This document shows positions 1-64,000 of a stretch of 64,000 bases of DNA, in pieces. The stretch is from Candidatus Curtissbacteria bacterium (lineage in GTDB: Bacteria; Patescibacteriota; Microgenomatia; Curtissbacterales; GWA2-41-24). The stretch lies in contig JACPEV010000003.1 of the NCBI GenBank assembly GCA_016183325.1, forward strand, positions 18,000-81,999. Reading direction: 5' to 3'. The notes under the pieces are model-generated. The model made no database searches. It worked only from the letters and a program-made list of their open reading frames with translations, and was not told where the DNA came from. Within the stretch, counting starts at the first letter, position 1. Every line of letters starts with the position of its first letter. Both the position numbers and the translations under genes were made by a program.

Positions 1-66
1 TTAATAGGGTGGGCAGTTTTAACGTACCCAAATGTATACTTTATTGCCGGAGTTTTGTCAATATAA
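1..66 (+). CDS. 3' end of a hydrophobic ORF entering from upstream of the window (partial)
   Basis: Frame 1 open from base 1 to TAA at 64-66. Translation ...LIGWAVLTYPNVYFIAGVLSI* is membrane-like. Start lies outside the window. Confidence 0.25.
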   Translation, partial: LIGWAVLTYPNVYFIAGVLSI

Positions 67-90
67 GTCATATCGTCTACAATTCAAGTT

Positions 91-492
91 GTGAACTACA
101 TCGCAATAATTCTTAAGGGTTTTAGTCATGTTTTCTTTCAGGAAAGTATTCTTTTGGGACTGGTGATTGTTGGCGGACTGGCGATGGTTTCACCGATTGC
201 TTTATTGTTAGCATTGGTTGGTAATATCACTGGTTTTTTTACTAGCACACTGCTTGGAGTAAAAAAGCCGATTGTTGAGCTTGGGATTTATGGTTTTAAC
301 GGAGTTCTGATTGGCTGTATGGTGGCATTTTATGTCAAACAGCTTCCGATGGCGGTAGTGATAACTATTGTAACCTCAGCTCTGGCTGCAGCGATTTTTT
401 ATCTATTTTTCCGCAATCAGATTCCGGCTTTTGCCCTACCTTTTACTTTGATGGGATGGCTGATTTTGATGTTACTTAAATACTTTAAGTGA
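91..492 (+). CDS. small integral membrane protein, unknown function
   Basis: 133 aa ORF. Strongly hydrophobic throughout with several predicted TM helices. Confidence 0.4.
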   Translation: MNYIAIILKGFSHVFFQESILLGLVIVGGLAMVSPIALLLALVGNITGFFTSTLLGVKKPIVELGIYGFNGVLIGCMVAFYVKQLPMAVVITIVTSALAAAIFYLFFRNQIPAFALPFTLMGWLILMLLKYFK

Positions 493-500
493 TCGAAGCA

Positions 501-1019
501 CTATCTTTCTAAAATAGGAGGTCCTTCTTTTTCTCTTAAATAGATTTCCCTGCTTCTTCTAGCTGCTTGTAACATTTTATCCTTGTCATTAAGATAGATA
601 ATATATCTCTCTCCTTTGAACCTAATTTTTATGTTGGGATCCGTGACTACTGAAGTTTCTACTCCAGTAACTGGATCGGGTTGGCCATTGACGTGAACTA
701 TCACCTCGGCGGTTTCTGTCCAAAGGCCATCCATTTCCCAGTTTTTAACCAGAGCTAACTCTTCTGGTGAAAGTTGCCAAACTATGCCCCTGACTGATTT
801 ATCTTCGGCAGGTCGAATGCGATAGGCCCTAAAATCCGGACCCCAATCGGCACTTAAAATATTTCTGACCGGTTCTGGAATCTCATCCCACGTTTGGATG
901 CATAGTTCATAGCCATTGAGTCTGGCTGCGTAGCTTTTGGGGATACGGCCAAGAAGTGCTTCCATCATTTCGGAAACACAATTAACTCCGTAGGCGAAAT
1001 ATTCAACTGTATTTGCCAT
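501..1019 (-). CDS. gamma-glutamyl cyclotransferase-like (AIG2/GGCT fold) protein
   Basis: N-terminus MANTVEYFAYGVN resembles the YFAYGSN motif of GGCT/AIG2-like proteins. 172 aa. Confidence 0.45.
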   Translation of the reverse strand: MANTVEYFAYGVNCVSEMMEALLGRIPKSYAARLNGYELCIQTWDEIPEPVRNILSADWGPDFRAYRIRPAEDKSVRGIVWQLSPEELALVKNWEMDGLWTETAEVIVHVNGQPDPVTGVETSVVTDPNIKIRFKGERYIIYLNDKDKMLQAARRSREIYLREKEGPPILER

Positions 1020-1104
1020 GGGGGATATTTTATCCGATTTTGGATATCAATTCAAACTATCGGTTTGGGAGTAAGTTGTGGATCGCTGAAAGATTTTAGG
1101 ATTG

Positions 1105-1512
1105 CTAAACAAATTGCCAGCCCAAATTTTTGCCATACTTTAAGAAATCTTTGTCAAAAGAGAAGATTTTTCCAATATCAAATTTTTGAATAATTGCAAA
1201 GGATGTGCAATCAAAAAAACTGACATTTTTATCTTTGATTTTTTCGAATATGTCGTGGGCTAATCTGTCAATTTGTTGGTCAATAAAAATTATCTTAAAT
1301 TCACTTTTGCGAATTGAGTCTAAAAAGGCTAGCGATTTTTGTTTGGAAAGACGCATGGCCATAATTGTCGCAACTTCATAAATGACGATATTGGAAATAA
1401 CGACTGGTTCGCCTTCATTGGCTAAGTTGCGACTTTTCTCGTAAGCTATTTGGTGATGAATATTGTCCAGATCCCAAATTGCGATGAAGACATTGGAGTC
1501 GACAAAAACCAT
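1105..1512 (-). CDS. vapC: PIN-domain toxin (VapC family)
   Basis: MVFVDSNVFIA... N-terminal acidic PIN motif and a conserved later Asp (FDCTSFAI). 135 aa. Start overlaps the stop of the upstream antitoxin ORF. Confidence 0.7.
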   Translation of the reverse strand: MVFVDSNVFIAIWDLDNIHHQIAYEKSRNLANEGEPVVISNIVIYEVATIMAMRLSKQKSLAFLDSIRKSEFKIIFIDQQIDRLAHDIFEKIKDKNVSFFDCTSFAIIQKFDIGKIFSFDKDFLKYGKNLGWQFV

Positions 1513-1766
1513 TATTTTGCGTATTTGGATTTGTCCCCGTAAAGATAGCGTTTATAATCTTGGGCCAATTTTTTCAGACCGCTTCTGCCAGCTTTCTTGG
1601 CCATGGCCAAAAGAACCGATGCATCCCCTTTTTGCGCAGGAGTTTTGCCAAGTTGCTTATCAATTGTTTCCCTAATGACAGCCGAAAGTGATTTGGCTTT
1701 GCGCCTGGCTTCAAGCTGCAAATGTTGATATTGCTCAAGTCTTAGATTCATCTGCGTCCTAATCAT
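1512..1766 (-). CDS. vapB: ribbon-helix-helix antitoxin (VapB-like)
   Basis: 84 aa with N-terminal beta-strand and helices (MNLRLEQYQHLQLEARRKAKSLSAVIRETI). Translationally coupled to the PIN gene. Tail YLYGDKSKYAK is shared with the antitoxin at 24564-24992. Confidence 0.55.
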   Translation of the reverse strand: MIRTQMNLRLEQYQHLQLEARRKAKSLSAVIRETIDKQLGKTPAQKGDASVLLAMAKKAGRSGLKKLAQDYKRYLYGDKSKYAK

Positions 1767-1838
1767 ACATCTTACATCTTACATCTATAGAGCTCTGTTG
1801 TCAATGCCAAAATCGCCAAAATCGCCCGTGTAGACAAA

Positions 1839-2465
1839 TTAATGACTTAAGCGCACAATTTTGGTGACTTTGGATTTAGGCGACAGACGTTTGGCCGCTA
1901 TTATTTCGATGATGTTTTGGCCATCTTTTAGGGCAAGTTGATAAGAGAAGTTGCCATCGGAATCGACTGGAGCAAATTCGCCGTTTATAGAAACTGTTGC
2001 CTCTTTTTCCGTTTGACCTGAGATAACAATATTGGAGACTTGGGTTGTGAAGTCATCGGGAGGAGTTGTAACTTGCAGTTTCGGACTTTCTAAAATGGAA
2101 GAATATTGGATTACCAAGTAAATAATGAATATGAGAATTGCCAGAGCAGACGCGAAGTTGACGATCCTTTTGGGGGTCAGAAGAAGTTTTTTGGGTTTTT
2201 CGAAAACTGTGGTTTTTGGAGGATACTTTTTTTCATCAAACTCTCTTCTGTAAAGAGCCAAGGTGTGTTGGGCGTCTAACCCCAGATAAGAAGCATAATT
2301 TTGGATAAATCCTCTAACTATCGTCGGTTCTGGCAACTTAACCCAATTTGCGGATTCCAGAGCTTCGAGGAGTTCTTTTTTAATTAAAAGATCACGGGCA
2401 GCTCGCTCAAGGGAGATTCGTTTAGCTTTTCTTTTCGATGAAAGAATTTCAGAAAACGTTGTCAT
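1839..2465 (-). CDS. rodZ: RodZ-like cytoskeleton protein (N-terminal HTH, single TM, C-terminal domain)
   Basis: N-terminal HTH resembling RodZ (KRISLERAARDL...LPEPTIVRGFIQNYASYLGLD), followed by a hydrophobic segment and a C-terminal domain. Confidence 0.55.
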   Translation of the reverse strand: MTTFSEILSSKRKAKRISLERAARDLLIKKELLEALESANWVKLPEPTIVRGFIQNYASYLGLDAQHTLALYRREFDEKKYPPKTTVFEKPKKLLLTPKRIVNFASALAILIFIIYLVIQYSSILESPKLQVTTPPDDFTTQVSNIVISGQTEKEATVSINGEFAPVDSDGNFSYQLALKDGQNIIEIIAAKRLSPKSKVTKIVRLSH

Positions 2466-2480
2466 TATTTGTTGAACAAT

Positions 2481-4562
2481 TTATGAAGCTTGAGTTTGAG
2501 TTTGTAGAAACTCCTCAGCGTTTTTAACCAGAACGTCACGCGGTTTTGAACCTTCACCGGGGCCGACGATACCGGCTGACTCAAGTTCGTCCAAAAGTCT
2601 AGCTGCCCTGGCATAACCGATTCTTAGTCTTCTTTGAAGAAGAGAGGCGGAAGCTCGATCATACTGGCAAATTGTTCTGACTGCTTCTTCGAATAGATCA
2701 TCATGTGATCCGGCTACGCCGAACATTTTACCGACGGGAATTTGAGTGACTTCTTCGGTGTATTCAGGAGCAAGACCAGATCTTTTGAGAAAGTTAATTA
2801 AATTTCTGATTTCAGTATCCGAGACGAAGACACCCTGGAGCCTCATAGGTTTTGCAGCATCAGGAGGTACGTAAAGAAGATCACCTTTACCTAGAAGTTT
2901 GTCAGCGCCAGGTTGATCGATAATGACTCTGGAGTCAACCATTGAGGAAACATTAAAGGCGACTCGGCAAGGAATATTGGCTTTGATAAGACCGGTTATG
3001 ACGTCGACTGAGGGCCTTTGGGTGGCAATAACCAAATGAATGCCGGTTGCTCTAGCCATAGCGGCAATTCTACAAATGGCGTCTTCTACCTCAACCGGGG
3101 CAAATTCCATCAGATTATGAAGCTCGTCGACGACAATGATAATATAAGGAAGGGCTTGAAAACCAGAAAATTCATTATAGGCAGCAATATTCCTGACTTG
3201 GGCTTCATGAAAAAGCTTGTAGCGTCTATCCATTTCGGCCATAGCCCATTTTAGAGCTGAAAGAATTTTATCCGGCTCGACGATGACTGGAGTCAATAAA
3301 TGGGGAATATCGTTATATTCTGAAAGCTCGACTCTTTTGGGGTCGGCAAGGATCAGTTTAATCTCTTGAGGGCTGGCTCTAAAAAGTAACGTCGCAATGA
3401 GGGCATTTAAAAGCACAGATTTACCGGAACCGGTTGTACCGGCTATTAGAACATGAGGCATCTTGGCAATATCGGCAACGACGATGCTGCCTGAGACATC
3501 TAGCCCTAGACCAACTGCGGTTTTTGATTTATTGGAAAGGAGAACATCACTTGAGAGAATGTTTTTCAGAGGAACAAACTCTGGCGAAATATTGGGAATT
3601 TCGATACCGACTAGAGATTTACCAGGAATGGGAGCCTCAATTCTGACATTGCCTGTAAGTGTAGCTAAAGCCAAAGCAAGATCATTTTGAAGAGCTAGAA
3701 TTTTGGAAAGTTTGGTACCCATGGGAATTTCCAAGGCATATTGAGTCACCGTTGGGCCCAAATTGACTTCGACAACTTTGGCGGCAATTCCGAAACTTTC
3801 GAGGGTTTTCTCTATCGTATGAGCATTTTGTTTTACGTTACCGCGATTAGCGGCAGTGCCGTGAGAATTTGAAAGCAGTGAAAGAGGCGGATACTGCCAA
3901 ATTTGGCCTGGTGGCGGATTGTTAACGATGGTCTGATTTGGGGCAAAAACTTTATCGTTTCTGGGGGTGGGGGGAGATTTTCTAGGAAGTGCGTAGACTT
4001 CTTGCCCAGATTTAGTAATAAATTGGGGTTTACCTATAATTTTTTGTTTGATAAATTTTAGTATATTTTTGATCTTTTGGTAGACTTTAACAATTTGGGC
4101 AATAGCCTGATCCAAGCTGGTATTGAAGGCGATAACTAATGATATAAGAAAGATAAAAAATAAAACAAAAGCCGCTCCGACGGGGGTGAGAAGCGGTGAA
4201 ATTATTAACCAAAGAGACTTACCAAAAAGCCCAGAAAAATTTTGGGATAGTGGAGCAATTAGCCCTATGAGAGATAAAATCGCCGCAAAGAAACCTGCGA
4301 TAACATTTGTTTTGGAAAACCGTGAATTAATATGGAGAAAAGGTAGGCTAATAATAATAGCCAGAGGTGGTAAAAAAATAATCCCTATGCCAAAAAGGTT
4401 GTAAAAATAATCTCTCGTGGCTAGCAGAATTCCGGCTTGCGTGAAGAACGACAAAAATAGTAGAACTGAGAAAGCAAGTACAGTAAAGCCAATAATATTC
4501 ATGATTGTTTTCTTTTCTAACTGAAGAGGTGAGGTTAATTTTGCCTTTCGGTACTTTCTCAT
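2481..4562 (-). CDS. ftsK: DNA translocase FtsK/SpoIIIE
   Basis: N-terminal TM helices, a Pro-rich linker, and a motor domain with Walker A (AGTTGSGKS), Walker B (VVDELHNLM) and a C-terminal winged-helix gamma domain. 693 aa. Confidence 0.9.
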   Translation of the reverse strand: MRKYRKAKLTSPLQLEKKTIMNIIGFTVLAFSVLLFLSFFTQAGILLATRDYFYNLFGIGIIFLPPLAIIISLPFLHINSRFSKTNVIAGFFAAILSLIGLIAPLSQNFSGLFGKSLWLIISPLLTPVGAAFVLFFIFLISLVIAFNTSLDQAIAQIVKVYQKIKNILKFIKQKIIGKPQFITKSGQEVYALPRKSPPTPRNDKVFAPNQTIVNNPPPGQIWQYPPLSLLSNSHGTAANRGNVKQNAHTIEKTLESFGIAAKVVEVNLGPTVTQYALEIPMGTKLSKILALQNDLALALATLTGNVRIEAPIPGKSLVGIEIPNISPEFVPLKNILSSDVLLSNKSKTAVGLGLDVSGSIVVADIAKMPHVLIAGTTGSGKSVLLNALIATLLFRASPQEIKLILADPKRVELSEYNDIPHLLTPVIVEPDKILSALKWAMAEMDRRYKLFHEAQVRNIAAYNEFSGFQALPYIIIVVDELHNLMEFAPVEVEDAICRIAAMARATGIHLVIATQRPSVDVITGLIKANIPCRVAFNVSSMVDSRVIIDQPGADKLLGKGDLLYVPPDAAKPMRLQGVFVSDTEIRNLINFLKRSGLAPEYTEEVTQIPVGKMFGVAGSHDDLFEEAVRTICQYDRASASLLQRRLRIGYARAARLLDELESAGIVGPGEGSKPRDVLVKNAEEFLQTQTQAS

Positions 4563-4634
4563 AAGAGGATTTTGAATATTGACTTACTATTTCCTATTGT
4601 ACAACATTTTGGTGTAAATTGCTATAGGCCAATT

Positions 4635-5708
4635 TTACCAGATTGGAACATACTCCTTAAGATTTTCTGGCGTAATAGTGATTTTGGTGGCTTTGCCTTC
4701 AATTTTTAATTTAGCAAATTTACGACAAATCCCGTTTATGGTCCTATCCAAGGTTCTGAGACCCGCATCAAAACCCAATGGTCTGACAATTTGGTGCCAG
4801 ACTGCATCATCTAGAGAGATGTCGTTTGGAGAAAGACCAGAGGCGATGATGGACCTTGGCAAAAGATAATTTTTACCAATGATGATCTTTTGCTCATCAG
4901 AATAGGATGGCATATCAAGTGTCTCCATTCTGTCCAAGACAGCTGTTGCAATACCTGCGGTGTTATTGGCTGTTGTCACAAACAGGACTTCTGATAAATC
5001 AAATGGGTAATCTATATAGTGATCCAAAAAACTGCTATTTTGCTCAGGATCTAAAAGCTCCACCAAAACCCCCATGATATCGGCTTTTGCTTCTTCGGTG
5101 ACACGGTCAATTTCATCTAGGAGTATGACGGGGTTTTTGGCACCAACCCTTCTTAATACTTTCATAATCTGGCCCGGTTCTGCATCCGGATAGGCACGGG
5201 ATCTGCCGCGGAGTTGCAATGCATCACCCATACCGCCCATGGGAATTCGGCCGAATTTACGTCCAAGAGCTTGAGCAATGGAATAACCCATGGTTGTTTT
5301 ACCAGTGCCAACTAAACCAAGGAGTAACAGTGACGGAGCTTTAGGCCCAGATTGCTTTTGGGCTTGGTTTTTTTTAAGGCTGGCGACAGAGATATACTCT
5401 AGAATACGTTCTTTGACACTTTCTAGTCCATAATGATTGGAATCTAAAACTTTTTTGGCATTTTCCAAGGACAATATTTCTTCACTTCGAGTGCTCCAGG
5501 GAAGATTAACTACCCAGTCTAAATATCTTGCGACAGATTCATATTCTTGGGAATAACCAGATGAAGCAGCTAGTCTTGTGAGTCTTCCTATCATGGCCTC
5601 GGCTTTTTTGCGGAGGTCTTCTGGAATACGAGAATTTAAAAGCTTTTCTTCCAGAATTTGGAGATCTTCCCCCTGGGTTTTTATTTTATCTTGGGCAGGA
5701 GTTTTCAT
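4635..5708 (-). CDS. Lon-family AAA+ ATPase module without LAN N-domain and without S16 protease domain
   Basis: Aligns by eye to E. coli Lon residues about 270-585: YLDWVVNLPW, HYGLESVKERILEY, Walker A GLVGTGKTT, Walker B ILLDEIDR, sensor LDRMET. The ORF ends where the proteolytic domain would begin. No protease ORF follows. Confidence 0.75.
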   Translation of the reverse strand: MKTPAQDKIKTQGEDLQILEEKLLNSRIPEDLRKKAEAMIGRLTRLAASSGYSQEYESVARYLDWVVNLPWSTRSEEILSLENAKKVLDSNHYGLESVKERILEYISVASLKKNQAQKQSGPKAPSLLLLGLVGTGKTTMGYSIAQALGRKFGRIPMGGMGDALQLRGRSRAYPDAEPGQIMKVLRRVGAKNPVILLDEIDRVTEEAKADIMGVLVELLDPEQNSSFLDHYIDYPFDLSEVLFVTTANNTAGIATAVLDRMETLDMPSYSDEQKIIIGKNYLLPRSIIASGLSPNDISLDDAVWHQIVRPLGFDAGLRTLDRTINGICRKFAKLKIEGKATKITITPENLKEYVPIW

Positions 5709-6691
5709 TTTATGTTAATTAAACCAGAAAATTGATTCTCCTTCAAAGCAAATTCAAATTTGTTGATTTTTTGAAGAATTTCTGAAACTTGAGTTTCTTT
5801 ATTAAAAAGTAACTGGTAGAAATCCCCGGTTGCGGGGTTTTGGGTGGTACTTTGGAATAAGATTGCGATTGAGATCTTCTGGCTATTGTCTGATTTAGGA
5901 AATTCAATTGAGTCTGTCTGCTTTAAGTTGGATAATTCCTGCGCGGCTTCATATGAGGAAACGAAAAAAATATCTTGACCTTGCCTAAAAAGAGTGAAGG
6001 TTCTGGGATTGTCCTCTTTTGATAATTTGATTAAATGATAGTCAATATTTTGGCGAGTTTCCTGAAAGTAGACAGGTTCACCGGCAATTTGAACGTTTTT
6101 TAATGTTTCAAAATTAACCCTGTCGTTTTTAAAAATGATGGCCAGATCGGCATTTTGGCCAAAAATAATCAAACACTGGCCGGCCTCCGATGGTAAGTTA
6201 TTATTAAACCAGGCCGCAAACTCCGGGGGTAGAAAAAATCTTGACTTTACAAATTCTTTAAAGTCGGGGGCCGCGACTGCCAAGTTTGTGCTATTGGGAA
6301 TTTTATACTTTCCGGCTGGAAATTCTTTTGAATTTAGGCGTCGTGCTGTTGTGCCTTGAAAATTAACCTCCCCCGAACCCAGGTTAAGCTTTGCTTTTAT
6401 TGGGAGAATAAAAGCAAGTTTGGCTTGCGAGGTTGCATCTAAGCTGAACTCCACGCCTTTTTTGGTGCTTTGCGGCAAATTTAACTTTTCAAGGATTTGA
6501 GAAAATTTATCTTGATCAGTGTCTTGGAGGTTGAAATTTATTTCGAATTTATTATTTTGAGCTTGCAATATCAAAAAACTAGATTTTTGATGCAAACTTT
6601 TAAAATTTAAAAAGGCAATAAAGAGAATTAGAAAAAATGAAAAAATGATGAGTGTCCCCAAAAATATTTTACTGTTTTTGGGGGTGGTCAT
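5705..6691 (-). CDS. membrane-anchored hypothetical protein
   Basis: 328 aa with an N-terminal TM helix. Its start overlaps the Lon-like gene stop by 4 nt (ATGA). No recognisable motifs. Confidence 0.4.
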   Translation of the reverse strand: MTTPKNSKIFLGTLIIFSFFLILFIAFLNFKSLHQKSSFLILQAQNNKFEINFNLQDTDQDKFSQILEKLNLPQSTKKGVEFSLDATSQAKLAFILPIKAKLNLGSGEVNFQGTTARRLNSKEFPAGKYKIPNSTNLAVAAPDFKEFVKSRFFLPPEFAAWFNNNLPSEAGQCLIIFGQNADLAIIFKNDRVNFETLKNVQIAGEPVYFQETRQNIDYHLIKLSKEDNPRTFTLFRQGQDIFFVSSYEAAQELSNLKQTDSIEFPKSDNSQKISIAILFQSTTQNPATGDFYQLLFNKETQVSEILQKINKFEFALKENQFSGLINIK

Positions 6692-6694
6692 TTT

Positions 6695-8884
6695 TTAATA
6701 CCTTTTGGGGGGGCCTCTCCGATCACGTCTGTCATGCTGACCAAATCTCCTGGGAGAGAAACCTTTTCTCTCTCTGGTGGACTGGCGAGCTGCGTCTTGA
6801 CCAAAATTCATAGAAAGGTTAACTCGGCCTTGATCGTCTACTTCTGTTACCCTGACTTTAACCATTTGACCGATTTTGACAATATCTTCAACTTTTTCAA
6901 CTCTGTAGGGTGCAAGTTTTGAAATGTGAACTAAACCTTCTTTGCCTGGAAGGATTTCGACCATTGCGCCAAAGGGCAAAATTCGTCTTACCTGACCTTC
7001 GTAAACTTCTCCCGGCTGAGCTTCTTTGACGATACCTTCGACCCATTGCGCGGCTTTTTGAGCAGCTTCGCGATCTTTACTACTAATAGTCACAGTGCCT
7101 TCATCGTTGATGTCGATGGCACAGCCAGTGGCTGAGATTATTTTGTTAATGGTTCGGCCACCGGAGCCAATCACTTCTCCAATTTTTGCGGGATCAATTT
7201 TGACCAAAATTACTGTGGGCGCATGTGGAGAAATTTTCTCTCTTGATGTGGGAATAGTCGAAAGCAGCTTTTGCAAAATGTTAAGGCGAGCGGTCTTTGC
7301 TTTTTGCAGCGCTTCTTCTATCATTTTTGGTGGCACGCCTTTTAATTTAGTATCCATTTGAATAGCTGTAATGCCATTTTTGGTACCGGCCACTTTAAAA
7401 TCCATGTCGCCCTGGGAATCCTCCTGATAAGCAATATCAGTCAAGAGAAGATATTTTGATTTGTCAGATTTGTCGGTGATAAGACCTATCGAGATACCAG
7501 CAACCGGTTCTTTGATCGGAACTCCTGCATCCATCAAGGCTAGAGTTGAACCGCAGGTTGAGGCCATCGATGTTGAACCGGCTGAAGAGAGAACTTCTGA
7601 AACAACCCGAATGGTATAAGGGAATACGTCCTGAGATGGTAAAACCGGAACAAGAGCTTTTTCGGCCAAAGCACCATGACCGATTTCTCTGCGACCTGGC
7701 GAACCCAGTCTTCTAACTTCTCCGGTAGAAAATGGCGGAAAGTTATAGTGATGCATGTATTTCTTAGTGCCCTCTCCACTCATTCCCTCGATTAGCTGTT
7801 CAAGCGCAGGCGAGGCTAAAGTCAAGATTGAAATGACTTGAGTTTCGCCTCTTTGAAAAAATCCTGATCCGTGGGTTCTTGGCAGCATGCCAACTTTTGT
7901 GGTAATTGGCCTGATCTCATCGGGCGTTCTTCCATCAACACGCTTTTTTGCGGTTAATATTTGATTTCTTAGAAAGTCGGCTACGGCATCATCTAAAATG
8001 TCTTTTAAGTGTTTGGCTGAAATTTCTGAACCTTCCTTAATGAACTCTTCCTCTAGTTTCTGGGCAGATTCACTAAACCAATTTTCATCCTGCACAACTT
8101 GAGGTTTTTCAAGATCCTTAATAATTTCGCCCTCTATGAAATCTTTGATCTTTTTTTCTTGTTCTTGGGATAATTTCTTTGATTCATAAGACTGTTTTTG
8201 ACGACCGGCTTCTCTTGTGAAATCTTCAATTAGTGAAATTATGGTTTGGCCTTCTTTAAGTCCAAACTCTATTGCTTCAAACATAGCTTTTTCTTCCACC
8301 TCTTGTCCTGCTGCTTCTACCATAACGATTTCGTCTTTGGAAGTTGCGAGCACCAAGTCTAAGTTGGAAAATTTCCTTTCTTCTTCCGTCGGGTTAAGCA
8401 TGTAGCCTCCATTCTGGCGGCCTATCCTGACACCAGCGATCGGACCTGTCCATGGAATATCAGAAATAGAAAGTGCAGCTGAAGCTGCAATCAGTGAAAG
8501 GACGTCCGGGTCATTTTCTTGATCTACAGATAAAACCGTGATAACAACTTGAACTTCTGCTTGGTAATCTTTGGGGAATAAGGGTCTAATTGAGCGGTCG
8601 ATGAGCCTTGCAGTTAGAATTGCTTTTTCGCTAGGTCTACCTTCACGCTTGATAAATCTGGAAGTGGAAATTTTTCCGCCAGCGTATAGCCTTTCTTCAT
8701 AGTCAACAGCAAGCGGAAAGAAGTCCACGCTTGGCGCGGCAGGTTGAGAAACGGCGGTAGCTAAAACTACTGTTTCGCCGTAAGTGGCTAAAACTGCTCC
8801 GTTGGCCTGTCCTGCAAGCTCACCAGTTTCAAGGCTCAGTTTTTTACCTGCAATATCAATTTCGCGTTTTACAATTTTTGGCAT
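6695..8884 (-). CDS. pnp: polynucleotide phosphorylase (PNPase)
   Basis: 729 aa with the characteristic N-terminus MPKIVKREIDIAGKKLSLETGELAGQANGAV, two RNase PH-like domains, and KH and S1 C-terminal domains. Sits downstream of rpsO as in the canonical operon. Confidence 0.95.
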   Translation of the reverse strand: MPKIVKREIDIAGKKLSLETGELAGQANGAVLATYGETVVLATAVSQPAAPSVDFFPLAVDYEERLYAGGKISTSRFIKREGRPSEKAILTARLIDRSIRPLFPKDYQAEVQVVITVLSVDQENDPDVLSLIAASAALSISDIPWTGPIAGVRIGRQNGGYMLNPTEEERKFSNLDLVLATSKDEIVMVEAAGQEVEEKAMFEAIEFGLKEGQTIISLIEDFTREAGRQKQSYESKKLSQEQEKKIKDFIEGEIIKDLEKPQVVQDENWFSESAQKLEEEFIKEGSEISAKHLKDILDDAVADFLRNQILTAKKRVDGRTPDEIRPITTKVGMLPRTHGSGFFQRGETQVISILTLASPALEQLIEGMSGEGTKKYMHHYNFPPFSTGEVRRLGSPGRREIGHGALAEKALVPVLPSQDVFPYTIRVVSEVLSSAGSTSMASTCGSTLALMDAGVPIKEPVAGISIGLITDKSDKSKYLLLTDIAYQEDSQGDMDFKVAGTKNGITAIQMDTKLKGVPPKMIEEALQKAKTARLNILQKLLSTIPTSREKISPHAPTVILVKIDPAKIGEVIGSGGRTINKIISATGCAIDINDEGTVTISSKDREAAQKAAQWVEGIVKEAQPGEVYEGQVRRILPFGAMVEILPGKEGLVHISKLAPYRVEKVEDIVKIGQMVKVRVTEVDDQGRVNLSMNFGQDAARQSTRERKGFSPRRFGQHDRRDRRGPPKRY

Positions 8885-9074
8885 TAAATTATTACTTGAG
8901 GATTCTGGGGAGTTAGAAATCGGATAGCGAGAACCAGCTTTTGATTTGCACTATTCAACTTCCAACAACCCACTCCTCTAATTAGTCGTCTAATTTTAAC
9001 TTAAATTTTCTTTTTTTGCAAGTTAATGAGGGCCACAAGGATATTGCCTTATTTGCTTAAACCTATTTTCCCAA

Positions 9075-9115
9075 TTATATCCTTAAGGCCCGCAGTCGAG
9101 TCCTACTCGACGAGG
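9075..9115 (-). promoter_or_regulatory. rpsO terminator / pnp leader hairpin
   Basis: Imperfect palindrome gcagtcgagtcctactcgacgagg lies between the rpsO stop and the pnp start. This is the position of the RNase III-processed leader hairpin in the classical rpsO-pnp arrangement. Confidence 0.4.
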
Positions 9116-9127
9116 ACCGCAAAGATA

Positions 9128-9391
9128 TTATTTGGGCAAACCGATCTTGCCGATAATATCTTTATATCTTTCGGGAGCTTTTCTCATTAGATAGTGCAAG
9201 AGACGACGACGTTTATTGATTATAGAGAGTAAACCCCGTCTTGAATGATCATCGTGTTCGTGAGATTTAAGATGTTCAACTACATTGCCGACTCTTTGAG
9301 ATAAAAGGGCGATTTGAACCTCTGGTGAGCCAGTATCCCCCTCGTGCGTTTTAAATTTATCGATTACCTGTTTTTTAGAAGTTATTGCCAT
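9128..9391 (-). CDS. rpsO: 30S ribosomal protein S15
   Basis: 87 aa. Motifs SPEVQIALLSQRV, HLKSHEHDDHSRRGLLSIINKRRRLLHYL. Confidence 0.95.
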   Translation of the reverse strand: MAITSKKQVIDKFKTHEGDTGSPEVQIALLSQRVGNVVEHLKSHEHDDHSRRGLLSIINKRRRLLHYLMRKAPERYKDIIGKIGLPK

Positions 9392-9446
9392 AAAGATAGT
9401 AACTAGCGACTAGTTTCTAGTGACTAGTCCAGAATAGTACTACAAT

Positions 9447-10475
9447 TTAGTTTTCTCTGTCAAAGGATTTTGATCCTCGATAAATTTTCGGAGGTTTGAG
9501 CCAATCTTTCTCAGAGGTTTTTTGGCGCTCAACTTCTTCAAGTGGTGTGATATCAAATGGAACTTGAGGCATTTTATCATCATTTTGAGAAATTGGAGTT
9601 TGCAGAGCATTTTGCAAATTTGATTGATTCTGGAAATTATATACTGACTGACTGGTTATTACTGGGTTGGGAGTTGGTGGGGTAAATTGTTGAGAAGATT
9701 GCTTTGGAATGCTTGCACTTTTTGATTCGCTGGCGAGACTGGCTCGGCCCGCCCCAAATTTAATTAACCAAGCAGCAATTTGAAAACTATTTTGGGTACA
9801 TTTGGCAGGAGAGAAACTTTCTGTAGATTGGGAAATTCCAGTGAATAAATTATAGGCGATGTCCTCATCTACTGGAAGTGCCAAGTCTTGAATAAACTGA
9901 GCAGTTACCTCACAAACACTTGCCGATTCTGGATTGGAGAAGTTTATTTGAGCAAATTTTTGGTTCACTTGTTCAACACTTACGTTGACTATGTAGGTAC
10001 TTGAGTCTAAATTTTGTTCACGAGTAATAACTTTTATCAGATCTTCCGATGATTTAAATCCTATTGCAAAAATTAAATCTGGTTTTGCGGGTACTTGTTC
10101 GAATGAAATTTTATCTTGGGAGAGGCCTTTTGAACCTGGGAATGGATGAATGACAATTTTTAATTTATTTTCTTCTAAAAAGTAAGTAACTTTATCAACA
10201 CTTTCTACTGCATCTTGAACGACTACAGCCAAGTTTGCGGTACCTTGTGATTGACCGATTTTGTCGACTCCATAAAGCAAAGTGCCATCTTTAACAGTCG
10301 GTGATTTGCCTATAATAGAAACATTTTTGCTTAATTTTTGACAAGAAAGGTAAAGCGCTAGTCCTGCGGCGAGTCCATCTATGCCAGTATCTTGAAAAAC
10401 GGCAATTAAAATATTCTCTGCTTTAGTGATTTTTTCAAGAGTTTTGTCTTTGGTAATTTGATCCATATCAACCAA
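9447..10475 (-). CDS. hypothetical protein (possible degenerate DHH-like fold) with a Q/P/S-rich C-terminal tail
   Basis: 342 aa. The N-terminal pattern ILIAVFQDTGIDGLAAGLALYL recalls the DHH motif I context but lacks the catalytic Asp/His. It occupies the slot between infB and rpsO where nrnA, rbfA or truB sit in other taxa. Confidence 0.3.
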   Translation of the reverse strand: MVDMDQITKDKTLEKITKAENILIAVFQDTGIDGLAAGLALYLSCQKLSKNVSIIGKSPTVKDGTLLYGVDKIGQSQGTANLAVVVQDAVESVDKVTYFLEENKLKIVIHPFPGSKGLSQDKISFEQVPAKPDLIFAIGFKSSEDLIKVITREQNLDSSTYIVNVSVEQVNQKFAQINFSNPESASVCEVTAQFIQDLALPVDEDIAYNLFTGISQSTESFSPAKCTQNSFQIAAWLIKFGAGRASLASESKSASIPKQSSQQFTPPTPNPVITSQSVYNFQNQSNLQNALQTPISQNDDKMPQVPFDITPLEEVERQKTSEKDWLKPPKIYRGSKSFDREN

Positions 10476-10641
10476 TGAGGCATGTCCGCAGGCAGACGTA
10501 CACGGCTCGTGCTAAGTCAGACTTGGCTATCGAGTTTGACTCGGTGCCGCGATTTTAACGGGTGAAACCCGTTCAGTCTTACCTTTCGCCTTCAGGTGTT
10601 ATTTGTACATGGCTTACGGAGCGGACTGGACAGGTAAATTT
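10476..10641. ncRNA. candidate structured RNA / GC-rich element between infB and the downstream ORF
   Basis: A 165 bp non-coding stretch, markedly more GC-rich than its flanks. Contains a hairpin aacgggtgaaacccgtt with a GNRA-type loop and a possible long-range pairing (gtccgc...gcggac). No class assignment possible. Confidence 0.25.
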
Positions 10642-12096
10642 TTAGCCCAAAGATTCTATAATATCTCCCTCACTAAAGTCAACGTTTGTAGCGAATCCTA
10701 TCCCACAGTCTTGACCTGAAAGTACAGTTTCGGCATCTTTTTTGAATCTTTTTAAGGAGATGATTTTTGATTCTAAACTTTGACCATTTGTACGTTTAAT
10801 AATGACACTGTCCCCTATTTTTAACCTGCCATGTGTAACGACTGCGCCGGCTATTTTTTTACCTTCGATATTAAAAGCGGCGACAATTTTGGCGCGGCCG
10901 GCAACCTTCAATTCGTGTTTGGCCTCTTGAAAACTTGTAGCAACTTCTTCCATATCTTCTAAGAGCTGATAAATAACATCATAACTCTTGATGACTATTC
11001 CCTCTCTTTCTGCTCGCGATTTGATTTGTCCTGAAATTTTGGTATTAAAGGATAGGATGGGTGAATCGGTTGTTTTTGCAAAGGAGATGTCATTTTCAGT
11101 TACTTGCCCAATACCAGATGAAATGACTAATAAGTCTTTCGGCAAGTTTTCAAGAATTGCTTCAAGAGAGCCGGCTACATCAGCCTTAATGATAACCTTA
11201 AATCTACCTTTAGCTTGTTGAGCTCTGGCAATAATATCTGCCATATCTAGTGGTTTTTTAGAGAGTACTCTCGTTTGAGTTTGTTCGCGAATAATCGAGC
11301 CAACTTCTAATACTTTTTTGAAACCTAAAACTTCTACCGGTTTACCTGGAAGGGCTTCTTCAACAATTTGTCCATTTTCATCAACTAAAGCCTTAATTGT
11401 AACGCTCTCATTGTCAATCTCGATTTTTCGGTTTTTCCCTAGCGTACCTTTCTTAACAATTACAGTAACCACAGGCCCCCGATTCTTGTCCAAAAATGAC
11501 TCTACAACAACTGATTCCAATGGCTCATTTGGCTGGCTTTGTTCTGGGGACAGCTGCCATACTAAATTGATCATTTCCAGCAGCTCTTTTATACCCCTGT
11601 TCTTTATTGCTGCAACCTCGACTAAAGGGACGTCACCTCCGTAGCTTTCAACGACTACGTCTTCTTTTTGAAGTTGTTTCTTGACTTTTTCGAGATTAAT
11701 GTCTGGAAGATCAGTTTTGGTAATGGCAACAATATATGGTTTTTGTGAAGCTTTAATATGTTTGATGGCCTCGACTGTTTGTGGCTTGACGCCATCATCA
11801 GCGGAAACGACTAGAATTATGATGTCTGCAATGTTTGCGCCACGTGAGCGCATTTTCTCGAAGGCTGCGTGTCCTGGCGTATCGATAAAAGTAATCGGCT
11901 TACCTTCGTGGATTATTTGGTAAGCACCAATATGCTGAGTGATGCCACCGTGTTCACGGGCAGCAACATTAGTTTTTCTGATAGTATCAAGGAGAGTAGT
12001 TTTACCGTGATCAACATGACCCAAAACGGTCACGACTGGTGGTCGAAAGTTGGTGTCTGGTTTCTGGTTCATAGTTACTGAAATTAGCGACGGCAA
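10642..12096 (-). CDS. infB: translation initiation factor IF-2 (short form, G domain plus C-terminal domains)
   Basis: GHVDHGKTTLLD, DTPGHAAF and NKTD G-motifs. 484 aa, lacking the long N-terminal region. Immediately downstream of nusA. Confidence 0.9.
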   Translation of the reverse strand: MPSLISVTMNQKPDTNFRPPVVTVLGHVDHGKTTLLDTIRKTNVAAREHGGITQHIGAYQIIHEGKPITFIDTPGHAAFEKMRSRGANIADIIILVVSADDGVKPQTVEAIKHIKASQKPYIVAITKTDLPDINLEKVKKQLQKEDVVVESYGGDVPLVEVAAIKNRGIKELLEMINLVWQLSPEQSQPNEPLESVVVESFLDKNRGPVVTVIVKKGTLGKNRKIEIDNESVTIKALVDENGQIVEEALPGKPVEVLGFKKVLEVGSIIREQTQTRVLSKKPLDMADIIARAQQAKGRFKVIIKADVAGSLEAILENLPKDLLVISSGIGQVTENDISFAKTTDSPILSFNTKISGQIKSRAEREGIVIKSYDVIYQLLEDMEEVATSFQEAKHELKVAGRAKIVAAFNIEGKKIAGAVVTHGRLKIGDSVIIKRTNGQSLESKIISLKRFKKDAETVLSGQDCGIGFATNVDFSEGDIIESLG

Positions 12097-12106
12097 AACT
12101 TTTCAT

Positions 12107-13375
12107 TTAAGCTTTATCGCCATGCCTGCCGGTCCTCGACTCTGAGGGACTCGGACTCGAATGAGCAGGCAGGCCATCATCAGGACTTGATGATTCATTG
12201 CTTTGGGATGTTGCAACTTTCGACACTGATTTAGATCTGTTTTTCACTGATTTTCTGGCAACTACTGTTTTTGCTGTCTTAGTACTGTCTGGCACTGTAC
12301 TTTTGACAATGTTTTCAGTGTTTTTTTCAGTGCTTTGGGTGGTTGCAGTCTTTTCTGACTCTTCGACAATTCCGAGCGCTTTCTTGGCTTCTTCTTTAGC
12401 GGCCTTTTCTTTAGCCTCGACTTCTTTAGGGGAACCACTTTTACCGCGAATATCGATTTTGTAACCTGTGAGTTTGGCGGCAAGGCGGACATTTTGACCT
12501 TCTTTGCCGATAGCAAGCGAGAGTTGATTATCTGGCGCAGTAACTTCGGCAGTTTTGTCTTTTTCGTTAACTTTAACTTGTAATTCTTTGGCAGGAGAAA
12601 GGGCAGCTCTTATGAATTCTGCAGGGTCTTCCTGAAAGGCAATGACGTCAATTTTTTCGTCGCCAAGTTCATTGATAACTGCTTGGACTCTAACGCCTTT
12701 CTGGCCGACACACGAACCAACCGGATCGACCCCAAGCTGATTGGAGTAAACAGCAATTTTTGATCTCGAACCAGCTTCTCTAGCAACTACTTTGATTTCG
12801 ACAGAGCCTTGGGCAATTTCAGGAACTTCTTGACGAAATAGTCCTTCCAAAAGACCGTTTGCGGCTCTTGAGACGATAATTTCCTGACCTCTGGTGCCCT
12901 CTTTAATACCAACGACGAAAAATTTGAGCCGTTGATTAACGTAATATTTTTCGTTATGAGATTGTTCATTCGGCGGCATGATGGCTTCGGTTTTGCCAAG
13001 ATTGACGGTGACAACCGGGCCGGAAATGCGCTGAACAAGACCGGAGACAATTGTGCCTACTTTTGATGAGTATTCATCAAGGATAGCATTTTTCTCCGCT
13101 TCCCTGATTCGTTGTAAGATTACTTGTTTGGCGGTTTGAGCGGCTATTCTGCCAAAACCGGAGGGGGTGATATTTTTCTTGCCTTTGGTAAGTTGAACCT
13201 CTCCGGTATTGGCATCGAGATTGACTTCGATGCCTTCCGGATCGCCGAAATCTTTGCGGTAGGCAGCTAAAATTGCCTGTTTGATGGAGTCGATGACCAC
13301 TTCCGGTTCGACTCCCCGCTCGGAGCAAACCTGATTTAGGGCAGACGCAAATTCGGTTCTTGCTTGGATAGCCAT
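12107..13375 (-). CDS. nusA: transcription termination/antitermination factor NusA with a K/E/S-rich C-terminal extension
   Basis: N-terminus MAIQARTEFASALNQVCSERGV..., S1 and KH domains. The C-terminal tail is low-complexity and ends in a GC-rich palindromic segment (12112-12165). Confidence 0.9.
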   Translation of the reverse strand: MAIQARTEFASALNQVCSERGVEPEVVIDSIKQAILAAYRKDFGDPEGIEVNLDANTGEVQLTKGKKNITPSGFGRIAAQTAKQVILQRIREAEKNAILDEYSSKVGTIVSGLVQRISGPVVTVNLGKTEAIMPPNEQSHNEKYYVNQRLKFFVVGIKEGTRGQEIIVSRAANGLLEGLFRQEVPEIAQGSVEIKVVAREAGSRSKIAVYSNQLGVDPVGSCVGQKGVRVQAVINELGDEKIDVIAFQEDPAEFIRAALSPAKELQVKVNEKDKTAEVTAPDNQLSLAIGKEGQNVRLAAKLTGYKIDIRGKSGSPKEVEAKEKAAKEEAKKALGIVEESEKTATTQSTEKNTENIVKSTVPDSTKTAKTVVARKSVKNRSKSVSKVATSQSNESSSPDDGLPAHSSPSPSESRTGRHGDKA

Positions 13376-13377
13376 TT

Positions 13378-13420
13378 ATTCGTTAATAGTTAATAGTTAA
13401 TCGTTAATGGTTAATAGGTA
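13378..13420. repeat. tandem TTAACGAAT-type heptamer repeats in the nusA leader
   Basis: cgttaatagttaatagttaatcgttaatggttaatagg immediately upstream of the nusA start. Related repeats occur at 19395-19430 (dnaK leader) and 30868-30960 (inside lepA). Confidence 0.6.
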
Positions 13421-13556
13421 AGAAACTATATTTAAAAAAAGGCGCTAGTTCGCGCCTTAGACTCTTAACTTTCTAAAATGCAATCGGATTTTAGCAAAAT
13501 AGTATACTTGAGTCAACTTTATGAATGAACAGAGCTTGCTGAAAACCTAAGCCAAA

Positions 13557-13593
13557 CTGTCATTCTGGGGAGCGAAGCGACTCCAGAATCTGA
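13557..13593. repeat. half-copy of a GC-rich composite palindromic element (cattctgg...ccagaat type)
   Basis: tgtcattctggggagcgaagcgactccagaatctga is a perfect nested palindrome. Full composite copies lie at 52661-52772 and 60522-60613. Confidence 0.7.
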
Positions 13594-13644
13594 ACCTAGA
13601 TTTTAAAATTTTGCGTAAGTCGTATTAACTACAAAGTAATATTT

Positions 13645-14196
13645 ATGAAACCTCAGGAAGTTTTAAATAAACTAGAAGCGCAAACCAAGGATCAATTCTT
13701 GCCGATTATTGGGCCGGTGAAAGGAAAAGTTTTGGTCGATGTTGTTAAGAAGCACAAACCGAAAAGGGTTTTGGAAATTGGGACCTTGGTTGGTTATTCG
13801 GCGATTTTGATGAATATGCATTTGCAAAGAGGATCAAAGATTACCACAATTGAGATTGATCCCAAGACTGCAATTATTGCTAAGTCTAACTTCAAAAAGG
13901 CTGGTATCGCAGCGATGGTTGACCTTAAGGTTGGCAATGCTCTTGATGTGATTCCAAAGCTTGTGGGGCCTTTTGATCTTTTGTTTCTGGATGCGGCTAA
14001 AGAAGAATATTTTGATTATTTAATATTAGCTGAGTAAAAATTAAGCAAAAATGCGGTAGTGGTTGCAGACAATGTCGGCATGTTTGCGGATGCGATGGCC
14101 GATTATCTTGAATATGTAAGAAGCTCCGGGAAATACAAAAGTAAAACTTATGATTTTGGCTTTGATGCGGTTGAGGTGAGTGTTGTGGCGTCTTGA
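13645..14196 (+). pseudogene. class I SAM-dependent O-methyltransferase interrupted by an in-frame TAA (14035-14037)
   Basis: The N-terminal ORF (13645-14037) carries a SAM-binding motif (VLEIGTLVGYS, DLLFLDAAKEEY). The same frame continues after TAA with ...KLSKNAVVVADNV...YLEYVRSSGKY..., matching the conserved C-terminal half of catechol-type O-methyltransferases, up to TGA at 14194-14196. Confidence 0.6.
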
Positions 14197-14389
14197 CCTT
14201 CCAAATTAGGCGCTTTTGATGGTAGAAGACTTACTTTTAAGGTAATATATTCAATCATAATGGCAAGTTCTTTTGCTTTTGAACCAATTTTTGTCAAGCA
14301 TTTTTCATTCTATACCATTTTGTGACGATCGTCAGAAAATAGTATAGATTGGGCTTGCTCGACGAGGTCGGGCCTTGTTTTTCTTAAAC

Positions 14390-14740
14390 TTATACTCGAC
14401 CGGGGTGTTGCTCTTCCCATGATTTCTGACGAGCAGCGCCAATTTCTTCTATATCCGGATGACGTCTTTCGAGCTCCATCAAAACAATACCATGGGCAAT
14501 ATTCCTGAATACTTCATCCCATGTTTCCTCGCCATGGATTTCGAGTCCATGTTCTTCAAAATCCTTGGCTGAAATTGACGTTTCTTTAATTAGTCTTGTT
14601 GCTAAATCAACTAGATTAACATTCGATTCAACAACAGTATCCCAAGCTGCATTCCATGGTACATACGGAACTTGAACCCCGGGTGTCTCTTCAAAGAGTT
14701 TTTGAGTTTTATATCTTTGGGTAATACCTGATTTTAGCCA
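14390..14740 (-). pseudogene. start-less ORF remnant inside the IS, between the left end and the transposase
   Basis: About 115-codon open frame (...PGVQVPYVPWNAAWDTVVESNVNLVDLATRLIKETSISAKDFEEHGLEIHGEETWDEVFRNIAHGIVLMELERRHPDIEEIGAARQKSWEEQHPGRV*) with no plausible start codon. Probably a passenger-gene relic. Confidence 0.3.
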
Positions 14741-15522
14741 CTAGAATCAGTAATCTTTTTCAGTATTCGCTTTACCTGTTTTTCTGTATCCATATTGCGA
14801 TAATTGTATCGCCAAACATACTCTCCCAAAAAGAGGGGAAGATATTTTCTTCTCACTCCTCCTTTGGCGGCCAGTTTTCTTTTAAGATAACCCCAAAAGC
14901 CTTCCAGGCCATTGATATGATTCTTGCCTCGAACGTATTCTCTTTCCCCGTGTTTGACTGTTCTATGAACATAACCTTTAGCAGCCAGTCCTGTATATGC
15001 TCTCCAGGTGTCGGAGCAGATCCTAGAACCAACTTTAACTCTCCTGGTGATAATTGGCAACAAATCAATGGCTTCTGTGTCATCAACCAGCTTGGCAAAC
15101 ACCTTGCCATGACGGGTTAAAATACCGAAGACCGGTTGTTTTGTTGTTCCGAATCCTCGTTTGCTTTCTGCCTCTTTTCTGAGTTGGTTTTTCCGTTTGT
15201 TTTTCTTTTGACCACCAAGATAAGTTTCATCTACTTCGACTGTTCCCGAGAAAACCCTTGGTACATCTCTGGCCATCACCTTTCTGGTTACCATTACGGC
15301 TTTCTCTACTGAATAATGGCTGATTCCTGTTTGCCGGCAGATGGTTTTGATACTGTGTCCCAGTAAAAACCATAACAAAACCTTGTACCAGTTTCTCCTG
15401 GTTAACCCCAGGCCTCCCAGTTTTGGTTTCCACTCATAAAGACAGTTTTTGCAACGCTTTTTACCCCGTCTGACCGAGTAAAGATGTCTGTTTTGGCATC
15501 TAGGGCAAGAATAACCCTTCAT
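14734..15522 (-). CDS. IS1595-family (ISXO2-like) DDE transposase with N-terminal zinc ribbon
   Basis: N-terminal CPRC...CKNC zinc finger, VEVDETYLGG, SDTWRAY, and NGLEGFWGYLKRKL motifs characteristic of the DDE_Tnp_IS1595 domain. 262 aa. Confidence 0.8.
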   Translation of the reverse strand: MKGYSCPRCQNRHLYSVRRGKKRCKNCLYEWKPKLGGLGLTRRNWYKVLLWFLLGHSIKTICRQTGISHYSVEKAVMVTRKVMARDVPRVFSGTVEVDETYLGGQKKNKRKNQLRKEAESKRGFGTTKQPVFGILTRHGKVFAKLVDDTEAIDLLPIITRRVKVGSRICSDTWRAYTGLAAKGYVHRTVKHGEREYVRGKNHINGLEGFWGYLKRKLAAKGGVRRKYLPLFLGEYVWRYNYRNMDTEKQVKRILKKITDSSG

Positions 15523-15801
15523 AACAACCTAATTCTAACATTGTTAGTGGCTGTTTTCAGGGATTACCCTATCTTTCATAAGCTCTTTGGACGAATTCAT
15601 CTAATAACGGTCGATTTTCGCCTTCTTGTGGGGACTGGAGATCCTTCATGGTGGCGAGATTATATTAAAATCTTTGTTGCAAATCAATTTTAGGACCGGG
15701 GAATTTTAAAATGACGAGGTCGGACCTGGTAATTTTGGATAAAAGCCAATCATTCTATACTGTTTTGTGACGATCGTCATAATTTAGTATAGAATCAGAT
15801 T

Positions 15802-16674
15802 TTAGAAAGTTTCTTCGAGTTCTTCGAGAAGGTCTTTTTGATGCCGATTGAGGCGAGTTGGTACCTGGATTCTGATGGTGACGTAGTGGTCGCCTTGGCC
15901 GTGGCCGGAGACGCGGGGGACACCTTTGCCGCGAAGGCGGATTTGAGTTCCTGATTGGGTACCCGCCGGGATACGGATTTTGACAAAACCATCAATGGTT
16001 TCTATTTCTTTAACTGTCCCAAGGGCAGCTTGTGAGAAGGATATTTCATCTTGAGTAACAATATCGTAGCCTCTTCTTTTGAACCTTGGATGAGGAGAAA
16101 CTTCACAAACGAGAATGAAGTTTGAGAAACGGATTTCCGAGCCGTCATCCACACCTGCCGGGATTTTGATTTTTTGTTTTTTACCCGCTTCGCCGCGAGG
16201 CGAGCCTTCGACTTCGACCTCTTTTTGGACACCATGAACCGCTTCCATAAAGTCAAGTTTTATGATGTAGCGGGGTAGTCTTGCTTGACGACCAAAAGGT
16301 GATCGTTCACCAAAAACCATTTCGAAAATGTCAAATGGGTCGGAGAAACCTCCGAAATCAAAGTTGAAATCCTGCGGTCCGCCTTGTGATGTCCAGGTAT
16401 ATGTACGAAATCCTCCAGGACCAGCGCCAGCGCCACCAAATCCTCCGCCCGGCTCAAAGGCCGCGTGGCCAAACTGATCGTATGCTGATTTTTTCTGAGC
16501 ATCGGAAAGAACCTGATAGGCTTCGTTTATTTCTTTAAATTTTTCCTCGGCACCTGGAGCCTTGTTAACATCTGGATGATACTTCCTGGCCATGGTGCGA
16601 TAGGCCCGCTTTAGCTCATCAGGGCTGGAGTTTTTTGAAACACCCAGAATTTCGTAGTAATCGCGTTTAGCCAT
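15802..16674 (-). CDS. J-domain co-chaperone (DnaJ/CbpA-like, no zinc-finger domain)
   Basis: N-terminal J domain ([33 protein letters not shown]), G/F-rich region, and C-terminal substrate-binding domains. The CxxCxGxG repeats are absent. Last gene of the hrcA-grpE-dnaK cluster. Confidence 0.8.
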
Positions 16675-16710
16675 GGATAGTAATTATATATCTAAATATC
16701 CCTTCGTGGT

Positions 16711-16830
16711 ATTTATTCTTCGAGAGAGCCCTTCGATGTAACTCAGGGTAAACTCCGCGAATCGAGAAGTTACCTTAAAAATTAATGTTAATTTAAAGGG
16801 TAAGTTCTCACTTCGTTCGAACAATAAATG
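16711..16830. mobile_element. MITE-like palindromic element (TTATTCTTCGAG...CGAACAATAAAT family)
   Basis: Terminal inverted repeats tttattcttcgagag / cttcgttcgaacaataaat enclose a core similar to the copies at 31198-31255, 50228-50296, 50608-50800 and 58711-58912. Confidence 0.6.
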
Positions 16831-16860
16831 GAGTTGCATAGGAAAGTAGGAATTTTTAGA

Positions 16861-17289
16861 TCAATTAGAAATTTTCTTGCCTTGTAAATCTTGTCCGCCA
16901 TAGGTCGCTGTTGTCTTGTTGACACGAAACTCCAGTTGGCCGATTTGCTGATTTTCTGATGAAAGTTCTACTTTGTAAACTCCTGCCAAAGGAAGTGGAA
17001 AATTAACAAGTTCGGTTAACAAATTGGTTTTGCCGTTTTGGCCAAGAGTGACTTTAAGTTCGCGCTCGGGAAATTTTTGGTCTGTTTGGCCGGGCGGAAC
17101 AATTTTAAGCTTTAGAGGGTATTCAGTCCCTGGCTGACCTCGAAGAACAGTAACTAAAAACATTCGCGGCCAATTGGTAGGAAGATTGGCTACAAAAAAC
17201 TGGTCGAAAATACCGACTATTGAAAGCTTTTGTTCCTGGGAAACGGTGGCATAGTCGCAAAGAACGAAGATATCTGTAGATAGATTCAT
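16861..17289 (-). CDS. hypothetical protein between dnaK and the J-protein gene
   Basis: 142 aa ORF embedded in the chaperone operon with no recognisable motifs. Confidence 0.35.
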   Translation of the reverse strand: MNLSTDIFVLCDYATVSQEQKLSIVGIFDQFFVANLPTNWPRMFLVTVLRGQPGTEYPLKLKIVPPGQTDQKFPERELKVTLGQNGKTNLLTELVNFPLPLAGVYKVELSSENQQIGQLEFRVNKTTATYGGQDLQGKKISN

Positions 17290-17398
17290 TTTTAAATTTC
17301 TAATTGATCTAATTAACCTAATTTCTAAATAATTTCTTGAATTAGAAAATTTCTAAATTGGGATTTTGTTAGAAATTAGAAATTAGTAATTAGGAATT

Positions 17399-19357
17399 TT
17401 ATTCTTTGACGACTTCCCCTTCTTCTACGTCACCGGTTTTGCCGGACTTTGATCCCGGGCCTTTTGAATCGTCTGTTTGACCATCAGTAGGTTGACCTTG
17501 GGGCTGATTTTGATCGTCTGCTGGTTGACTCTGGCTGGCGCCGGGCTGACCCGCTTCGCCACCAGGCGAGCCGTACATTGATTGGCCTATTTTGGAAAGG
17601 ACACTGGAGAGTTCTTCGGTTTTGGCTTTAACTTCATCAATGGGACCGGCTGCTTGGATATCCTTAAGTGCCTTGATTTTTTCCTCGACTTCGGTCTTGA
17701 CTTCAGCGGGAACCTTGTCGCCGGCATCTTTGAGCGCTTTTTCGGCTTGATAGACAAGAGCATCTGCTCTGTTTCTGGTTTCAATCTCTTCTTTTTTGGC
17801 TTCATCTTCCTTGGCATGTTCCTCGGCTTCTTTGGTCATTCTGTCGATCTCGTCTTTGGTGAGACCGGTTGAACCGGTGATCTTTATTGACTGTTCCTTA
17901 CCTGTGGCTTTGTCTTTAGCCTTAACATTTAGGATTCCATTGGCGTCAAGATCAAAGGTGACTTCAACTTGAGGAATACCGCGGGGTGCCGGAGGAATGC
18001 CATCTAGGATAAATCGGCCGAGTGATTTGTTGTCGGCGGCCATCGGACGCTCTCCTTGGAGAACATTAATTTCAACAGACGTTTGATTGTCCGATGCGGT
18101 TGAGAAAACTTCGGATTTTGATGTAGGAACGGTAGTGTTTCTTTGAATCAGTGCGGTTGAGACACCGCCAAGAGTTTCAATTCCAAGAGTTAGCGGCGTG
18201 ACGTCCAGGAGAACCATTTCTTTCATCTCGCCGCCTAAAACTGCTCCTTGAACTGCGGCACCAACTGCCACAACTTCATCCGGATTGATGCCTTTGTGAG
18301 GCTCCTTGCCAAAAAAGTCCTGAACTTTTTGGGTTACCAGAGGCATCCTGGTCATACCGCCAACTAGAACAATCTCGTCAACTTTACTCGGGTCAATCTT
18401 GGCATCTTTCAGACAAGCTTTCACCGGACCGAAAGTTTTTTCGACAAGATCGCCGACGATTGATTCAAGTTTAGCTCGCGAAAGTTTGGTTGCAAGATGC
18501 TTTGGGCCGGTTTGGTCGGCGGTTAGATATGGAATCGAGATTTCCGTTTCGAGTGTAGTTGAAAGTTCAATTTTGGCTTTTTCAGCTGCATCACGAAGTC
18601 GTTGCAGCGCAGGCCTGTCCTTTGAAATATCCATACCAGATTCCTTGTTAAACTCCGTGGTCAAATACTCCACAATTTTGGCGTCGAAATCATCACCGCC
18701 AAGATGGGTATCACCATTGGTGGCTTTGACTTCAAATACACCTTCGCCCAGTTCCAAAATAGAGATATCAAAAGTGCCGCCGCCAAGATCGTAAACCGCA
18801 ATAGTGTGGGCATGAGATTTATCGAGACCATAGGCAAGGGCAGCAGCGGTTGGCTCGTTGATAATTCGCTCAACCTGAAGACCGGCAATTTCACCTGCTT
18901 GCTTGGTGGCTTGCCTTTGGGAATCGTCAAAGTAAGCTGGGACGGTAATTACTGCTTTTTCCACTTTGCCTCCAAGATAGGCTTCGGCGTCGGCTTTGAT
19001 TTTTTGCAGGATCATGGCGGAAATTTCTTGAGGAGTGTAATCTTTGCTTTCGACAGAAACGACGGCCATACCTTCACGGCCCGCTTTGATGTCATATGGA
19101 AGCCACTTAATATCTCTTTGAACTTCAGCGTCTTTGTATTTTCTGCCCATCAGCCTTTTTATAGAAAAGATAGTGGTTTTAGGGTTAACAATCATTTGAC
19201 GTTTGGCAACATCACCAACGATATGTTTTGTCGGATCCACCACAGATGGGATGATATTTCTGCCTTCTGCCGAGTGGATGACTTTAGGCTTTCCGCCCTC
19301 GACAACGGCTACTACTGAATTTGTTGTACCTAAATCAATACCTATTATTTTCGACAT
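17399..19357 (-). CDS. dnaK: molecular chaperone DnaK (Hsp70)
   Basis: [18 protein letters not shown], and [14 protein letters not shown] with an acidic/G-rich tail. 652 aa. Confidence 0.95.
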
Positions 19358-19478
19358 TTATTCTCCTTTTCGTCGAAAATTCGCGAATTTAAACGAATTT
19401 TTAACGAATGTAAACGAATGAACGAATATTGGTTCAAATTAGTTCTCATTAGTTCAGATTCGTCAGCGTGAACTTTGT

Positions 19479-20135
19479 TCACGCATAATCTCCAAATTCT
19501 TTGCCACTTTGGGCCTTTTGTTCAGCTGCTTGATCGACTTTAGTACGTTCGACCGCAACTTTTACAGGTCGAATAACCTTATCATTTATTTTATAACCCT
19601 TAGCAACAACTTTAACAATCTTGCCATCATTTTGGCCTTCAATCACTTCGATTGCCTCATGAAGTTTTGGGTCAAACTGGACACCTTCTGCAGGGATTTC
19701 TTCGACTCCTTCTTGGGCAAGAACATCCTTAAACTGCTTTATAACCATTTCTAACCCTTGATCATTTAAGTGTTTTTGGGCGCTTTCAAGATTATCCAAA
19801 ATCGGCAAAAGCTTTTCAATTAAGATTATTGAGGATAGCTGGCTTAAAAGTTTTCTTTCATCATCGACTCTTCGCTCTAAATTTCTGTAATCTGCAAGTG
19901 CCCTTTTGAGCTGGTCCTCAAGACTTGCCCGCCTAGACTCGTCTTGGGCGAGGCTGGCAACCACTGAGGACACTGCAACCACCAAGGTCTCTGATTTAGA
20001 ACTGTCTTGCACTGACTTCTCAGTGTCTTCATGTTTCTTTTCAGTGCTCTCAGTGGTTACAATTTTTTCAGTGACCTCTTTGGTTACAGGTTTTTCTTCA
20101 ATATGATCAGTTGCGGCAGATTTAGTTTTGCCCAT
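19479..20135 (-). CDS. grpE: nucleotide exchange factor GrpE
   Basis: Coiled-coil N-terminal region and GrpE C-terminal beta domain (VAKGYKINDKVIRPVKVAV). A GC-rich palindromic segment is inserted in-frame near 19924-19963. Confidence 0.85.
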   Translation of the reverse strand: MGKTKSAATDHIEEKPVTKEVTEKIVTTESTEKKHEDTEKSVQDSSKSETLVVAVSSVVASLAQDESRRASLEDQLKRALADYRNLERRVDDERKLLSQLSSIILIEKLLPILDNLESAQKHLNDQGLEMVIKQFKDVLAQEGVEEIPAEGVQFDPKLHEAIEVIEGQNDGKIVKVVAKGYKINDKVIRPVKVAVERTKVDQAAEQKAQSGKEFGDYA

Positions 20136-20147
20136 ATATTTCCTGAG

Positions 20148-20870
20148 TTAAATTCCCGTAAAGCCTGATAAAAGTTGCGAAAAGTATCTCATGGTTGGAA
20201 TAATTACCTGATAGTTAAGTCTGGATGGCCCGACAATAGCTATTACCCCTCTGTGATTTGGCATTGTGTAGCGCGAAACAACAAATCCACAGGGTTCCAA
20301 GTACGGAACACCAAGTTCTTCACCAAAGAGGATCTTAATTTGTTCTTCAGCTGCAAGTTGATCGAAGACTTGTCTTAGCATTTCAACCTTGTCGATCATG
20401 GAAAGTACGGTTTTGGTAATATCGATGTCGTAAAATTCTGGCATATCAAGAATGTTGGCCATGCCTGCGGCATAAATGTCGTTATTTTCGTTTGAGGCGA
20501 GGGCGAGTGAGTGAGTTTGATCGGCAAGAGCTTTTGTGGTGTGGCGAAGTAGTTGGTCAAACCTGTCTTTTGCTTCTGAAAGTTCTTCTTTTATAGCAAC
20601 TTCATCTTTTAGCGATAGAGTTTTTTCTTCCATGAGCTGGTCAACGTAGAATTTCATGCCTGCTGATGTAGGAATTCTGCCGGCTGAAGTGTGCAGTTGT
20701 TTTAGATAGCCGAGGTTGGTGAGTTTGACCATTTCGTTTCTGATGGTTGCAGGCGAAACACCGAGTCCGGCTTCTTTTTCAATGGTTTCTGAACCTACTG
20801 GATCGGCAGTTTCGATGTACTTTTCGATAATTGCTCGAAGTAGATTCTTTTGGCGATCTGAAAGGTCCAT
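20148..20870 (-). CDS. hrcA: heat-inducible transcription repressor HrcA (short form)
   Basis: N-terminal winged HTH MDLSDRQKNLLRAIIEKYIETADPVGSETI. First gene of the hrcA-grpE-dnaK cluster. A CIRCE element lies just upstream. Confidence 0.85.
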   Translation of the reverse strand: MDLSDRQKNLLRAIIEKYIETADPVGSETIEKEAGLGVSPATIRNEMVKLTNLGYLKQLHTSAGRIPTSAGMKFYVDQLMEEKTLSLKDEVAIKEELSEAKDRFDQLLRHTTKALADQTHSLALASNENNDIYAAGMANILDMPEFYDIDITKTVLSMIDKVEMLRQVFDQLAAEEQIKILFGEELGVPYLEPCGFVVSRYTMPNHRGVIAIVGPSRLNYQVIIPTMRYFSQLLSGFTGI

Positions 20871-20906
20871 GATTAATTTCCAATTAATCCCGAGTTTATC
20901 GAGGGA

Positions 20907-20934
20907 TTAGCAGACAATGTACCACGAGTGCTAA
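20907..20934 (-). promoter_or_regulatory. CIRCE operator (HrcA binding site)
   Basis: The minus strand reads TTAGCACTC-GTGGTACAT-TGTCTGCTAA. One arm is perfect and the other matches 7/9, with N9 spacing. It sits 37 bp upstream of the hrcA start. Confidence 0.7.
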
Positions 20935-20942
20935 TCGTTGTC

Positions 20943-20975
20943 AAGAGGCAATCAATTATATGATTGCCTCGTAGA
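20943..20975. terminator. perfect 10 bp stem hairpin (gaggcaatca-attata-tgattgcctc)
   Basis: Perfect inverted repeat between the NUDIX gene and the CIRCE/hrcA promoter. Could insulate hrcA from read-through. Confidence 0.35.
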
Positions 20976-21033
20976 CCCTGAGCGAAGCCTTGTACCGGAC
21001 GGTACGGGGCGAAGCCGAAGGGTCAGAGTGGAG

Positions 21034-21588
21034 CTAGACTCCAAAATATTCGAGAATATAATTTTTACCATCTGATCTCATTTTGGATTTGTGGATTTTG
21101 AGATTTTTCTTTTTCTTGAGAAAAAAGGTCTCGATCATTCTGTAGTCGCTGGGCACAGCATGAACTTTTATCTTTGGCAGTTCTTTTTTAGTAAACCATC
21201 TGACTTCACCTTCATTTTTAGTTTGGGCAGTATTCTCTTGGGCTCTTGTTTCGCAAACCCAGATCATAAAATGACCAATTTTTGATTTTCCCTTATAAAG
21301 AATCTCCTCGACCGCACCTCGAAGGGCAATAAATTTGATATCAAGACTGCTTTCTTCTTTTATTTCACGAATAATTGCTTCTTCAATCGTTTCGCCGTAT
21401 TCCATTTTGCCGCCCGGCAAACACCAAAGTCCAAAGTACGGCTCCTTGATTCTTTTGATCAGAAGAAATTTATCTTTATAAATAACCGGGGAAGCAACTA
21501 TGTTTAGGATTTGATTCATGGCAATTTCCACAATACCATGATACAATTGTATTGTATGGATTATATCACTACTAATGTTAGGTTTCAT
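21034..21588 (-). CDS. NUDIX hydrolase
   Basis: NUDIX box GGKMEYGETIEEAIIREIKEESSL. 184 aa. Its N-terminal coding segment is duplicated in the chimera at 26961-27254. Confidence 0.8.
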   Translation of the reverse strand: MKPNISSDIIHTIQLYHGIVEIAMNQILNIVASPVIYKDKFLLIKRIKEPYFGLWCLPGGKMEYGETIEEAIIREIKEESSLDIKFIALRGAVEEILYKGKSKIGHFMIWVCETRAQENTAQTKNEGEVRWFTKKELPKIKVHAVPSDYRMIETFFLKKKKNLKIHKSKMRSDGKNYILEYFGV

Positions 21589-21810
21589 AAAGAAGAGTAC
21601 ATGCGGCTAAAAGAGGAGGCGGCAAGAACTCGGAAGAGTTTTTCTGCTATCGTGAGAGAAAAAGTGCGTTCTAAAAGGAAAAAGCTGTCTAAAGCAGAAG
21701 TTGATAAGATAATGGCAGAAACTGAAAAGTTAGCGAGAGAGATAGGTAAGTATACTAAGGGATTTGATTCGGTTAAAGCCTTAAGAGAAATTCGATATCA
21801 TGATAGATGA
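21556..21810 (+). CDS. vapB: ribbon-helix-helix antitoxin (VapB-like). Track ORF starts at 21511; likely start is an internal Met.
   Basis: VRFHKEEYMRLKEEAARTRKSFSAIVREKV RHH motif. The stop overlaps the start of the downstream PIN gene (ATGA). Confidence 0.5.
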   Translation: MDYITTNVRFHKEEYMRLKEEAARTRKSFSAIVREKVRSKRKKLSKAEVDKIMAETEKLAREIGKYTKGFDSVKALREIRYHDR

Positions 21811-22226
21811 TAATCGTCGATGCTTCTGTCGCCAACAAACTTTTTTTGACTCACGAATCAGGATATAAGCAAGTTAAAACAATCTTCAGGAAGCATGTTA
21901 ATGACACTGAAAAAATCCTCGTTCCAGATCTTCTTTTCTATGAAATAGCTAATACACTAGCCACGAAATTAATGGTTCCCAGTGTAAAGATCGGTTTGGC
22001 TCTGAACCAACTTGATAAATACGACCTTGAGATTTTTCGGTCTAGTTTAAAAGATATTTTCAAAATTGCTGTTTTTGCAAAAGAATTCCACGTTTCAGTT
22101 TACGATGCAACATATGCAGTTCTAGCAAAAGAAAAAGGTTGTGAATTGATTACTGCCGATGAGAAATTTGTGAAACAAGTGAATTTGTCTTTTGTCAAAA
22201 GCTTGCAGGATTATTCAGATGTGTAA
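21807..22226 (+). CDS. vapC: PIN-domain toxin (VapC family)
   Basis: MIIVDASVANKLFL..., internal ...FYEIANTLA..., and C-terminal ITADEKF acidic residues. Confidence 0.7.
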   Translation: MIIVDASVANKLFLTHESGYKQVKTIFRKHVNDTEKILVPDLLFYEIANTLATKLMVPSVKIGLALNQLDKYDLEIFRSSLKDIFKIAVFAKEFHVSVYDATYAVLAKEKGCELITADEKFVKQVNLSFVKSLQDYSDV

Positions 22227-22282
22227 AGCTATATCATCCCCGAGGGCGTGAAGTTATTCGGCGTTTTTTTAAATATTCGAGG

Positions 22283-22318
22283 CTAAATACTCTAATACTC
22301 TAGAGTATTAGAGTAATA
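22283..22318. repeat. cassette-boundary palindrome, copy 1 (TACTCTAATACTCTAGAGTATTAGAGTA)
   Basis: 28 bp perfect palindrome preceded by ggctaaa. Copies 2-5 lie at about 24975-25035, 26300-26355, 27262-27327 and 28429-28494. Confidence 0.8.
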
Positions 22319-22357
22319 AAGATAATCATAAAATTACAAAAGCTAGATTTCTTCATT

Positions 22358-22431
22358 ATCCCGACTCGCCAAGCTATTCCAAACCCGGTTCGGAATACGT
22401 TGGCGAGTAAGGTGAGTTCTGCAATTTCTGA
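22358..22431. repeat. conserved ~75 bp hairpin-forming element, copy 1
   Basis: cgactcgccaagctattccaaacccggttcggaatacgttggcgagtaaggtgagttctgcaatttctga. A second copy (about 85% identical) lies at 28513-28593. Both sit just inside the outermost cassette palindromes. Confidence 0.6.
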
Positions 22432-22435
22432 AAGT

Positions 22436-22522
22436 TCAGGCGGGTACGGGAGCGTTTGATGCTATCAAACCTTCATCCTTAAGCTCTGTCCATAATTCTA
22501 CAGGAATCGGAAATTTCACCAT
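22436..22522 (-). pseudogene. probable C-terminal remnant of the aldo/keto reductase gene
   Basis: 29-codon frame MVKFPIPVELWTELKDEGLIASNAPVPA*, resembling AKR C-termini (VELTEEELAAL type). Lies just beyond the GC-rich insert, on the same strand as the AKR N-terminal fragment at 23871-24078. Confidence 0.3.
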
Positions 22523-22819
22523 TTGGAAATTTTCCTCCGCTTCTTTTGGAGTTCTGGCGCCGGGAATTATTGCCGCAACTGCAGAATGGACTTCTCCGCT
22601 TCAGTGTCGGCAGGGCGAGGGCCAAAAAACGAAAGACCCCAGACAAAGAATACCGGGGTCGGCGCGGGTTGGCACGCTAGTTTCTCCGCGGCTTCGGCGG
22701 CTGCGTTTTCCTCAGCTCGGGGCCGAGGACGATGTCGGAGGGCTGTACGAGCCATTAGGCACCCCTTGAACAAAGGATGCCCCTATTATAGGCTTTTCGA
22801 ATGAACCGTCAAGAAGCTA

Positions 22820-23494
22820 CTAAGGGATTTGTTGTGATTTACGCCTCTGGCGTTGGTTTGTGCCGACGTAGTGCTCCACAGCGTTTCGATCCAAGAACCA
22901 TTGCAGCCCGCGCTTCACAGCCGGCAACTTACGGCGTCGTATCAGATAGGCGACGTTGGTGGGGTGACAGCCGAGGATTTCAGCTGCCTCCGCGATCGTA
23001 ACCGTCGCAGAGGGAGACGCGTCTGTTAGCTCCTTCAGCGAAGCGGCATCTACGACGTTATGGAGCTCCTCGACCGCTCCGTTCGTAAAGATGTTGACTC
23101 TTGTGCGTCGCCGATTGGCATTGCACTCAATGGAAAGAACTGCCTGAGCATGCTTAGGCTGGTAACCTGCCGCTATTCTATCTACCGTGTACTCGCGCGA
23201 TTGAGGGTCAAAGGTGCCGGCAATAAACTGTAGCCTGACAAGCCTATCATCAGGATGCACTTGTACGTGAACGGGCGGATCCCCTTCGTTGCCTAGCCTC
23301 CAAACGTAGCCCTTCCCAAAGGACGGATGCTCAAATGCTTCGGCGTCTGTCCCTAATACTGCGTTCACTGCCTCTACCAGAAACGGCTCTCCAGGCCGCC
23401 ACAAACAATGGAGTCCGTCGGTTTCACGCTCTGCAACGGTCGGGTCGGCCGTAACGGAGCTGCGGGTGCCTGCTATTCTCTCCTGGCTGCTCAC
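22820..23494 (-). CDS. protein with C-terminal excisionase/Xis-type HTH DNA-binding domain (on foreign GC-rich segment)
   Basis: C-terminus VTIAEAAEILGCHPTNVAYLIRRRKLPAVKRG matches HTH_17/excisionase-family helices. High-GC codon usage is unlike the rest of the window. Confidence 0.5.
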   Translation of the reverse strand: MSSQERIAGTRSSVTADPTVAERETDGLHCLWRPGEPFLVEAVNAVLGTDAEAFEHPSFGKGYVWRLGNEGDPPVHVQVHPDDRLVRLQFIAGTFDPQSREYTVDRIAAGYQPKHAQAVLSIECNANRRRTRVNIFTNGAVEELHNVVDAASLKELTDASPSATVTIAEAAEILGCHPTNVAYLIRRRKLPAVKRGLQWFLDRNAVEHYVGTNQRQRRKSQQIP

Positions 23495-23616
23495 AACTCG
23501 TATGATTATACCATGGCGCCGTGTTAGTAACGGTAACGAAAGGTGGGATGAAACGGCGGGGGGAGTGACACGCTCCTAAATTTCGTGTAACATGCACATG
23601 TAACGCGGATCAGGTA

Positions 23617-23856
23617 GTGTTTGGATCGGAGACCCTCATGATCCCTCGGGTGACCATCGACGACATCGCCAGCGACACGAGGCTCTCCCGCAAGACCGTG
23701 TCCCTAGCTTTGCGTCACGACCAATCTGTTGCTGCTGCAACACTCCGTCGGGTCCTAGACGCGGCTGAGCGTCTCGGCTATACACGTAGCCGAGCCGAAA
23801 CGGCGCTCCTTGGGGTGGTGGTCCCTTACTTCAATCATCCGTTCTACTCCGAGTAA
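23617..23856 (+). pseudogene. LacI-family transcriptional regulator, N-terminal HTH fragment only
   Basis: VTIDDIASDTRLSRKTVSLALRHDQSVAAATLRRVLDAAERLGYTRSRAETALLGVVVPYFNHPFYSE is the canonical LacI HTH plus the first strand of the sugar-binding domain. It stops after 79 aa at the edge of the GC-rich segment. Confidence 0.6.
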
Positions 23857-23870
23857 TGTTTCGGCTTGTC

Positions 23871-24078
23871 CGAGCGCGTACTTTGGGGCGGTATCGAAAT
23901 AATTAACTCCCAATTTTAAAGCTGTTTTGACTTTACCAATGGTTGCGGCTTCATCCGGGTTCTCAAAATCCAAAAGGCCCGTTCCTAGGCCAAGGCGGGT
24001 AACAAAAACTCCGGTTTGACCAATTTCTACTTTTTGGGTGGGGACGAAAGAGGATTTAGGTCTTTCCATACCGAGCAA
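23871..24078 (-). pseudogene. aldo/keto reductase N-terminal fragment (gene body replaced by the GC-rich insert)
   Basis: MERPKSSFVPTQKVEIGQTGVFVTRLGLGTGLL...LKLGVNYFDTAPKYALGQAETLLG matches AKR N-terminal consensus (LGLG...G.N.FDTA..YG.G.SE.LLG). The frame then runs into foreign GC-rich DNA. Confidence 0.55.
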
Positions 24079-24175
24079 TTATACATCAGGAAGGTTTTTA
24101 AATTTTTAAAACGGTTAAGAATGCTTCTTAGGAGTTGTCCCTCTCACTTTAAAGCTTCGGAGGGCAAGCGACTTA

Positions 24176-24592
24176 TTACTTATCAATCCCGAATCGTTTG
24201 AATTTATTTGATTTATACTGCTTGTCAAAGCTAAAAACTGTATCCAGACCTTTTCCTTTTAGAATTGCCATATTAACACAGTCTGTGAAACGTGAGTTTT
24301 TGGACGTTTGTTTTTTGAAAAGCTCCAAAGCAGAACGCCTGAGAGCAGCATCAACTTCGATAATTTCCATTTGGCTTGCAAGAATTTCTTCTGCAAATTC
24401 TATCGCTTTATTTAAACCGACTTTTTGACTGATAATTGTCACTGCTTCTCCAAAAGCAGGGTCTGAAGTGAATAGTAATATAGCCTGTTCATCTACAAGA
24501 TTACTTAACTCTATTGCTTTTGAGTGGCTTGAATCTTCTATGGTGTTGAGTGCGACAAAAGCATCAGCGTCGACGAGAAGTTTTTTGATCAT
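24176..24592 (-). CDS. vapC: PIN-domain toxin (VapC family)
   Basis: MIKKLLVDADAFVALNTIEDSSH...FTDCVNMAILK. Confidence 0.7.
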   Translation of the reverse strand: MIKKLLVDADAFVALNTIEDSSHSKAIELSNLVDEQAILLFTSDPAFGEAVTIISQKVGLNKAIEFAEEILASQMEIIEVDAALRRSALELFKKQTSKNSRFTDCVNMAILKGKGLDTVFSFDKQYKSNKFKRFGIDK

Positions 24593-24992
24593 TTAGAAAA
24601 CGCTCCAGCCTCTTTTCTTCTGCTTTTGTTAATGTAGTGGTTCTCTTATCCTTACCGTACTTGGAAGATTTTTCTCCGTAAAGATAACTATATAAATTAG
24701 TAGAAAGATCCTTGGGGCCATGGCCTGCATTAGCAGCTAATCTCAAAAGGACGGCCCCAGGATTTTCCTTTTTTCGTTTTTCAATATTAAGACTTTTTTC
24801 CAGAATATTCCTGACAACTTCGGCTGTGGTTTTGCCATGCCTGCGGGCTTCGATTACGAGTTCCCTTTCAATTTCCGGAGTTAAATAAAGCTGTTTTCTG
24901 ATCATGTATACATTATACATCATACATTTATTGTAGCGTGTTGTCAAATTTTGAGCACGGCTAAGAAGGCTTCTTGGGTAATTATTAAACAT
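24564..24992 (-). CDS. vapB: ribbon-helix-helix antitoxin with C-terminal Y.YG.K tail. Likely start is an internal Met (MIRKQLYL...).
   Basis: MIRKQLYLTPEIERELVIEARRHGKTTAEVVRNILEKSL RHH. C-terminal ...LYSYLYGEKSSKYGKDKR resembles the antitoxin at 1512-1766. Overlaps the PIN gene. Confidence 0.5.
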   Translation of the reverse strand: MFNNYPRSLLSRAQNLTTRYNKCMMYNVYMIRKQLYLTPEIERELVIEARRHGKTTAEVVRNILEKSLNIEKRKKENPGAVLLRLAANAGHGPKDLSTNLYSYLYGEKSSKYGKDKRTTTLTKAEEKRLERFLNDQKTSRRR

Positions 24993-25035
24993 TCTAGGCT
25001 AAATACTCTAATGATCTAGATTAATAGAGTGAAGA
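24975..25035. repeat. cassette-boundary palindrome, copy 2
   Basis: gggtaattattaaacattctaggctaaatactctaatgatctagattaatagagtgaag. This variant has gatctagatta at the centre. It overlaps the last codons of the AAC(6')-like gene. Confidence 0.8.
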
Positions 25036-25647
25036 CTCCATTAACCAAGAATCTACTTTTTTGCCTTCGTGCTGTTCGTGATTCTTGAGAATTTTGATTT
25101 TCTTGAAACCGGCTTTTTCGTAGGCTCGAATAGCTCGGGGATTATCGACATGAGGATCAGTGACAACTTTTTTGCCTTGTAGTTTTTTAAAAATGTGGTC
25201 GGTGATCATTTTAAGAACTTGTGGTCCGATACCCTTGTTCCAATATTCAACTTCTCCAATATACATATCCACCGCCCAGATGCCATTTGTATCATCCAAT
25301 TCGTAGTCTTTTGCTTTGATAACCGGATAATATTGAATGTACCCAATTTCTTTGTTGTTGTAGGAAAAAAAACATGGAACAATTTTGTTTTTGCCAAGTA
25401 CCCTTGGGCTATATTTTCTTTTGACCTTAGAAAGATATTGCGGGTTGGTACGACCGCCGTAAAATTCAAGAACTCTTTTGTCTGTTAACCATTTAGCAAT
25501 CTGCCTGTAATCGGATTCTTTATCCTCTATTTGCCGAATTTTTAACTGGCCTTTTTTGAGAAGCATATAAACGGTTAGTTCAAATCGTATTTTCCTATAA
25601 TTTTTGTTGAGCTTGGGTGACATACTGAATTTGTGGTAATAAGACAA
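25021..25647 (-). CDS. GNAT N-acetyltransferase closely resembling aminoglycoside 6'-N-acetyltransferase AAC(6')-Ie. Likely start is an internal Met (MLLKKGQ...).
   Basis: KWLTDKRVLEFYGG, YNNKEIGYIQYY, DMYIGEVEYWNKGIGP, TDPHVDNPRAIRAYEKAGFKKI and HEQHEGKKVDSWLME align motif-for-motif with the AAC(6')-Ie domain of the staphylococcal/enterococcal AAC(6')-APH(2'') enzyme. The alignment is from memory. Confidence 0.7.
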   Translation of the reverse strand: MSYYHKFSMSPKLNKNYRKIRFELTVYMLLKKGQLKIRQIEDKESDYRQIAKWLTDKRVLEFYGGRTNPQYLSKVKRKYSPRVLGKNKIVPCFFSYNNKEIGYIQYYPVIKAKDYELDDTNGIWAVDMYIGEVEYWNKGIGPQVLKMITDHIFKKLQGKKVVTDPHVDNPRAIRAYEKAGFKKIKILKNHEQHEGKKVDSWLMESSLY

Positions 25648-26267
25648 ATTGTCCTGACCGATAACTTCCCAACTTCAACAACTTTTAACTTTTTAATTTT
25701 TTCTAAGAAAAGATTGCTTGGATGGGTAATATATCGGCAGACCGTAATGTTACCGAAAAAGATTTCATCCGATTCGTAACTTTTATTGTCTGGAACGCTT
25801 GCTTTGATTAAATTTTTTCTTAAATCTAGAACTAAATCTTTTAATGAATCATTTGAATAACATCTGATTCCAAGACTGGTTGGGAGTTCGAATAAACCTT
25901 TCACTGTGAATTCTAATTCTTTATGCTTCGGGATTATTTGATCAAAAGCTGTTTTTGCTTTTTCGACGTCCTCATCTGTAAATAACGGTGGATCACTAAT
26001 CGTTCGAATATTTTGAATAGTTAAATGAAGGCTTCGTGGTAGGTAAAAATATTGATTACTGTCTGCTTCTCTGAGAGGTTCAATAATTTTGGAAACAATT
26101 ATTTTTTGAAGATTTTCGGGAATAAAAATAACACTGGTTAAACCAATGCGGTTATCATTTGCATAATCTGCGACAGGTTCAACTATAGTTGTAGGTATTT
26201 TACCTTGTTTAAACTTTCCCTCAAGTTTTTCAAAAAGTTCAAATTGCTTCTTTTGATACGAAATCAT
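25575..26267 (-). CDS. 2H phosphoesterase superfamily protein (LigT / 2',3'-cyclic phosphodiesterase-like)
   Basis: Two H-x-[TS]-x motifs (SLHLTIQN and YITHPSNL) spaced as in LigT/2H phosphoesterases. Overlaps the downstream AAC(6')-like gene by 73 nt. Confidence 0.45.
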   Translation of the reverse strand: MISYQKKQFELFEKLEGKFKQGKIPTTIVEPVADYANDNRIGLTSVIFIPENLQKIIVSKIIEPLREADSNQYFYLPRSLHLTIQNIRTISDPPLFTDEDVEKAKTAFDQIIPKHKELEFTVKGLFELPTSLGIRCYSNDSLKDLVLDLRKNLIKASVPDNKSYESDEIFFGNITVCRYITHPSNLFLEKIKKLKVVEVGKLSVRTICLITTNSVCHPSSTKIIGKYDLN

Positions 26268-26299
26268 GAGGAAATTATATCTTAAGCATCGCCAGAAAG

Positions 26300-26355
26300 A
26301 ATTATTGGAGAATTCCTAAGCTAAATACTCTAATACTCTAGAGTAATAGAGTAAA
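26300..26355. repeat. cassette-boundary palindrome, copy 3
   Basis: gaattattggagaattcctaagctaaatactctaatactctagagtaatagagtaaag. Confidence 0.8.
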
Positions 26356-26371
26356 GAATCCAAGCACTTAA

Positions 26372-26947
26372 TTATGCGAACGAAATGGCAAGGACTATGA
26401 GCATACTTGCAGCAAAGCCGAGCGCTAGTTCTGCCAGAGAATGATGCTCGAGTTGCATGCGAGCCCAACTGATAACTCCCACTAGCGGAAGCGCAATAGC
26501 GTATTGTCGGCCATAGACCACAACAAGTCCGATAACTACGGCCGCAAATACGGCTACATGAAGGCTTGCCTTGATATACAAGTTGAGAATGGTAAAGGCG
26601 AACAAACCAGCTAGCATCATGTAAACAATAAGGCTGAGGTTTTGTGTGAATGACAGGGCATTCATTTCAATGATAAGTATCGGGGTTAGTACCGAAGCAA
26701 CCACAAACAAATAAATCCGCCTTTCCTTACGTTGCGTGACAAAGAGATCGGAGATTATGCCCATCTTCGACATTACAATCTGACATACAATGGGGATCAT
26801 AATAGTTGGAAAGACCAAAGCAATGATCGCAATAATAGCAGAGAAAAAGCTGAGACCTTCGTTATGGATTGCAACTAGTAGCCCACAGAAGCCAACAATT
26901 AATGGGTGAGAAATTAGTGATATTGCTAATGCAATGCGTCTTTGCAT
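26372..26947 (-). CDS. polytopic membrane protein, PAP2-like acid phosphatase motifs
   Basis: Six hydrophobic segments. KASLHVA (PSGH-like) and SWARMQLEHHSLAELALG (SRxxxxxHxxxD-like) resemble PAP2 motifs 2 and 3. Confidence 0.4.
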   Translation of the reverse strand: MQRRIALAISLISHPLIVGFCGLLVAIHNEGLSFFSAIIAIIALVFPTIMIPIVCQIVMSKMGIISDLFVTQRKERRIYLFVVASVLTPILIIEMNALSFTQNLSLIVYMMLAGLFAFTILNLYIKASLHVAVFAAVVIGLVVVYGRQYAIALPLVGVISWARMQLEHHSLAELALGFAASMLIVLAISFA

Positions 26948-26960
26948 TGGGTTTATTTCT

Positions 26961-27254
26961 TTAAATTTTTAATACAGCCAAAAACGCTTCCTGGGGAATA
27001 TCAACTTGGCCAAAGCGGCGCATTCTCTTTTTGCCTTTTTTCTGCTTCTCAAGTAGTTTCATTTTGCGGGTGACGTCGCCGCCGTAGAGTTTGGCGGTGA
27101 CGTCTTTGCGGTACGAGGCGATTGTTTCTCGGGCGATGATTTTGCCGCCCGGCAAACACCAAAGTCCAAAGTACGGCTCCTTGATTCTTTTGATCAGAAG
27201 AAATTTATCTTTATAAATAACCGGGGAAGCAACTATGTTTAAAATTTTGTCCAC
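26961..27254 (-). pseudogene. chimeric gene fragment: NUDIX 5' end fused to lepA 3' end
   Basis: 27140-27250 is near-identical to nudix 21420-21540 ([27 protein letters not shown]). 26961-27140 is about 90% identical to the lepA 3' end 29244-29420 ([59 protein letters not shown]). The junction is at shared microhomology gattttgcc(g)cc. Confidence 0.7.
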
Positions 27255-27261
27255 AAAGTAT

Positions 27262-27327
27262 GGGAGAATTATATCCTACGGGCAATTTCGAATCTAAATA
27301 CTCTAATGATCTAGATTATTAGAGTGA
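27262..27327. repeat. cassette-boundary palindrome, copy 4
   Basis: gggagaattatatcctacgggcaatttcgaatctaaatactctaatgatctagattattagagtgag. Confidence 0.8.
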
Positions 27328-27860
27328 GATTTAATTGATTTTTTTAAAATTAAATCAAGATTTGAATCTTTGATGATTTTGTCTAAATAAGGTAGAAATT
27401 TTTGCTTGTAGAAATTGAATTCTTTTTCGGATTCTTTTGAATTTTTGGTCGTTTCAATCTCGAAAATTTTGCCGACAGTTAATATATTATCTAGATTGAA
27501 GATTGTATTGCCTTTTTTCCAAAGCTCGCGTTTTTTGTAAACAGTAGCTTTAATTCCTAAAACTTTTTTCAGATATGGTAAAAGTTTTTTATCTTTTACA
27601 GAAAGTAGGCTTACTTTTGCTTGGTTGCTTTTGTTTTCTTGAAAAGCTCTTCTTTTGTAATAAATTATGGTTTGTTTCCCTTTCTGTATTCTTAATTTAA
27701 GTCTTGGATGGATCTTGATATCCGATTGAGGTAAGTTGAAAAAGTAATCTTTTTGAAAAAAAGTTCCAACTTTCTTGGCATTTAACTCTTTTAGAATTTT
27801 CCTAATTGGAGAAAAATCGTTGCAAAAATACTTCAGCTCGAGATTAACTTTATTTTGCAT
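27303..27860 (-). CDS. CYTH-domain protein (triphosphate tunnel metalloenzyme / class IV adenylate cyclase-like)
   Basis: N-terminal VNLELKYF (ExExK), spaced basic residues (KLRIQKGK, IIYYKRR) and FEIETT acidic motif typical of CYTH/CyaB folds. Directly follows the GNAT gene with a 0 nt gap. Confidence 0.5.
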   Translation of the reverse strand: MQNKVNLELKYFCNDFSPIRKILKELNAKKVGTFFQKDYFFNLPQSDIKIHPRLKLRIQKGKQTIIYYKRRAFQENKSNQAKVSLLSVKDKKLLPYLKKVLGIKATVYKKRELWKKGNTIFNLDNILTVGKIFEIETTKNSKESEKEFNFYKQKFLPYLDKIIKDSNLDLILKKSIKSHSNNLDH

Positions 27861-28421
27861 CTAGAAAGTCAGATTTTGGTACATTAATATTTGATCGATA
27901 AATTTGTCCCGGTGGACTATTCCTTTTGGAAGCACACCATATTTTTTAAACCCGAAGTTTTTATACATTTCAATCGCTATATTATTGTTTGCATAGACAA
28001 CTAGCGTGACAATTTTTAGATTGAAGAGATTTTTCCCTGCTTCTTCTAAAATTTTTTCTGTTAAAAGTTTCCCGATGCCTTGATTTCTAAATTGTTTGGC
28101 CACCGAAATGCCAAAATCACCAACATGTGTTTCAACTCTTTCTCTAAGTGTTATGTTTGCGATCCCAATTAAGGCCTTTTGGGAGTAGGCCAAGATGTGA
28201 ATATCTTCATTTTTATTCATTTTATTAAGAACGTTATCTAAATATTTTTTTTCTTCGTCAACTGTTAGTTGTTGTCCTTGGAAACTGATATACGTACGCT
28301 CTTTTGAAAGCGTGTTGATGTAATTTAAAAGATCTTTGAGATCATTCGCTTCGGGGTAACGTAAAACAATTGGGAGACCGTTTTTAATTTTGCCTTCGAA
28401 GATAATTTGTCCTGGTTGCAT
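27861..28421 (-). CDS. GNAT family N-acetyltransferase
   Basis: Acetyl-CoA binding motif FRNQGIGKLLTEKILEEAG and C-terminal YKNFGFKKYG. 186 aa. Confidence 0.75.
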   Translation of the reverse strand: MQPGQIIFEGKIKNGLPIVLRYPEANDLKDLLNYINTLSKERTYISFQGQQLTVDEEKKYLDNVLNKMNKNEDIHILAYSQKALIGIANITLRERVETHVGDFGISVAKQFRNQGIGKLLTEKILEEAGKNLFNLKIVTLVVYANNNIAIEMYKNFGFKKYGVLPKGIVHRDKFIDQILMYQNLTF

Positions 28422-28428
28422 AAATAAG

Positions 28429-28494
28429 ATTATATCCTAAGCTGTCGCTTTAGAAGATTTCTAAGCTTAATACTCTATTACTCTAGAGTAACGG
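28429..28494. repeat. cassette-boundary palindrome, copy 5
   Basis: attatatcctaagctgtcgctttagaagatttctaagcttaatactctattactctagagtaacgg. Confidence 0.8.
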
Positions 28495-28512
28495 TAATTT
28501 GTACTTTTAGAA

Positions 28513-28593
28513 TCTCGACTCGCAGAGCTATTCCAATATTCCAAACCGGGTTTAGAATACGTTGGCGAATAAGGTTGGCTCTGCAATTTCTGA
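28513..28593. repeat. conserved ~75 bp hairpin-forming element, copy 2
   Basis: cgactcgcagagctattccaatattccaaaccgggtttagaatacgttggcgaataaggttggctctgcaatttctga. Paired with the copy at 22358-22431. Confidence 0.6.
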
Positions 28594-28670
28594 CAAAATT
28601 CCTGTGAACTACATCACTTCCGATGTGTGTTTGTTGACAAAGTGGTTCCGATATTATAGGATATGTTCCT

Positions 28671-29192
28671 ATGGCTAACGTCGAACAAGACCCAAACTCA
28701 GGAGAGGCCATTATAGTTGATCCAAGATCTCGTGCTGAGTTCTGGGCTTCACAGGGTATTCCCTTTGCCACTCACGAATTTGCGATTTATGCAAATCTTG
28801 CTGAACAAGAAAGAGACTCTTTAATGACGGAGGCTCATTTGAATGCGGCTGAGAGAGCTAAAAAGTTGTCTTTGCAGGAGATAACTGACATAAAAACTGG
28901 GCCTTTTGAAACAACTCCAAAGGACGTTCAGTGGGCTGATTATTGGACCCGAAGAGTCCTAGGTATCGCTGATTATTCTGGATTTGGCTTATCAAGAAGG
29001 CAAGTTCTAACTAACCTGTTTACAAGAGACGACAAACTTGGAAACGCGGCCAGAGAGACATTTATTACTGCTTGGGAGTCTTTGGTAACCTATTTGAGAA
29101 CGGCAACAGAGCAAGCAAAACCTGAGACTCAAGCCCACTTAGAACTAGCGAAATACTTGCAACAAAGATCCGAACAAAGAGGAACTATCTAA
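28671..29192 (+). CDS. hypothetical cytoplasmic protein
   Basis: 173 aa ORF with good coding periodicity and no recognisable motif. Confidence 0.4.
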   Translation: MANVEQDPNSGEAIIVDPRSRAEFWASQGIPFATHEFAIYANLAEQERDSLMTEAHLNAAERAKKLSLQEITDIKTGPFETTPKDVQWADYWTRRVLGIADYSGFGLSRRQVLTNLFTRDDKLGNAARETFITAWESLVTYLRTATEQAKPETQAHLELAKYLQQRSEQRGTI

Positions 29193-29243
29193 TCTTCAAA
29201 ACTCTATTTATCATACTCTGTAGTATGGTATTAAAGTGATTTA

Positions 29244-31115
29244 TTATATTTTTAATACAGCTAAGAATGCCTCTTGGGGAATATCTACTTGCCCAAAACG
29301 CCTCATTCTCTTTTTGCCTTTTTTCTGCTTCTCAAGTAGTTTCATTTTGCGGGTGACGTCGCCGCCGTAGAGTTTGGCGGTGACGTCTTTGCGGTACGAG
29401 GCGATTGTTTCTCGGGCGATGATTTTGCCCGCCCCCTTCGCCGAGGCTACGGAGGCCGAGCCGATGGCCGCCTGAATCGGTATAGGAATTTGTTGGCGAG
29501 GAATGGCATCTTTTAGTTTTTCGCAAAGTTTTCGGGCAATTTCTTCCGCGCGCACTCGCGGCACTATTTGGGACAGCCCTTCTATCGGTTCGTGGTTAAC
29601 CAGAATATCAAGTTTAACAAGATCGGCCGGGCGATAGTCTGCTATTTCAAAATCTAATGAGGCATAGCCCGAGGTTTGTGACTTGAGCTGATCATAGAAG
29701 CCGATTAAAAGTTCAAGAAGGGGAATTTTCGCTTCTATTTTTAAAAGATTGCCGATTGTTTCAAAATTTTCTTGCTCTCCCCTTTTATCGGTGATAAGCT
29801 TTGACACTACTCCCGAATAAGCCTGAGGAACAAATATCGTAACGCTGGCGATGGGCTCTTTGACGTTTTTTTCAGTCGGGTCAAAATCGCCGGCTTTGTT
29901 GATCAGTTTGTCGTTAACAATGAAATTGACAGAGGGAGAAGTTGTAATGATGTCCAGATCGTATTCACGCTCAAGGCGTTCTTGGGTGATTTGAGCATGC
30001 AAAAGTCCTAAAAAACCAATTCTGAATCCTTGGCCAAGACTGATGGAAGATTCTGTGGTGAAGCTAAGCGATGAATCATTTAGTTTGAGTTTTTCGAGTG
30101 CATCTTTGAGTTTGACAAGGTCTTTGGGGTCTGAGGGGTAAAATGACAGGAAAACAACAGGTTTGGCCGCTTGATAACCAGGAAGTGGTTGAGCCGGCGA
30201 TTTGGGATCGGTGATAGTATCTCCAACTTTTACTTTTGATAAATCTTTAAGGTTAGTTACAACAAAGGCGATCTCCCCGCTGGTTACGTTTTCGACGAAG
30301 TGGGGTTTGGGGGTAAGATAACCTATTTGCAAAATGGTGGCCTTGGCATTCGGGTTGGCCAAAAATAAAATCCGGTCCCCCACATTTATTCTGCCTCCAA
30401 AGACACGGACCGTTGCAACGACACCTTTGTAAGGGTCTAGGGAAGAATCGAAGATTAGTGCTTGGGGTTTGCTCACCCCCGGGGAGCCAGAGCTCACCCC
30501 GGGGGTGTTGCCTGGCGCAGGAATGCGGTCAATTATTGCACGAATAACTGCTTCGACACCCTCGCCGGTTCTGGCGGAGACTTTGATGATTTCTTTTTCG
30601 GAAAATCCAAGAGAGACCAGTTCTTGTGCCGTCTTTTCAATTTGAGCTTGTGGCAAATCAATTTTGTTAATCACCGGAATAATAGTTAAATTGGCTTCAA
30701 GGGCAAGATTAAAATTGGCCAAAGTTTGAGCTTGGATTCCCTGAGTTGCATCGACTACCAGAACTGCGCCTTCTACAGAAGCAAGTGATCGTGAAACTTC
30801 GTAGGAAAAGTCGACGTGGCCGGGAGTATCGATCAAATTCAAAACAAAGTTTTGAATTTGAGGTGAATCGTTAATGGTTAATGGTTCATCGGGAGATTCT
30901 TTTTCAATACGATTAACGATAAACGATGAACGATACACTAATCGTATGGCTTTCAACTTAATGGTGATGCCGTGTTCGCGCTCAAGCTCTAGGCTGTCGA
31001 GAAGTTGTTCTGGGTGATTTTGATCAACTGCACCGCAGATTTCCATGATACGGTCGGCAAGAGTCGATTTACCGTGGTCGACGTGGGCGATGAGGGCAAA
31101 ATTACGAATTTCCAT
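29244..31115 (-). CDS. lepA: elongation factor 4 (LepA), with two short in-frame insertions
   Basis: NFALIAHVDHGKSTLADR, DTPGHVDFSYEV, NKIDLP, and C-terminal LepA domain ending ...[24 protein letters not shown]. Inserts: an about 25 aa segment encoded by TTAACGAT-type repeats (30868-30960) and PAPGNTPGVSSGSPGVS encoded by a GC-rich palindrome (30471-30508). Confidence 0.9.
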   Translation of the reverse strand: MEIRNFALIAHVDHGKSTLADRIMEICGAVDQNHPEQLLDSLELEREHGITIKLKAIRLVYRSSFIVNRIEKESPDEPLTINDSPQIQNFVLNLIDTPGHVDFSYEVSRSLASVEGAVLVVDATQGIQAQTLANFNLALEANLTIIPVINKIDLPQAQIEKTAQELVSLGFSEKEIIKVSARTGEGVEAVIRAIIDRIPAPGNTPGVSSGSPGVSKPQALIFDSSLDPYKGVVATVRVFGGRINVGDRILFLANPNAKATILQIGYLTPKPHFVENVTSGEIAFVVTNLKDLSKVKVGDTITDPKSPAQPLPGYQAAKPVVFLSFYPSDPKDLVKLKDALEKLKLNDSSLSFTTESSISLGQGFRIGFLGLLHAQITQERLEREYDLDIITTSPSVNFIVNDKLINKAGDFDPTEKNVKEPIASVTIFVPQAYSGVVSKLITDKRGEQENFETIGNLLKIEAKIPLLELLIGFYDQLKSQTSGYASLDFEIADYRPADLVKLDILVNHEPIEGLSQIVPRVRAEEIARKLCEKLKDAIPRQQIPIPIQAAIGSASVASAKGAGKIIARETIASYRKDVTAKLYGGDVTRKMKLLEKQKKGKKRMRRFGQVDIPQEAFLAVLKI

Positions 31116-31197
31116 TGTGGATTAGTATAACATCGAGTTAAGGCCAAATTCGCACTAGAAAGAAATTAGGTAACTACTCACCATTACTGATACATCA

Positions 31198-31255
31198 ATT
31201 ATTGTTCGAGGCTAACAGCCGAGAACTAAACTTCTCGCTCGCGCTCGAAGAATAG
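31198..31255. mobile_element. short MITE-like palindromic element (TTATTGTTCGAG...CTCGAAGAATA)
   Basis: ttattgttcgaggctaacagccgagaactaaacttctcgctcgcgctcgaagaata. The ends are reverse complements with one mismatch. Confidence 0.6.
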
Positions 31256-31280
31256 AACCCTATCAATACCTGTGAGTAGT

Positions 31281-31430
31281 TACGAAATTAGTTACTGGAA
31301 ATTTGATAATAGTAATGGAGAGTGGAAAATGGAAAATGACTTAATTAATGCTTTCCAATCTCCCTCAGGGCCGGGCCAGAGGCAAGTTTCGATTACCATT
31401 TTCCAGTTTCTAGTTACCAATCTCTAAATT
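31281..31430. repeat. left arm of long inverted repeat flanking murJ
   Basis: Reverse complement of 33110-33262 at about 85-90% over about 130 bp, including the perfect core ccaatctccctcagggccgggccagaggcaa. Confidence 0.8.
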
Positions 31431-33098
31431 TCACGGGTTTGGCTGTTGGGCGTCGATAGAGGTTGGGGCGGGACTAACCAGGCGGGATGGTAAGGTGATG
31501 ACTTTTTTAACTAAATGATAAAAAATTACGACTTCTTTAACTTTGAGAAGCCAGGATAGAAAAATATAAACTGAAAGACCGATCAGGGTGGCGGTTGCTG
31601 TTAGAAAAATTAATCCGATGGTTCTGGTTGTGTCAAAGACAAGTTGATCTAGAAGTTTCATGGGGATATAGAGTGCAACTGCGGTTAAAAGTGCAATAAG
31701 GCCCATTTTGAATGCTGGAAGAAGTAGCTCTTTTTTGTTAAAAACTACTTTTTTATCCAAAAGATAGAGCAGCAAAATGGCGTTTAAAATGTTGCTTATA
31801 GAGTATGCTAGGGCAAGATAAATGATCGATAGTTTGAGAACTAAAATAAAAATCAGACTTAAGATGATGTTAATACTGACTGTAAAAACATTAACCTTTA
31901 CTGGAGTTAGACTATCTCTTATGGCATAAAATCCTCTCAAAAGAAGAAGACTGACGGCTTGGGCGGCAATACCTATCGAAAAGGCCATCAGCGTTCTGCC
32001 AGTTAAGACTGTGATCTCCCAGGGAAATTCGCGAGCACCGAAGACAAGACGTACAGCAGGAATTCTCAGAATTGCCAGGATGGCAGCAGCGGGCAAAATT
32101 AGAAAGAGAATCTGATGGAAGGAATCGATGAATATCTTTTTAAACTGTTCATATCTTTTGGCATTAAATTCAACAGAAAGTGAAGGCAGAGCTGCCTGGA
32201 CGATACTGCCAGCAAAAAGAGAGATTGGCAAAAGCTGTAAAACTTGGGCGAAGGTAAAGGTAACGATTGAACCTACGGCGACGACTGATGCAAGAGCTAT
32301 GTTTATAATGTCAGAAATTCTAAGAAGAGCAAGAGATATCGACCTTGGCCACATTAAAGCAAATACTTCACGAACATCTTTATTTTTAAAATCCAAGATA
32401 AACGTCACTCGAAACCCTAGGGAAAGAGCGAGTGGCAATTGAATAACCAAATGCAGAAGAGCGCCTAGGACCATACCAACCGCGGGAGCGTAAATGCCCA
32501 AAACAGGAGCTAAAAAAATGATTGAGATAATAATACCGACGTTATAAAAAATCGAGGCAATTGCTGGAATAATGAATCTTTGAAATGATTGGAGAATACC
32601 TGTCAAAAAAATCGAGCCGACAAAGAAAAGTTGGGCAAAAATCATGATACGCATGAGACGGGCGATTAGTGGTTTGGTAAGAGGATCTTGATCCACAAGG
32701 CCAGGAGCAACGATAGGTGCTATAAAATCGGCAGTGGCGACGATTAAAATAGCAAAAATAACAAAAACTAAAAGGGCAGTAGAAATCATGGTGGATGAAA
32801 AATTCCAAGCTTTTTCGAGCTTGTCGTGGGAGAGAAATTTGGAGAAAACTGGAATGAAAGCCAAGGCAATTGTTCCGAAGATCAAAACTTCAAATATGGC
32901 ATCGGGTACGATTGAGGCAGCGATGAAGCTATCCAGAAGATGAATATTATCACCAAAGTAAGAGGCTAAAAGACGGTAGCGGATCAGTCCTAAGATCCTG
33001 GAGATGGCGACCGAGGCAACGATAACAAAGGCGGCAGTAAGGATATTTTCTTGTTTTCTCTTGAAAAAATCAGTGCCATTTTTGAGGATGTACAGCAT
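31431..33098 (-). CDS. murJ: lipid II flippase MurJ (MviN)
   Basis: 555 aa polytopic membrane protein with MurJ N-terminal signature ...ILTAAFVIVASVAISRILGLIRYRLLASYFG... Confidence 0.85.
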   Translation of the reverse strand: MLYILKNGTDFFKRKQENILTAAFVIVASVAISRILGLIRYRLLASYFGDNIHLLDSFIAASIVPDAIFEVLIFGTIALAFIPVFSKFLSHDKLEKAWNFSSTMISTALLVFVIFAILIVATADFIAPIVAPGLVDQDPLTKPLIARLMRIMIFAQLFFVGSIFLTGILQSFQRFIIPAIASIFYNVGIIISIIFLAPVLGIYAPAVGMVLGALLHLVIQLPLALSLGFRVTFILDFKNKDVREVFALMWPRSISLALLRISDIINIALASVVAVGSIVTFTFAQVLQLLPISLFAGSIVQAALPSLSVEFNAKRYEQFKKIFIDSFHQILFLILPAAAILAILRIPAVRLVFGAREFPWEITVLTGRTLMAFSIGIAAQAVSLLLLRGFYAIRDSLTPVKVNVFTVSINIILSLIFILVLKLSIIYLALAYSISNILNAILLLYLLDKKVVFNKKELLLPAFKMGLIALLTAVALYIPMKLLDQLVFDTTRTIGLIFLTATATLIGLSVYIFLSWLLKVKEVVIFYHLVKKVITLPSRLVSPAPTSIDAQQPNP

Positions 33099-33109
33099 TG
33101 TGGTAGAAT

Positions 33110-33262
33110 ACTTGCGAAACTCGAAACCTAGAAATTGGTTACTGGAAACTGGAAATTGGTAATGGAAATTTGCCTCTGGCCCGGCCCTGAGGGAGATTGG
33201 AAATTAGTTAGGAGCTATTTTCCCATTTTCTACTTTCCACTTTCCATTACTACTTTCTCTTT
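33110..33262. repeat. right arm of long inverted repeat flanking murJ
   Basis: ttgcctctggcccggccctgagggagattgg plus flanking ggaaattggtaatggaaa-type sequence. Inverted relative to 31281-31430. Confidence 0.8.
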
Positions 33263-33363
33263 TTCAAGAAAAAATATGCTCTCATATTTTCCAGTAACTA
33301 TTTTCGCCTTGATTCTGATTTCGTGCTTAGGATTTCGGATTTTGTAGAGTAATCTTAATAGAT

Positions 33364-33636
33364 ATGCCGGTAACAAAACAAGCAATCAAAAAGGTTAGGC
33401 AAGACAGGCGAAAGACTGTTTATAACCTTCGTGTGAAGAAGATCTATAAGGCAACGGTCTCGGCTTTTGGCAAGAAGCCGACAATTGCAGGTTTAAGTGC
33501 TGTTTATAGAGCTTTAGATAGGGCTGCTAAGGTTAATGTCATCCATAAAAACAAGGCTTCAAGGCTTAAATCCAGATTATCGAAATTGATAAAGGTGAAA
33601 AAGGTGAGTAAGAAATCGGCGGGCGCGAAAACATAA
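33364..33636 (+). CDS. rpsT: 30S ribosomal protein S20
   Basis: MPVTKQAIKKVRQDRRKTVYNLRVKKIYKATV... is a basic 90 aa protein with the S20 signature. Confidence 0.9.
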   Translation: MPVTKQAIKKVRQDRRKTVYNLRVKKIYKATVSAFGKKPTIAGLSAVYRALDRAAKVNVIHKNKASRLKSRLSKLIKVKKVSKKSAGAKT

Positions 33637-33682
33637 TTTGCTTGACAAAAGGTTGCTTCCCATATTACGCTAGATAAAGAGT

Positions 33683-33970
33683 ATGAAAAAACTTGCCCGC
33701 CTAGACTCGAATAAATCTGGAAATTCAAACCCTCGCTTGGCGAGGCTGGCCCGCTTGATAGGTTTCTCTTCTTCAGTAGGAATTGCGCTTTCTAGGGTTG
33801 GTAGTATTTTTGCCCAGTCTCCTTCAGCTGCTCCGGCAACTGGCGGTGGAGCAACTAGCGGAGCACTGCCTTCTGCAGGCACAACTGAGTTGACTTATAT
33901 TCTATTTCTGGGAGGAGTAATACTGTTTGTTTTTGGAACCATAAAACTTCTTTTGAGCTTCCGGGATTAG
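33683..33970 (+). CDS. small protein with C-terminal TM anchor. N-terminal part is encoded by a GC-rich palindromic element.
   Basis: 95 aa. 33693-33754 matches the element inside grpE (19924-19963). The C-terminal hydrophobic helix plus charged tail resembles a membrane anchor or sorting signal. Confidence 0.3.
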   Translation: MKKLARLDSNKSGNSNPRLARLARLIGFSSSVGIALSRVGSIFAQSPSAAPATGGGATSGALPSAGTTELTYILFLGGVILFVFGTIKLLLSFRD

Positions 33971-35103
33971 TTTTCTTCTAATTTAAAAATTTCTCCTTGA
34001 ACGTATTCGGCCAGGTCTGTCCAGCTACCACCTTTGGGGACAAGAACAAATTGGCCTTGGTAACTTGCCGGATCGCCGGATTCCAGGACTGATTCTTTTC
34101 TACCTTGATCTAAAACCACACGTCTTATCGTGGAAGGATCGATTTTTTGGAAAAGTTTTAGAAAAAGAGGAACGTCGCTGCTTGAGACGTCAGTATCTAT
34201 GGACTGGCCAAAGGTATTGGCCAGATCAAGTATTGTTTTTGGACTGGCAAAGGTTTCTTGCGAAATTACTTTTTGGCGGAAGGCAAGAATAATTTTTTGC
34301 TGGCGGGCAGAGCGAGCGAAGTCGGAGCCCTCGTCATTTGTGCCATATCGAGATCTGACAAATTTTAGGGCAGTGACTCCATCAAAATGGGCTGGGCCTT
34401 TTTTAAAGGTAATAGTTTCGTAGCGGCAGGTGAAAGGGTTGTTTTGATCGTTAATTTCGGAAAGCAGCATTGCTGATCCGGTTGCATCTTTAACAACTTT
34501 TACAATTTGGCTATCTTTTTCTTGATCTTCAATAGTTAGTCCACAAGTATCTTCTTCTTTGCTGGGAATCGGGTATTTGGGATCAGTGAAAGTATTTTCT
34601 ACTTCAAGATCGAGACCGCCGACTTGATCTATTGCTTTTGTAAAACCATCAAACTCTACACGCAGGGCATAATGCGCGGGAATACCGAAAAGTTCGCTGA
34701 CTGTTTTTTTGGCCTGCTGTAAGCCCTGACCTTTTTCTTGACCGAAAGCGTAAGCAGCGTTGATTTTTGCGCCTTGTGATGGAGCCCAAAGATCTCTCGG
34801 TATGGAAATTAAAACAACATCTTTACCATTCTTTTCAATCGAAGCCAAAATAATAGTATCAGTAAGATCAGGCCCTTCGTGCCCAGCACCGCCAGTGCCG
34901 AGTAGTAAAATGTTTATTCTCCCATTATCATTTTTAAGTCCTGTGTCAGTAATTAACTGAATAACTGTAGCTGGACCTTTAAAAATATACTTATCGAGAT
35001 TAAAAAATTTAATTAAAATAACTGCAAGGATTGTCAAAATTGCAGAAAAAGCCAGAATATTAAATACTGAAATTCTCCTTTTTTTGGAGCCTAGGTCGCT
35101 CAT
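33967..35103 (-). CDS. LytR-CpsA-Psr (LCP) family cell-envelope phosphotransferase
   Basis: N-terminal TM helix and LCP core (NILLLGTGGAGHEGPDLTDTIILASI...ISIPRDLW). 378 aa. Confidence 0.8.
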   Translation of the reverse strand: MSDLGSKKRRISVFNILAFSAILTILAVILIKFFNLDKYIFKGPATVIQLITDTGLKNDNGRINILLLGTGGAGHEGPDLTDTIILASIEKNGKDVVLISIPRDLWAPSQGAKINAAYAFGQEKGQGLQQAKKTVSELFGIPAHYALRVEFDGFTKAIDQVGGLDLEVENTFTDPKYPIPSKEEDTCGLTIEDQEKDSQIVKVVKDATGSAMLLSEINDQNNPFTCRYETITFKKGPAHFDGVTALKFVRSRYGTNDEGSDFARSARQQKIILAFRQKVISQETFASPKTILDLANTFGQSIDTDVSSSDVPLFLKLFQKIDPSTIRRVVLDQGRKESVLESGDPASYQGQFVLVPKGGSWTDLAEYVQGEIFKLEEN

Positions 35104-35108
35104 AATTT

Positions 35109-35825
35109 TTAAGCGGCGGAGTTTAAGATCTGTATAAAATTCTGGGGATCAAGGCTATTTGTACCTACCAAGGCTCCGTTAATCATCCCTTTTTCCAAAA
35201 AAGATTTTGTGTTCTCGGGAGTAACGGATCCTCCATAGACAACAACATAGTCGCCTTTGGCCAGCTTCGCACGCCCGCTCCGACTCGGAATCGAGGCGAG
35301 CGCAGCGAGGCGAGCTTTTAGCGTTTCGCTTACCGCCTTGGCGTTTTCGGGAGTGTCGGGATTACCGGTACCGATGGCGAAAACAGGTTCATAGGCAACT
35401 ATTTCGATGCCTTGCGGAATTGGGGTGTCTGGTCCCTGGACACAAAAGATGGGAGTAATACCAGCTTTTTGGGCATTTAGAACTTTTTGGACAAGAATGT
35501 CGTCTGTTTCTGCAAAATTCTGGCGTCTTTCGGAATGACCAATGATGGCATAGCTGACAAGACCTGCAATTTGAGAAGCGGCAACTTCACCGGTGTAGGC
35601 GCCTTGTTCAAATCGGGAGATATCTTGTGCTCCCAGTTTCAATGAAGAAGAAAGCGACGCCAGTTTTTGGTTTGCTGAGGCAATAAATGTGGCGGTAGGA
35701 CAAACAATGATTGTGCCGGGAAATGAGCCTGTCCCCTTAGTTATTTCTTCAAGCCAAAGGCTCATTTCGTCCCAAGTTTTGTTGGCCTTGAGATTGGCAA
35801 TAACTAGCGGCAGCCGATCATTCAT
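35109..35825 (-). CDS. tpiA: triosephosphate isomerase
   Basis: VIANLKANKTW, AIIGHSERR, and YGGSVTPEN catalytic and loop motifs. Contains a GC-rich in-frame insert (about 35265-35330) encoding RLAALASIPSRSGRAKLA. Confidence 0.85.
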   Translation of the reverse strand: MNDRLPLVIANLKANKTWDEMSLWLEEITKGTGSFPGTIIVCPTATFIASANQKLASLSSSLKLGAQDISRFEQGAYTGEVAASQIAGLVSYAIIGHSERRQNFAETDDILVQKVLNAQKAGITPIFCVQGPDTPIPQGIEIVAYEPVFAIGTGNPDTPENAKAVSETLKARLAALASIPSRSGRAKLAKGDYVVVYGGSVTPENTKSFLEKGMINGALVGTNSLDPQNFIQILNSAA

Positions 35826-36099
35826 GTTTGGAGATAATATTTATTAAGTTTTCTTTTGAGGTGGCTCCAATTATTCTTTCGAGTTCTTTGTCATCTTTGA
35901 TGATGATATAGGTGGGGATGGACATGACACCGTATTTGGCAGTTAGCTCTTGGTTTTCATCGACATTGATTTTTTCAATTTGGACTTTTCCGGTAAGCTC
36001 TTTTTCCAGCTCGTCCATAATCGGCTCCATAAATTTACATGGGGCGCACCACTCGGCCCAAAAATCTAAAAGTTTTAGCATACTTGTGTAATTATACAA
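35818..36099 (-). CDS. trxA: thioredoxin
   Basis: WCAPCK active site. 93 aa. Confidence 0.85.
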   Translation of the reverse strand: MYNYTSMLKLLDFWAEWCAPCKFMEPIMDELEKELTGKVQIEKINVDENQELTAKYGVMSIPTYIIIKDDKELERIIGATSKENLINIISKHE

Positions 36100-36143
36100 A
36101 AATGCCCCAAGTTTCGTCAGTTGCAGGAATTTAAAGAAGTAAA

Positions 36144-36182
36144 CTATACAAATTTCTGACGATCGTCAAAGAACAGTATAAA
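36144..36182. repeat. solo copy of the IS-end palindrome (cTGACGATCGTCA core)
   Basis: ctatacaaatttctgacgatcgtcaaagaacagtataaa matches the ends of the IS at 14309-15794. Confidence 0.6.
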
Positions 36183-36306
36183 TTAAATTTGATACTATGA
36201 TTCGAATCATTAGAACAATTGCTGCTAAACAAATCCAGCAATTTAATAATAAAACAATAGAACAATTATTATAATCTATAAATTTGAAGAGGGAGAAGAT
36301 ATTAGT

Positions 36307-37182
36307 TTATATTTTTGTATAGTATTTTTCATTTGTTCCATAAACAGTACAGGTATGTGCACCAACAGACAAACTTAGCTTAGGGACAGGGTATGATTTG
36401 TCCTTAATGGAATAAAATTTCCAATCTTTACTTAAATCTTCTATAGCGGCACTAGAGCTCGGCTCACCCCAAACTACAAGTGTTCCCGGGACAAATTTCT
36501 GATACTCTTTATATTCGTTTCTATGCTCTTTTAAATATTTTTCTGCACATTCAATTGCTTCTTCAGGAGAATAGTCAATATTGGCTATAGATAATTCTGG
36601 ATCGTTAATCTTAAAGTGCTCGGGCAAATCCCAATAAACATTACAAGTTTGAGCCCCAACGTAAAAATTGGGACTAAAGGGAAATTTTTCGGGCTTGGTT
36701 TTATGATTCATATACATGAAGTAGCAGAATTTGTCTTCTTTGCTATATTTGCTGTTTTTTTCTAAAAGTTGTGAGCAAGAATAAGACTCTTTTCCCGATT
36801 CTTTATCATCAATAATTAGACTGCTCAAGATGGGATATACGATTTGGTTTTCAGCTACGAAATCCTTTACGCATTGCTTAGCTTGTTCAGGTGTAACCTC
36901 TTTATATTCGTCTTTTAAATAGAGATCCTTATATTCACAAGTATAACCTCCTAACACACATCCAAAATTATCACTCCCTCCTCCGCAATAAGCAGCTAAA
37001 TTACACTTATCTTTAGGACAACCATTTTCCATTGAACAGTAAGAGAAAAGTACGTTGGGAACTGGGTTAGTATAGAGGATTTGTCTAGAAATGGATCTAG
37101 AGTGGATGAAATAAAAGATTCCACCTGTTACAAGTAGTCCTATTACAACCAAGATTAAAATCGGAGCAAAACCGCGGCGCAC
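36307..37182 (-). CDS. secreted protein of unknown function (MRRGFAPILIL signal-peptide family), GTG start
   Basis: GTG at 37180-37182 gives MRRGFAPILILVVIGLLV..., the same N-terminus as the ATG-initiated paralog at 39204-40250. Cys-rich mature region. The track ORF extends further upstream only as stop-free read-through. Confidence 0.55.
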   Translation of the reverse strand: MRRGFAPILILVVIGLLVTGGIFYFIHSRSISRQILYTNPVPNVLFSYCSMENGCPKDKCNLAAYCGGGSDNFGCVLGGYTCEYKDLYLKDEYKEVTPEQAKQCVKDFVAENQIVYPILSSLIIDDKESGKESYSCSQLLEKNSKYSKEDKFCYFMYMNHKTKPEKFPFSPNFYVGAQTCNVYWDLPEHFKINDPELSIANIDYSPEEAIECAEKYLKEHRNEYKEYQKFVPGTLVVWGEPSSSAAIEDLSKDWKFYSIKDKSYPVPKLSLSVGAHTCTVYGTNEKYYTKI

Positions 37183-37225
37183 AATTTTATAATTGCACTT
37201 TTTACGGCCGTTGACAATGGAGAAC

Positions 37226-37489
37226 ATCTGTGTGTATAATTGTGTGTATATGAGAACAAATGTAATTTTACCTGATGATTTAATTGCAGAAATAGATAAG
37301 ATAGCGGGCGCCAGAAAAAGAAGTAAATTCTTAGAAGAAGCCGCACGTGATCGGATTGAGTCAGAAAAATTAATGGATGCTTTTGAAAAAGCTCGAGGTA
37401 TTTTGAAGAACGATCCCAGATTTGCCACCAGAGCTAAAGTCCGCAAGTATATTCGTGACTTCAGACGCAAAAATAGTTACAGATTCTAA
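37226..37489 (+). CDS. vapB: ribbon-helix-helix (CopG-like) antitoxin. Track ORF starts at 37193.
   Basis: MRTNVILPDDLIAEIDKIAGARKRSKFLEEAARDRI RHH motif. Followed 2 nt later by a PIN gene. Confidence 0.55.
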   Translation: MCVYNCVYMRTNVILPDDLIAEIDKIAGARKRSKFLEEAARDRIESEKLMDAFEKARGILKNDPRFATRAKVRKYIRDFRRKNSYRF

Positions 37490-37491
37490 TC

Positions 37492-37869
37492 ATGCCCGTG
37501 GTTAGATATCTTCTTGACTCCGACGTAATCATAGAATATCTAAAAGATAACAGAGAAACAGTCACGCTTATAAATAAGACTGGTGGTAAAGGGTTATCTT
37601 GCAGCGTTTTAACTATTATTGAGGTTAAACGAGGCGTGAGACCAAAACAAGAAGCTACTTCAGCAGATTTATTCAAAATAATCAAAGCTTACCCTGTGGA
37701 TAAACAGATTGCAGAACTTGCTGTTGCTTTTGCACGGGAATGGCAGGGAAAGGGCAAATTTTTGCAGCTAGTTGATGCTTGCATTGCCGCAACTTGTGTT
37801 ATCTACGATTTGACTCTGGTTACGTATAACAAGCGTGATTATCCGATGAAAGAGCTGAGGATAATTTAG
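37492..37869 (+). CDS. vapC: PIN-domain toxin (VapC family)
   Basis: MPVVRYLLDSDVIIEYL...IAATCVIYDLTLVTYNKRDY. Confidence 0.7.
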   Translation: MPVVRYLLDSDVIIEYLKDNRETVTLINKTGGKGLSCSVLTIIEVKRGVRPKQEATSADLFKIIKAYPVDKQIAELAVAFAREWQGKGKFLQLVDACIAATCVIYDLTLVTYNKRDYPMKELRII

Positions 37870-37929
37870 TCGAGGAATTTGTCCACCTAATCTTACCTCA
37901 AGTCTTTTCATCCGCCAGTTGGCGGAACG

Positions 37930-38060
37930 ACTTGAAGAGCGATCTTTGGCGGATCAGTCTATAAACTGAAAGGTGGAGAGGATTTGGTTGAATTAAAATC
38001 GGAGCAAAACCGCGGCGCATACTTTTATCTTGGCAGTTTTGGCGCAGTTTTACAAATTCT
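37930..38060. repeat. gene-end mini-repeat: 3'-end motif plus promoter/5' start of the secreted-protein family, without a gene body
   Basis: ctgaaaggtggagaggatttgg (the QILSTFQF-encoding 3' motif) is joined directly to attaaaatcggagcaaaaccgcggcgcat (the MRRGFAPILI start) and the conserved upstream cttggcagtttt promoter region. The same arrangement recurs at 38820-38905. Confidence 0.65.
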
Positions 38061-38138
38061 GACATAACTACTCGCGTAGTTACTTACAAAGTAATGGATA
38101 TTGACAAATGTAATGCAATTTGTTAAATTTAATGCATT

Positions 38139-38390
38139 ATGAGCTATATTGTTTCCATCACCTCACAAGGGCAAATTAGCATCCCGGCAAAAATACGTCG
38201 AGAGCTTGGATTGGATAAAAAGAAAAAGGCATTAGTGACGGTCAAGGAAGGAAATATTGTCGTGGAACCTGTAAAGGATTTGCTGGAACTGCGAGGTTCA
38301 TTAAAAACTACTATAAAAGCGACCCGTAAACAAATTCGTGATGCGTTCGAAACGTATCTGGGGAAAGAAGCTGTTAAAGGGATAAGGTGA
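38139..38390 (+). CDS. AbrB/MazE/SpoVT-type antitoxin
   Basis: MSYIVSITSQGQISIPAKIRRELGL swapped-hairpin motif. Overlaps the downstream PIN gene by 4 nt. Confidence 0.6.
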   Translation: MSYIVSITSQGQISIPAKIRRELGLDKKKKALVTVKEGNIVVEPVKDLLELRGSLKTTIKATRKQIRDAFETYLGKEAVKGIR

Positions 38391-38770
38391 CGAGAACTGT
38401 TATTGACGCAAATGCTTTCCTAAGACTTCTATTGGACGATATCCCAAGCCAAGCAGATCAAATTCAAAAGATTCTTCTTGAAGCGAAGAAAAATAAAAAG
38501 GAGTTGTTAGTACCGCAGATTATTATTTTTGAAATAGTGTTTGCTCTCGAGAAATATTATCATTTTCCTAAACAAAAAATTGTAGATAATATTAAGTCAA
38601 TTTTAGCAATGAGGTATTTTAAAATTCAAGACAGAGAAATCTTTAAAAGGGCAATAGATCTTTTTGATAAAAAGAATGTTTCATTAACTGATTGTTTTCT
38701 TGTGTATTTTGTACAGCACAACGATGCAAATCTCTTCAGTTTCGATAAAGATTTAAAGAAATTACAGTAA
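38387..38770 (+). CDS. vapC: PIN-domain toxin (VapC family)
   Basis: MTRTVIDANAFLRLLLDD...LTDCFLVYF...FSFDKD. Confidence 0.7.
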   Translation: MTRTVIDANAFLRLLLDDIPSQADQIQKILLEAKKNKKELLVPQIIIFEIVFALEKYYHFPKQKIVDNIKSILAMRYFKIQDREIFKRAIDLFDKKNVSLTDCFLVYFVQHNDANLFSFDKDLKKLQ

Positions 38771-38819
38771 AAGATAAGCTTCATTACTCTTTAAAGTAGA
38801 TTAGTCGGGGGATTGATCC

Positions 38820-38905
38820 TACTTTTAGCGGATCAGTTAATAAACTGAAAGGTGGAGAGGATTTGGTTGAATTAAAATCGGGGCAAAACCGCGGCGCATA
38901 CTTTT
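38820..38905. repeat. gene-end mini-repeat, second copy
   Basis: ttagcggatcagttaataaactgaaaggtggagaggatttggttgaattaaaatcggggcaaaaccgcggcgcatac is near-identical to 37930-38010. Confidence 0.65.
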
Positions 38906-39203
38906 ATCATGGCAGTTGGAGAGAAAAGAGTCAAAGTTTCAATGAGTCTATGAAATACCAAAACCACGCAATAGCGTGAAAGTGGTATGTGGACCGTTTT
39001 GGTTGCTAGGGTAAACTCAGTGATGAATCTTACAGCACATTGTCATTGCGAGGAGTCCTTCGACTTCTCTCAGGACGAGAAAGCAATCTAATACATAAAA
39101 AATTGATTCGTTTCACTCGCGATGACAAATGTAATTATCCAGTTTAAAGATCTAAAGGTGAAGCAGATTTGTTTCTAACTTAATGGGATTTCTCACTAAA
39201 AAG

Positions 39204-40250
39204 TTATTTAAGTCTTTGATATTTCACCCCATCCCAATCTAATAGTTCTTGATTAAAATCATAACTAGTAGAAATAGGTCCGCCAGACTCACTTTTTGCA
39301 TTCAATAAATTATTCTTACATGAATAAAAACCACTCTCTGAGAAATCGGAGTGATTCCACTCGAAAGTTGACTGTCCATAGTCTGAAAGAGTTGTTCCCT
39401 CTTGAAATTGTATACTCCAATAACCCATTTCAGCTCCATTTGGTCCAAGTCCAACCTCATGCTTATCTACCGAACGAAAAGTAGAATTACTAAAAAGAGT
39501 ACAAAAATCTGAATTATTTGGTCCGATCTGGGAATTTAAAAATTTAAAGGTGGAGAGGATTTGGTGAAAAACTCCAAGAATATCATTCTTTTTAAGATAA
39601 GTATCCCAATAATGAATGACGATCACTATCAGTGAGCCATCAAAATTGCCGGGTATATAGTATGTTTTTGTTATCTGCGATGTATGATTTGATTCATAAA
39701 TACAGAGTGGATGGGAGACTTGCACCATTGCCCTGACATTTCCTATTATTACTTCGTTCGGTTCATTCAAGTAATATATACCGGCTGGTCCTTGGCAGGC
39801 TATTGGCGTCTCGCTTAGGTTAATTTTCCAGAAAGAACTTTTGGGATTAAATAATTCTGCTTGCGTAATTTCCTTTTCTCCATATTTTTTTCTAAATTCT
39901 GTTGTTTCTACTGATATTTCTCCATAAACTCTGCTAGGTTGATCTATTTCATAATAAATTTCTGCATTTCGGGCTTCATTTTCGAAATCAGCATTAGTGT
40001 TACTAATGATTTTAAATTGCCAAGAATCAGGGTATTTCAGGGTAAATTTTCCCACTGTATTTGTATATGTCTTCCAATTGGCCCCGATTGAATCGGGGTT
40101 AGCTGTTTCGTCGGTTGAAGATGGGGACGGTGATGTTGTTGATTGAGGTTGTGATTGAGTTTTAGGTTTACTTTGCTGATATAGAAAGGCTCCGATTACA
40201 GAGATAGCAACTATGATTAGAATTAAAATCGGGGCAAAACCGCGGCGCAT
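39204..40250 (-). CDS. secreted protein of unknown function (MRRGFAPILIL / YTNxxGKFxLKYPxxW family) with internal QILSTFKFL motif and C-terminal extension
   Basis: Signal peptide, S/T/P-rich linker, WKTYTNTVGKFTLKYPDSWQF start of the mature domain. Paralogous to 36307-37182 and the partial gene at 63577-64000. Confidence 0.6.
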   Translation of the reverse strand: MRRGFAPILILIIVAISVIGAFLYQQSKPKTQSQPQSTTSPSPSSTDETANPDSIGANWKTYTNTVGKFTLKYPDSWQFKIISNTNADFENEARNAEIYYEIDQPSRVYGEISVETTEFRKKYGEKEITQAELFNPKSSFWKINLSETPIACQGPAGIYYLNEPNEVIIGNVRAMVQVSHPLCIYESNHTSQITKTYYIPGNFDGSLIVIVIHYWDTYLKKNDILGVFHQILSTFKFLNSQIGPNNSDFCTLFSNSTFRSVDKHEVGLGPNGAEMGYWSIQFQEGTTLSDYGQSTFEWNHSDFSESGFYSCKNNLLNAKSESGGPISTSYDFNQELLDWDGVKYQRLK

Positions 40251-40495
40251 AATTTTATCTTGGCAGTTTTCGGGAAACTTTACAAACTATACCCCAAATT
40301 CTTTTGGTATACTGAGAAACTATAAGTATTCACCTTTTTCCAATGTCATCCTCGCGAAAGCGAGGATCCAGCTTCAATTAAATAGATTCCCGCATTCGCG
40401 GGAATGACAAGTGGGGGGCGGGAATGACAAATTAACTAAAAACTTAAATTTGCCATCAATTTCTTTTGGTATACTGAGAAACTGACTTTCCCAAG

Positions 40496-42376
40496 ATGGA
40501 CATTTTGAAAGATTTAAATTCAGACCAGATTGCTGCAGTTAAGCAAACCGACGGCCCGGTTTTAATTTTAGCAGGTGCTGGCAGCGGAAAAACAAGAGTT
40601 TTGACATATAAGGTTGCCTATTTGATTCAAAAAGGGATCAGACCGGAAAATATCATTGCCATGACATTCACCAACAAAGCGGCCAATGAGATGAAAGAGA
40701 GGGTCTATCGTCTCCTCCACCTCCGAGGCTTCGGCCGTGAGCTCAGCCGAATCGGTGAAAGCTCCTCACACCTCGGAGGTGTTGCCGGCGGTGATTCACC
40801 ATTTGTTGGGACTTTTCATGCTTTTTGTGCAAAACTACTCCGACTTGACGGCAAATTTATTGGAATACCATCGGGCTATTTAATTTATGACGATGACGAC
40901 AGTCTGAGTTTAATTAAAAAAATTATGTCTGATAACAATATTTCGGTTAAAAATTTCAGGCCGAGTTCAATTTTGAACGCTATTTCTTCTGCAAAAAGTG
41001 AATTAATCGGGCCGACCGATTACATACAGTTTGCAAGAGGTTACTTTGCTGAAACGGTTGCCAAAGTTTATGAACCATATCAGGCGACTTTACATGAAAT
41101 AAATGCTTGCGACTTTGATGATCTTTTAATGCAGACAGTTAGACTTTTTCGAGAATATCCAAATGTCCTTGAAAAATGGGCAGTGCGATTCCAGTACGTA
41201 TTGGTTGACGAATATCAAGACGTAAATACCGCTCAATATGTTTTAACTAAACAACTTGCAAGTGTCCATGGTAATCTGACAGTGGTCGGTGATGCATCCC
41301 AGGCGATTTATTCTTTTAGAGGAGCGGATTTTAGGAATATTTTAAACTTCGAAAGAGACTTCCCTAAGGCGAAGGTTTTTAATTTGGAGCGAAATTATAG
41401 ATCAACTCAGACAATACTTTCGGCTGCAAATGTAGTGATTGCTAAAAACAGTTCACATCCGATTTTGAAACTTTGGACAAAAAACGATCAGGGTGATCTG
41501 ATTAGTACTTACAATGCCCACAATGAAGTCGATGAGGCGAATTTTATTGTTGAGATGATAGTTTCTTCGGGTAAATCGTTGTCTTGCTTCGCTGTACTTT
41601 ACCGAACTAATGCTCAATCAAGAACGATTGAGGAAGCACTCCTTCATGCCAATATTCCCTATAAACTGTACGGCGGGGTAAGTTTCTATGCCAGAAAGGA
41701 AGTCAAAGACGTCTTAGCTTACTTAAGATTGATTGCCAACCCACGCGACAACGTTTCCAAAAATCGGATTGAGAAATTGGGTAAGAAGCGGTATGAGAAA
41801 TTTGAAGAGCTGGTTAAGAGATTCCAAGGGTCGGACCCTCAAGAAAGAAAAGGTTCTAAAAAGGGTCCGACCCTAAATAGGTTGCCACCGATAGATCTTA
41901 TTGATAAAGTTTTGGCGGCAACTGATTACCTAGCACTGATCGATGATGGTTCGGAACAAGGATTATCTCGAGTTGAAAACGTAAAGGAATTACGATCTGT
42001 GGCTGCTGACTTTGAAAATTTGGCAACTTTTTTGGAAGCGGTTACTTTGATGGAGGGTAAGGTTGCCCCTGATAAATCGTATGAGGCCGAGTCTGACTCG
42101 GTGAAGTTGATGACTTTGCATGCTGCAAAGGGATTGGAGTTTGATAATGTTTTTATCATTGGTATGGAGGAAGGACTCTTTCCCCATTCGCGCAGTATGC
42201 TAGACGTGGCGCAGCTTGAGGAAGAAAGAAGATTGGCTTATGTGGGCATGACGCGGGCAAAGCAAAAATTGTACCTAACTTATGCCACAAACCGCCTTTA
42301 TTTTGGAACCCAAAGTTCCAATTTAGTTTCGCGATTTGTGGTGGATATACCGGAAGAATTAATAACCCCCATCTAG
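40496..42376 (+). CDS. pcrA: UvrD/PcrA-family DNA helicase
   Basis: Walker A AGAGSGKT, motif VDEYQD, GDASQAIYSFRGA, and C-terminal YVGMTRAK. 626 aa. Contains a GC-rich palindromic in-frame insert (40713-40781) encoding LHLRGFGRELSRIGESSSHLGGV. Confidence 0.85.
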   Translation: MDILKDLNSDQIAAVKQTDGPVLILAGAGSGKTRVLTYKVAYLIQKGIRPENIIAMTFTNKAANEMKERVYRLLHLRGFGRELSRIGESSSHLGGVAGGDSPFVGTFHAFCAKLLRLDGKFIGIPSGYLIYDDDDSLSLIKKIMSDNNISVKNFRPSSILNAISSAKSELIGPTDYIQFARGYFAETVAKVYEPYQATLHEINACDFDDLLMQTVRLFREYPNVLEKWAVRFQYVLVDEYQDVNTAQYVLTKQLASVHGNLTVVGDASQAIYSFRGADFRNILNFERDFPKAKVFNLERNYRSTQTILSAANVVIAKNSSHPILKLWTKNDQGDLISTYNAHNEVDEANFIVEMIVSSGKSLSCFAVLYRTNAQSRTIEEALLHANIPYKLYGGVSFYARKEVKDVLAYLRLIANPRDNVSKNRIEKLGKKRYEKFEELVKRFQGSDPQERKGSKKGPTLNRLPPIDLIDKVLAATDYLALIDDGSEQGLSRVENVKELRSVAADFENLATFLEAVTLMEGKVAPDKSYEAESDSVKLMTLHAAKGLEFDNVFIIGMEEGLFPHSRSMLDVAQLEEERRLAYVGMTRAKQKLYLTYATNRLYFGTQSSNLVSRFVVDIPEELITPI

Positions 42377-42390
42377 TAAAATAGTTTTGA

Positions 42391-43571
42391 ATGATCTTTA
42401 AATCTATCCCCCGGCAAGTTAAAAATCTGGGACTGGTGAGTCTTTTTAATGATATCGCTTCTGAAATGCTTTATCCGGTGATGCCGATTTTTTTAACGCA
42501 AGTGTTGGCGGCTCCAGTTGCTGTGGTGGGCATTATTGAAGGCGTGGCAGAGGGATCTTCTGCAATTTTTAAGACTCTATTTGGCTTGTGGTCGGACAAA
42601 CTTGGCAAGCGGAAAATATTTGTAGTTTTTGGCTATCTTTCTTCGGCGATTGCTAAAGTTATTATTGCTTTATCGATAATTTGGCCATGGGTATTTTTGG
42701 GAAGATTTGTTGACAGATTTGGCAAGGGAGTAAGAACAGGCGCGCGAGATGCTTTGCTTTTGGAAGCGGCTGATAAGAACAATAAGGGGTTGATTTTTGG
42801 CTTTCACAGATCCATGGATAGCGCCGGCGCGGTTTTGGGACCACTGATTGGTTTTTTCCTGCTTTTAAGTTTTGAGGAAAATATCAGATTGATTTTGTAT
42901 TTAGCCGCGATTCCCTCTCTTTTTGCTTTATTCTTTTTGATTTTCATCAAAGATGCCAAAAAAAATGAGAAGAAGAATTTGAGGTTGAGTCTAACTTTTA
43001 AAAATTTACCTAGTCAATTCAAATTATTTCTCTTAACTGTCGCGATTTTTTCGCTGGGAAACAGTTCTGATGTTTTTTTGATATTGCGAGCACAAAATTT
43101 GGGTTTAACTTTGAGCTTGGTGATTCTTGCTTATGTTATTTATAACTTTGTCTACACTTTTGCTTCAACACCCGCCGGAGGTTTCTCGGACAAAATCGGG
43201 CCTAAAAAGATTTTTTGGTGGGAATTTTAATTTATATTGCAGTTTATTTGGGATTTGCATTTACCAATAGTGCCTTTTATGTTTGGCCGCTGTTTGCAAT
43301 TTATGGATTTTATATTGCGCTGACAGATGGAATTGCTAAGGCATTAGTCGGGTCGTATATTGAAAAAGAACAAGCAGGAACGGCGTATGGGGTACTGCAG
43401 ACGACGATTTCCATCTTTACACTTTTGGCATCGGTGATTGGCGGATTTTTGTGGCAGGTAATCTCACCGCAAGCGACTTTTTTATTCGCAGCTGGTTGTG
43501 CCTTGTTAGCTTTGGGATTATTTTTAGCTTATGGCAAGATTAGGGTAAAAGAGGATTTGATTGAACATTGA
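42391..43571 (+). pseudogene. MFS transporter split by a frameshift in a T6 run (about 43205-43212)
   Basis: The track ORF 42391-43230 ends ...DKIGPKKIFWWEF*. The +1 frame continues VGILIYIAVYLGFAF... (43215-43571). One extra T in aagatttttt|ggtggg would restore a single 12-TM MFS protein. Confidence 0.6.
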
Positions 43572-43749
43572 GATTTCGGGTTGACATACTACCTCGGGAA
43601 TCAATAATAGCTATATGAACTTAAAAATATTCGCATTCGCTGTATCGAGAAGTTTAGACTTTTACACTTGGTTCCCTATTTTACTTTTAATATCTATTTT
43701 TAATTAGGGCTTAACCGACGGGCAAATTAAGATTCTTCTTCCGCTTTTA

Positions 43750-44199
43750 TTGTTTTTTGACGTGTTTATTCCCATTTTTCTTTTCTTTTTAATTCTAAAA
43801 AGAGGTGGCATAAGTGACATCGATGTGACTAAACGTGAGGAAAGATATAAGTTATTCGGTGGCATGACAGTGATACTAATTATCCCAACGATTTTTGCCT
43901 ATATTTTCGGTAATAATCTTTTCTTTGTGCTGCATCTAATTTCCTTAATTGCAGCGTTCACGCTGTATTTAATAACTTTACGCTTTAAGATTAGCGGTCA
44001 TCTTATCATGAATAGTGGGGGTATCTTTATTATAAATTATCTGTTTGACTGGAAACTGTTATGGCTTTTTGTAATTGTCCTTATTGTCGCCTTTGCGAGA
44101 ATTTATTTGAAGAAACATACGATTTTGGAAATTTTGACTGGTGGATTGGTAGGATTTCTCGTTCCTTACTTAGTCCTCAAATTTTTTAAGTTAATTTAA
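43750..44199 (+). CDS. small PAP2-like membrane phosphatase domain protein
   Basis: KISGHLIMNSG (PSGH-like) and FARIYLKKHTILEILTGGLVG (SRxxxxxHxxxD-like) within four TM helices. Confidence 0.45.
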   Translation: MFFDVFIPIFLFFLILKRGGISDIDVTKREERYKLFGGMTVILIIPTIFAYIFGNNLFFVLHLISLIAAFTLYLITLRFKISGHLIMNSGGIFIINYLFDWKLLWLFVIVLIVAFARIYLKKHTILEILTGGLVGFLVPYLVLKFFKLI

Positions 44200-44259
44200 A
44201 AGCCGCGCAAAATGCGCAATTGAGAAATTTGCGCGGATAGTGTGGGCTGTGCGGATATT

Positions 44260-44580
44260 TTACAGGTGAGCAGACTTGCTGTTGGTTTGGGGAACAATGC
44301 GAATTTCCAGGCGTGCCTTTAGGGCTTTGGTGATTTTTTCAAGTGTTTTAAAAGTATAAGCCGTGTAATCGGCGGACTCCAGCCGGGCGATGTTTGATTG
44401 TTTGGTACCCACGAGTTTGGCCAATTGAGCTTGAGTTAAACCTGCTTTTTTACGCAAATCGTAAACTTGGAATGCAATATCCCAAGCCCTATCTGCCTTC
44501 TCTAAACCTTCCGCAAGGTTTGGACGTTGTTTTAATAATTTTTCTGTAAATCTATCTAAATCGTCTTTTTTTCTTTTCAT
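44260..44580 (-). CDS. higA: HTH XRE-family antitoxin (HigA-like)
   Basis: GLTQAQLAKLVGTKQSNIARLE helix-turn-helix. Start overlaps the upstream toxin gene stop. Confidence 0.65.
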   Translation of the reverse strand: MKRKKDDLDRFTEKLLKQRPNLAEGLEKADRAWDIAFQVYDLRKKAGLTQAQLAKLVGTKQSNIARLESADYTAYTFKTLEKITKALKARLEIRIVPQTNSKSAHL

Positions 44581-44581
44581 A

Positions 44582-44974
44582 TCAGCTTTCCTTAATTTTA
44601 ATTTCTCTTAATCTTTTTCTAGCCAATTCCAGTTCGTTACTTGGTATCTTCTGTTGCTTCTTTATAAAAACATGTAAAAGAATTATTACTCGCCCTTTTT
44701 CAAAAGTGTATAAGATCCTTAAGATATTATTTCCTGATTTGATCCTTAATTCCCATAATCCAGGTTCAACATATTTTGACAATGGCTCACGATGGTAAGC
44801 CCTCTTTCTTAATTTTTCAATACCGCTTCTGGTTTTGACGACTAAGTCTATATTGGTTTTAGCCAAATCCAGTAGAAATTCTTCGACAGGACTTTTACCA
44901 TCGACGTCTTTATAAAAATAGATTCCAAAGTCCATTTTTATTATATCAATTTTGATATAAAAATCAAGGGGCAA
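44582..44974 (-). CDS. higB: RelE/HigB-like toxin (phage Gp49-like, PF05973-type)
   Basis: ...GLWELRIKSGNNILRILYTFEKGRVIILLHVFIKKQQKIPSNELELARKRL matches the Gp49/HigB-like toxin family that pairs with XRE antitoxins. Confidence 0.6.
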   Translation of the reverse strand: MPLDFYIKIDIIKMDFGIYFYKDVDGKSPVEEFLLDLAKTNIDLVVKTRSGIEKLRKRAYHREPLSKYVEPGLWELRIKSGNNILRILYTFEKGRVIILLHVFIKKQQKIPSNELELARKRLREIKIKES

Positions 44975-44977
44975 TAA

Positions 44978-45142
44978 TTACTTTTTAGATTTCTTCTCCT
45001 TTTCGCCATAATCTCGACTACTGATTAGAATGACTAGGGGTTTACCGGAGCGGGTGATGAGAATCTTTTTGCGGCCAAAGTGAACTTCGTTGAGAATATC
45101 TGCAAAATGTTGTCTGGCGAATCTTGCAGTAACTGTTTTCAT
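44978..45142 (-). CDS. Phd/YefM-family antitoxin-like protein. Track ORF starts at 45217; likely start is an internal Met.
   Basis: MKTVTARFARQHFADILNEVHFGRKKILITRSGKPLVILIS is the Phd/YefM fold signature. It sits 3 nt upstream of the HigB-like toxin gene. Confidence 0.5.
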   Translation of the reverse strand: MKTVTARFARQHFADILNEVHFGRKKILITRSGKPLVILISSRDYGEKEKKSKK

Positions 45143-45473
45143 TAACAGCATTGTATCTTTATGAAAAAATTGTGTCAATTGTGTACATTTGATACATTTT
45201 GTACCGATTGACAACATGGGTATTAAATGTTATTTTGTTTTTATGATGCATAATTTGTGTCTTTATTTAACTGGGGAATCTTCAAAAACTCTTTCAGATT
45301 TCTTCCAGTAAGTATTTTCGAAACAGGTGGAAGGTCGGGCTGAAGCCTTCTTAAATCCCGTAAGGGTAAGTAAAGTTCTGCGAGGTTGCGAAGCATTTGG
45401 GTGGGAAAGTTCTGACAAACCCAATTAACAACCAGCCTGTTTCTAAATGCAAATTTCAATATTTGTGGGTAGT

Positions 45474-45710
45474 GACTGAATTAAACCGCTATGCAGGGTT
45501 AAGGTGGCTTCTGGTCGGATGATGAATTCGGCAGCTGACGGCAAGTGTTGAGGCTAAACAGGAGCGCTGGGGGCCAAAAGTCCGGTTGATGTGAAAGCAA
45601 CCCTACAGCTTGGGACTGACTACTGCAGAGGCTTCCAAACTTGGGAGAGTAGGTTGAGAGGCGAGGAGAAGTCCTCAAATCAAGACAATTCTTCCCTACC
45701 CACTTTGTTA
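45474..45710 (+). ncRNA. candidate structured RNA closed by an 8 bp terminal helix (GUGGGUAG...CUACCCAC)
   Basis: About 237 nt GC-rich non-coding stretch between converging or diverging genes. Perfect terminal pairing gtgggtag/ctacccac. Internal AAAGUCCGG and GUGAAAGC motifs. Strand and class unresolved. Confidence 0.35.
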
Positions 45711-45720
45711 CAATTGAATT

Positions 45721-46506
45721 GTGAACATTAAGGTGATTTTTAATGAGTTTAAGAGCCAGGTTACATTTACTCTCTTTTTAATTTGGATTTTGGCGGTTTG
45801 GCATCTGCGGACGATCAACTCTTTTGTCTATCCCCTTTTGGCGGTTCTGACGGTTGCTGTGGCTGACTTGTTTGTAACGTGGATTCGAGATCGTAAGTTA
45901 TATTTCCCTTCCGCATCTTTGGTCACGGGCTTTTTGATTGGGTTGATTATAGCTCCAAGCGAACCATTTTGGATGATTATTCTGGCGGCAATCTTAGCTT
46001 CTCTTTCAAAACAATTTATAAATGTAGGTCTTAGGCAACATATTTTTAATCCGGCAGCATTTGGAATTATGGCAACTTCCTTGGCCTTGAATGTACCGGT
46101 CGCTTGGTGGGCTGTTGCCTGGAGTCGATGGCCTTTGATTATTTTGGTACCTCTAATGATCAGAATTTTATGGCGGATGAAACGCTTGATCTTACCAGTA
46201 ACTTTTTTAACAACTTATTTTATTTATTTATTTTTTCAATTTTCACCAAACGATGCAGTAGTGACATTGGTTGATGGAACTTTTTTGCTTTTCGCGCTAG
46301 TAATGTTGCCGGAGCCAATAACTTCCAAAACTCAAGGTTCATTAAAATACTTGTTTGGTGTAATGGTAGCCTTTTTGGCAATTTTGATTTCAAGGACGAA
46401 CTTTTTAACAGACGCTTTTTTATCTGCCCTTCTGATCTCCAATCTAATAGGATTTTTGTTACTGAGGTTTAGAAAAACTTTTAGCCAAAGCAAAAGACCC
46501 AATTAA
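45721..46506 (+). CDS. polytopic membrane protein, unknown function
   Basis: 261 aa with 7-8 hydrophobic segments. Confidence 0.4.
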   Translation: MNIKVIFNEFKSQVTFTLFLIWILAVWHLRTINSFVYPLLAVLTVAVADLFVTWIRDRKLYFPSASLVTGFLIGLIIAPSEPFWMIILAAILASLSKQFINVGLRQHIFNPAAFGIMATSLALNVPVAWWAVAWSRWPLIILVPLMIRILWRMKRLILPVTFLTTYFIYLFFQFSPNDAVVTLVDGTFLLFALVMLPEPITSKTQGSLKYLFGVMVAFLAILISRTNFLTDAFLSALLISNLIGFLLLRFRKTFSQSKRPN

Positions 46507-47001
46507 AATTAAAACAAATCCTCCAGCTAAAAAGGCGAGAGTTGGCGAGATTGATCCAGCAGGCGCAAGTCCGGCTGCGCCGGATGTGGCAATACTTTCT
46601 GGAAGTTGGCCAATTGTAAGGGTGAAAGCAGTCGTCGTTGAGCCAGAAGTGATGGTGACGGTGTTATCACCAGAGAGATCACTTGCTGGAGTCCACGACC
46701 AGTTACCGGAGGAATCGGCTGTTGCGGCAACTGATTGACTGCCGACTGTGCCTGAAACCGCTGCACCAGCTGTGGTAATACCGGAAAAAGTTGGTCTTGC
46801 TGAAGTTACCCAAAATTGATTGGCACCTTGCACAAAGGTAACGCCACCAATTGTGGAGACTAAACCGCTGCCAGCAAAAACAGCATTTAGTAAAAGTCCC
46901 GTTCCCTGGCGGGAAGAGAAAATGGAAAATAGTAAATAGGAGGCAACAATCAAGGCTATAGTCGTTAGTCGTTGAGCATTTAGCGTCAATTGGGCAGGCA
47001 T
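46459..47001 (-). CDS. cell-surface protein with N-terminal signal anchor, S/T/G-rich repeats and C-terminal TM anchor
   Basis: 180 aa. Low-complexity T/S/G/A central region. C-terminal LAFLAGGFVLILIGSFALAKSFSKPQ hydrophobic anchor plus basic tail. Confidence 0.4.
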   Translation of the reverse strand: MPAQLTLNAQRLTTIALIVASYLLFSIFSSRQGTGLLLNAVFAGSGLVSTIGGVTFVQGANQFWVTSARPTFSGITTAGAAVSGTVGSQSVAATADSSGNWSWTPASDLSGDNTVTITSGSTTTAFTLTIGQLPESIATSGAAGLAPAGSISPTLAFLAGGFVLILIGSFALAKSFSKPQ

Positions 47002-47083
47002 AGATTAAGCATAACAACTTCTGGATCCAAAATGCAACGTGGACGGCTGGATAGTTGGATAGAGGGGTGGTAGGATAAGAAAA

Positions 47084-48091
47084 ATGATTGTCAGGGAGGT
47101 TTTGGATAAAGAAAAAGCCGCTTATAACAAACTTGTAAAACACGTAGTTCAATCATGGGAATGGGGAGAATTTCGTAAAAAAGTTGGTTTGGACCTGGCA
47201 AGGATCGGACACTTTGAGGACGATAAAATGCTTTCTGCTTATCAGCTAACTTTTCACTCCGTTCCTTTTCTGAAACAAACAATAGGATATTTACCTAAAG
47301 GTCCAATGGTGGATCAAAAAACGGTTGAAGCCCTTTCTGATTTGGGCGATAAAAAGAATGCCGCCTTTATAAAGATTGAGCCGAATGTGATAGCTAGTGG
47401 GCAAACAGATGGCGAACAGCTTGAAAAGCTGGGGCTGATACCTTCTGCCAAATCGTTATTTACCAGATATAACTTCTTGATCGATCTTACCAAGAGCGAG
47501 GGGGAGCTACTTTCGGCAATGCATCCCAAGACCCGTTACAATATCGGTTTGGCACAAAAAAAAGGCGTAGAGGTTTACGAAAGTGTTGATGATTCCGATT
47601 TTGAGATTTACTTAAAACTTTATTTTGAGACTACAAAAAGACAAGGCTACTTTGGTCATACACCTGACTATCACAAGCTAGTTTGGGAAACATTAAAGCC
47701 ATCTAAGATGGCTCGGTTTTTGATTGCAAAATATAAAGGCAAGCCACTTACAGCTTGGATGCTTTTTAATTTTGGGGAAACAATGTATTATCCTTATGGA
47801 GGATCTTCTAACGAACATAAGGAAGTAATGGCTTCGAACTTGGTTGCCTGGGAAGCAATAAAATTGGGCAAGAGGCTGGGATTTTCCGTTTTTGATATGT
47901 GGGGAGCTTTAGGACCGGAGGCAACCGAAGCCGACCCATGGTATGGATTCCACCGATTCAAGGCCGGCTATGGCCCTTCCCATGTTGAATATATCGGTAC
48001 TTATGACTTGATCTTAAAACCGACTTATTATAATCTTTTGAATATTGCTGACAAATTGCGCTGGACGTTCTTACGGGCAACTAGAAGATAG
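47084..48091 (+). CDS. FemAB-family peptidoglycan interpeptide-bridge aminoacyltransferase
   Basis: 335 aa. Twin GNAT-like fold pattern with the FemX-like N-terminal region and KYKGKPLTAWMLFNFGETMYYPYGGS motif. Confidence 0.7.
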   Translation: MIVREVLDKEKAAYNKLVKHVVQSWEWGEFRKKVGLDLARIGHFEDDKMLSAYQLTFHSVPFLKQTIGYLPKGPMVDQKTVEALSDLGDKKNAAFIKIEPNVIASGQTDGEQLEKLGLIPSAKSLFTRYNFLIDLTKSEGELLSAMHPKTRYNIGLAQKKGVEVYESVDDSDFEIYLKLYFETTKRQGYFGHTPDYHKLVWETLKPSKMARFLIAKYKGKPLTAWMLFNFGETMYYPYGGSSNEHKEVMASNLVAWEAIKLGKRLGFSVFDMWGALGPEATEADPWYGFHRFKAGYGPSHVEYIGTYDLILKPTYYNLLNIADKLRWTFLRATRR

Positions 48092-48439
48092 CCATCACAT
48101 TTTTTGACATGTCAAATTTTGTGATGGTTTTAGTTTTTGACTTATAGTTTAATTGGCCTATTGCAGGATTTTCTCAGGTTTAGTATAATTTTAGCACTTC
48201 AATTTTCGATTTTCCCGATAAATTTGCAGCTTCTAAACATTTTAACGATTTTTTGGCACTTCCGAGCCACTTAGTATATCTAAAGATCGATAATTCTGAC
48301 AAAATTTGGCAATTTTGTTACACTTTTTGACAATTTGAGCTTTTAAAGTTGATAAACTTCGTGACTATTTTGAATATTTAATCTTTGGACAGGAAAGAAA
48401 ATGGACAAATAACCGGATGGTTTTTTGCAGGACCTATAA

Positions 48440-49024
48440 TTGGTTTCTTCTTGTCGGACTTCGTCAGCGAGGATGACAGTTTTGGGTTATCATGAAATGA
48501 TGGAGGATAACCAACCGCAAAGTTTAGAAGATTTAAACAGGTTATCTCAGCAAAAACAAGAAAAGGAGGCTTCTGTTTTTGGCTATATTATTATCAGCCT
48601 TATTATCCCCCCGTTTAGTACTGCTTGGGCCATGTATCGCGCTTGGAAAAAAGGTGTTTTATATCGATTTGTTCCGGTATTAACAATTGTCTATACGATT
48701 CTTTTTGCACTGTATAGTTGGCTTCTTTTGTCTTCTCCGGGTGCAGTTTCGAGTGTTTTAGGTAAGAATCTACTGAAACAACCAGAAGTACCCAGCGGCC
48801 AAAATACAATATTTGTGATTATGACTGTAGTTTTGACAATAGCCGGGATTGTGGGCGGTTTTTATCTTAGAAATAAAGCGCAGAAAGAAGATACGCTTCC
48901 AACTGTTATGATTTTAGCTCTAATTTTCATTTTGCTATTGCAGTTTTGGGTCGGATTTTCAGAACTTTCATTTGTGGGCTCGATAATAAATCAGTCGGTC
49001 GGGAATATTTATGAAGGTTTGTAG
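48440..49024 (+). CDS. membrane protein, unknown function
   Basis: 194 aa with four hydrophobic helices. Confidence 0.4.
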   Translation: MVSSCRTSSARMTVLGYHEMMEDNQPQSLEDLNRLSQQKQEKEASVFGYIIISLIIPPFSTAWAMYRAWKKGVLYRFVPVLTIVYTILFALYSWLLLSSPGAVSSVLGKNLLKQPEVPSGQNTIFVIMTVVLTIAGIVGGFYLRNKAQKEDTLPTVMILALIFILLLQFWVGFSELSFVGSIINQSVGNIYEGL

Positions 49025-49243
49025 TCAAATTTTGTAGAGCAAAATGCCGTTTTGGGATTTTTCTGGTTTTTTGGTGGGGAAAGGGATGGTTTTGTCGGTG
49101 TTGACGATGATGCGAGCTCCACGCTTGGCGTTTTGATAGACGAATTTTTCAAATCTGGGCATGGTTTTGGCGCGGCCGTAGACGAAAATGACATCGGCTT
49201 CTTTGAGATCGGCTTGCCAGAGGTCTTTGCGAATCACTATCAC
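49025..49243 (-). pseudogene. duplicated 3' fragment of the methyltransferase gene at 49998-50600
   Basis: 49041-49200 is near-identical to 50010-50170 (...DLWQADLKEADVIFVYGRAKTMPRFEKFVYQNAKRGARIIVNTDKTIPFPTK...). The duplication ends at a GC-rich palindrome (49241-49270). Confidence 0.7.
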
Positions 49244-49270
49244 ACCTCCGAGGTGTGAAGAGCTTTCACC
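49241..49270. repeat. GC-rich palindromic element (cacctccgaggtg family), intergenic copy
   Basis: cacacctccgaggtgtgaagagctttcacc. Related copies lie inside pcrA (40713-40781) and inside the large helicase (53103-53140). Confidence 0.7.
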
Positions 49271-49280
49271 TATACGATAA

Positions 49281-49964
49281 TTATTTATCCTTGTTCCAAA
49301 GTCCTAAGAAACCTGTGGCCAAAAAGAGACCGGCTAAGGTATCTTTACATTGCAGCTCCAGTGTTGGGATATCTTCAATTGCATACCAATCCTTATCTCC
49401 AACTTTAATGTCTTCATCTTCTCCCAATGACTGTTGATACTTTAGTTCCGTGGCATCAACCTCTGCTAGAAAAAAAGGGGATTTGGTGTGAGAATTAGAA
49501 GTGCTGAAATAAACTTCTCCAATTTGCTGAATTGATATTGGTTCAAGGCCCGTTTCCTCTTTAACTTCGCGAAGTGCTGCTTCTTTCGGGTCTTCATGTT
49601 CCCAAAACCGGACTTGACCCTGAGGGATATTTTTTACATAAACATTGCCCTGTTGTCCATTTTCATCTTTGAGGAGAACTCTACGTTCCTCAGGAAGTAA
49701 GAATTCAATTTTTTCCCCTCTCCTTCTAAAAACTACTACAAAGACTCCTCGACCATCTGCATGAAGATCAATCTTGTCAAAAATTCTACCTGTCTCATTG
49801 TTGATAACTGCTATATGACTAATCGTGGCCCAGCCAGGATCATAGACTTCTGACCAGTCGGGAATTTGTTCACCTGAAGTGGTTTGAACAACCCAATTTG
49901 GTCTTGGAATTCTCTGGCGTTCTTCTGGGGTTAGCCCGGAAAATGGAACGACTCTATCTGGCAT
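49281..49964 (-). CDS. NUDIX hydrolase
   Basis: NUDIX box GQVRFWEHEDPKEAALREVKEETGL. 227 aa. Confidence 0.8.
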   Translation of the reverse strand: MPDRVVPFSGLTPEERQRIPRPNWVVQTTSGEQIPDWSEVYDPGWATISHIAVINNETGRIFDKIDLHADGRGVFVVVFRRRGEKIEFLLPEERRVLLKDENGQQGNVYVKNIPQGQVRFWEHEDPKEAALREVKEETGLEPISIQQIGEVYFSTSNSHTKSPFFLAEVDATELKYQQSLGEDEDIKVGDKDWYAIEDIPTLELQCKDTLAGLFLATGFLGLWNKDK

Positions 49965-49997
49965 GGTAGCTATTTATATAAAAAAGTGCTTTAGAAG

Positions 49998-50600
49998 TCA
50001 AACTTTATAGAGGTAAAAGCCGTTTTCGGCTTTAGTAGGGTTTTTGGTGGGGAAAGGGATGGTTTTGTCGGTGTTGACGATGATGCGAGCTCCACGCTTG
50101 GCGTTTTGATAGACGAATTTTTCAAATCTGGGCATGGTTTTGGCGCGGCCGTAGACGAAGATAACGTTGGCTGATGACAGATCGGCTTCCCAAAGATCTT
50201 GACGCTTGATGGTGATGGTTCCTTTTTTTATTGTTCGAGCCTGTCGAGAACTAATAATCAAAGACTTCTCGACTCGCTGGCGCTCGCTCGAAGAATAACC
50301 AAGAAGGCCTGCTTTAAATCTTGTAAACATCACCAAAAGCGGATTGAGTTCGTAGCCAATGGCGTGAGCACCTTTTTTGGCCGCTGCAAAGAGCAGACGG
50401 CCGTCACCGGAGCCAAGATCAATAACCGTATCACCTTTTTTAATCGATGCAAGTTTGATAATCGTTGAGATTTTATCTCTTCTGGTGGCAACGTACGGCA
50501 GTTCTAAAAAAGCATCGAAGGCAAAAAGAAGAAAAATAATCAAAAGATAAAGTAAAAGAAGAATAATTAGGAACAAGAAAATAATTATTATGATTTGCAT
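49998..50600 (-). CDS. membrane-anchored class I SAM-dependent methyltransferase
   Basis: N-terminal TM helix. SAM motif I VIDLGSGDGRLLFAAA. An in-frame MITE-derived insert (50228-50296) encodes ...GYSSSERQRVEKSLIISSRQARTI... Confidence 0.65.
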   Translation of the reverse strand: MQIIIIIFLFLIILLLLYLLIIFLLFAFDAFLELPYVATRRDKISTIIKLASIKKGDTVIDLGSGDGRLLFAAAKKGAHAIGYELNPLLVMFTRFKAGLLGYSSSERQRVEKSLIISSRQARTIKKGTITIKRQDLWEADLSSANVIFVYGRAKTMPRFEKFVYQNAKRGARIIVNTDKTIPFPTKNPTKAENGFYLYKV

Positions 50601-50607
50601 TTATGGT

Positions 50608-50800
50608 AGCTTCTCGACCTCGTCCTTCGACACATTCGATATCAGCCTTCACCTTCGGTGAATCTGATATATCAGAGGAGCGTCATTGAATCGAAGATTC
50701 AAGACGACCTGCTGATATAAACTCAGTGCAAGCAAGCTCAGGACTTCGCTCGAAAAAGAAAGAATTTTATTGTTCGAGCGTTAGCGAGAACTATTAAATA
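50608..50800. mobile_element. long-form MITE (inverted orientation relative to 58711-58912) plus an adjacent short-form fragment
   Basis: The core tcgacacattcgatatcagccttcaccttcggtgaatctgatatatcagaggagc...gacctgctgatataaactcagtg is the reverse complement of 58755-58865 at about 85%. It is followed by ttattgttcgagcgttagcgagaac. Confidence 0.65.
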
Positions 50801-51053
50801 ATAATTCTTTCTTCTGCCTACTAAAATCTTTTAATTGATGTTCTCGATCTCTAGCCTGAATTATTTCTGTAAATTCTTCTACGTAACAGAGCCTTTTGAA
50901 ACCATGTCTGGATGTAAATTTAGACCCTTTACCAATTTTATGCTGTTCCATTCTTTTTTCTAAATCCCAGGTAATTCCGGTGTAATAAAAACCGTCTAAA
51001 CATTCAATAATGTAAACATACCACTTCCATTGTTTATTTAATGAACTTCTCAC
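50781..51053 (-). CDS. small GIY-YIG nuclease-superfamily protein
   Basis: WYVYIIECLDGFYYTGITWDLEKRMEQH is a canonical GIY-YIG N-terminal motif. 90 aa, stand-alone domain. Confidence 0.75.
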   Translation of the reverse strand: MRSSLNKQWKWYVYIIECLDGFYYTGITWDLEKRMEQHKIGKGSKFTSRHGFKRLCYVEEFTEIIQARDREHQLKDFSRQKKELLFNSSR

Positions 51054-51153
51054 TTCGTTCGAAGAATAATATGTATTTGTTAAATTTTAGCTAGGCTGAA
51101 CGGACAGATGGAATTATATCAGCCCTCGCTTCGCTCGCCTGATGTAACAGCAT

Positions 51154-54100
51154 TTACTGTATTTTTGCTAAAGAAAAAGGACAAATGCTGTTATAGGCGC
51201 AGTAAACACAAGCCGGTTCGCGGCCGAAATATTTGGGGTTGGCGACAAAAGAATTATTTTTGGTATCACGGCGGATTTTGTCGGCAGTTTCCAAAATCAA
51301 CTCTTCGGTTTTTTCTAAATCTTTTTGAGTGGGAGTGTGTGCTCCTTCGATGCCGGTTTCCAAGAAGTTGAGGACGACCTTTTCGGGAACGATCCTGTGG
51401 CGCTTAAAGTAGTAAAGCGCGTAGATAGCAAGCTGAATTGATTCTTTAGCCTGAGAATCGGCTTTGTCTTGATCGATGTTTTCGGAAGATTTGTAATCGA
51501 TGATGGTGATTTTCCCGCCAGGTTTTACATCTACCCTATCAAAACGACCGGTAATCGTGACACCTTTTAGCGCGAAATCGAACCTTGCTTCGATAAGGCT
51601 GGGCAGATCTTTTGATTTTGATTCTCGTTGCCAAAAATTTTGGAGGGCAAGTTTGCCTTGAGATTTTCTTTTTTCTTCATGTTCGATGGTTAAAAATCCT
51701 TCACTATCCCAAGCGTTTTCGAAAATTTCCAAAAGCTGGGGAAGGGTTAAAATCCTGCCGCTTTTTTTGGCCCGGAAAAATCCGGCAACGGCGCTGTGGA
51801 GAGCGGCACCGTATACGATAGCGTGATGCCTGAGAGTAGGAATTCTAAGGATATGAATATAGCGGTATTTGTAGGCACACGTTAGATAATCGTCGATTGA
51901 ACCTTGGGTAAGTTTTAAAACATCGACATCGAAAAGTAAAGTTTGGGTTGTGCGGGTAGGTGTTGGTGCAAATTTTTCGATTTTTTCCAGTGGTGAGAGT
52001 CTGGCAATCTCCGCGTCTGATTTGATCTTATCTAATGCTTCCAGCACAAACGGGGATATTTTTTTGACTCTGGCTCCACCAATATCGCGAGACCAGGAAA
52101 AGTAAAGCAAATCTTTAGCACGAGTCATGCCGACATAGAAAAGGCGCCTTTCCTCTTGTTGGTGCCAATCACCGATGGGCAGAGTTTCTTTGATCAAGAC
52201 TTCGGGAACCTCGATGGCATCACCTCGCGCGCGTGTTGGGAAACGATCGGCAACTAAATTGACCAAAAAAACGACCGAAAATTCCAAACCTTTGGCGCCA
52301 TGGACAGTCATTACATTGACGGCATCCACTTCTGGATCAAACTGGACTGTGGCAGGGTCATCACCAGCCCCCCGAATCGCTTCGAGATAATCGACGAATT
52401 GGGTGACTGATTCGACCTTAGCTACGTCAACAAATTCTTTAATTTTATCGAAGAATTTTGCAATATTCTGGATTTTAAGCTGATTTTCAACGCCGCCTTG
52501 CCTTTCTAACTTTTTGAGATAACCGGTTGTTTTCAAAAAGCCGTAGGTAACTTTGCCTACATTTTCGCGCCTGGAGAGTTTAATTGACTCATCAAGATCT
52601 AACAAAAGTTTTTCGATGATGGCTTTGGACTCTTCTGATAGGTCTAAATCTGATATTCCACTGTCATTCTGGCCCTTCGGCAGTGAGCTGCTCAGGACAG
52701 TCGAACTGCTTGTCCAGAATCCGCTTTTTTTGATTCTGGAGTCGTCGCTTCGCTCCTCCCCAGAATGACGGTGTTGGGGTGTAAGTCTATCTAGATTTTT
52801 TAGAACATAATAAAGTGAGCGATTTTTTCTTTTGGCGTATGAAGCGAGTTTGATGGCATCGGCAGGCGGCATTTTGTAAACATCAGATGTACTGAGATTA
52901 AAAAGGTTAAGACTATCTTCAAAATTGGAAATGGCTGTTAAGAAAGAGATTAGGAGATTTACTTCTTCCTGCTGGTATAGGCCTGATGAACCGACAAATT
53001 TATGGGGAATACCCTTCATATTAAGAGCGCGCAAGAAATGGTCGGCTTGGGCGTTGGCGCGAACAAGAATGGCGAAATCGCGATATGAATAACCATCTCT
53101 GCCACCTCCGAGGTGTGAGGAACTTTCACCTCGGAGGTATTTGCTTCTTTTAGCCATTAACTTTTCAATTTCTGCAGCCACTAGATCAGCTTCTTCTGAA
53201 ATTGTATCGGCGAAAATTTCCTGAGGGGATAAGCCATGCCTTATTCCAAGCTCACCCCGGGGGTGTAACCAGACAGCCTTTAATTTTTTATCTATTTTGT
53301 TTTGGACTTCCAGCCGGTCGGGGTCATTGTGGCGGATGAGACGATAAGCACTATTTAAAATGGATTGGGTTGAACGGTAGTTTTGGTTTAGAACCACTTG
53401 GTGGGCTTTTGGATATGTTTTTTTAAACTCTAAAATGTTTGAAATTGCAGCGCCGCGGAATTTGTAGATTGAATTATGAACAACAATATTGTTTGCAATA
53501 AAATTATGCGTTTTTTCAATTTCAAGATCATAGACTGTTAGTGTTTTTTCTTCTTCTGTGATTTCAATTATTTCATCATAATAAACCCGATTATTAACAA
53601 CTATCGGTACACGATGGCCAAGAACTAGATTACTTGCTGGCATTATCAGGGCTGGCTTGCTCTGAAAGCTTGCAAAACCTAAAGCGAATTTTGCCTCTAG
53701 AAAACCACCAGTAAAATCAGTTATTTTTTGTGCGAGTTTGCCCAGATTTAACAAATCGCTGCTTTGAATTCTTAATCTTAGGCCTTTTTTTGCTTTCTGG
53801 AGTTGATAGCCCGCATCTTGCAATAGTTTAATTATCTTAGGATTAGTGGTCTCTAAGTGCAGTGTGTGGGCTATCAATGGGCTTTTAAGAATTTCCTTGG
53901 ATTTGGAGTGATAATTTCTTGAACAGATTTCCAAATTAATTTTTATTCTTCGACTTGATCCTCGAGTGACTGCATTTAAGGTATAGTGAGAAGAATTGAG
54001 GTCTATATGTAAGTCTTGAGCCAGTTTAGCAGCGTTAGCATAACTATCAATATCTTTGTATAACTTCATGAGGGAATCTCCTTTTATTTCAATTCCAATC

Positions 54101-55386
54101 CGTTCTTGAAAAACCGTCGGTGGAATCCCGTATTTGAGAGCCCAAAACATTTCGTAATATCTTGCTTCAGAATCTGTTCTAAATGCTCTTATGCCTATTA
54201 TTTTATCAGCAGATCTTTCCAGCCTAAGTCTCGTAGCAAGATCATTAGTAACTCCAATTCTCCAACCTAAGTTCTGTCTATACATCAAATAAACATAGTG
54301 ATACTGGTTTTGGGAGACTTTGGATGGGACATAACAGAAAACTTTATGATTGTCGGTTAATGTTAGCTTACATCCACTTTTTGTTTTAACCGTTAATAAG
54401 CGTGCAGTTTTTCTGTTCTTGAAGACCTTTGTTATCTTTGAGATGCCTAAGTGACCTTTACCAACCGCAGTTAGAACTTGGTCGCTAATTTTGAGCTTTT
54501 CAATCTTTCTCTTGCCATTGGAAGTAGTAATGAGAGTGCCAGGAGGCAAGCATTGATCATCGTCGCCAACAACACAGATGTTTTTGTGACTGGCGGCGAG
54601 CAATTTGACCAGTTCGTTTTGGGCATAATTGGTATCTTGGTATTCATCGACTAAGATGTATTTGAATTGATCTTGATATTTTTTGAGAATTTTGGGGCGC
54701 TTTTGGAAAAGTTCGATGGTTTTGACAACTTGATCACCAAAATCCAAAAAACCGGCTTCGTCTTTAAATTTCTCGTATTGCTGATAAGAACTTGCTAATT
54801 CTTGATATTTCTTGGCTTCGATCCTTCGACTTCGCTCAGGACCTTCGGTTTTCTCTTCTTTTCTGGCGTCAGTTGCCAGTCGTTTAGAGTATAGCGAGAA
54901 TTCCTCCGGATTGATGTTTTCGTCCTTAAGTCTGGAGAAAAAAGAAAGAATTGCAGAGATGAATTTTGTAGGATTAGAAAGTGGAAGATAGTACTCTAGA
55001 TTAAACCTGAAAAGGTTTTGTTGGAAAAAGAGAACTTGTTGAGGGCGAGAAAGAACTTTGAAATCTGGAGAAAGACCAATTTCCAGAACATTGTCGCGCA
55101 AAATTCTGTCACCAAAAGCATGAAAGGTAGAAATCCAGGTGTCGATAAAACCGTAAGGGACAAGTATATCCACGCGTTCTTCCATTTCGGCGGCAGCTTT
55201 GTCGGTAAAGGTCAGCGCCAAAATTTCCGAAGGTTTGGCGAGGCGTTTTTCAATAATGTAGGCAATACGTCTTGCGATAACGGCGGTTTTGCCAGTGCCA
55301 GCACCGGCGATTATTAAAAGCGGCCCTTCGGTTGTGGTAACCGCCTGTTTTTGCTCAAGGTTGAGATCTTTGAGAATATCTGACAT
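51154..55386 (-). CDS. UvrD-like helicase fused to a C-terminal PD-(D/E)XK (RecB/Cas4-like, 4-Cys) nuclease domain. Contains an intein and two in-frame palindromic inserts.
   Basis: Walker A AGAGTGKT, VDEYQDT, VVGDDDQ|C...HN|SIYKFRGA (motif III split by the intein), and C-terminal CxxCxxxxxC cluster (EPACVYCAYNSICPF). 1410 aa precursor. Confidence 0.8.
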   Translation of the reverse strand: MSDILKDLNLEQKQAVTTTEGPLLIIAGAGTGKTAVIARRIAYIIEKRLAKPSEILALTFTDKAAAEMEERVDILVPYGFIDTWISTFHAFGDRILRDNVLEIGLSPDFKVLSRPQQVLFFQQNLFRFNLEYYLPLSNPTKFISAILSFFSRLKDENINPEEFSLYSKRLATDARKEEKTEGPERSRRIEAKKYQELASSYQQYEKFKDEAGFLDFGDQVVKTIELFQKRPKILKKYQDQFKYILVDEYQDTNYAQNELVKLLAASHKNICVVGDDDQCLPPGTLITTSNGKRKIEKLKISDQVLTAVGKGHLGISKITKVFKNRKTARLLTVKTKSGCKLTLTDNHKVFCYVPSKVSQNQYHYVYLMYRQNLGWRIGVTNDLATRLRLERSADKIIGIRAFRTDSEARYYEMFWALKYGIPPTVFQERIGIEIKGDSLMKLYKDIDSYANAAKLAQDLHIDLNSSHYTLNAVTRGSSRRIKINLEICSRNYHSKSKEILKSPLIAHTLHLETTNPKIIKLLQDAGYQLQKAKKGLRLRIQSSDLLNLGKLAQKITDFTGGFLEAKFALGFASFQSKPALIMPASNLVLGHRVPIVVNNRVYYDEIIEITEEEKTLTVYDLEIEKTHNFIANNIVVHNSIYKFRGAAISNILEFKKTYPKAHQVVLNQNYRSTQSILNSAYRLIRHNDPDRLEVQNKIDKKLKAVWLHPRGELGIRHGLSPQEIFADTISEEADLVAAEIEKLMAKRSKYLRGESSSHLGGGRDGYSYRDFAILVRANAQADHFLRALNMKGIPHKFVGSSGLYQQEEVNLLISFLTAISNFEDSLNLFNLSTSDVYKMPPADAIKLASYAKRKNRSLYYVLKNLDRLTPQHRHSGEERSDDSRIKKSGFWTSSSTVLSSSLPKGQNDSGISDLDLSEESKAIIEKLLLDLDESIKLSRRENVGKVTYGFLKTTGYLKKLERQGGVENQLKIQNIAKFFDKIKEFVDVAKVESVTQFVDYLEAIRGAGDDPATVQFDPEVDAVNVMTVHGAKGLEFSVVFLVNLVADRFPTRARGDAIEVPEVLIKETLPIGDWHQQEERRLFYVGMTRAKDLLYFSWSRDIGGARVKKISPFVLEALDKIKSDAEIARLSPLEKIEKFAPTPTRTTQTLLFDVDVLKLTQGSIDDYLTCAYKYRYIHILRIPTLRHHAIVYGAALHSAVAGFFRAKKSGRILTLPQLLEIFENAWDSEGFLTIEHEEKRKSQGKLALQNFWQRESKSKDLPSLIEARFDFALKGVTITGRFDRVDVKPGGKITIIDYKSSENIDQDKADSQAKESIQLAIYALYYFKRHRIVPEKVVLNFLETGIEGAHTPTQKDLEKTEELILETADKIRRDTKNNSFVANPKYFGREPACVYCAYNSICPFSLAKIQ
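52661..52772. repeat. GC-rich composite palindromic element inserted in-frame in the helicase gene
   Basis: tgtcattctggcc...gtccagaatcc...gattctggagtcgtcgcttcgctcctccccagaatgacgg, translated in the helicase as ...TPQHRHSGEERSDDSRIKKSGFWTSSSTVLSSSLPKGQNDSGISDL... Paralog of the intergenic copy at 60522-60613. Confidence 0.75.
53103..53140. repeat. GC-rich palindromic element (cacctccgaggtg family) in-frame in the helicase gene
   Basis: cacctccgaggtgtgaggaactttcacctcggagg encodes ...GESSSHLGGG..., the same peptide motif inserted in pcrA. Confidence 0.7.
53473..54552 (-). mobile_element. intein (~360 aa) inserted in helicase motif III, with a putative GIY-YIG-like homing-endonuclease region
   Basis: Block A CLPPGTLITTSNGK, block B LTLTDNHKVF, block F/G VYDLEIEKTHNFIANNIVVHN followed by the +1 Ser of the extein. 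The internal YHYVYLMYRQNLGWRIGVTNDLATRLRLE resembles a GIY-YIG core. Confidence 0.75.
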
Positions 55387-55419
55387 TCGGAAGTTATTTT
55401 ATCACGTAGTATTTCGGAC

Positions 55420-55836
55420 TTAGGATAATACTTCTATTTTTAGACCGTTGATTTTTCGCGGCAACCTTCGGTCTGCAGTTACGAAAATCTCTGCGCCTGA
55501 CTCGAGAGCAGTGGCCAGGTGAATTGCGTCTGGAGTTCTTATCTGCTTATATTGCGCTCGAATTTGAGCAGATTTGATTGCTATATTTCTAGTAAAATCG
55601 ACTATGGAAATATTGCCAGAATTGGATATGAAATTTAAATATGCGTGCACTTTTCTAATTAATCCTTCTTTGTAGACACCAACAAGTATCTCTTGGAGTG
55701 TTAAAACGGATGTGAAGACTTGAAGATTTGTTTCTTTTATCTCGAAAAGTTTTTTTCTAGATGCGTTGCCTGACCTGCCTTTATTTTCTAATGCATAGAT
55801 AAAGATATTGGAATCTAAGGCGATTTTTAATCCCAC
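55420..55836 (-). CDS. vapC: PIN-domain toxin (VapC family)
   Basis: MGLKIALDSNIFIYALE...FVTADRRL. Confidence 0.7.
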   Translation of the reverse strand: MGLKIALDSNIFIYALENKGRSGNASRKKLFEIKETNLQVFTSVLTLQEILVGVYKEGLIRKVHAYLNFISNSGNISIVDFTRNIAIKSAQIRAQYKQIRTPDAIHLATALESGAEIFVTADRRLPRKINGLKIEVLS

Positions 55837-56075
55837 GAATTTCTTTCTTCATCAAGATATTTTTCGATATCTTTGGTATTTTTCCATAATCCCCTTAGAT
55901 TCTTAATGTAATCGTCAGGCCAAACCCATGCCCGCTTACCCGGCTTTGGTGACAGAATAATCTGATTTCCCTTAGTATCAATGTCCAGTTTCTGACCAGG
56001 TTTAACCTTAATCTTTTTGCGGATTTCTTTGGGTATGACTACTTGATATTTGGTACTGACAGACGTTTGGATCAT
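55827..56075 (-). CDS. AbrB/SpoVT-type antitoxin
   Basis: MIQTSVSTKYQVVIPKEIRKKIKVKPGQKLDID swapped-hairpin motif. Overlaps the PIN gene start. Confidence 0.6.
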   Translation of the reverse strand: MIQTSVSTKYQVVIPKEIRKKIKVKPGQKLDIDTKGNQIILSPKPGKRAWVWPDDYIKNLRGLWKNTKDIEKYLDEERNSWD

Positions 56076-56159
56076 TTCGTATTACATTTTACCAAAACGT
56101 ATTACGTTTTGTCAATCACGCAGACTGAGATTTCTTCGTGGCGGAGGTGAAGAAGTTGG

Positions 56160-56966
56160 TTAATTTGGTCTTTGCCAATCGATGCCAAAATGATGTTTAA
56201 GATCTAATTCTTTCCAGTAATCAAATTCAATAGAGGCATTGAAAGGATCTTGCAACAATTGCGGGGAGAATAATTTTCCCAAAATATCTTCAAGGTCGAT
56301 TCTTTTTGGGAAGCTTAACTGATCAACATGTTTGTTGGTAACTCTTCTTTCGAGAGTGATAATTTGTCCATCATTTACTCTAACTTCGGAACCATCCCAA
56401 TTATTAATAATAATTGAACCCTTTGCATCTGGAAACATTGAAACAAGACTTTTCTCTTTAAGGGCAGAACTCTTAAAATTTAATGAATTGAACTCTAGGT
56501 TCTGATAGTAGATATCAAGAATATTACTTTCATACTGAACGCGTATTCCAAAATGACTCGAAGATAATAGGAATACGTTTATGTGCTCTGGTGATCTGCC
56601 GGTTAATAACCTCTCCCCATATTTATCGATTGAGAACCTAACTGGATATTCATCGAAATATTCGATTGATAATTTTGATGATAAATCGTCTATATCGAAA
56701 TCTTTGTTATGTGGAGTCTTGTAGTAATTTCGTGCATAGCATACTTGGTCGTAAAAAAAACTCTGTCCAACATAAAACAGATTTTCAGGTACAATTTTTA
56801 ACCCGGTCCAATATATCTGCGATTCTAATGAATTCACATAATCAATAAAGGCTATTTGAATATCTTTGGGTACTTTGCCATTTTCTAAGCCAGACAGTGG
56901 GAACATTCTCGAATCATGGAATGAGGTGTTAGGAGGAAGAAAATCGGAAAATTGTTCGTCGTTCAT
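56160..56966 (-). CDS. hypothetical protein
   Basis: 268 aa ORF with no recognisable motif, between two toxin-antitoxin pairs. Confidence 0.35.
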   Translation of the reverse strand: MNDEQFSDFLPPNTSFHDSRMFPLSGLENGKVPKDIQIAFIDYVNSLESQIYWTGLKIVPENLFYVGQSFFYDQVCYARNYYKTPHNKDFDIDDLSSKLSIEYFDEYPVRFSIDKYGERLLTGRSPEHINVFLLSSSHFGIRVQYESNILDIYYQNLEFNSLNFKSSALKEKSLVSMFPDAKGSIIINNWDGSEVRVNDGQIITLERRVTNKHVDQLSFPKRIDLEDILGKLFSPQLLQDPFNASIEFDYWKELDLKHHFGIDWQRPN

Positions 56967-57060
56967 TGATATGTGAAGCCAAATTATATCACTATTGATA
57001 GAATTTACTTGCTTTTGAGGGATTTTATGGCTTTTGCTTCGATAGTTTATTTCAGAGATT

Positions 57061-57426
57061 TTATTCTAGCGGTTCGAGGCCAAGCACGATTTTTAGAGCT
57101 TCTTCGACTTCGTAAAGCTTTTCTTTGGTAAGAGTACTAAGTTTTTTGGCAAGGCGGGATTTGTCGATTGCTCTAATTTGGTTTGGTAGGGCAACTGAAT
57201 TTTTATCCAAGAAGCTATTTTCTTTTTCCAGCAATATTCTCTCTGGGCCTAGTATTTCGGGAACTTGTGATGAGATAGGAATTATAATGACAAGAGGTGA
57301 GATCTTATTTATTTCGTTTGCGGAAATAACAATGACGGGTCTTTTCTTGGCAACTTCCCAACCTTTTCCTGGAATTAAATCAGCGACCCAGATTTCTCCG
57401 CGTTTTGGTTTTAATACTCTGGCCAT
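57061..57426 (-). CDS. mazF: MazF/PemK-family endoribonuclease toxin
   Basis: RGEIWVADLIPGKGWEVAKKRPVIVIS...LVIIIPISS is the canonical MazF/PemK fold signature. Confidence 0.75.
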   Translation of the reverse strand: MARVLKPKRGEIWVADLIPGKGWEVAKKRPVIVISANEINKISPLVIIIPISSQVPEILGPERILLEKENSFLDKNSVALPNQIRAIDKSRLAKKLSTLTKEKLYEVEEALKIVLGLEPLE

Positions 57427-57644
57427 CCATCTAGTTCAGTTGCCTTCCAAGTCTCTGCTTCTTTTTTGTCAAATTCGCGATTTGCCTTTAAACTTCTAAT
57501 CAAATCTTTTTTAAGATTCTTTTTGCGATGCAGTTTTTCTTCGAGCGCCTTTGCAATAAATTTGCTGCGAGACCTTGAAGGGATAGTTTTGCGAAGATCT
57601 CGGGCTAAATTTGATGGGAGTGTGATATTTATTCTTTGTTGCAT
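57411..57644 (-). CDS. mazE: ribbon-helix-helix antitoxin (MazE/CopG-like)
   Basis: INITLPSNLARDLRKTIPSRSRSKFIAKALEEKL. Overlaps the mazF start. Confidence 0.6.
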   Translation of the reverse strand: MQQRINITLPSNLARDLRKTIPSRSRSKFIAKALEEKLHRKKNLKKDLIRSLKANREFDKKEAETWKATELDGWPEY

Positions 57645-57685
57645 TACACACTAATTATACACACTCTATAATTCTGTGTCAACAA

Positions 57686-58681
57686 TTATTTTGATTTCAG
57701 GGACTTTGTGGTTTTGGCTTCTATATTCTGTACGGTTGATATTCGAGAGGATAAGCGGGAAAAGCGGGAGTTTACGTCGTCAGTTGAGGCGGCGGCGTTT
57801 TTGATGTGTTTGGTAAGAACTGAGAGCGATCCACCGAATTTTTCGGTTTCGTCGCCGATCTCTCTTAAGGCGGCCAGTATCTGGCCGGCGCTTTTTTCGA
57901 TTTTTGAGCCTTCAAGAGACATAATTATGGCGCGAAGATAGGCGTAGAGTGTGTTAGGTGAAACCGGACGGACACGTTTTCGGTAGGCATATTCATCCAG
58001 TTGGGGGCTATTGGTCAGAATTTCGTAGTAGATTGGTTCCGAGGGAATATACATGAGGGCAAAGTCGAGTGTGCCTTCTTGAGGACGGATGTATTTAGTG
58101 GAGATTGCATCGATGTGTTTTTTGATGTCGGCAATAAATGACTTTCGATAAAGATCCCGATCCTTTTCGCCTTCGGCTTTGGCCATTTTTCTGAAATTTT
58201 CCATGGGAAATTTGGCATCAATCGGGATTATCCCCTGTTCAAGTTTTAAGGCGGCATCGACAATTTCGCCGGATTTAAAAGCATATTGCAGATGGAAATT
58301 TTGCTTAGGCAAAGTTTGGCCAAGTAAATCTTTTAAGATGGACTCGCCTATTTGACCGCGAAGCTTTGGCGAGCGCAAGAATTCTTGCAAATCTTTCATA
58401 CTTCTGCCAAGTTCGGTCATTTCACCGACGGATTTTGAAACTCCGGAGATAACCTGGGCGGCACGATCCAGTCTTTCGTTGATGGCGCGTGTCTGGCGGA
58501 CCATCGAATCGGTCGTCTTATCCATTGATCCGCGCATATCGGAAACTAACTGGGTTAAAAGTTTTGTGGTTTCGTCAGAGTTTTTATTTTCGGTTAATTT
58601 TTTAATTTGCAAATAGAGAATGGCGAAGGCGGCGATGACTATCAGGGTGCCGACGACAAATAATGCTGTTTGAGAATCCAT
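57686..58681 (-). CDS. rmuC: DNA recombination protein RmuC
   Basis: N-terminal TM helix, long coiled-coil, and RmuC C-terminal nuclease-like domain (FALMYIPSEPIYYEIL). Confidence 0.75.
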   Translation of the reverse strand: MDSQTALFVVGTLIVIAAFAILYLQIKKLTENKNSDETTKLLTQLVSDMRGSMDKTTDSMVRQTRAINERLDRAAQVISGVSKSVGEMTELGRSMKDLQEFLRSPKLRGQIGESILKDLLGQTLPKQNFHLQYAFKSGEIVDAALKLEQGIIPIDAKFPMENFRKMAKAEGEKDRDLYRKSFIADIKKHIDAISTKYIRPQEGTLDFALMYIPSEPIYYEILTNSPQLDEYAYRKRVRPVSPNTLYAYLRAIIMSLEGSKIEKSAGQILAALREIGDETEKFGGSLSVLTKHIKNAAASTDDVNSRFSRLSSRISTVQNIEAKTTKSLKSK

Positions 58682-58710
58682 CCTGATGATTTTAGCAGAT
58701 ATATGAAATC

Positions 58711-58912
58711 TTTATTGTTCGAGCGTAGTCGACCCTTCGATTTTACTCAGGGTCGACACTGAGTTTATATCAGCAGGTCAATTTGAAACTTCGTTTCAAT
58801 ATTGCTCCTCTGATATATCAGATTCGCCGAAGGCGAAGGTTGATATCGAATGTGTCGAGAACTTACCTTAAGGAAACTTCTCGACTCGCTCCGCTCGCTC
58901 GAAGAGTATTAA
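58711..58912. mobile_element. long-form MITE (TTATTGTTCGAGCG...GCTCGAAGAGTATTA) with ~105 bp conserved core
   Basis: Terminal inverted repeats tttattgttcgagcg / gctcgctcgaagagtatta. The core is shared, inverted, with 50608-50730. Confidence 0.7.
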
Positions 58913-58921
58913 TATTAAAGT

Positions 58922-59293
58922 ATGGTTCGGCTTTTACCTTTCTCGTTTTTACTGCTGTTTGCTTCACTTTTCGGTCTGGCGTGGATAGTTGTGGAAGTGG
59001 ATCCGGATTCGACTGAATGGTATATTTTTGCGCTTTTTATTATTCTACTTTTTCTTTCTTTATTTAATTTTCTGGGACTAGTGCTTTATTTTGCCAGAAC
59101 AAGATTTTACAGAAGGTACAGCGCCAACTGGTATTTTAAGACTTCCTATAAAATGGCTTTTTTTTTCGCATTCTTTTTAGCAATTGTGGCGACTTTGGCA
59201 CTTTTTTCGCAAATTAATACTTTTAATGTGACTTTGGCGATATTGGCAGTTTCGCTGTTTGCATTCTGGAGTTATTTGGGAAAGAGAGGTTAG
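58922..59293 (+). CDS. small membrane protein, unknown function
   Basis: 123 aa with four hydrophobic helices. Confidence 0.35.
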   Translation: MVRLLPFSFLLLFASLFGLAWIVVEVDPDSTEWYIFALFIILLFLSLFNFLGLVLYFARTRFYRRYSANWYFKTSYKMAFFFAFFLAIVATLALFSQINTFNVTLAILAVSLFAFWSYLGKRG

Positions 59294-60408
59294 AGGTACT
59301 GGTAGTGTTTTTTAATTCTCGTATTCCAATAAAGAGCAATTGGAAAAAGTAATAGAACAGATCCCAAAACCAAAAAAATTATCTGGGGAGATTTTTCCAG
59401 CGAGAAACTGATGAAGGCTATCAGTATCCCCAGAGTTCTTCCAGACGATAAAAAAACTTCGCGGCCGGGCATGGCAAGTTTTAAGTCTTGGTGGGTGTCA
59501 ACGACCATGGCAATCGTTAGATTCCAAAAAATGGGTAGAAGGAAACTGATTGCGCCGGTAAGGATAATCCATAGGTTGAGACTTTCGGTGGCAAATGGAA
59601 ATAAATAAGTAACGACTGCCATTATGACTGTTACCGGATAGAGAAAAACAGCTCTCTTTTGAATTTTGTCGGTAAATTTCCCTAAGATAAAACTCGAGAT
59701 TGCCCCCAAAAGTGCAAGATACGACGCAAATATACCGTAATTTAAGGGAGTGTTGATAAAAAATAGAGTATAAACTGGAATAACCGCAAAGACCATGGCT
59801 TCCCAAATACCTTCAAGAAAAACGTAAATTCTGGTTGCGGCGACATAACTTAGAGCTTTTTTGATTGAATATTCATAACTAAAATCTTTTTGTAAAAAAG
59901 TGAGGTAATAACAAAAAATAAAAACAATGCCGGAGACAAGCCAAACTAAGGAAAATTTTATTTGGGCTAAAATGCCCGCAGCAAACGGAGCAATAATGCT
60001 TATGATTGGGCCAAAGGCGACCATGACAGCTGTGCTTTCTCCTCGTCTGTTTTGAGGAGTGTAATCAAAATGGATAACGTTGTAAACAATAAAAAATAAA
60101 AATATTGAGATACCGTTGGCAATCATCGCCAAATAAAATTGGAGATGGTTTTCTAATCTGACAACTAAAAGGATAAAGATTAGCCAAGCGATAAGAGAGA
60201 ACCGCCAAGCAATTAGCAGTGAAGGTTTTTTGAAAATAAAGAGGCAAATTAATTGTGCCAAAAAAATAATTCCACCTGAAGCGACGATTTCTTTAAATGA
60301 AAAACCTTCTTTTAAGAAGTATGTTGGTAATAAAGACCGGCTAAAAGTGACGAAGAAAATGTAGGAAAAATAGAATAGGAGAAGTGCTCTGAATTCCCTA
60401 ACGTACAT
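59290..60408 (-). CDS. MFS-type transporter
   Basis: 372 aa, 10-12 hydrophobic helices with a central loop. Confidence 0.5.
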   Translation of the reverse strand: MYVREFRALLLFYFSYIFFVTFSRSLLPTYFLKEGFSFKEIVASGGIIFLAQLICLFIFKKPSLLIAWRFSLIAWLIFILLVVRLENHLQFYLAMIANGISIFLFFIVYNVIHFDYTPQNRRGESTAVMVAFGPIISIIAPFAAGILAQIKFSLVWLVSGIVFIFCYYLTFLQKDFSYEYSIKKALSYVAATRIYVFLEGIWEAMVFAVIPVYTLFFINTPLNYGIFASYLALLGAISSFILGKFTDKIQKRAVFLYPVTVIMAVVTYLFPFATESLNLWIILTGAISFLLPIFWNLTIAMVVDTHQDLKLAMPGREVFLSSGRTLGILIAFISFSLEKSPQIIFLVLGSVLLLFPIALYWNTRIKKHYQYL

Positions 60409-60521
60409 GACAAAAGAATCAAAGCATCAAAGTGTCAAGGAATCAAGGGGAGAGAAGAGCTTGTTGAAAACCTCTTAGCCTCGCAACAATCAGAAAAGGC
60501 TATTAAGACAAGCCATCAGTT

Positions 60522-60613
60522 TGTCATTCTGGCCCTAAGGTCCGGGTCTAGGACTTGTCCAGAATCCTTACTAGAATCAGATTCTGGAGTCGCTTCGCTC
60601 CCCAGAATGACAG
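60522..60613. repeat. GC-rich composite palindromic element, intergenic copy
   Basis: tgtcattctggccctaaggtccgggtctaggacttgtccagaatcc...gattctggagtcgcttcgctccccagaatgacag. Confidence 0.75.
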
Positions 60614-60636
60614 TTTGACTTAGGTTTTCAACAAAC

Positions 60637-61137
60637 TTAAGGGGAGAGAATTATAATTCCCTCTCTCCAGCCGCCGGGGTCTTTGATAATAGAGTCGTCT
60701 TTTGTATAGAGATGAGATGTGATGGCAATGGCTTTGTTTTTGAAACTGGCGGGAGGCGCCCATTCGATTTCAAAAGGGACTAAGTTGTCTTCACCGATAA
60801 CTTCCCAACGGTTGTCAACGTAAGTCTTAGCCCAGAAAACAACTTTGGTGATTTTTGAGGTATCAGTGGCCGCCAGTTTAATTTTTAGGTTGTTGCTTCT
60901 TACGATTTCGCCTGATTGGGGAGAAATAATTTGACCATCGACAATATTCTCTTTAGGCAAGTTTTGATTAACAAGCGGCCTGACGATTAAAAAAACGATT
61001 ATTAAGAAAAAAATGATAAGTGCGACTATCCCAAACGGATTTATTGGCCAGCCGGCTTCGCCTTTTTCGATTGGCCCGCGCTTTTCAGAAATTTCTGCCA
61101 TATTTTGCAGTGTAGTGCCCATTTGACTGGGTGTCAA
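60637..61137 (-). CDS. membrane-anchored hypothetical protein
   Basis: 166 aa with one TM helix (ALIIFFLIIVFLIV) and a C-terminal globular domain. Confidence 0.4.
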   Translation of the reverse strand: MTPSQMGTTLQNMAEISEKRGPIEKGEAGWPINPFGIVALIIFFLIIVFLIVRPLVNQNLPKENIVDGQIISPQSGEIVRSNNLKIKLAATDTSKITKVVFWAKTYVDNRWEVIGEDNLVPFEIEWAPPASFKNKAIAITSHLYTKDDSIIKDPGGWREGIIILSP

Positions 61138-61172
61138 ATGATTTTTTTTGAGATAGAATACTTACACTCAGT

Positions 61173-63506
61173 ATGGCTTTTTTGCAAAAAATTGCCACTT
61201 TGATTTTTTCGGCGGTTATTGGTTTTTTGACCTGGTTTATCAGGTTAATCACTTTCATTGGTGACGTTTCCGTTTGGATTGTTAAAGCATTTTTGACAGG
61301 CTATGCTCGACTCTTAAAAAAACTAAATTGGGATGTGCGCAAAAAAGCACCGGTTCTGGCCAAAAAAGTTGAGAGACTTGTCCACCACCCTATCATTCAC
61401 GAAGAGAGAAGCTTTAAAGTTGGACTTTTGACAATTGCAGTCGTGATTTTTTCGATCTGGTATTTTACGCGCGATTTACCAAATCCTAAGTTGCTGGAGA
61501 CCAGACAAGTTGCCCAAACAACCAAGATTTTCGCCAGGAATGGCAAACTACTGTTCAATATCTATACAGACCAAAACCGGACGATTGTACCGCTGTCTGA
61601 GATTCCAGAAAATTTAAGGAAGGCCACTATTGCTATTGAGGACAAAGATTTTTACAGGCATCGGGGTTTTGACATTTTCGGCATTATCAGAGCTACCAGA
61701 AATACGCTATTTGAGGGCAACGTGCAAGGTGGTTCAACGATCACCCAGCAGCTTGTCAAAAGTGTTTTCCTTTCCCCTGAGCGAACTTTGTCCCGCAAAA
61801 TTAAAGAGCTGTACTTGGCCTTTAGGGTGGAAATGGCTTTTGCAAAAGATAGGATTTTGGAAATTTACTTAAATCAGGTGCCTTATGGCGGTACCGCGTG
61901 GGGCGTGTCTGCTGCGGCAGAACAGTATTTTGGCAAGAATGTGCATGATCTGACTTTGGGAGAAGCGGCATTTTTGGCTGGCTTGCCGGCAGCGCCCAGT
62001 TTCTATTCCCCATTCGGACAAGACCCTCAACGGTCGCGAGACAGGCAAAAACAAGTTTTGAGAAGAATGGTCGAGGACAGAATGATATCCAAAGAAGACG
62101 CAGAAAAAGCTGGTAAGGAAGAGTTAAAAATTAAACCTCAGATAAATGACATTCGTGCCCCCCATTTTGTAATGTTTGTACGGGAATACTTAGCCGAAAA
62201 GTACGGAGAAACGGTAGCGGCCCAAGGCGGTCTGAAGGTGACAACAACACTGGATCTTGATATTCAGGAGATGACCCAAAAACAAGTTGCTGAAAACGTG
62301 GAGAAAATTAAGAATTTGCGGGTTTCCAACGGAGCAGCGTTGGTAACCAAACCTGAAACCGGTGAGATTTTGGCGATGGTTGGTTCAAAAGACTTTTTTG
62401 ATCAATCGATCGATGGCAATGTCAACGTGACCATTGCACTTAGGCAACCAGGCTCATCGATAAAACCGATAAATTATGCGACTGCGCTATATCGCAGACT
62501 GATCACAGCGGCCACGGTTCTGATGGATGTGCCGACAACTTTTTCAGCCCAGCCTAAACCTTATAAACCGGTAAATTACGACGGCAAATTTCATGGACCG
62601 GTGCAAGTTAGATATGCACTGGCTAATTCTTACAATATTCCGGCGGTCAAGGTTTTGGCGATTAATGAGGTAGTTGAAATGATAAAAATGGCCAGGGAAA
62701 TGGGAATAACAACTTTTGAGGACGAGTCGCGCTACGGACTTTCTTTAACTTTGGGCGGTGGTGAGGTGAAAATGACTGAAATGGCGCAAGCTTTTGGAGT
62801 TTTTGCCAATGAAGGGACAAGGGTTTATTTGACATCAATATTAAAAGTTGAGGATCCAGATGGCAGAATCTTGGAAGAATTTAAGCCAAAGACCGGAAGG
62901 CGAGTTTTGCCGCCTGAGGTAACATTTCTGATTTCTTCGATACTTTCGGATAACGGCGCAAGATCGGCAGCTTTTGGATCTTCAAGTTTTCTTAACATCC
63001 CAGGAAAGACAGTGGCGGTTAAAACAGGAACAACTGATGATAAACGCGATAACTGGACGATTGGTTATACGCCAAGTTTTCTGGTTGTAACGTGGGTTGG
63101 CAATAATGATAATACGCCGATGCATCCTTATCTTTCCTCCGGAATTACAGGTGCGGCGCCAATTTGGAACGGGATCATGAAGGAAATTTTGAAAGATAAG
63201 GTGGATGAGAAATTTAAGATTCCTTCAGGGGTAAACGGTATTGAAATATGTTCTGTGACCGGCGGTAAGAAAGTTGACGGATGCCCGAGTCGTTTTGAAT
63301 ATTTTATCGCCGGCACGGAACCGAAAGAGGATACGTTCAAAAAAGCCAAGGTTTGGATAGATGTAACCACAGGTAAGATCGTCGAGGCGGGATCACCTAA
63401 CGCGGTAGAAAAAGAAGAAATTATTATTTCCGATCCTTATGAAAAGCGGCAATTTTGTGTAACCTGTCCGATTTCGACTGAACCTTCGCCGACACCGTCA
63501 CCGTGA
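61173..63506 (+). CDS. class A penicillin-binding protein (bifunctional glycosyltransferase/transpeptidase)
   Basis: GT51 motifs EDKDFYRHRGFD and GGSTITQQLVK. Transpeptidase SIKP (SxxK), SYN and KTGT motifs. 777 aa. Confidence 0.9.
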   Translation: MAFLQKIATLIFSAVIGFLTWFIRLITFIGDVSVWIVKAFLTGYARLLKKLNWDVRKKAPVLAKKVERLVHHPIIHEERSFKVGLLTIAVVIFSIWYFTRDLPNPKLLETRQVAQTTKIFARNGKLLFNIYTDQNRTIVPLSEIPENLRKATIAIEDKDFYRHRGFDIFGIIRATRNTLFEGNVQGGSTITQQLVKSVFLSPERTLSRKIKELYLAFRVEMAFAKDRILEIYLNQVPYGGTAWGVSAAAEQYFGKNVHDLTLGEAAFLAGLPAAPSFYSPFGQDPQRSRDRQKQVLRRMVEDRMISKEDAEKAGKEELKIKPQINDIRAPHFVMFVREYLAEKYGETVAAQGGLKVTTTLDLDIQEMTQKQVAENVEKIKNLRVSNGAALVTKPETGEILAMVGSKDFFDQSIDGNVNVTIALRQPGSSIKPINYATALYRRLITAATVLMDVPTTFSAQPKPYKPVNYDGKFHGPVQVRYALANSYNIPAVKVLAINEVVEMIKMAREMGITTFEDESRYGLSLTLGGGEVKMTEMAQAFGVFANEGTRVYLTSILKVEDPDGRILEEFKPKTGRRVLPPEVTFLISSILSDNGARSAAFGSSSFLNIPGKTVAVKTGTTDDKRDNWTIGYTPSFLVVTWVGNNDNTPMHPYLSSGITGAAPIWNGIMKEILKDKVDEKFKIPSGVNGIEICSVTGGKKVDGCPSRFEYFIAGTEPKEDTFKKAKVWIDVTTGKIVEAGSPNAVEKEEIIISDPYEKRQFCVTCPISTEPSPTPSP

Positions 63507-63576
63507 AGCATGAATTATGAAGTTAGAATTATGGGAGATTGTTCAATCCATAATTCATGATTCTTAATTCATAATT

Positions 63577-64000
63577 CTAGTCCAAAAACTGAAAGGTGGA
63601 GAGGATTTGGTCAAAAATTTTTGTATCTTCAAGTATTGCTTTAGAAGTAAACCCTATCATAAAAATTTTTTGATATTTAGGGATGTATACGTTTTGAAAA
63701 GGTACTGTTTCACCAAATCCTTCTGATGAAGTTTTTGCAGGATAAGATGTTTTAAAAGCGGAATATCCATCAACTTTTAAATTTGATTGAGTTGGGATTT
63801 CGATGTAACCATCAGGATTTCTCTCAATGAAATCCTTATACCATTCATTTGGCGGCAATTCTTTAGGATTATTCAAAACACCTGTACTAAGAGAAAAGTC
63901 CGACTGATAATCAAAAAAGATTATTGATTCTGCTACGTCTTCATTTATTAAATTTTCATCGCTTACATTGAAATTACCTGGATATTTGATTTGATAAGGG
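63577..64000 (-). CDS. secreted-protein family member (partial; continues beyond window end)
   Basis: C-terminus ...DQILSTFQFLD* is the family 3' motif. The frame stays open from 63577 to base 64000 (...YQIKYPGNFNVSDEN...). Confidence 0.5.
   Translation of the reverse strand, partial: PYQIKYPGNFNVSDENLINEDVAESIIFFDYQSDFSLSTGVLNNPKELPPNEWYKDFIERNPDGYIEIPTQSNLKVDGYSAFKTSYPAKTSSEGFGETVPFQNVYIPKYQKIFMIGFTSKAILEDTKIFDQILSTFQFLD

Follow-up and report, generated by a model that had tools for sequence, protein, structure and literature searches.

The 357-residue protein LonAAA, encoded on the reverse strand of the window (the whole 64 kb stretch of Candidatus Curtissbacteria DNA analysed here), is on balance probably a working AAA+ ATPase of LonA descent, which has shed the N-terminal substrate-recognition domain as well as the S16 peptidase and is retained as a core housekeeping gene across Microgenomates. 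The name LonAAA is our own label for the open reading frame 4635..5708 (-). In the textbooks Lon exemplifies the fusion of an AAA+ motor with its peptidase, and a Lon motor kept class-wide without peptidase or substrate-recognition domain constitutes a natural experiment on what the Lon ATPase does alone. The gene and its surroundings, in coordinates of the window, are as follows:

1839..2465 (-), RodZ-like HTH_25 membrane protein, the conserved gene after ftsK
2481..4562 (-), ftsK, DNA translocase with FtsK_alpha, FtsK_SpoIIIE and FtsK_gamma
4563..4634 (no strand), 72-nt spacer between LonAAA and ftsK, without protease coding potential and without terminator-like hairpin
4635..5708 (-), LonAAA, protease-less Lon-type AAA+ ATPase gene, 357 aa, ATG start and TAA stop
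5705..6691 (-), UP328, N-terminally membrane-anchored hypothetical protein, with an ATGA overlap with LonAAA
6695..8884 (-), pnp, polynucleotide phosphorylase (homologous genes carry two RNase_PH domains, KH and S1)
9128..9391 (-), rpsO, ribosomal protein S15

The original prediction, made from the letters of the sequence, described a stand-alone Lon AAA+ module, and most of its description holds, including the 72-nt gap to ftsK and the 4-nt overlap with the upstream ORF. Pfam finds AAA (PF00004) at residues 127–262 and Lon_lid (PF22667) at residues 290–341, i.e., a Lon-type AAA+ module with its lid, and nothing more; neither the N-terminal domain LON_substr_bdg (PF02190) nor Lon_C (PF05362), the S16 Ser-Lys peptidase domain, is matched in LonAAA, which agrees with the absence of both domains as first described. 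The NCBIfam model TIGR00763 (endopeptidase La) is covered only at positions 253–571 of 795 and yields 332.7 bits, below its curated cut-off of 608, while PRK10787 yields 267 bits against a cut-off of 891. All strong structure matches are LonA proteases, aligned across the AAA+ region alone, and the protein ends at the AAA+/protease boundary, as had been proposed. These include B. subtilis LonA 3M6A (E=1.2e-79, query 15–354) and the engineered E. coli fragment 6N2I (query 16–355 on chain 11–340), and judged by E-value the similarity to LonA is far beyond chance. The alignment with a coiled coil plus AAA+ region was right in its AAA+ part; the long coiled coil is missing, and only the last part of HI(CC), residues ~14–110, is present. 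This helical region aligns from residue 9 of BsLon(240–774) onward and carries a 3-residue insertion with respect to canonical Lon. The AlphaFold model, which is of low confidence (pLDDT 65.6, shallow alignment), places helices at 4–24, 30–49 and 53–67.

Proteins of this kind are numerous. More than 120 NCBI relatives share 70–78% identity with LonAAA, all of 345–360 aa and with the same two domains, and at least 590 relatives came from a profile scan in which each GTDB species was represented by a single genome. The best 80 of these are 49–73% identical, all 340–390 aa long and all protease-less, so the inspection of orthologous loci suggested at the outset returned the same architecture. Their titles name nine lineages of Microgenomates within the CPR: Curtiss-, Shapiro-, Gottesman-, Ames-, Woese-, Levy-, Roizman-, Davies- and Collierbacteria. 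More distant members (40–55% identity), one of them from Dojkabacteria, have the same architecture, some with disordered N- or C-terminal extensions. Two longer proteins were considered as potentially informative fusions and rejected: the N-terminal 310 residues of P0148 (669 aa), a candidate partner fusion, are low-complexity and Q/P-rich, and P0192 ends in a disordered, S/N-rich tail of 190 aa. The protease-less family as such has no model of its own in Pfam or NCBIfam. With regard to naming, family proteins are labelled 'ATP-dependent Lon protease' by JGI, which is wrong for the family as regards proteolysis, and 'AAA family ATPase' by NCBI; the entry identical to LonAAA reads 'AAA family ATPase [Candidatus Curtissbacteria]'.

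The family was defined here, without curation, as proteins of 340–390 aa that end right after the lid and carry GL[VAQ]GxGKT, an xP[DE]AEPG loop and A[KR]ADIMG, and LonAAA has all of these features. In a neighbour-joining tree of AAA+ modules, all locus-derived members group with 11 database representatives in one clade of 40 tips that includes LonAAA and contains no protease-bearing Lon. The dN of LonAAA among Curtissbacteria is 0.20–0.23, as compared with 0.18–0.26 for PNPase and 0.20–0.25 for FtsK; dN was compared between genes because dS is saturated and dN/dS is mostly not computable. By this measure LonAAA is under strong purifying selection, on a par with PNPase and FtsK.

The conservation of individual residues was counted across 87 complete family members. 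The elements of LonAAA, in the order of the protein chain, are:

5379..5669 (-), N-terminal helical region, aa 14–110, with the YLDWxxxLPW motif, homologous to the C-terminal part of LonA HI(CC), three-helix bundle
5295..5318 (-), Walker A GLVGTGKT (canonical Lon GPPGVGKT); G131, G134, G136, K137 and T138 invariant in 87/87
5172..5210 (-), equivalent of pore loop 1, RGRSRAYPDAEPG (canonical RGHRRTY[VI]GA[ML]PG), from the alignment of 87 members
5106..5129 (-), Walker B VILLDEID; D198 and E199 invariant in 87/87
5070..5105 (-), pore-loop-2 region, RVTEEAKADIMG (canonical K[LM]xxDFRGDPxS), from the alignment
4962..4973 (-), sensor-1 TANN; N248 invariant in 87/87
4923..4937 (-), arginine finger LDRME; R260 invariant in 87/87
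4686..4841 (-), Lon-type lid, small alpha-helical subdomain, PF22667 Lon_lid, residues 290–341
4743–4763 (-), sensor-2 GLRTLDR within the lid; R318 invariant in 87/87
4638..4664 (-), C-terminal end NLKEYVPIW-stop, family motif [FY][LIV]Px[WY]-COOH, from the family alignment

The classical AAA+ set (Walker A, Walker B, sensor-1, arginine finger and sensor-2) is complete in LonAAA, and the motifs quoted in the original prediction (YLDWVVNLPW, LDRME and the sensor-2 GLRTLDR) are present, as are GLVGTGKT and VILLDEID. Of LonA, the protein retains three-helix bundle, nucleotide-binding domain and lid, along with all residues required for ATP binding and hydrolysis and the trans-acting arginine finger. 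The LDPEQN motif and the DHYxDxPxDLS stretch that precedes sensor-1 are likewise the same in the family as in canonical Lon, and Walker A reads GL[VA]GTGKT in the family vs. GPPGVGKT. The pore loops are different. Family pore loop 1 reads RGxSRxxP[DE]AEPG vs. canonical RGHRRTY[VI]GA[ML]PG, and pore loop 2 reads A[KR]ADIMG vs. FRGDP. The position of the pore-loop-1 tyrosine is occupied by H in 26, Y in 15, F in 13 and R in 9 of the 87 members, with other residues in the remainder, so the aromatic is not conserved; the next position, V or I in canonical Lon, is P in 55, A in 13 and L in 10. Position 175 is acidic in 82/87 members and position 177 in 86/87, where canonical Lon has G and M/L, respectively. 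LonAAA itself has AYPD in place of the aromatic-hydrophobic TY[VI]G signature, i.e., it retains the tyrosine, and the other Curtissbacteria members retain Tyr or Phe at this position. At the C-terminus the family ends on the counterpart of the canonical YLGxxx[FY] linker that enters the Lon protease domain, and the last residue is W or Y in 58/87 members.

On this basis LonAAA can be expected to work like the Lon ATPase ring. Its subunits would assemble into a ring, probably a hexamer, since the conserved arginine finger acts across subunit interfaces, and ATP would be fired around this ring as in Lon. Against such a ring, LonA hexamers owe part of their stability to the protease ring. In its favour, the engineered fragment EcLon(235–584), which has the same boundaries as LonAAA, is able to fold, and its crystal packing is that of an open hexameric spiral (PMC6722904). 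The lining of the channel appears to have been rebuilt, from an aromatic-hydrophobic pore loop to a proline-rich acidic one, x-P-[DE]-A-E-P-G, and pore loop 2 appears changed as well. With the paddle aromatic not kept across members and an acidic, proline-rich loop in its place, the family ATPase has most likely given up the processive threading of polypeptides into a chamber for degradation; LonAAA itself, with its tyrosine kept as in other Curtissbacteria, may still thread. It is more likely that the family ATPase uses ATP to remodel or chaperone a specific client, which may be basic.

The original prediction also allowed for a split gene, in which the ATPase and an S16 peptidase encoded elsewhere would rebuild a two-component Lon protease. 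LonAAA does end exactly at the AAA+/protease boundary, the conserved C-terminal [FY][LIV]Px[WY] could serve as a docking element, and the tyrosine kept in Curtissbacteria proteins points the same way. However, the peptidase half was not found where it was sought. Custom HMMs for Lon_C and for the Lon N domain, built from ten full-length Lons, gave no match when the 64 kb window and eight related loci (L001–L008) were read in all six frames, nor when ORFs of 50 aa or more were taken from the full set of 88 related loci (~0.9 Mb), which extend 6–10 kb around the family gene; the HMM search for an orphan Lon_C ORF that had been proposed was thus negative over this DNA. Two short Lon_C-only matches on long contigs were rejected, as they proved to be frameshifted canonical Lons. 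Canonical Lon is present in at least one other CPR lineage, Falkowbacteria, and a homology search with the Falkowbacteria Lon_C returned generic, mostly fragmentary Lons, with no hit named Microgenomates. The family is, moreover, old, monophyletic and stable in length, the threading aromatic is lost in most members, and the N-terminal substrate domain is missing as well. A split Lon, unsupported in view of the degenerate pore loop and of the absence of Lon_C from the DNA searched, is therefore regarded as unlikely, although an S16 gene far from the locus, or a second, canonical lon, may exist in these genomes.

By analogy with ClpX or HslU, the ATPase might instead serve as an unfoldase for an unrelated peptidase of the ClpP, HslV or M16 type. 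One distant member (L006) adjoins two M16 peptidase genes and one M23 peptidase gene, and the conserved aromatic C-terminus could here, too, dock on a partner. Against this, no peptidase gene recurs as a conserved neighbour across the 80 species loci, no IGF-type docking loop is evident in the family alignment, and the pore loop is degenerate, so that such a role would be quite improbable. The surroundings of distant members are unrelated to this block: some have a type IV secretion cluster together with M16/M23 peptidases, others Big_5/C39 surface proteins.

The neighbourhood of closer members is far more uniform. The typical order is infB-DHH-like-rpsO-pnp-LonAAA-(udg)-rnj-ftsK-rodZ-like, in which the ~550-aa gene 3′ of the ATPase encodes RNase J and the ~210-aa gene encodes uracil-DNA glycosylase. 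Synteny was counted in 53 species loci with both flanks: pnp lies upstream and rnj downstream in 37/53, pnp only in 3/53, rnj only in 7/53 and neither in 6/53, which places pnp directly upstream of the ATPase in 40/53. The gaps are mostly 6–75 nt from pnp to the ATPase and 2–120 nt from the ATPase to rnj (28/50 loci). In Curtissbacteria rnj is gone from the site and UP328 is inserted, and the window follows this pattern. Its genes, all on the (-) strand, run hrcA-grpE-dnaK-x-dnaJ, IS1595 transposase, nusA, infB, DHH-like, rpsO, pnp, UP328, LonAAA, ftsK, rodZ-like. LonAAA thus holds the family position after rpsO-pnp and before ftsK, without rnj, which is absent from the whole 64 kb window; adjacency to ftsK is peculiar to Curtissbacteria. 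Promoter and terminator scans performed no better than on shuffles, and neither Rfam nor tRNA scanning gave a match in the 64 kb window. A role in defence, such as that of anti-phage Lon-like proteins (e.g., BREX BrxL), was considered and is unsupported: PADLOC defence models gave only weak generic AAA matches for LonAAA (IetA, 22.7 bits), and the context is that of a housekeeping operon.

The client of the remodeller may come from RNA turnover or the ribosome; basic proteins of this kind are attractive because the loop is acidic and the gene is tightly placed between those for PNPase and RNase J, beside rpsO. One could go further and imagine a CPR machine for RNA decay in which the family ATPase, co-expressed with PNPase on one side and RNase J on the other, is the subunit that remodels at the expense of ATP. 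Its acidic pore would strip off or move basic proteins that bind RNA or belong to the ribosome, or the ATPase would organise both nucleases. If true, a Lon-derived motor would have acquired a new function, taking the part that a DEAD-box helicase usually plays in the degradosome. This more specific proposal is considered unlikely, because pnp and rnj belong to a long housekeeping block (nusA-infB-…-ftsK-rodZ) whose gene order may simply be ancestral and need not mean a common function; pnpA, rnjB and spoIIIE of Bacillus subtilis also lie within one region.

The upstream membrane protein was the possible partner named in the original prediction, in which a Lon-derived unfoldase would work with a component other than its peptidase. 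The stand-alone ATPase has stood up to analysis, and the choice of partner has not. The description of UP328 as membrane-anchored agrees with its model (pLDDT 81), which has a TM helix at 6–33 followed by an alpha/beta domain. It has no Pfam or NCBIfam match, and its sole fold match, a weak one, is to the T. pallidum lipoprotein TP0453; the predicted N-terminal anchor and the weakly lipoprotein-like domain suggest that UP328 is probably located outside the cytoplasm. A membrane-tethered machine, in which the ATPase works with a translationally coupled UP328, is favoured by the ATGA start/stop overlap, seen in the window and in other Curtissbacteria. It is disfavoured by that probable location and by the distribution of UP328, which has 6 database relatives only (37–56% identity) and occurs in the five Curtissbacteria loci L001–L005 and in only 2/80 GTDB species loci, with one Daviesbacteria locus as its sole occurrence outside Curtissbacteria; in most lineages the ATPase directly follows pnp. 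In addition, its dN of 0.47–0.84 is 2–4 times that of the ATPase. As a fast-evolving insertion in Curtissbacteria and one Daviesbacteria locus, UP328 is not a family-wide partner of the ATPase, and the tethered machine seems highly improbable. UP328 was also examined as a diverged Lon N domain and rejected, the Lon-N HMM being negative and Lon N-domain structures being absent among its fold matches; a relation to the DUF4012 protein encoded ahead of one distant member was likewise dismissed (hhalign probability 0.3%).

A decayed Lon, i.e., a pseudogene remnant or an assembly or frameshift artefact of a normal lon, has nothing in its favour except the truncated architecture itself and can be given practically no weight, considering the recurrence of the identical architecture across hundreds of independent assemblies, the purifying selection at the level of PNPase and FtsK, the invariant catalytic residues, the spacer that runs directly into ftsK, and the appearance of truly frameshifted Lons, in which, unlike in LonAAA, N-domain, AAA and Lon_C pieces lie side by side. 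A frameshift cannot restore a protease domain downstream, as had been envisaged, since the spacer and the sequence beyond it contain stops in the other frames and are followed directly by ftsK; no frame of the spacer continues into a protease.

The reading of LonAAA as a retained Lon motor bears on the long-discussed chaperone-like activity of Lon. The minimal genomes of CPR bacteria keep few dispensable genes, and the family flags a core gene in these organisms. Concrete leads to its role come from the acidic sequence that has replaced the Lon pore loop and from its close packing between pnp and rnj. In the full-text literature no description was found of a protease-less Lon or of Lon in CPR bacteria, and Lon is not mentioned in the Microgenomates complete-genome paper.

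Among known systems, ClpX and HslU belong to the same AAA+ clade as Lon (HCLR). They resemble LonAAA, whose ring is predicted, in being single-ring AAA+ ATPases with the peptidase encoded separately; however, they keep aromatic pore loops and the elements that dock on ClpP or HslV, whereas neither a partner peptidase nor a docking loop was found for LonAAA. RuvB, also of the HCLR clade, is a relative of the Lon ATPase that has nothing to do with proteolysis; it works on nucleic acid instead of protein and so sets a precedent for non-protein substrates. Nothing specific links it detectably to LonAAA beyond the common AAA+ core, and direct threading of nucleic acid by LonAAA is disfavoured by the acidic pore loop. 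With the LonA proteases (B. subtilis 3M6A, Meiothermus, E. coli) LonAAA shares ~40–45% identity from the three-helix bundle through the nucleotide-binding domain to the lid, and has in common Walker A/B, LDPEQN, DHYxDxPxDLS, sensor-1, the arginine finger and sensor-2. Unlike LonA, it has neither the N domain nor S16, its pore loops are rewritten and it scores half the TIGR00763 cut-off; on the evidence of domains, curated score and pore-loop signature, LonAAA does not belong to the Lon proteases.

LonC and the Lon-like proteases with an inactive ATPase (PMC3391209) show that evolution can uncouple motor and peptidase. LonC kept the protease and lost ATP-powered unfolding, and the LonAAA family is its mirror image, in which the ATPase is kept and the protease is lost. 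The closest described object to LonAAA is the laboratory fragment EcLon(235–584) (6N2I), the boundaries of which are almost identical; the fragment is a truncation made in the laboratory and has canonical pore loops, whereas LonAAA is a naturally selected gene with a changed pore. A class-wide, strongly conserved and protease-less Lon motor with a rewritten pore is, in this comparison, an elaboration of a well-known fold.

The protease-less Lon-type AAA+ ATPase of the window and its relatives in Microgenomates share a conserved C-terminal motif, [FY][LIV]Px[WY]-COOH, with W or Y as the last residue in 58 of the 87 complete family members compared. Packing against the lid and docking of a partner are two conceivable roles for it. 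The motif and the other features of the window considered here are:

4638-4664, (-) strand, C-terminal motif of the ATPase
9447-10475, (-) strand, conserved gene of 342 aa between infB and rpsO, no Pfam match
14734-15522, (-) strand, IS1595-family (ISXO2-like DDE) transposase, between dnaJ and nusA
22820-23494, HTH_17 protein, inside the GC-rich stretch 22001-24000
1105-1512, (-) strand, PIN-domain toxin, 1-base overlap with the next ORF
1512-1766, (-) strand, small ORF of 84 aa
51154-55386, (-) strand, UvrD/AddA-type helicase-nuclease of 1410 aa (UvrD-helicase, UvrD_C, PD-(D/E)XK)

The conserved 342-aa gene lying between infB and rpsO has a relative with a faint match to DHH, and its product may be a very divergent NrnA-like nanoRNase; if so, it would constitute a third RNA-decay gene in the block around the ATPase. 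In most Microgenomates (loci L010-L088), just downstream of the ATPase gene and ahead of ftsK, there are genes for a family-4/5-type uracil-DNA glycosylase of some 210 aa and for RNase J of some 550 aa. Neither gene occupies this position in Curtissbacteria, and both are absent from the 64 kb window.

The IS1595-family transposase splits the dnaK-operon/nusA-infB block, which is otherwise conserved, as in the Curtissbacteria locus L003. The GC content reaches 0.505 at 22001-24000, as compared with about 0.40 elsewhere, and the tRNA and Rfam scans gave zero matches in the whole 64 kb window, hence this stretch may be foreign DNA. Directly after the rodZ-like gene there are the PIN-domain toxin and the 84-aa ORF (1105-1766, (-) strand), which probably form a VapBC-type toxin-antitoxin pair; a PIN/HTH pair is present near the ATPase in the related locus L007 too. 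The UvrD/AddA-type helicase-nuclease contains an intein (Intein_splicing/Hint, approximately residues 277-638).

Around distant protease-less members (L006, L008, L091), large Big_5/Peptidase_C39_2 surface proteins are encoded within a few kb, and in L006 two M16 peptidase genes lie 5' of the ATPase family member and an M23 peptidase gene 4 nt 3' of it. Outside the window, seven Lon proteases (P0127, P0129, P0131, P0134, P0137, P0139, P0163) have a single Lon_C domain preceded by Lon-type AAA+ modules repeated in tandem, two or three per protein. This architecture is unusual; the proteins are 889-1379 aa long, and contigs of 0.3-8.5 Mb carry several of them. In the neighbour-joining tree of AAA+ modules, some modules of P0129, P0134, P0137, P0139 and P0163 are placed just outside the protease-less family.

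Follow-up and report, generated by a model that had tools for sequence, protein, structure and literature searches.

A GC-rich block of foreign DNA that separates two aldo/keto reductase remnants in a genome of Candidatus Curtissbacteria

Introduction

Illegitimate and homology-facilitated illegitimate recombination of foreign DNA have been described for Acinetobacter and Streptococcus; in transformable bacteria, foreign DNA is joined at short microhomologies and recipient sequence is deleted, with no repeats or recombinase genes. Among the Patescibacteria, islands and single-gene transfers have been reported by the hundreds, from diverse donors and amounting to up to 13% of the genome length (PMC12455944), and the acquisitions include a transferred lysR regulator (Gios et al. 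2025, mSystems, PMC12455944). The locus described here lies in a window of 64 kb, this being the whole stretch of DNA that was analysed. Like the islands of Gios et al. (PMC12455944), it consists of compositionally atypical DNA with regulator genes in a streamlined CPR genome; in contrast with them, it is a sub-genic slice that cuts a donor gene and destroys a recipient gene. It also differs from the products of homology-facilitated illegitimate recombination in that no homologous anchor is visible. Given that gene transfer into these bacteria is well documented (PMC12455944), the result adds an example and not a principle, and the block is a case of ordinary gene transfer accompanied by gene decay.

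Composition and extent of the block

The block was delimited by its composition and by its synteny with a metagenome contig (L017, Ga0451373_77355) of 60% G+C:

22604–23853, no strand: foreign block of 1,250 bp, 56.6% G+C

The rest of the window has a G+C content of ~40%. In windows of 200 bp the values are 53–60% from ~22500 to ~23900 and 33–42% on either side; among the 64 bins of 1 kb, that of 23001–24000 (55%) ranks first and is the only one above 48%. With 0.566, the interval 22604–23853 stands at z = 5.5 relative to all other 1250-bp windows (maximum elsewhere, 0.479), and its tetranucleotide distance, a profile proposed as a check in an earlier note on this DNA, gives z = 9.5 and rank 1 of 503 windows. 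The block is the strongest composition outlier of the 64 kb. GC3 is 0.59–0.66 in its two genes versus 0.30–0.39 in the neighbouring genes and 0.36–0.39 in both pieces of the aldo/keto reductase (AKR) gene, and the truncated LacI gene and the non-coding parts of the block are as GC-rich as its intact gene. These figures confirm the claim of the earlier note that a GC-rich block with a distinct codon usage is present; its length, given there as 1.35 kb, is corrected to ~1.25 kb because the C-terminal remnant of the AKR reaches ~22588–22600. The break in composition and codon usage coincides exactly with the interval between the domain truncations described below. The content of the block is an intact 224-aa gene, a LacI gene cut after residue ~79 and ~215 bp without assignment, and its only Pfam matches are HTH_17 and LacI.

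The disrupted aldo/keto reductase gene

The remnants of the AKR gene, and a hairpin that adjoins one of them, are as follows:

22364–22408, minus strand: hairpin directly 3' of the AKR stop codon (inverted repeat, 22-nt arms)
22436–22600, minus strand: C-terminal remnant of the AKR (stop codon 22436–22438; PF00248 positions 252–287; GC3 0.36)
23848–24069, minus strand: N-terminal remnant of the AKR, MERPKSS...VNYFDTAPKYALGQAETLLG (from Pfam, P0002 and PDB alignments; GC3 0.39)

Both pieces are on the same (minus) strand, in the right order and with a host-like codon composition. The frame at 23755–24078 (minus strand) matches positions 1–52 of the 291 of the Aldo_ket_red profile (E 6e-8), and NCBI annotates the N-terminal remnant as a 104-aa 'aldo/keto reductase' because its frame continues for 31 antisense-LacI codons to 23755. 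The C-terminal piece (22436–22600, minus strand) aligns with profile positions 252–287 of 291 with an E of 0.0026, which is under the Pfam gathering score, and is 57% identical to the C-terminus of a JGI D-threo-aldose 1-dehydrogenase (P0003). Translation against P0003 revealed clear homology from the His at 22586–22588 (HSAVAAIIPGARTPKEAEENFQMVKFPIPVELWTELKDEGLIASNAPVPA*), and HSAVAAIIPGARTPKEAEENFQMV marks the extension of the remnant to ~22588–22600, beyond the end at 22522 assigned previously. The proposal that an N- and a C-terminal AKR piece are split by foreign DNA is upheld by the Pfam positions, the strand and the order.

Approximately 200 codons (~0.6 kb) have been lost, and with profile positions 1–52 and 252–287 of 291 left the complete (alpha/beta)8 barrel is absent. 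The ..FDTAPKY.. segment, with its Asp and Tyr, is still present in the N-terminal remnant; in the AKR family the catalytic Lys and His are carried by the central part. The gene is a pseudogene that has kept the Asp/Tyr region and from which the part with the catalytic Lys and His is gone. A word-seeded protein search with the AKR pieces returned only the window's own ORF and one C-terminal fragment with 57% identity, and no close intact AKR homologue was found in any sampled genome. The hairpin next to the stop codon has a folding energy of -32 kcal/mol on the minus strand (z = -5.6) and a copy with 88% identity at 28537–28593; it is probably the native terminator that separates the PIN gene from the AKR and acts in both directions.

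Gene content of the block

Five features were assigned within the block and at its right edge:

22625–22672, minus strand: GC-rich, terminator-like hairpin (stem 22635–22660, then TTTCGTTTTTT), within the 215 bp of the left end
22785–22812, minus strand: promoter-like site, TTGACG-16-TATAAT (11/12), directly after the 224-aa gene
22820–23494, minus strand: 224-aa gene (residues ~29–147, beta-rich domain; 165–210, excisionase-type HTH_17; Pfam, TIGR01764)
23495–23616, no strand: intergenic region from which the 224-aa gene and the LacI relic diverge (sequence, scan)
23617–23856, plus strand: LacI-family relic, 79 codons from GTG or 72 from the ATG at 23638 (PF00356)

The C-terminal 46 residues of the 224-aa protein match HTH_17 (PF12728; E 1.4e-10), and together with the match to TIGR01764 ('excisionase family') this agrees with the excisionase-type HTH protein that had been read in the block. 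As in Xis-type proteins (HTH_17, TIGR01764), these 46 residues superpose on the Xis structure 4j2n of mycobacteriophage Pukovnik, with 1.3 A, and the C-terminal domain also matches PHROG excisionase families. However, compared with true Xis proteins the 224-aa protein has an extra conserved N-terminal beta domain of 120 residues, and unlike Xis systems its gene has neither a partner integrase nor att sites, and its homologues are found in chromosomal, non-phage contexts. The AlphaFold2 model of the protein, a confident one (pLDDT 85), gave Foldseek matches to 4j2n and to CdiI of 6cp9. For the N-terminal domain, the top structural hit is the latter, the CDI toxin immunity protein of Klebsiella pneumoniae 342 (target-normalised TM 0.73; rmsd 3.7 A over 117 columns), and both consist of one helix and a run of beta strands. 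The beta-rich N-terminal domain is new. A HMMER search against 1.84 billion representatives detected 112 matches, ~35 of them full-length, the best with 38–46% identity; the ORF aligns over its full length with this family and keeps the conserved residues. The gene belongs to a rare family that is unnamed and unannotated, and it is the only cargo of the block that is potentially functional. The generic HTH was the only match obtained with PADLOC, and a defence system was discarded as an identification.

In the LacI relic, the HTH and hinge are retained together with the first strand (..LLGVVVPYFNHPFYSE), and its TAA stop is supplied by the AKR antisense strand. It matches positions 1–45 of the 46 of PF00356 (E 1.7e-9) and, in NCBIfam, positions ~4–81 of LacI models of ~330–340 residues, which substantiates the earlier reading of a LacI-family regulator that ends after its HTH. 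The LacI of L017 is 49% identical to it over 67 aa and continues (..NHPFYTEFHQLMEDV) into Peripla_BP_3. The HTH headpiece and the hinge are typical of LacI/GalR repressors, and the divergent arrangement with the neighbouring gene is kept in L017; nevertheless, in contrast with these repressors, the effector-binding/dimerisation core (~260 residues) is missing, so that the headpiece is not followed by a periplasmic-binding-protein-like core. What is left is a headpiece-only relic and no regulator.

In the divergent spacer, a TATAAT precedes the GTG start of the 224-aa gene by 10 nt on the minus strand, and a promoter-like site is present at 23565–23593 on the plus strand. The same divergent layout is seen in L017 with a similar spacer (~135 bp), the two spacers aligning weakly; a search for a LacI operator in this region gave only a weak imperfect symmetry and a weak similarity to L017. 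At the left end of the block, the terminator-like hairpin has a folding energy of -22.6 kcal/mol (z = -3.3); it was missed by the consensus scan, probably on account of a loop that seems to be over the 8-nt limit of the scan. The promoter-like site at 22785–22812 is followed by an AAGGGG...ATG (22755), the start of a 62-codon frame that includes the hairpin, crosses the junction and ends with a stop at 22567. No Pfam or Rfam match was obtained for the region of this frame, which may be what remains of the 5' end of a third donor gene, or else a leader or small RNA. A search for structured RNA with Rfam at E <= 1 returned none across 22300–24200.

Junctions and joining mechanism

The limits of the block fall in two short zones:

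22589–22603, no strand: left junction zone, where the AKR homology ends, with an in-frame TGA at 22601–22603 (translation versus P0003)
23848–23856, no strand: right junction zone, with TCCGAG(T) shared by the LacI and the antisense AKR readings

At the left junction, P0003 reads ..PLAHPAVAAIIPGAR.. where the homology to the AKR stops, and neither a repeat nor a target duplication was detected in this zone. At the right junction, TCCGAG(T) is read as ..Ser-Glu of LacI and, in antisense, as ..Leu-Gly of the AKR; the matching LacI codons of L017 are CAC CCC TTC TAC ACC GAG TTT, and the alignment of the AKR to PDB chains stops at ..GQAETLLG. This stretch is a candidate microhomology of 6–7 bp, resembling in this respect the joints left by illegitimate recombination. 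Both breakpoints are placed within ~10–15 bp; since neither parent is available (no intact AKR and no donor with more than 50% identity), we infer their exact position and the microhomology. A nearby and independent junction, which joins a 3' fragment of lepA to a 5' fragment of NUDIX (lepA'/NUDIX'), has a clear microhomology of 8–12 bp, and therefore joins of this kind do occur in this lineage. No pair of inverted or direct repeats coincides with 22589–22603 and 23848–23856; no terminal inverted repeats, target-site duplication, integrase or transposase were detected in the block and its surroundings, no tRNA in the 64 kb, and no second copy of the block by self-BLAST of the window. The absence of terminal repeats, target duplications, integrase and tRNA points to illegitimate recombination.

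The account that we favour, and consider highly probable, is that a GC-rich donor slice was joined into the AKR by illegitimate recombination with the loss of ~0.6 kb. According to this account, a contiguous chromosomal fragment of ~1.25 kb from a donor of ~57–60% G+C would have entered the low-GC AKR gene, and both joins would have been made by illegitimate (non-homologous or microhomology-mediated) recombination, with no transposase or integrase. The slice would be a random one, taken from a donor locus in which a LacI regulator is divergent to a gene for a beta-domain and excisionase-HTH protein; it would have included the complete 224-aa gene and the promoter region of that gene, the first ~79 LacI codons and ~215 bp beyond the 224-aa gene, and ~0.6 kb (~200 codons) of the AKR would have been lost at joining. 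What was directly observed is the composition break, the domain truncations, the conserved donor synteny, the fact that the junctions are reproducible and a lack of the hallmarks of mobile elements, and it is the anatomy of the junctions that suggests the joining mechanism. We likewise infer whether the event took one step or an insertion followed by deletions, the route by which the DNA entered and the genome in which it happened.

The surrounding accessory island

The disrupted gene is part of a larger region:

21512–27139, no strand: accessory island of ~5.6 kb, with RHH-PIN, AKR::block, PIN-RHH, GNAT and two unknown genes

Self-BLAST shows that the island has a duplicated piece at each of its limits, one from the 5' part of NUDIX and the other from the 3' part of lepA. 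Two related Curtissbacteria contigs (L027 and L028), with just 75–82% nucleotide identity, have neither the block nor the island, and carry only lepA, one gene, GNAT, NUDIX and hrcA. The AKR is located in a strain-specific island, and therefore the replacement need not date to this genome lineage: the AKR::block mosaic could have been formed in another low-GC organism and have arrived ready-made with the ~5.6-kb island. In favour of this, the whole of 21512–27139 is missing from L027 and L028, no sampled genome has a close intact AKR homologue, and the lepA 3' copy of the island, which is 6% diverged from the resident lepA and joined by microhomology to the NUDIX fragment, fits an import from a related strain. 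However, the left end of the island (RHH and PIN by NUDIX) is common to other relatives (L032 and L033, 82% nucleotide identity), so the island is at least partly old in the clade, and the lack of amelioration of the block (GC3 0.59–0.66) argues for a recent event. On balance, we regard a ready-made arrival as unlikely.

The donor

The 60% G+C metagenome contig L017 carries the same divergent pair of a LacI gene and a gene of the 224-aa family, with 49% identity for LacI and 40–46% for the family gene, and therefore the block represents a single contiguous piece of a donor locus. The 'actinobacterial-style' previously ascribed to its genes is not supported: the block has 57% G+C, its closest relatives are in unclassified metagenome contigs, and a distant family member sits in another Curtissbacteria genome (P0015, 26–27% identity). 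The best relatives, with 36–46% identity, come from contigs that have no classification, two of which have 60% G+C. When 18 family members and several neighbours were looked up in clusters, they proved to be singletons, except for the GroEL of one contig (L014), which is from Curtissbacteria. With the 224-aa protein and the LacI fragment as queries, a word-seeded protein search recovered nothing but the proteins of the window itself. The family profile, scanned against GTDB species genomes, JGI metagenomes and IMG/VR, matched only unrelated HTH_17 domains, and an exact 36-mer from the block had no occurrence in the viral contigs.

A more speculative proposal, to which we give little credence, is that the CPR bacterium, of episymbiotic type, captured the block from its host or a close physical partner, and that the CdiI-fold domain with the Xis-type HTH would represent a new class of regulator, in which an immunity-protein-like sensor or neutraliser domain is fused to the HTH and which would have been retained on account of a role within an island rich in toxin-antitoxin modules. 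If it were true, the block would be a molecular fossil that could point to the host lineage. The capture proposed would be by uptake as a naked fragment, pasted in by microhomology.

Unlikely alternatives: a mobile element, an assembly artefact or native DNA

It is very unlikely that a site-specific mobile element (a prophage, an integrative element or a transposon) left the block as its remnant, with the 224-aa protein as its excisionase or recombination directionality factor. The matches of its C-terminal domain to HTH_17, TIGR01764, the PHROG excisionases and Pukovnik Xis 4j2n would be in line with such an origin, and the region abounds in toxin-antitoxin modules. Nevertheless, no integrase or transposase is found in or adjoining the block, and there are no att sites, terminal direct or inverted repeats, target duplication, tRNA or second copy in the window, as would correspond to an integrative element or to an insertion sequence, transposon or MITE. 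In addition, a protein of 224 aa with a 120-residue beta domain is unlike the small stand-alone Xis, five homologues (L014, L017–L020) have chromosomal surroundings that are unrelated and lack integrases, none of 50,697 phage and 72,556 plasmid records was matched by the 224-aa protein in tblastn, and the BFVD matches are limited to the ~47-residue HTH. Moreover, one end of the block slices through the LacI gene, unlike the end of a site-specific element.

The earlier note had left two readings, an insertion with deletion and a chimeric join, and it is the former that is supported. The junctions were checked in the Logan per-run assemblies of eight SRA runs (SRR12113383, -384, -385, -419, -420, -422, -428 and -430), which may be independent samples or a series from one site. 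All eight show the junctions with 100% identity to the window except for one SNP, and five contigs span both junctions; the SNP, which is at 23735, makes it clear that the runs do not reproduce one single molecule. An assembly or library artefact, with Curtissbacteria reads wrongly joined to those of a co-occurring GC-rich organism, would account for the abruptness of the composition step, and MAG assemblies can be chimeric; however, it would need two mis-joins that placed the block exactly between the N- and C-terminal parts of the AKR in the correct orientation, whereas the runs were assembled separately and agree, and their contigs break at genuine repeats (21404, 22358–22413 and 27047–27050) and not at the junctions. 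Neither a full-length LacI nor another context for the 224-aa gene was found in these runs or elsewhere: among 5.8 billion proteins, the 224-aa protein and the LacI fragment match identical copies only, those that were traced are all in the same disrupted context, and no free-standing copy of the block was found, and therefore there is no co-occurring 'parent' contig to mis-join. An allele with an intact AKR was not found either; on no contig is either of the flanking PIN genes adjacent to an intact AKR, and when exact matches of both PIN genes and of the 230-aa neighbour were traced, they were present in the same run series only, in every case together with the disrupted locus. In the Curtissbacteria population sampled, the arrangement has reached fixation or is close to it, and the chimera is effectively refuted, the artefact being extremely unlikely. 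The gene flow into a CPR genome that had been suggested is confirmed as well, because NCBI names this genome Candidatus Curtissbacteria bacterium.

A native origin, in which the composition would result from constraints on function (for instance those of a structured RNA or of a protein with an unusual make-up), has a negligible probability: the homologues of the 224-aa gene are somewhat GC-richer than their surroundings even in low-GC contigs, but the excess here is greatest at third codon positions (0.59–0.66 versus 0.30–0.39) and spans the LacI relic and the non-coding parts too, Rfam gave no match, and the GC-rich stretch interrupts a gene and is missing from related species. Members of the family in low-GC contigs are 6–14 points of G+C above their surroundings, and amino-acid composition may explain part of the excess of the 224-aa gene.

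Significance

The locus is a clean natural case of foreign DNA joined into a CPR gene, seen in several assemblies and with each breakpoint placed to ~10–15 bp. It illustrates how the streamlined Patescibacteria gain and lose sequence, with short random foreign slices, a rearrangement-prone island and the loss of a resident gene. Two by-products are of possibly greater worth than the event: the rare family that combines a CDI-immunity-like beta domain with an excisionase HTH, and that has a conserved LacI neighbour in one relative of 60% G+C, and a hint that the block may give as to its donor or host when the lineage in question has been sequenced. As for the annotation of the genome, the 104-aa 'aldo/keto reductase' of NCBI and the LacI-type ORF are relics and merit marking as pseudogenes.

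The interrupted reductase gene and the contents of the block

The central part of the aldo/keto reductase (AKR) gene is replaced by a GC-rich block. The remnants of the gene and the features of the block are as follows.

Features of the interrupted gene and the block (window coordinates)
24069-23848, minus strand: AKR N-terminal piece, encoding MERPKSS...VNYFDTAPKYALGQAETLLG; Pfam Aldo_ket_red positions 1-52/291
Right end of the block (23617-23856), plus strand: LacI-family ORF that stops after 79 codons
122 bp between the LacI ORF and the 224-residue ORF: divergent spacer
22820-23494, minus strand: intact 224-residue ORF, with HTH_17 / TIGR01764 at residues 165-210
Within 22567-22812, minus strand, directly after the 224-residue gene: near-consensus promoter-like site (11/12), TTGACG-16-TATAAT
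Left end of the block, ~215 bp: no gene assigned
Within the left ~215 bp, minus strand: GC-rich hairpin and T-run, -22.6 kcal/mol, z = -3.3
22588-22436, minus strand: AKR C-terminal piece, encoding HSAVAAIIPGARTPKEAEENFQMVKFPIPVELWTELKDEGLIASNAPVPA*; Aldo_ket_red positions 252-287, E 0.0026

The N-terminal piece aligns with residues ~5-70 of solved AKRs, and the C-terminal piece has 57% identity with the C-terminus of P0003, a D-threo-aldose 1-dehydrogenase from JGI. The earlier note had placed two such pieces on either side of the block, and both match the Pfam profile; the C-terminal one is ~70-80 bp longer than was proposed there, so that the block measures ~1.25 kb instead of ~1.35 kb, and ~200 AKR codons are missing. 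Since its central 200 residues are absent, the AKR is a pseudogene and not a functional enzyme; its 104-residue stub is carried in the NCBI annotation as 'aldo/keto reductase'. At the right junction, TCCGAG (23848-23853) can be read in both genes: in LacI it gives the final Ser-Glu (..NHPFYSE), and in antisense it gives the Leu-Gly in AKR ..ETLLG. The TAA that terminates LacI corresponds, on the opposite strand, to a Leu codon of the AKR. At the left junction, the AKR homology disappears between 22589 and 22603.

An excisionase-type HTH protein and a LacI regulator ending after its HTH had also been described in the block, in agreement with the domain assignments. The LacI ORF has lost the entire effector and dimerisation core and does not qualify as a functional LacI. 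After the 224-residue gene, a Shine-Dalgarno-like AAGGGG and an ATG open a 62-codon frame (22567-22812, minus strand) that passes the terminator-like hairpin and then crosses the left junction; this frame, which had no match in Pfam and Rfam, may be what remains of a third gene of the donor, or else a leader or small RNA.

Composition of the block

In 200-bp windows, the G+C content goes from 33-42% to 53-60% and back down between ~22500 and 23900, and in 1-kb bins the interval 23001-24000 (55%) is the highest of 64 and the only one above 48%. The G+C of 22604-23853 is 0.566 (z = 5.5 versus all the other windows of 1250 bp, none of which exceeds 0.479), and its tetranucleotide profile is the most deviant among 503 windows (z = 9.5). 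The shift is greatest at third codon positions, where G+C is 0.59 in the 224-residue ORF and 0.66 in the LacI ORF, versus 0.30-0.39 in six neighbouring genes. The two AKR pieces (0.36 and 0.39) are close to these neighbours, therefore the AKR is host-like, whereas the block is not. All these values bear out the previous description of a GC-rich block with different codon usage.

The accessory island

The AKR gene and the block lie within an island of ~5.6 kb (21512-27139) that is missing from the related Curtissbacteria contigs L027 and L028. The related contigs are collinear over ~28 kb with 75-82% nucleotide identity, and the interval from lepA to NUDIX-hrcA is 1.6 kb in the relatives (one variable gene and a GNAT) versus 7.7 kb in the window. 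The island includes RHH-PIN pairs, GNATs and genes without known function. At its limits, the additional DNA has partial copies of two genes.

Partial copies bounding the extra DNA
26961-27150 (191 bp): lepA 3' end (lepA'), 93.7% identical to 29244-29434
27139-27247 (109 bp): NUDIX 5' part (NUDIX'), 98.2% identical to 21404-21512

These copies are joined via the common string ATTTTGCC(G)CCC, an arrangement typical of junctions made by tandem duplication or by homology-facilitated illegitimate recombination. It makes a second microhomology junction that is independent of the block and lies ~3.5 kb or less from it. Given that the AKR sits in a strain-specific island, its replacement may have preceded the arrival of the island in this genome, a sequence of events that we consider rather unlikely.

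Beside the NUDIX'/lepA' junction, the segment 27200-27800 has the lowest G+C of the profiled region (25-30%) and ranks second among the tetranucleotide outliers; the CYTH-domain gene located here (27303-27860) is missing at that position in L027 and L028. Three intergenic repeat pairs with 87-97% identity were also observed, i.e., a strong hairpin within the island region (22375-22431 = 28537-28593) and promoter-region-like stretches (22282-22316 = 26320-26354 and 24994-25040 = 26316-26362). Logan contigs break at such repeats, which the toxin-antitoxin modules may use as common terminators or operators, or which may be recombination substrates. Other window repeats of 50-200 bp with 82-96% identity are 49023-49227 = 49996-50200 and 37945-38038 = 38824-38917 = ~40220-40286; inverted repeats are 50627-50728 = 58757-58858, 31310-31432 = 33123-33252 and 13533-13599 = 60571-60637.

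Reality of the junctions

The 224-residue protein was found with identical sequence on seven contigs; the six of these that were read come from Logan per-run assemblies, each of a different SRA run; look-ups of neighbouring proteins added two more runs.

Logan contigs matching the window
L001, 21477-27050: both junctions
L002, 22358-27047: both junctions
L003, 21603-24913: both junctions
L004, 22384-25254: both junctions
L005, 22384-24706: both junctions
L021, 23431-27050: right junction
L023, 23582-24609: right junction
L006, 22144-23765: left junction

The contigs end at true repeats (21404; the hairpin copy 22375-22431; the lepA copy 26961-27150), never at the junctions. An intact AKR adjoining one of the two PIN genes or the 230-residue neighbour was absent from all contigs matched; likewise, 5.8 billion proteins included no full-length LacI with the headpiece of the relic and no other context for the 224-residue gene. 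A chimeric assembly of block and AKR, one of the two readings offered initially, is very improbable, since the same two independent mis-joins would have to recur in eight assemblies, five of them with both junctions on one contig, while the parental sequence is absent. The other reading, a horizontal insertion with deletion, is upheld by the foreign composition, the AKR codons lost and the junctions shared by the eight assemblies.

The contigs are identical to the window with the sole exception of a SNP at 23735, where the window has C and SRR12113430 has A. The change affects a second codon position of the LacI relic, which fits relaxed constraint and some microdiversity of the population.

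Mode of joining

Terminal inverted repeats, direct repeats and a target-site duplication are all absent from the block ends, the window is devoid of tRNA genes, no integrase or transposase was found, and one end of the block cuts within a gene. These features exclude the usual site-specific and transpositional routes; the block does not classify as an insertion sequence, nor as an integrative element with an excisionase. The lack of such hallmarks leaves illegitimate end-joining or microhomology-mediated recombination, by which the block would have been joined in one step, or as a larger piece subsequently trimmed by deletions. The surrounding rearrangements, i.e., the island and the second microhomology junction, support illegitimate joining.

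The capture of foreign DNA at microhomologies is a known bacterial process. The acquisition of foreign genes by Patescibacteria, among them regulators from other phyla, is well documented, with hundreds of islands and as much as 13% of the genome length affected (PMC12455944). The present locus is a well-resolved, assembly-independent case from a CPR genome, in which a sub-genic foreign fragment destroyed a resident gene. Given that both transfer into this group and microhomology capture were already known, it adds an example to a known type; its importance would grow if the donor were the host of the bacterium, or if the 224-residue family were a new immunity-like regulator.

Origin of the block

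A HMMER search with the 224-residue protein against 1.84 billion cluster representatives (E < 1e-3) gave 112 hits, ~35 of them aligned across both domains, that define a small, rare and unnamed family. Identity reaches only 38-46% for the best members, and every one is a metagenomic singleton. The N-terminal beta-domain, which is followed by the excisionase-type HTH, is conserved and shows the motifs WRPGE..F, HP.(F/Y)G.G..W, Q(T)REY..D.I and G.I.E.H (relatives P0005-P0038; loci L014, L016-L020). The closest member by percent identity sits on L017 (JGI Ga0451373_77355, 4.8 kb, 60% G+C), where a LacI-family gene is divergent from the family gene across a spacer of ~135 bp. The HTH and hinge of this LacI are 49% identical to those of the relic, and it reads ..NHPFYTEFHQLMEDV.. 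exactly at the point where the relic ends. The block is therefore a single uninterrupted piece of a donor locus whose gene order is conserved, with the cut falling within LacI. The contig of another close member, L018, likewise has 60% G+C. The L017 LacI (1469-2460, minus strand) is split over three frames (HTH 2230-2430, middle 2044-2277, core 1469-2008), reflecting either a gene decaying there too or assembly errors.

Regarding the donor lineage, the best relatives from the HMMER search were metagenomic and had no more than 46% identity, and scans of GTDB, JGI and IMG/VR for the family returned only unrelated HTH_17 domains. The actinobacterial style attributed to the block found no support, given that 57% G+C is not diagnostic and that a distant member (P0015, 26-27% identical) is present in another Curtissbacteria genome, beside CTP synthase and GroES/EL. 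On four contigs of low G+C, the gene of this family exceeds its surroundings by 6-14 G+C points, which could be due to amino-acid composition or repeated transfer.

The 224-residue protein

The ORF keeps the family-conserved W32, R100 and G139 as well as the HTH, and a TATAAT precedes its GTG start by 10 nt. In the AlphaFold2 model (mean pLDDT 85; >90 at residues 30-150), the C-terminal domain superposes on Xis from mycobacteriophage Pukovnik, and the best match of the N-terminal helix-plus-beta domain is CdiI of the K. pneumoniae 342 CDI tRNase toxin (6cp9; target-normalised TM 0.73, 6% identity, E 7e-3). This predicted CdiI-like fold should be taken only as a lead; no toxin gene is adjacent to the 224-residue gene at the window locus. 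Most likely, the protein binds DNA as a regulator and has another domain that binds a protein or a ligand.

The gene of P0015 immediately precedes a BrnT-type toxin gene in L016 (277-957; 1054-1362) and a CopG/BrnA-type antitoxin gene in L014 (6001-6681; 7058-7333). In a review, the table row on the 6cp9 toxin names BrnT as structurally close (2.5 A rmsd), and the immunity protein of this toxin resembles the N-domain of the family of P0015; this association may be a coincidence in a region rich in toxin-antitoxin genes.

Follow-up and report, generated by a model that had tools for sequence, protein, structure and literature searches.

The occurrence, side by side, of a gene resembling the aminoglycoside acetyltransferase AAC(6')-Ie and a gene for a putative 2H phosphoesterase raised the question of whether the two make up one functional unit and of what each of them might do. 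Both lie in the 64,000-nucleotide stretch of DNA analysed here (hereafter the window). The original prediction envisaged them, in a CPR-like genome, as an antibiotic-resistance cassette or alternatively as a toxin/counter-enzyme module. The CPR-like setting is confirmed: the source is a small-genome groundwater CPR bacterium, and the NCBI records of both proteins assign them to Candidatus Curtissbacteria. A survey of the CPR superphyla (Maatouk et al. 2021, PMC8651080) had previously reported 1,831 aac-type acetyltransferase homologues, which share little identity with bacterial resistance genes. Since AAC-like genes in CPR are thus already catalogued, a further one is a small step forward; that survey is a catalogue, however, without placement of the clade of the acetyltransferase studied here (hereafter the GNAT), residue analysis or synteny.

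The extent of the two genes, both on the reverse strand, bears on how their relationship is read. The GNAT gene had been delimited at 25021-25647, from a TTG codon, which implied a 73-nt overlap with the upstream 2H gene. The N-termini of homologues and the NCBI protein (181 aa, 100% identity and coverage) rule out the TTG at 25647 and place the start at the ATG at 25566; with this start, the phmmer alignment to AAC(6')-Ie begins at residue 8 of both proteins. The gene therefore spans positions 25021-25566 (stop codon 25021-25023), and the supposed overlap, an artefact of the TTG start, gives way to an 8-nt spacer (25567-25574) between the GNAT ATG and the stop codon (25575-25577) of the 2H gene, which spans 25575-26267 and encodes a 230-aa protein. 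The two genes are probably co-transcribed. A TATAAT hexamer on the same strand (26274-26279) stands 6 nt upstream of the 2H ATG, an arrangement repeated upstream of GNAT2 at 28429-28434, and may represent the -10 element of a leaderless transcript. Scans for sigma-70 consensus promoters and intrinsic terminators gave matches at chance level, and no structured RNA or tRNA was found in the region.

Profile and phmmer searches agree on the family to which the GNAT belongs. Its eleven best matches in the NCBIfam profile scan are all AAC(6') models and its best Pfam match is Acetyltransf_8 (E 1.3e-19), while phmmer aligned residues 8-177 with AAC(6')-Ie (PDB 4QC6, E 5.7e-38) and also matched AAC(6')-Im (PDB 6BFF, E 8.8e-33) and the AAC(6')-Ib structures 2PR8/1V0C (E about 1e-20). 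The blocks common to the GNAT and AAC(6')-Ie that had drawn attention to the gene (KWLTDxRVLEFYGG, IGYxQxY, (Y/F)IGExxYWxKGIG, DPHxxNPRAIRAYxKxGF and HExHEGKK) are thus similar far beyond chance. The GNAT equals AAC(6')-Ie and AAC(6')-Im in length (about 180 aa), can be aligned with them over the whole of it with about 43% and 39% identity, respectively, and has their YWxKGIG CoA-binding loop. The C-terminal HExHEGKK hairpin region is likewise present in all three proteins and absent from AAC(6')-Ib (PDB 1V0C, 2PR8), a member of the same monomeric sub-family with which the GNAT shares only about 29-30% identity. [quoted passage not shown] Taken together, these comparisons support placing the GNAT among the aminoglycoside acetyltransferases of AAC(6')-Ie/Im/Ib type, the monomeric sub-family C of the AAC(6')-I enzymes, which is reported to acetylate aminoglycosides only (PMC5722643).

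The key acidic residues expected around the substrate are retained. In the alignment, Asp99 and Asp136 are Asp in the GNAT and invariant across all three clades, and equivalents of Tyr34, Asp85 and His165 of AAC(6')-Ie/Im are also kept. In the characterised enzymes, a conserved Asp orients N6' (Asp99 in AAC(6')-Ie/Im, Asp105 in AAC(6')-Ib), Tyr34 stacks on ring A of the aminoglycoside and Trp54 on ring C of kanamycin (PMC5722643). The position of Trp54 is occupied by Val in the GNAT, as in AAC(6')-Ib, and by Ile/Val in the clade of the GNAT; the loop there is two residues longer than in AAC(6')-Ie/Im and aligns without gaps to AAC(6')-Ib, with which the GNAT shares the length of the alpha3-beta2 loop and in which the catalytic Asp and the TDP-motif Asp likewise have conserved counterparts. 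Residues 34/35 are variable inside the clade, although the GNAT itself keeps Tyr34. On the most likely reading, the GNAT transfers an acetyl group from acetyl-CoA to the 6'-amine of an aminoglycoside or of a closely related amino-sugar; Asp99 would orient this amine, and the substrate would be held in an acidic pocket (Asp85, Asp136).

As to its origin, the family had been thought to be known only from Firmicutes plasmids and transposons, a view contradicted by the many environmental, chromosomal homologues that we found. The top characterised matches are indeed the plasmid-borne AAC(6')-Ie-APH(2'')-Ia proteins of Staphylococcus and Enterococcus, as would be expected if the gene had recently been derived from aac(6')-Ie or aac(6')-Im on a resistance plasmid or transposon of the Firmicutes type. 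Against such an import, the best identity in a search of plasmids was 42%, all 4328 matches falling below 60%, and the GC content of the gene is in line with that of the local AT-rich genome. In neighbor-joining trees with capped distances, the GNAT falls into a clade of its own with 16 members, which 98 of 100 bootstraps separate from Ie/Im/Ib, and AAC(6')-Ie and AAC(6')-Im group together to its exclusion in 100 of 100; the GNAT is therefore an AAC(6') homologue, as originally predicted, that stands outside the Ie/Im clade. Its relatives within the clade share 52-64% identity with it, and the four that were looked up (4/4) occupy a syntenic position between lepA and hrcA. The plasmid identities, the separate clade and the synteny together refute a recent import from Firmicutes mobile elements, to which we attach next to no credence. 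We thus regard it as a GNAT of the AAC(6')-Ie/Im/Ib type that is chromosomally encoded and specific to its lineage.

The same chromosomal position also bears on the question of the substrate. Members of the GNAT clade lie beside NUDIX and NTPase_I-T genes between lepA and hrcA (loci L001, L051, L052 and L087): the operon-like order NTPase_I-T, NUDIX, GNAT, NUDIX recurs in L001, L052 and L087, with overlapping start and stop codons in L087, and L051 has the order NUDIX-GNAT. This setting could indicate a non-antibiotic substrate, the GNAT being then a housekeeping acetyltransferase for an amino-sugar, a polyamine or a nucleotide-linked amine that works alongside NUDIX/NTPase house-cleaning enzymes, with only an incidental activity on aminoglycosides. 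Two further points weigh against the aminoglycoside reading: the GNAT falls far short of the curated AAC(6') cut-offs (141.3 bits against 340 for the AAC(6')-Ie family NF033693, 130.7 bits against 450 for the AAC(6')-Ie model NF000507), and it has an Ib-like loop in place of Trp54, in a clade that conserves neither this residue nor residues 34/35. Adjacency is, however, a weak sign of shared function because CPR genes are tightly packed, and the housekeeping role is also at odds with the characterised relatives closest to the GNAT, which are all aminoglycoside 6'-N-acetyltransferases, with the substrate range reported for sub-family C (PMC5722643) and with the retention of the acidic substrate-binding residues Asp85, Asp99 and Asp136. 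We hold this role to be rather unlikely, and the GNAT most likely acts as an acetyl-CoA-dependent 6'-N-acetyltransferase on an aminoglycoside or a related amino-sugar. If it truly acetylates aminoglycosides, it would provide a testable case in which an ultra-small CPR bacterium has an AAC(6') as an intrinsic trait, inherited vertically; the Ie/Im/Ib sub-family would then extend into environmental lineages, with a bearing on the origin of clinical aac(6') genes and on the survival of CPR bacteria near antibiotic producers.

The protein encoded upstream is the more unusual of the two. It had been described as a LigT-like 2H phosphoesterase, a class with two His-x-Thr/Ser motifs; the fold proved right, and only the first of the two motifs is present. 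Pfam, NCBIfam and PDB (phmmer) searches with the protein returned no direct sequence match, and its family was identified only by a family profile, a Pfam scan of each member and a fold search. The AlphaFold model, with a pLDDT of 95.8, shows the 2H fold of LigT/ThpR, and its top Foldseek matches are 1VDX (E 7.7e-9), 2FYH, LigT, CPDase, AKAP18, ASCC1 and Usb1; all 45 PDB matches at E <= 1e-3 are 2H proteins, the same outcome as is obtained for viral 2H proteins. With ThpR/LigT of E. coli (4QAK/5LDM) and PH0099 of Pyrococcus (1VDX), the Foldseek probability is 1.0 and the TM-score to the target 0.72-0.81. At the sequence level, 16 of 30 family members match PF02834 weakly, and the family profile matches 1VDX (E 4.6e-6) with NIT..R aligned to HITLGR.

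The catalytic motifs depart in part from those of ThpR/LigT. The proximal motif reads H81-L-T83-x-x-N86 and the distal one N173-I-T175-x-x-R178, so that the proximal HxT and the distal xxTxxR, including the essential Arg, are as in ThpR/LigT (PMC4201822), whereas Asn takes the place of the general-base His in the distal motif (NxTxxR) and the proximal motif ends in Asn86 where ThpR has Phe (HxTxxF). Among 140 family members, H81, T83, K162 and R178 are invariant, and the 139 residues aligned at position 173 comprise 131 N, 7 S and 1 G, but no H. In ThpR, the mutants H43A, H125A and R130A are inert (PMC4201822). The protein further differs from ThpR/LigT in being extended at the N-terminus by about 40 residues, among them an invariant Gln8, and in having a family-specific PDNKxY loop that contains the invariant Lys162. 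Since it keeps both the proximal His-x-Thr, which provides the general acid in ThpR, and the Arg of the transition state but has Asn for the general-base His, we infer that the protein is probably a binder of nucleotides or RNA ends with a 2'/3'-phosphate or a cyclic phosphate, which it would either process non-canonically or only bind. The family, with the signature HxTxxN ... PDNKxY ... NxTxxR and an N-terminal helix with the invariant Gln, comprises about 340 clusters at E <= 1e-10, mostly from Patescibacteria. We tentatively suggest that these proteins could form an undescribed, single-histidine branch of the 2H proteins, either with a chemistry other than ThpR-type hydrolysis, in which Lys162 would replace the missing general base, or with a role as sensors of nucleotides or RNA ends. 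With the general-base His replaced in all 140 relatives checked, the family amounts to a natural experiment on 2H catalysis.

Whether the two genes belong together can be judged from their neighbourhoods elsewhere. The idea that they form one functional cassette moving as a unit, for resistance or as a toxin and its counter-enzyme, draws on several features of the locus: the genes are on the same strand, 8 nt apart; they are bracketed by two copies, 1322 nt apart, of a palindromic repeat that is specific to the locus; and the surrounding region is variable and of low GC content (35%), with toxin-antitoxin genes and relics of the lepA 3' end. Such spacing, like the repeats on either side, would fit the expression of both genes as a single unit in this genome. 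Yet in the survey of 2H loci, which covered 48 genome loci and L001 by simple phmmer matches within 6-kb flanks, some of them on short contigs, the AAC-like GNAT occurs within 6 kb of the 2H gene in one of 49 other loci and is adjacent to it in none, and none of the genes around the 2H gene is conserved. Conversely, there is no 2H gene at the GNAT-clade loci L051, L052 and L087, the lepA-hrcA intervals of L052 and L087 being complete, and the equally complete intervals of L002 and L064 hold a 2H or CYTH gene and no GNAT. The palindrome, moreover, recurs widely between genes, in many unrelated contexts, and is not a cassette recombination site, the PADLOC defence-system models gave no match, and no integrase or recombinase was found in the window in a limited phmmer test with one tyrosine and one serine recombinase as probes.

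A toxin function for the GNAT fares no better. Toxin families, including the tRNA-acetylating GNAT toxins, are absent from its Pfam and NCBIfam matches; the gene directly upstream, where a TacT/AtaT-type toxin would have its RHH (DUF1778-type) antitoxin, encodes the 2H protein; and the adjacent RHH protein, encoded downstream, is partnered with a PIN toxin. With PADLOC empty as well, we rejected a toxin of this type. A resistance cassette or a toxin/counter-enzyme module would make the more exciting reading, which nevertheless lacks support: the neighbourhood survey largely refutes the two-gene cassette, and we judge it very improbable. The GNAT and the 2H gene instead recur, independently of each other, in a variable interval between lepA and hrcA of Curtissbacteria-like genomes. 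As they are neighbours only in this genome, they would be an ordinary accessory pair and not a new two-part system, and we think it likely that two unrelated accessory genes are adjacent, and probably co-transcribed, only here, in a rearranged interval between lepA and hrcA-grpE-dnaK.

Repeats and remnants of lepA flank the two genes. Copy 2 of the repeat (24983-25052, palindrome 25004-25030) overlaps the GNAT stop codon, and copy 3 (26305-26374, palindrome 26326-26353) lies between the 2H gene and a membrane-protein gene. Related lepA-hrcA loci lack the palindrome, which is present in 32 unrelated metagenome contexts, and RNA folding of the repeats is only weakly better than that of shuffled sequences (z -0.7 to -2.4). 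An integron cassette array with the palindromes as attC-like sites was considered and discarded, since they lack the attC cores RYYYAAC/GTTRRRY, occur elsewhere in unrelated contexts and are accompanied by no recombinase detected with the two probes. They are also unlikely to be a CIRCE/HrcA operator, the arrangement of their half-sites not being that of the CIRCE consensus.

On the upstream side, the segment that holds the membrane protein, the 2H gene and the GNAT is bounded by a duplicated lepA 3' end on the reverse strand (26961-27150), which is 94% identical to positions 29244-29434 and matches LepA_C (E 4.8e-29). The region also contains a putative NUDIX-lepA chimera. Directly downstream of the GNAT and of copy 2 of the repeat lies a short lepA 3'-end relic (24941-24978, reverse strand), which encodes 10 residues followed by a stop codon, as recognised by comparison with the LepA C-terminus. 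The 3' end of lepA may be a site of serial insertion that has built the variable lepA-hrcA interval in Curtissbacteria, a suggestion that we advance as tentatively as that of the single-histidine 2H branch and independently of it. A high-GC insert is also present, and the 224-aa protein that it encodes is an orphan.

The window protein with a LigT/ThpR fold (2H-like protein) and the AAC(6')-like acetyltransferase (GNAT) are encoded by consecutive minus-strand genes. The former spans 25575-26267 and encodes 230 amino acids from an ATG; the latter spans 25021-25566 and encodes 181 amino acids from an ATG at 25566, its longest form beginning at a TTG at 25647. We favour the ATG at 25566 because the NCBI protein from the same genome (P0092, [quoted passage not shown]) is identical to this form in sequence and length, because its alignment with AAC(6')-Ie begins residue 8 to residue 8, and because the 27 additional N-terminal residues of the TTG form have a counterpart in no homologue. 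The genes then stand 8 nt apart (25567-25574), and the 73-nt overlap of the original prediction, which depended on the TTG, disappears. The 230-residue 2H-like protein is also an NCBI record of this genome (P0001), so that the CPR context of the pair holds for both proteins.

The original prediction suggested that the two genes could form an antibiotic-resistance cassette or a toxin/counter-enzyme module. The neighbourhoods of the 2H-like gene do not bear this out, as no conserved pairing was found in the 48 genome loci surveyed over flanks reaching 6 kb at most, together with the additional locus L001. An AAC-like GNAT lies near the 2H-like gene in L001 alone, four genes distant; clustering of all neighbours yielded no conserved partner, the commonest being NUDIX (6 loci), and PADLOC returned no matches. 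The ribbon-helix-helix (RHH) protein encoded downstream of the GNAT has a PIN protein as its partner. What the two genes share is their location between lepA and hrcA-grpE-dnaK, an interval that reads lepA, CYTH, hrcA in L064 and L073; lepA, 2H, CYTH, 92-aa ORF, hrcA in L002; lepA, 139-aa ORF, NTPase_I-T, GNAT, DUF4389-like, NUDIX, hrcA in L052; lepA ... PIN, NTPase, NUDIX, GNAT, NUDIX, hrcA in L087; NUDIX, 88-aa ORF, GNAT, hrcA in L051; and lepA, 2H, NTPase, NUDIX, 89-aa ORF, GNAT, NUDIX in L001. In the window, lepA is followed by a 173-aa ORF (opposite strand), a separate generic GNAT (GNAT2), CYTH, a NUDIX'/lepA' chimera, a membrane protein, 2H and GNAT, then by a lepA relic, RHH-PIN, a second lepA relic, a disrupted aldo/keto reductase, a PIN pair (opposite strand), NUDIX and hrcA. 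The 2H-like gene and the GNAT are thus recurrent yet independent residents of one Curtissbacteria-like chromosomal interval, and local rearrangement has made them adjacent. Overall, the original prediction is confirmed in part as an observation, and its interpretation finds partial support.

Two members of a five-copy repeat of 45-70 bp (22267-22336, 24983-25052, 26305-26374, 27278-27347 and 28450-28491) flank the pair; all five lie inside the lepA-hrcA interval, and the repeat is absent elsewhere in the 64-kb window. Its core is a palindrome of 26-28 bp, ACTCTAAT-N10-(A/T)TTAGAGT, with a compensatory change between copies at one position of the palindrome centre. We considered these palindromes as recombination sites of a cassette, or markers of a mobile 2H-GNAT unit, and rejected this, for they are absent from the related lepA-hrcA loci and occur in 32 metagenome stretches (loci L055-L086) in many unrelated contexts; the palindrome is therefore a lineage-wide intergenic element (operator, terminator or REP-like). 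Seven of these 32 coincide exactly with the start of a Trp-repressor-family (YerC-like) gene; others stand at gene 3' ends or between convergent genes. In the window, each of the three copies that precede the 2H-like, GNAT2 and NUDIX'/lepA' ORFs has a TATAAT about 35-45 nt beyond it, lying 6, 7 and 13 nt, respectively, before the start codon; the minus-strand hexamers at 26274-26279 (2H-like) and 28429-28434 (GNAT2) are thus 6-7 nt upstream of the ATG. This arrangement suggests that the three ORFs may give leaderless transcripts, a reading that a generic promoter scan did not support. Shine-Dalgarno sequences are missing at the 2H-like and GNAT2 starts.

In phmmer searches of PDB sequences, the GNAT matched the AAC(6')-Ie domain (4QC6, E 5.7e-38), AAC(6')-Im (6BFF, E 8.8e-33) and AAC(6')-Ib (E about 1e-20), with about 43, 39 and 29% identity, respectively, and every AAC(6')-Ie motif block listed in the original prediction is present in the PDB alignments, making the similarity both real and strong. 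The top Pfam family is Acetyltransf_8, and the best eleven NCBIfam matches are without exception AAC(6') models, RimI reaching just 23 bits. The curated naming cut-offs are nevertheless missed, the score against the Ie family model (141 bits) being far under its threshold of 340. A neighbour-joining tree of 93 homologues and the aligned portions of Ie, Im and Ib (100 bootstraps) set the GNAT in a clade of 16 sequences, 52-64% identical to the window protein. Of the 100 bootstraps, 79 reproduced this clade exactly, 98 kept it apart from the three named enzymes, and all 100 joined Ie to Im without it. Among 72,556 plasmids, all 4,328 matches to the GNAT were below 60% identity, the best being the Staphylococcus aureus aac(6')-Ie-aph(2'')-Ia at 42%, which excludes a recent acquisition from elements of Firmicutes.

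In AAC(6')-Im and Ie, Tyr34 and Trp54 stack on rings A and C of kanamycin, Glu/Asp85 and Asp136 help to form an acidic pocket, Asp99 positions N6' to attack acetyl-CoA and His165 makes a water-mediated contact with kanamycin (PMC5722643). The window GNAT retains Tyr34, Asp85, Asp99, Asp136 and His165, and Asp99 and Asp136 do not vary across all clades of the tree. Position 54 is Val, in a loop two residues longer than that of Ie and Im and aligned without gaps to AAC(6')-Ib. Since these contact residues are kept and sub-family C (Ie, Im, Ib) consists of monomeric enzymes that act on aminoglycosides only (PMC5722643), 6'-N-acetylation of an aminoglycoside-like amino-sugar would, by homology, be the most likely function, and we put the odds that the enzyme would confer true resistance activity at roughly even. 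The competing explanation, that the native substrate is not an antibiotic, finds its main argument in the recurring NUDIX and NTPase neighbours of the GNAT. Judged from its sequence, the acetyltransferase is best described as a predicted new member of the sub-family C type of AAC(6'), outside the named Ie/Im clade. AAC-type homologues have already been catalogued in CPR genomes (aac n=1,831 in 4,062 genomes; PMC8651080).

The 2H-like protein had no direct sequence match in Pfam, NCBIfam or the PDB. The initial search retrieved 91 homologues, and an exhaustive search with the family profile 808 clusters at E <= 1e-3 and 341 at E <= 1e-10; the 48 genome loci carrying the family pattern are nearly all from Patescibacteria, a few being from Obscuribacterales, Chloroflexia and Gammaproteobacteria-labelled MAGs. 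A confident AlphaFold model (pLDDT 95.8, pTM 0.91), for which 30 family sequences were aligned, matched 2H proteins exclusively among PDB structures, namely PH0099 (1VDX, E 7.7e-9), P. furiosus 2FYH, Thermus TT0787, E. coli LigT/ThpR, Deinococcus CPDase, AKAP18, ASCC1 and Usb1; the viral structure matches were likewise 2H proteins. By sequence, the family profile matched 1VDX (E 4.6e-6), aligning H81-L-T83 on the proximal HxT motif and N173-I-T175-V-C-R178 on "HITLGR", and 16 of 30 members gave a weak PF02834 match.

Catalysis by ThpR uses the proximal His43 as general acid, the distal His125 as general base and Arg130 to stabilise the transition state, and each of the mutants H43A, H125A and R130A is inert (PMC4201822). 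Across 140 family members, H81, T83, K162 and R178 never vary (one partial sequence being gapped there), whereas Asn occupies position 173 in 131 members, Ser in 7, Gly in 1 and His in none. Compared with ThpR, the family thus retains the acid His and the Arg, lacks the general-base His, and has an extra N-terminal helix that carries an invariant Gln8, as well as an extra PDNKxY loop with the invariant Lys162. The label "LigT-like 2H" of the original prediction is therefore right as to fold, which assigns the protein to the 2H superfamily, yet N173 makes it fail the defining two-histidine test. Its predicted active site is non-canonical, and it may use an alternative base or be a binding protein instead. 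We did not find a 2H variant without the distal His described in the literature searched, which is not proof that none has been described.

The region from hrcA (20148-20870) to lepA (29244-31115), 20148-31115 as a whole, is a variable hotspot. Related genomes hold one to about seven small genes between lepA and hrcA-grpE-dnaK, of the CYTH, 2H, NTPase_I-T, NUDIX, GNAT and PIN toxin-antitoxin types; in the window the interval is expanded to 8.4 kb, with a lower GC of 33-38%. It holds three extra lepA 3' ends: a 190-nt copy (26961-27150) 94% identical to the real end, a relic (24941-24978) coding for a 10-residue peptide and then a stop, and another (24095-24132) reading EAFLTVLKI-stop, in which the preceding Gln codon is now a stop. 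These copies suggest several rounds of insertion or duplication with the lepA 3' end as anchor; probing the window with one tyrosine and one serine recombinase revealed no integrase. The chimeric ORF 26961-27254 (minus strand) fuses the first ~38 codons of NUDIX, which share 98% identity with 21404-21512 in the intact gene (21034-21588), to the last ~60 lepA codons at a shared ATTTTGCC microhomology, a junction expected from tandem duplication of a lepA-3' to NUDIX-5' segment. A tentative joint reading, to which we give less than even credence, makes the 2H-like family a separate single-histidine branch whose chemistry has changed and the lepA 3' end a serial insertion site.

A ~1 kb insert of foreign DNA (~22800-23850; 55-60% GC against about 40% for the genome) interrupts the aldo/keto reductase gene (N-terminal part 23755-24078). 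It includes a LacI-type HTH fragment (23617-23856) and encodes a protein of 224 aa bearing an excisionase-type HTH, which had no homologue except itself among 5.8 billion proteins. The 173-aa ORF just downstream of lepA on the opposite strand (28671-29192, plus strand) and the 191-aa predicted membrane protein (26372-26947, minus strand) had no Pfam, NCBIfam or PADLOC match. Beside repeat copies 1 and 5, segments 22358-22431 and 28512-28593 are 88% identical duplicates with a 22-bp hairpin and look like a 3' aldo/keto reductase remnant in two copies. A second gene pair (27303-28421, minus strand) lies between repeat copies 5 and 4, comprising GNAT2 (27861-28421), whose best matches are PseH/RimI-like, and a gene for a CYTH/class IV adenylate-cyclase-like protein (27303-27860) that continues through the palindrome at its 3' end. 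A CYTH gene immediately follows the 2H-like gene in L002.
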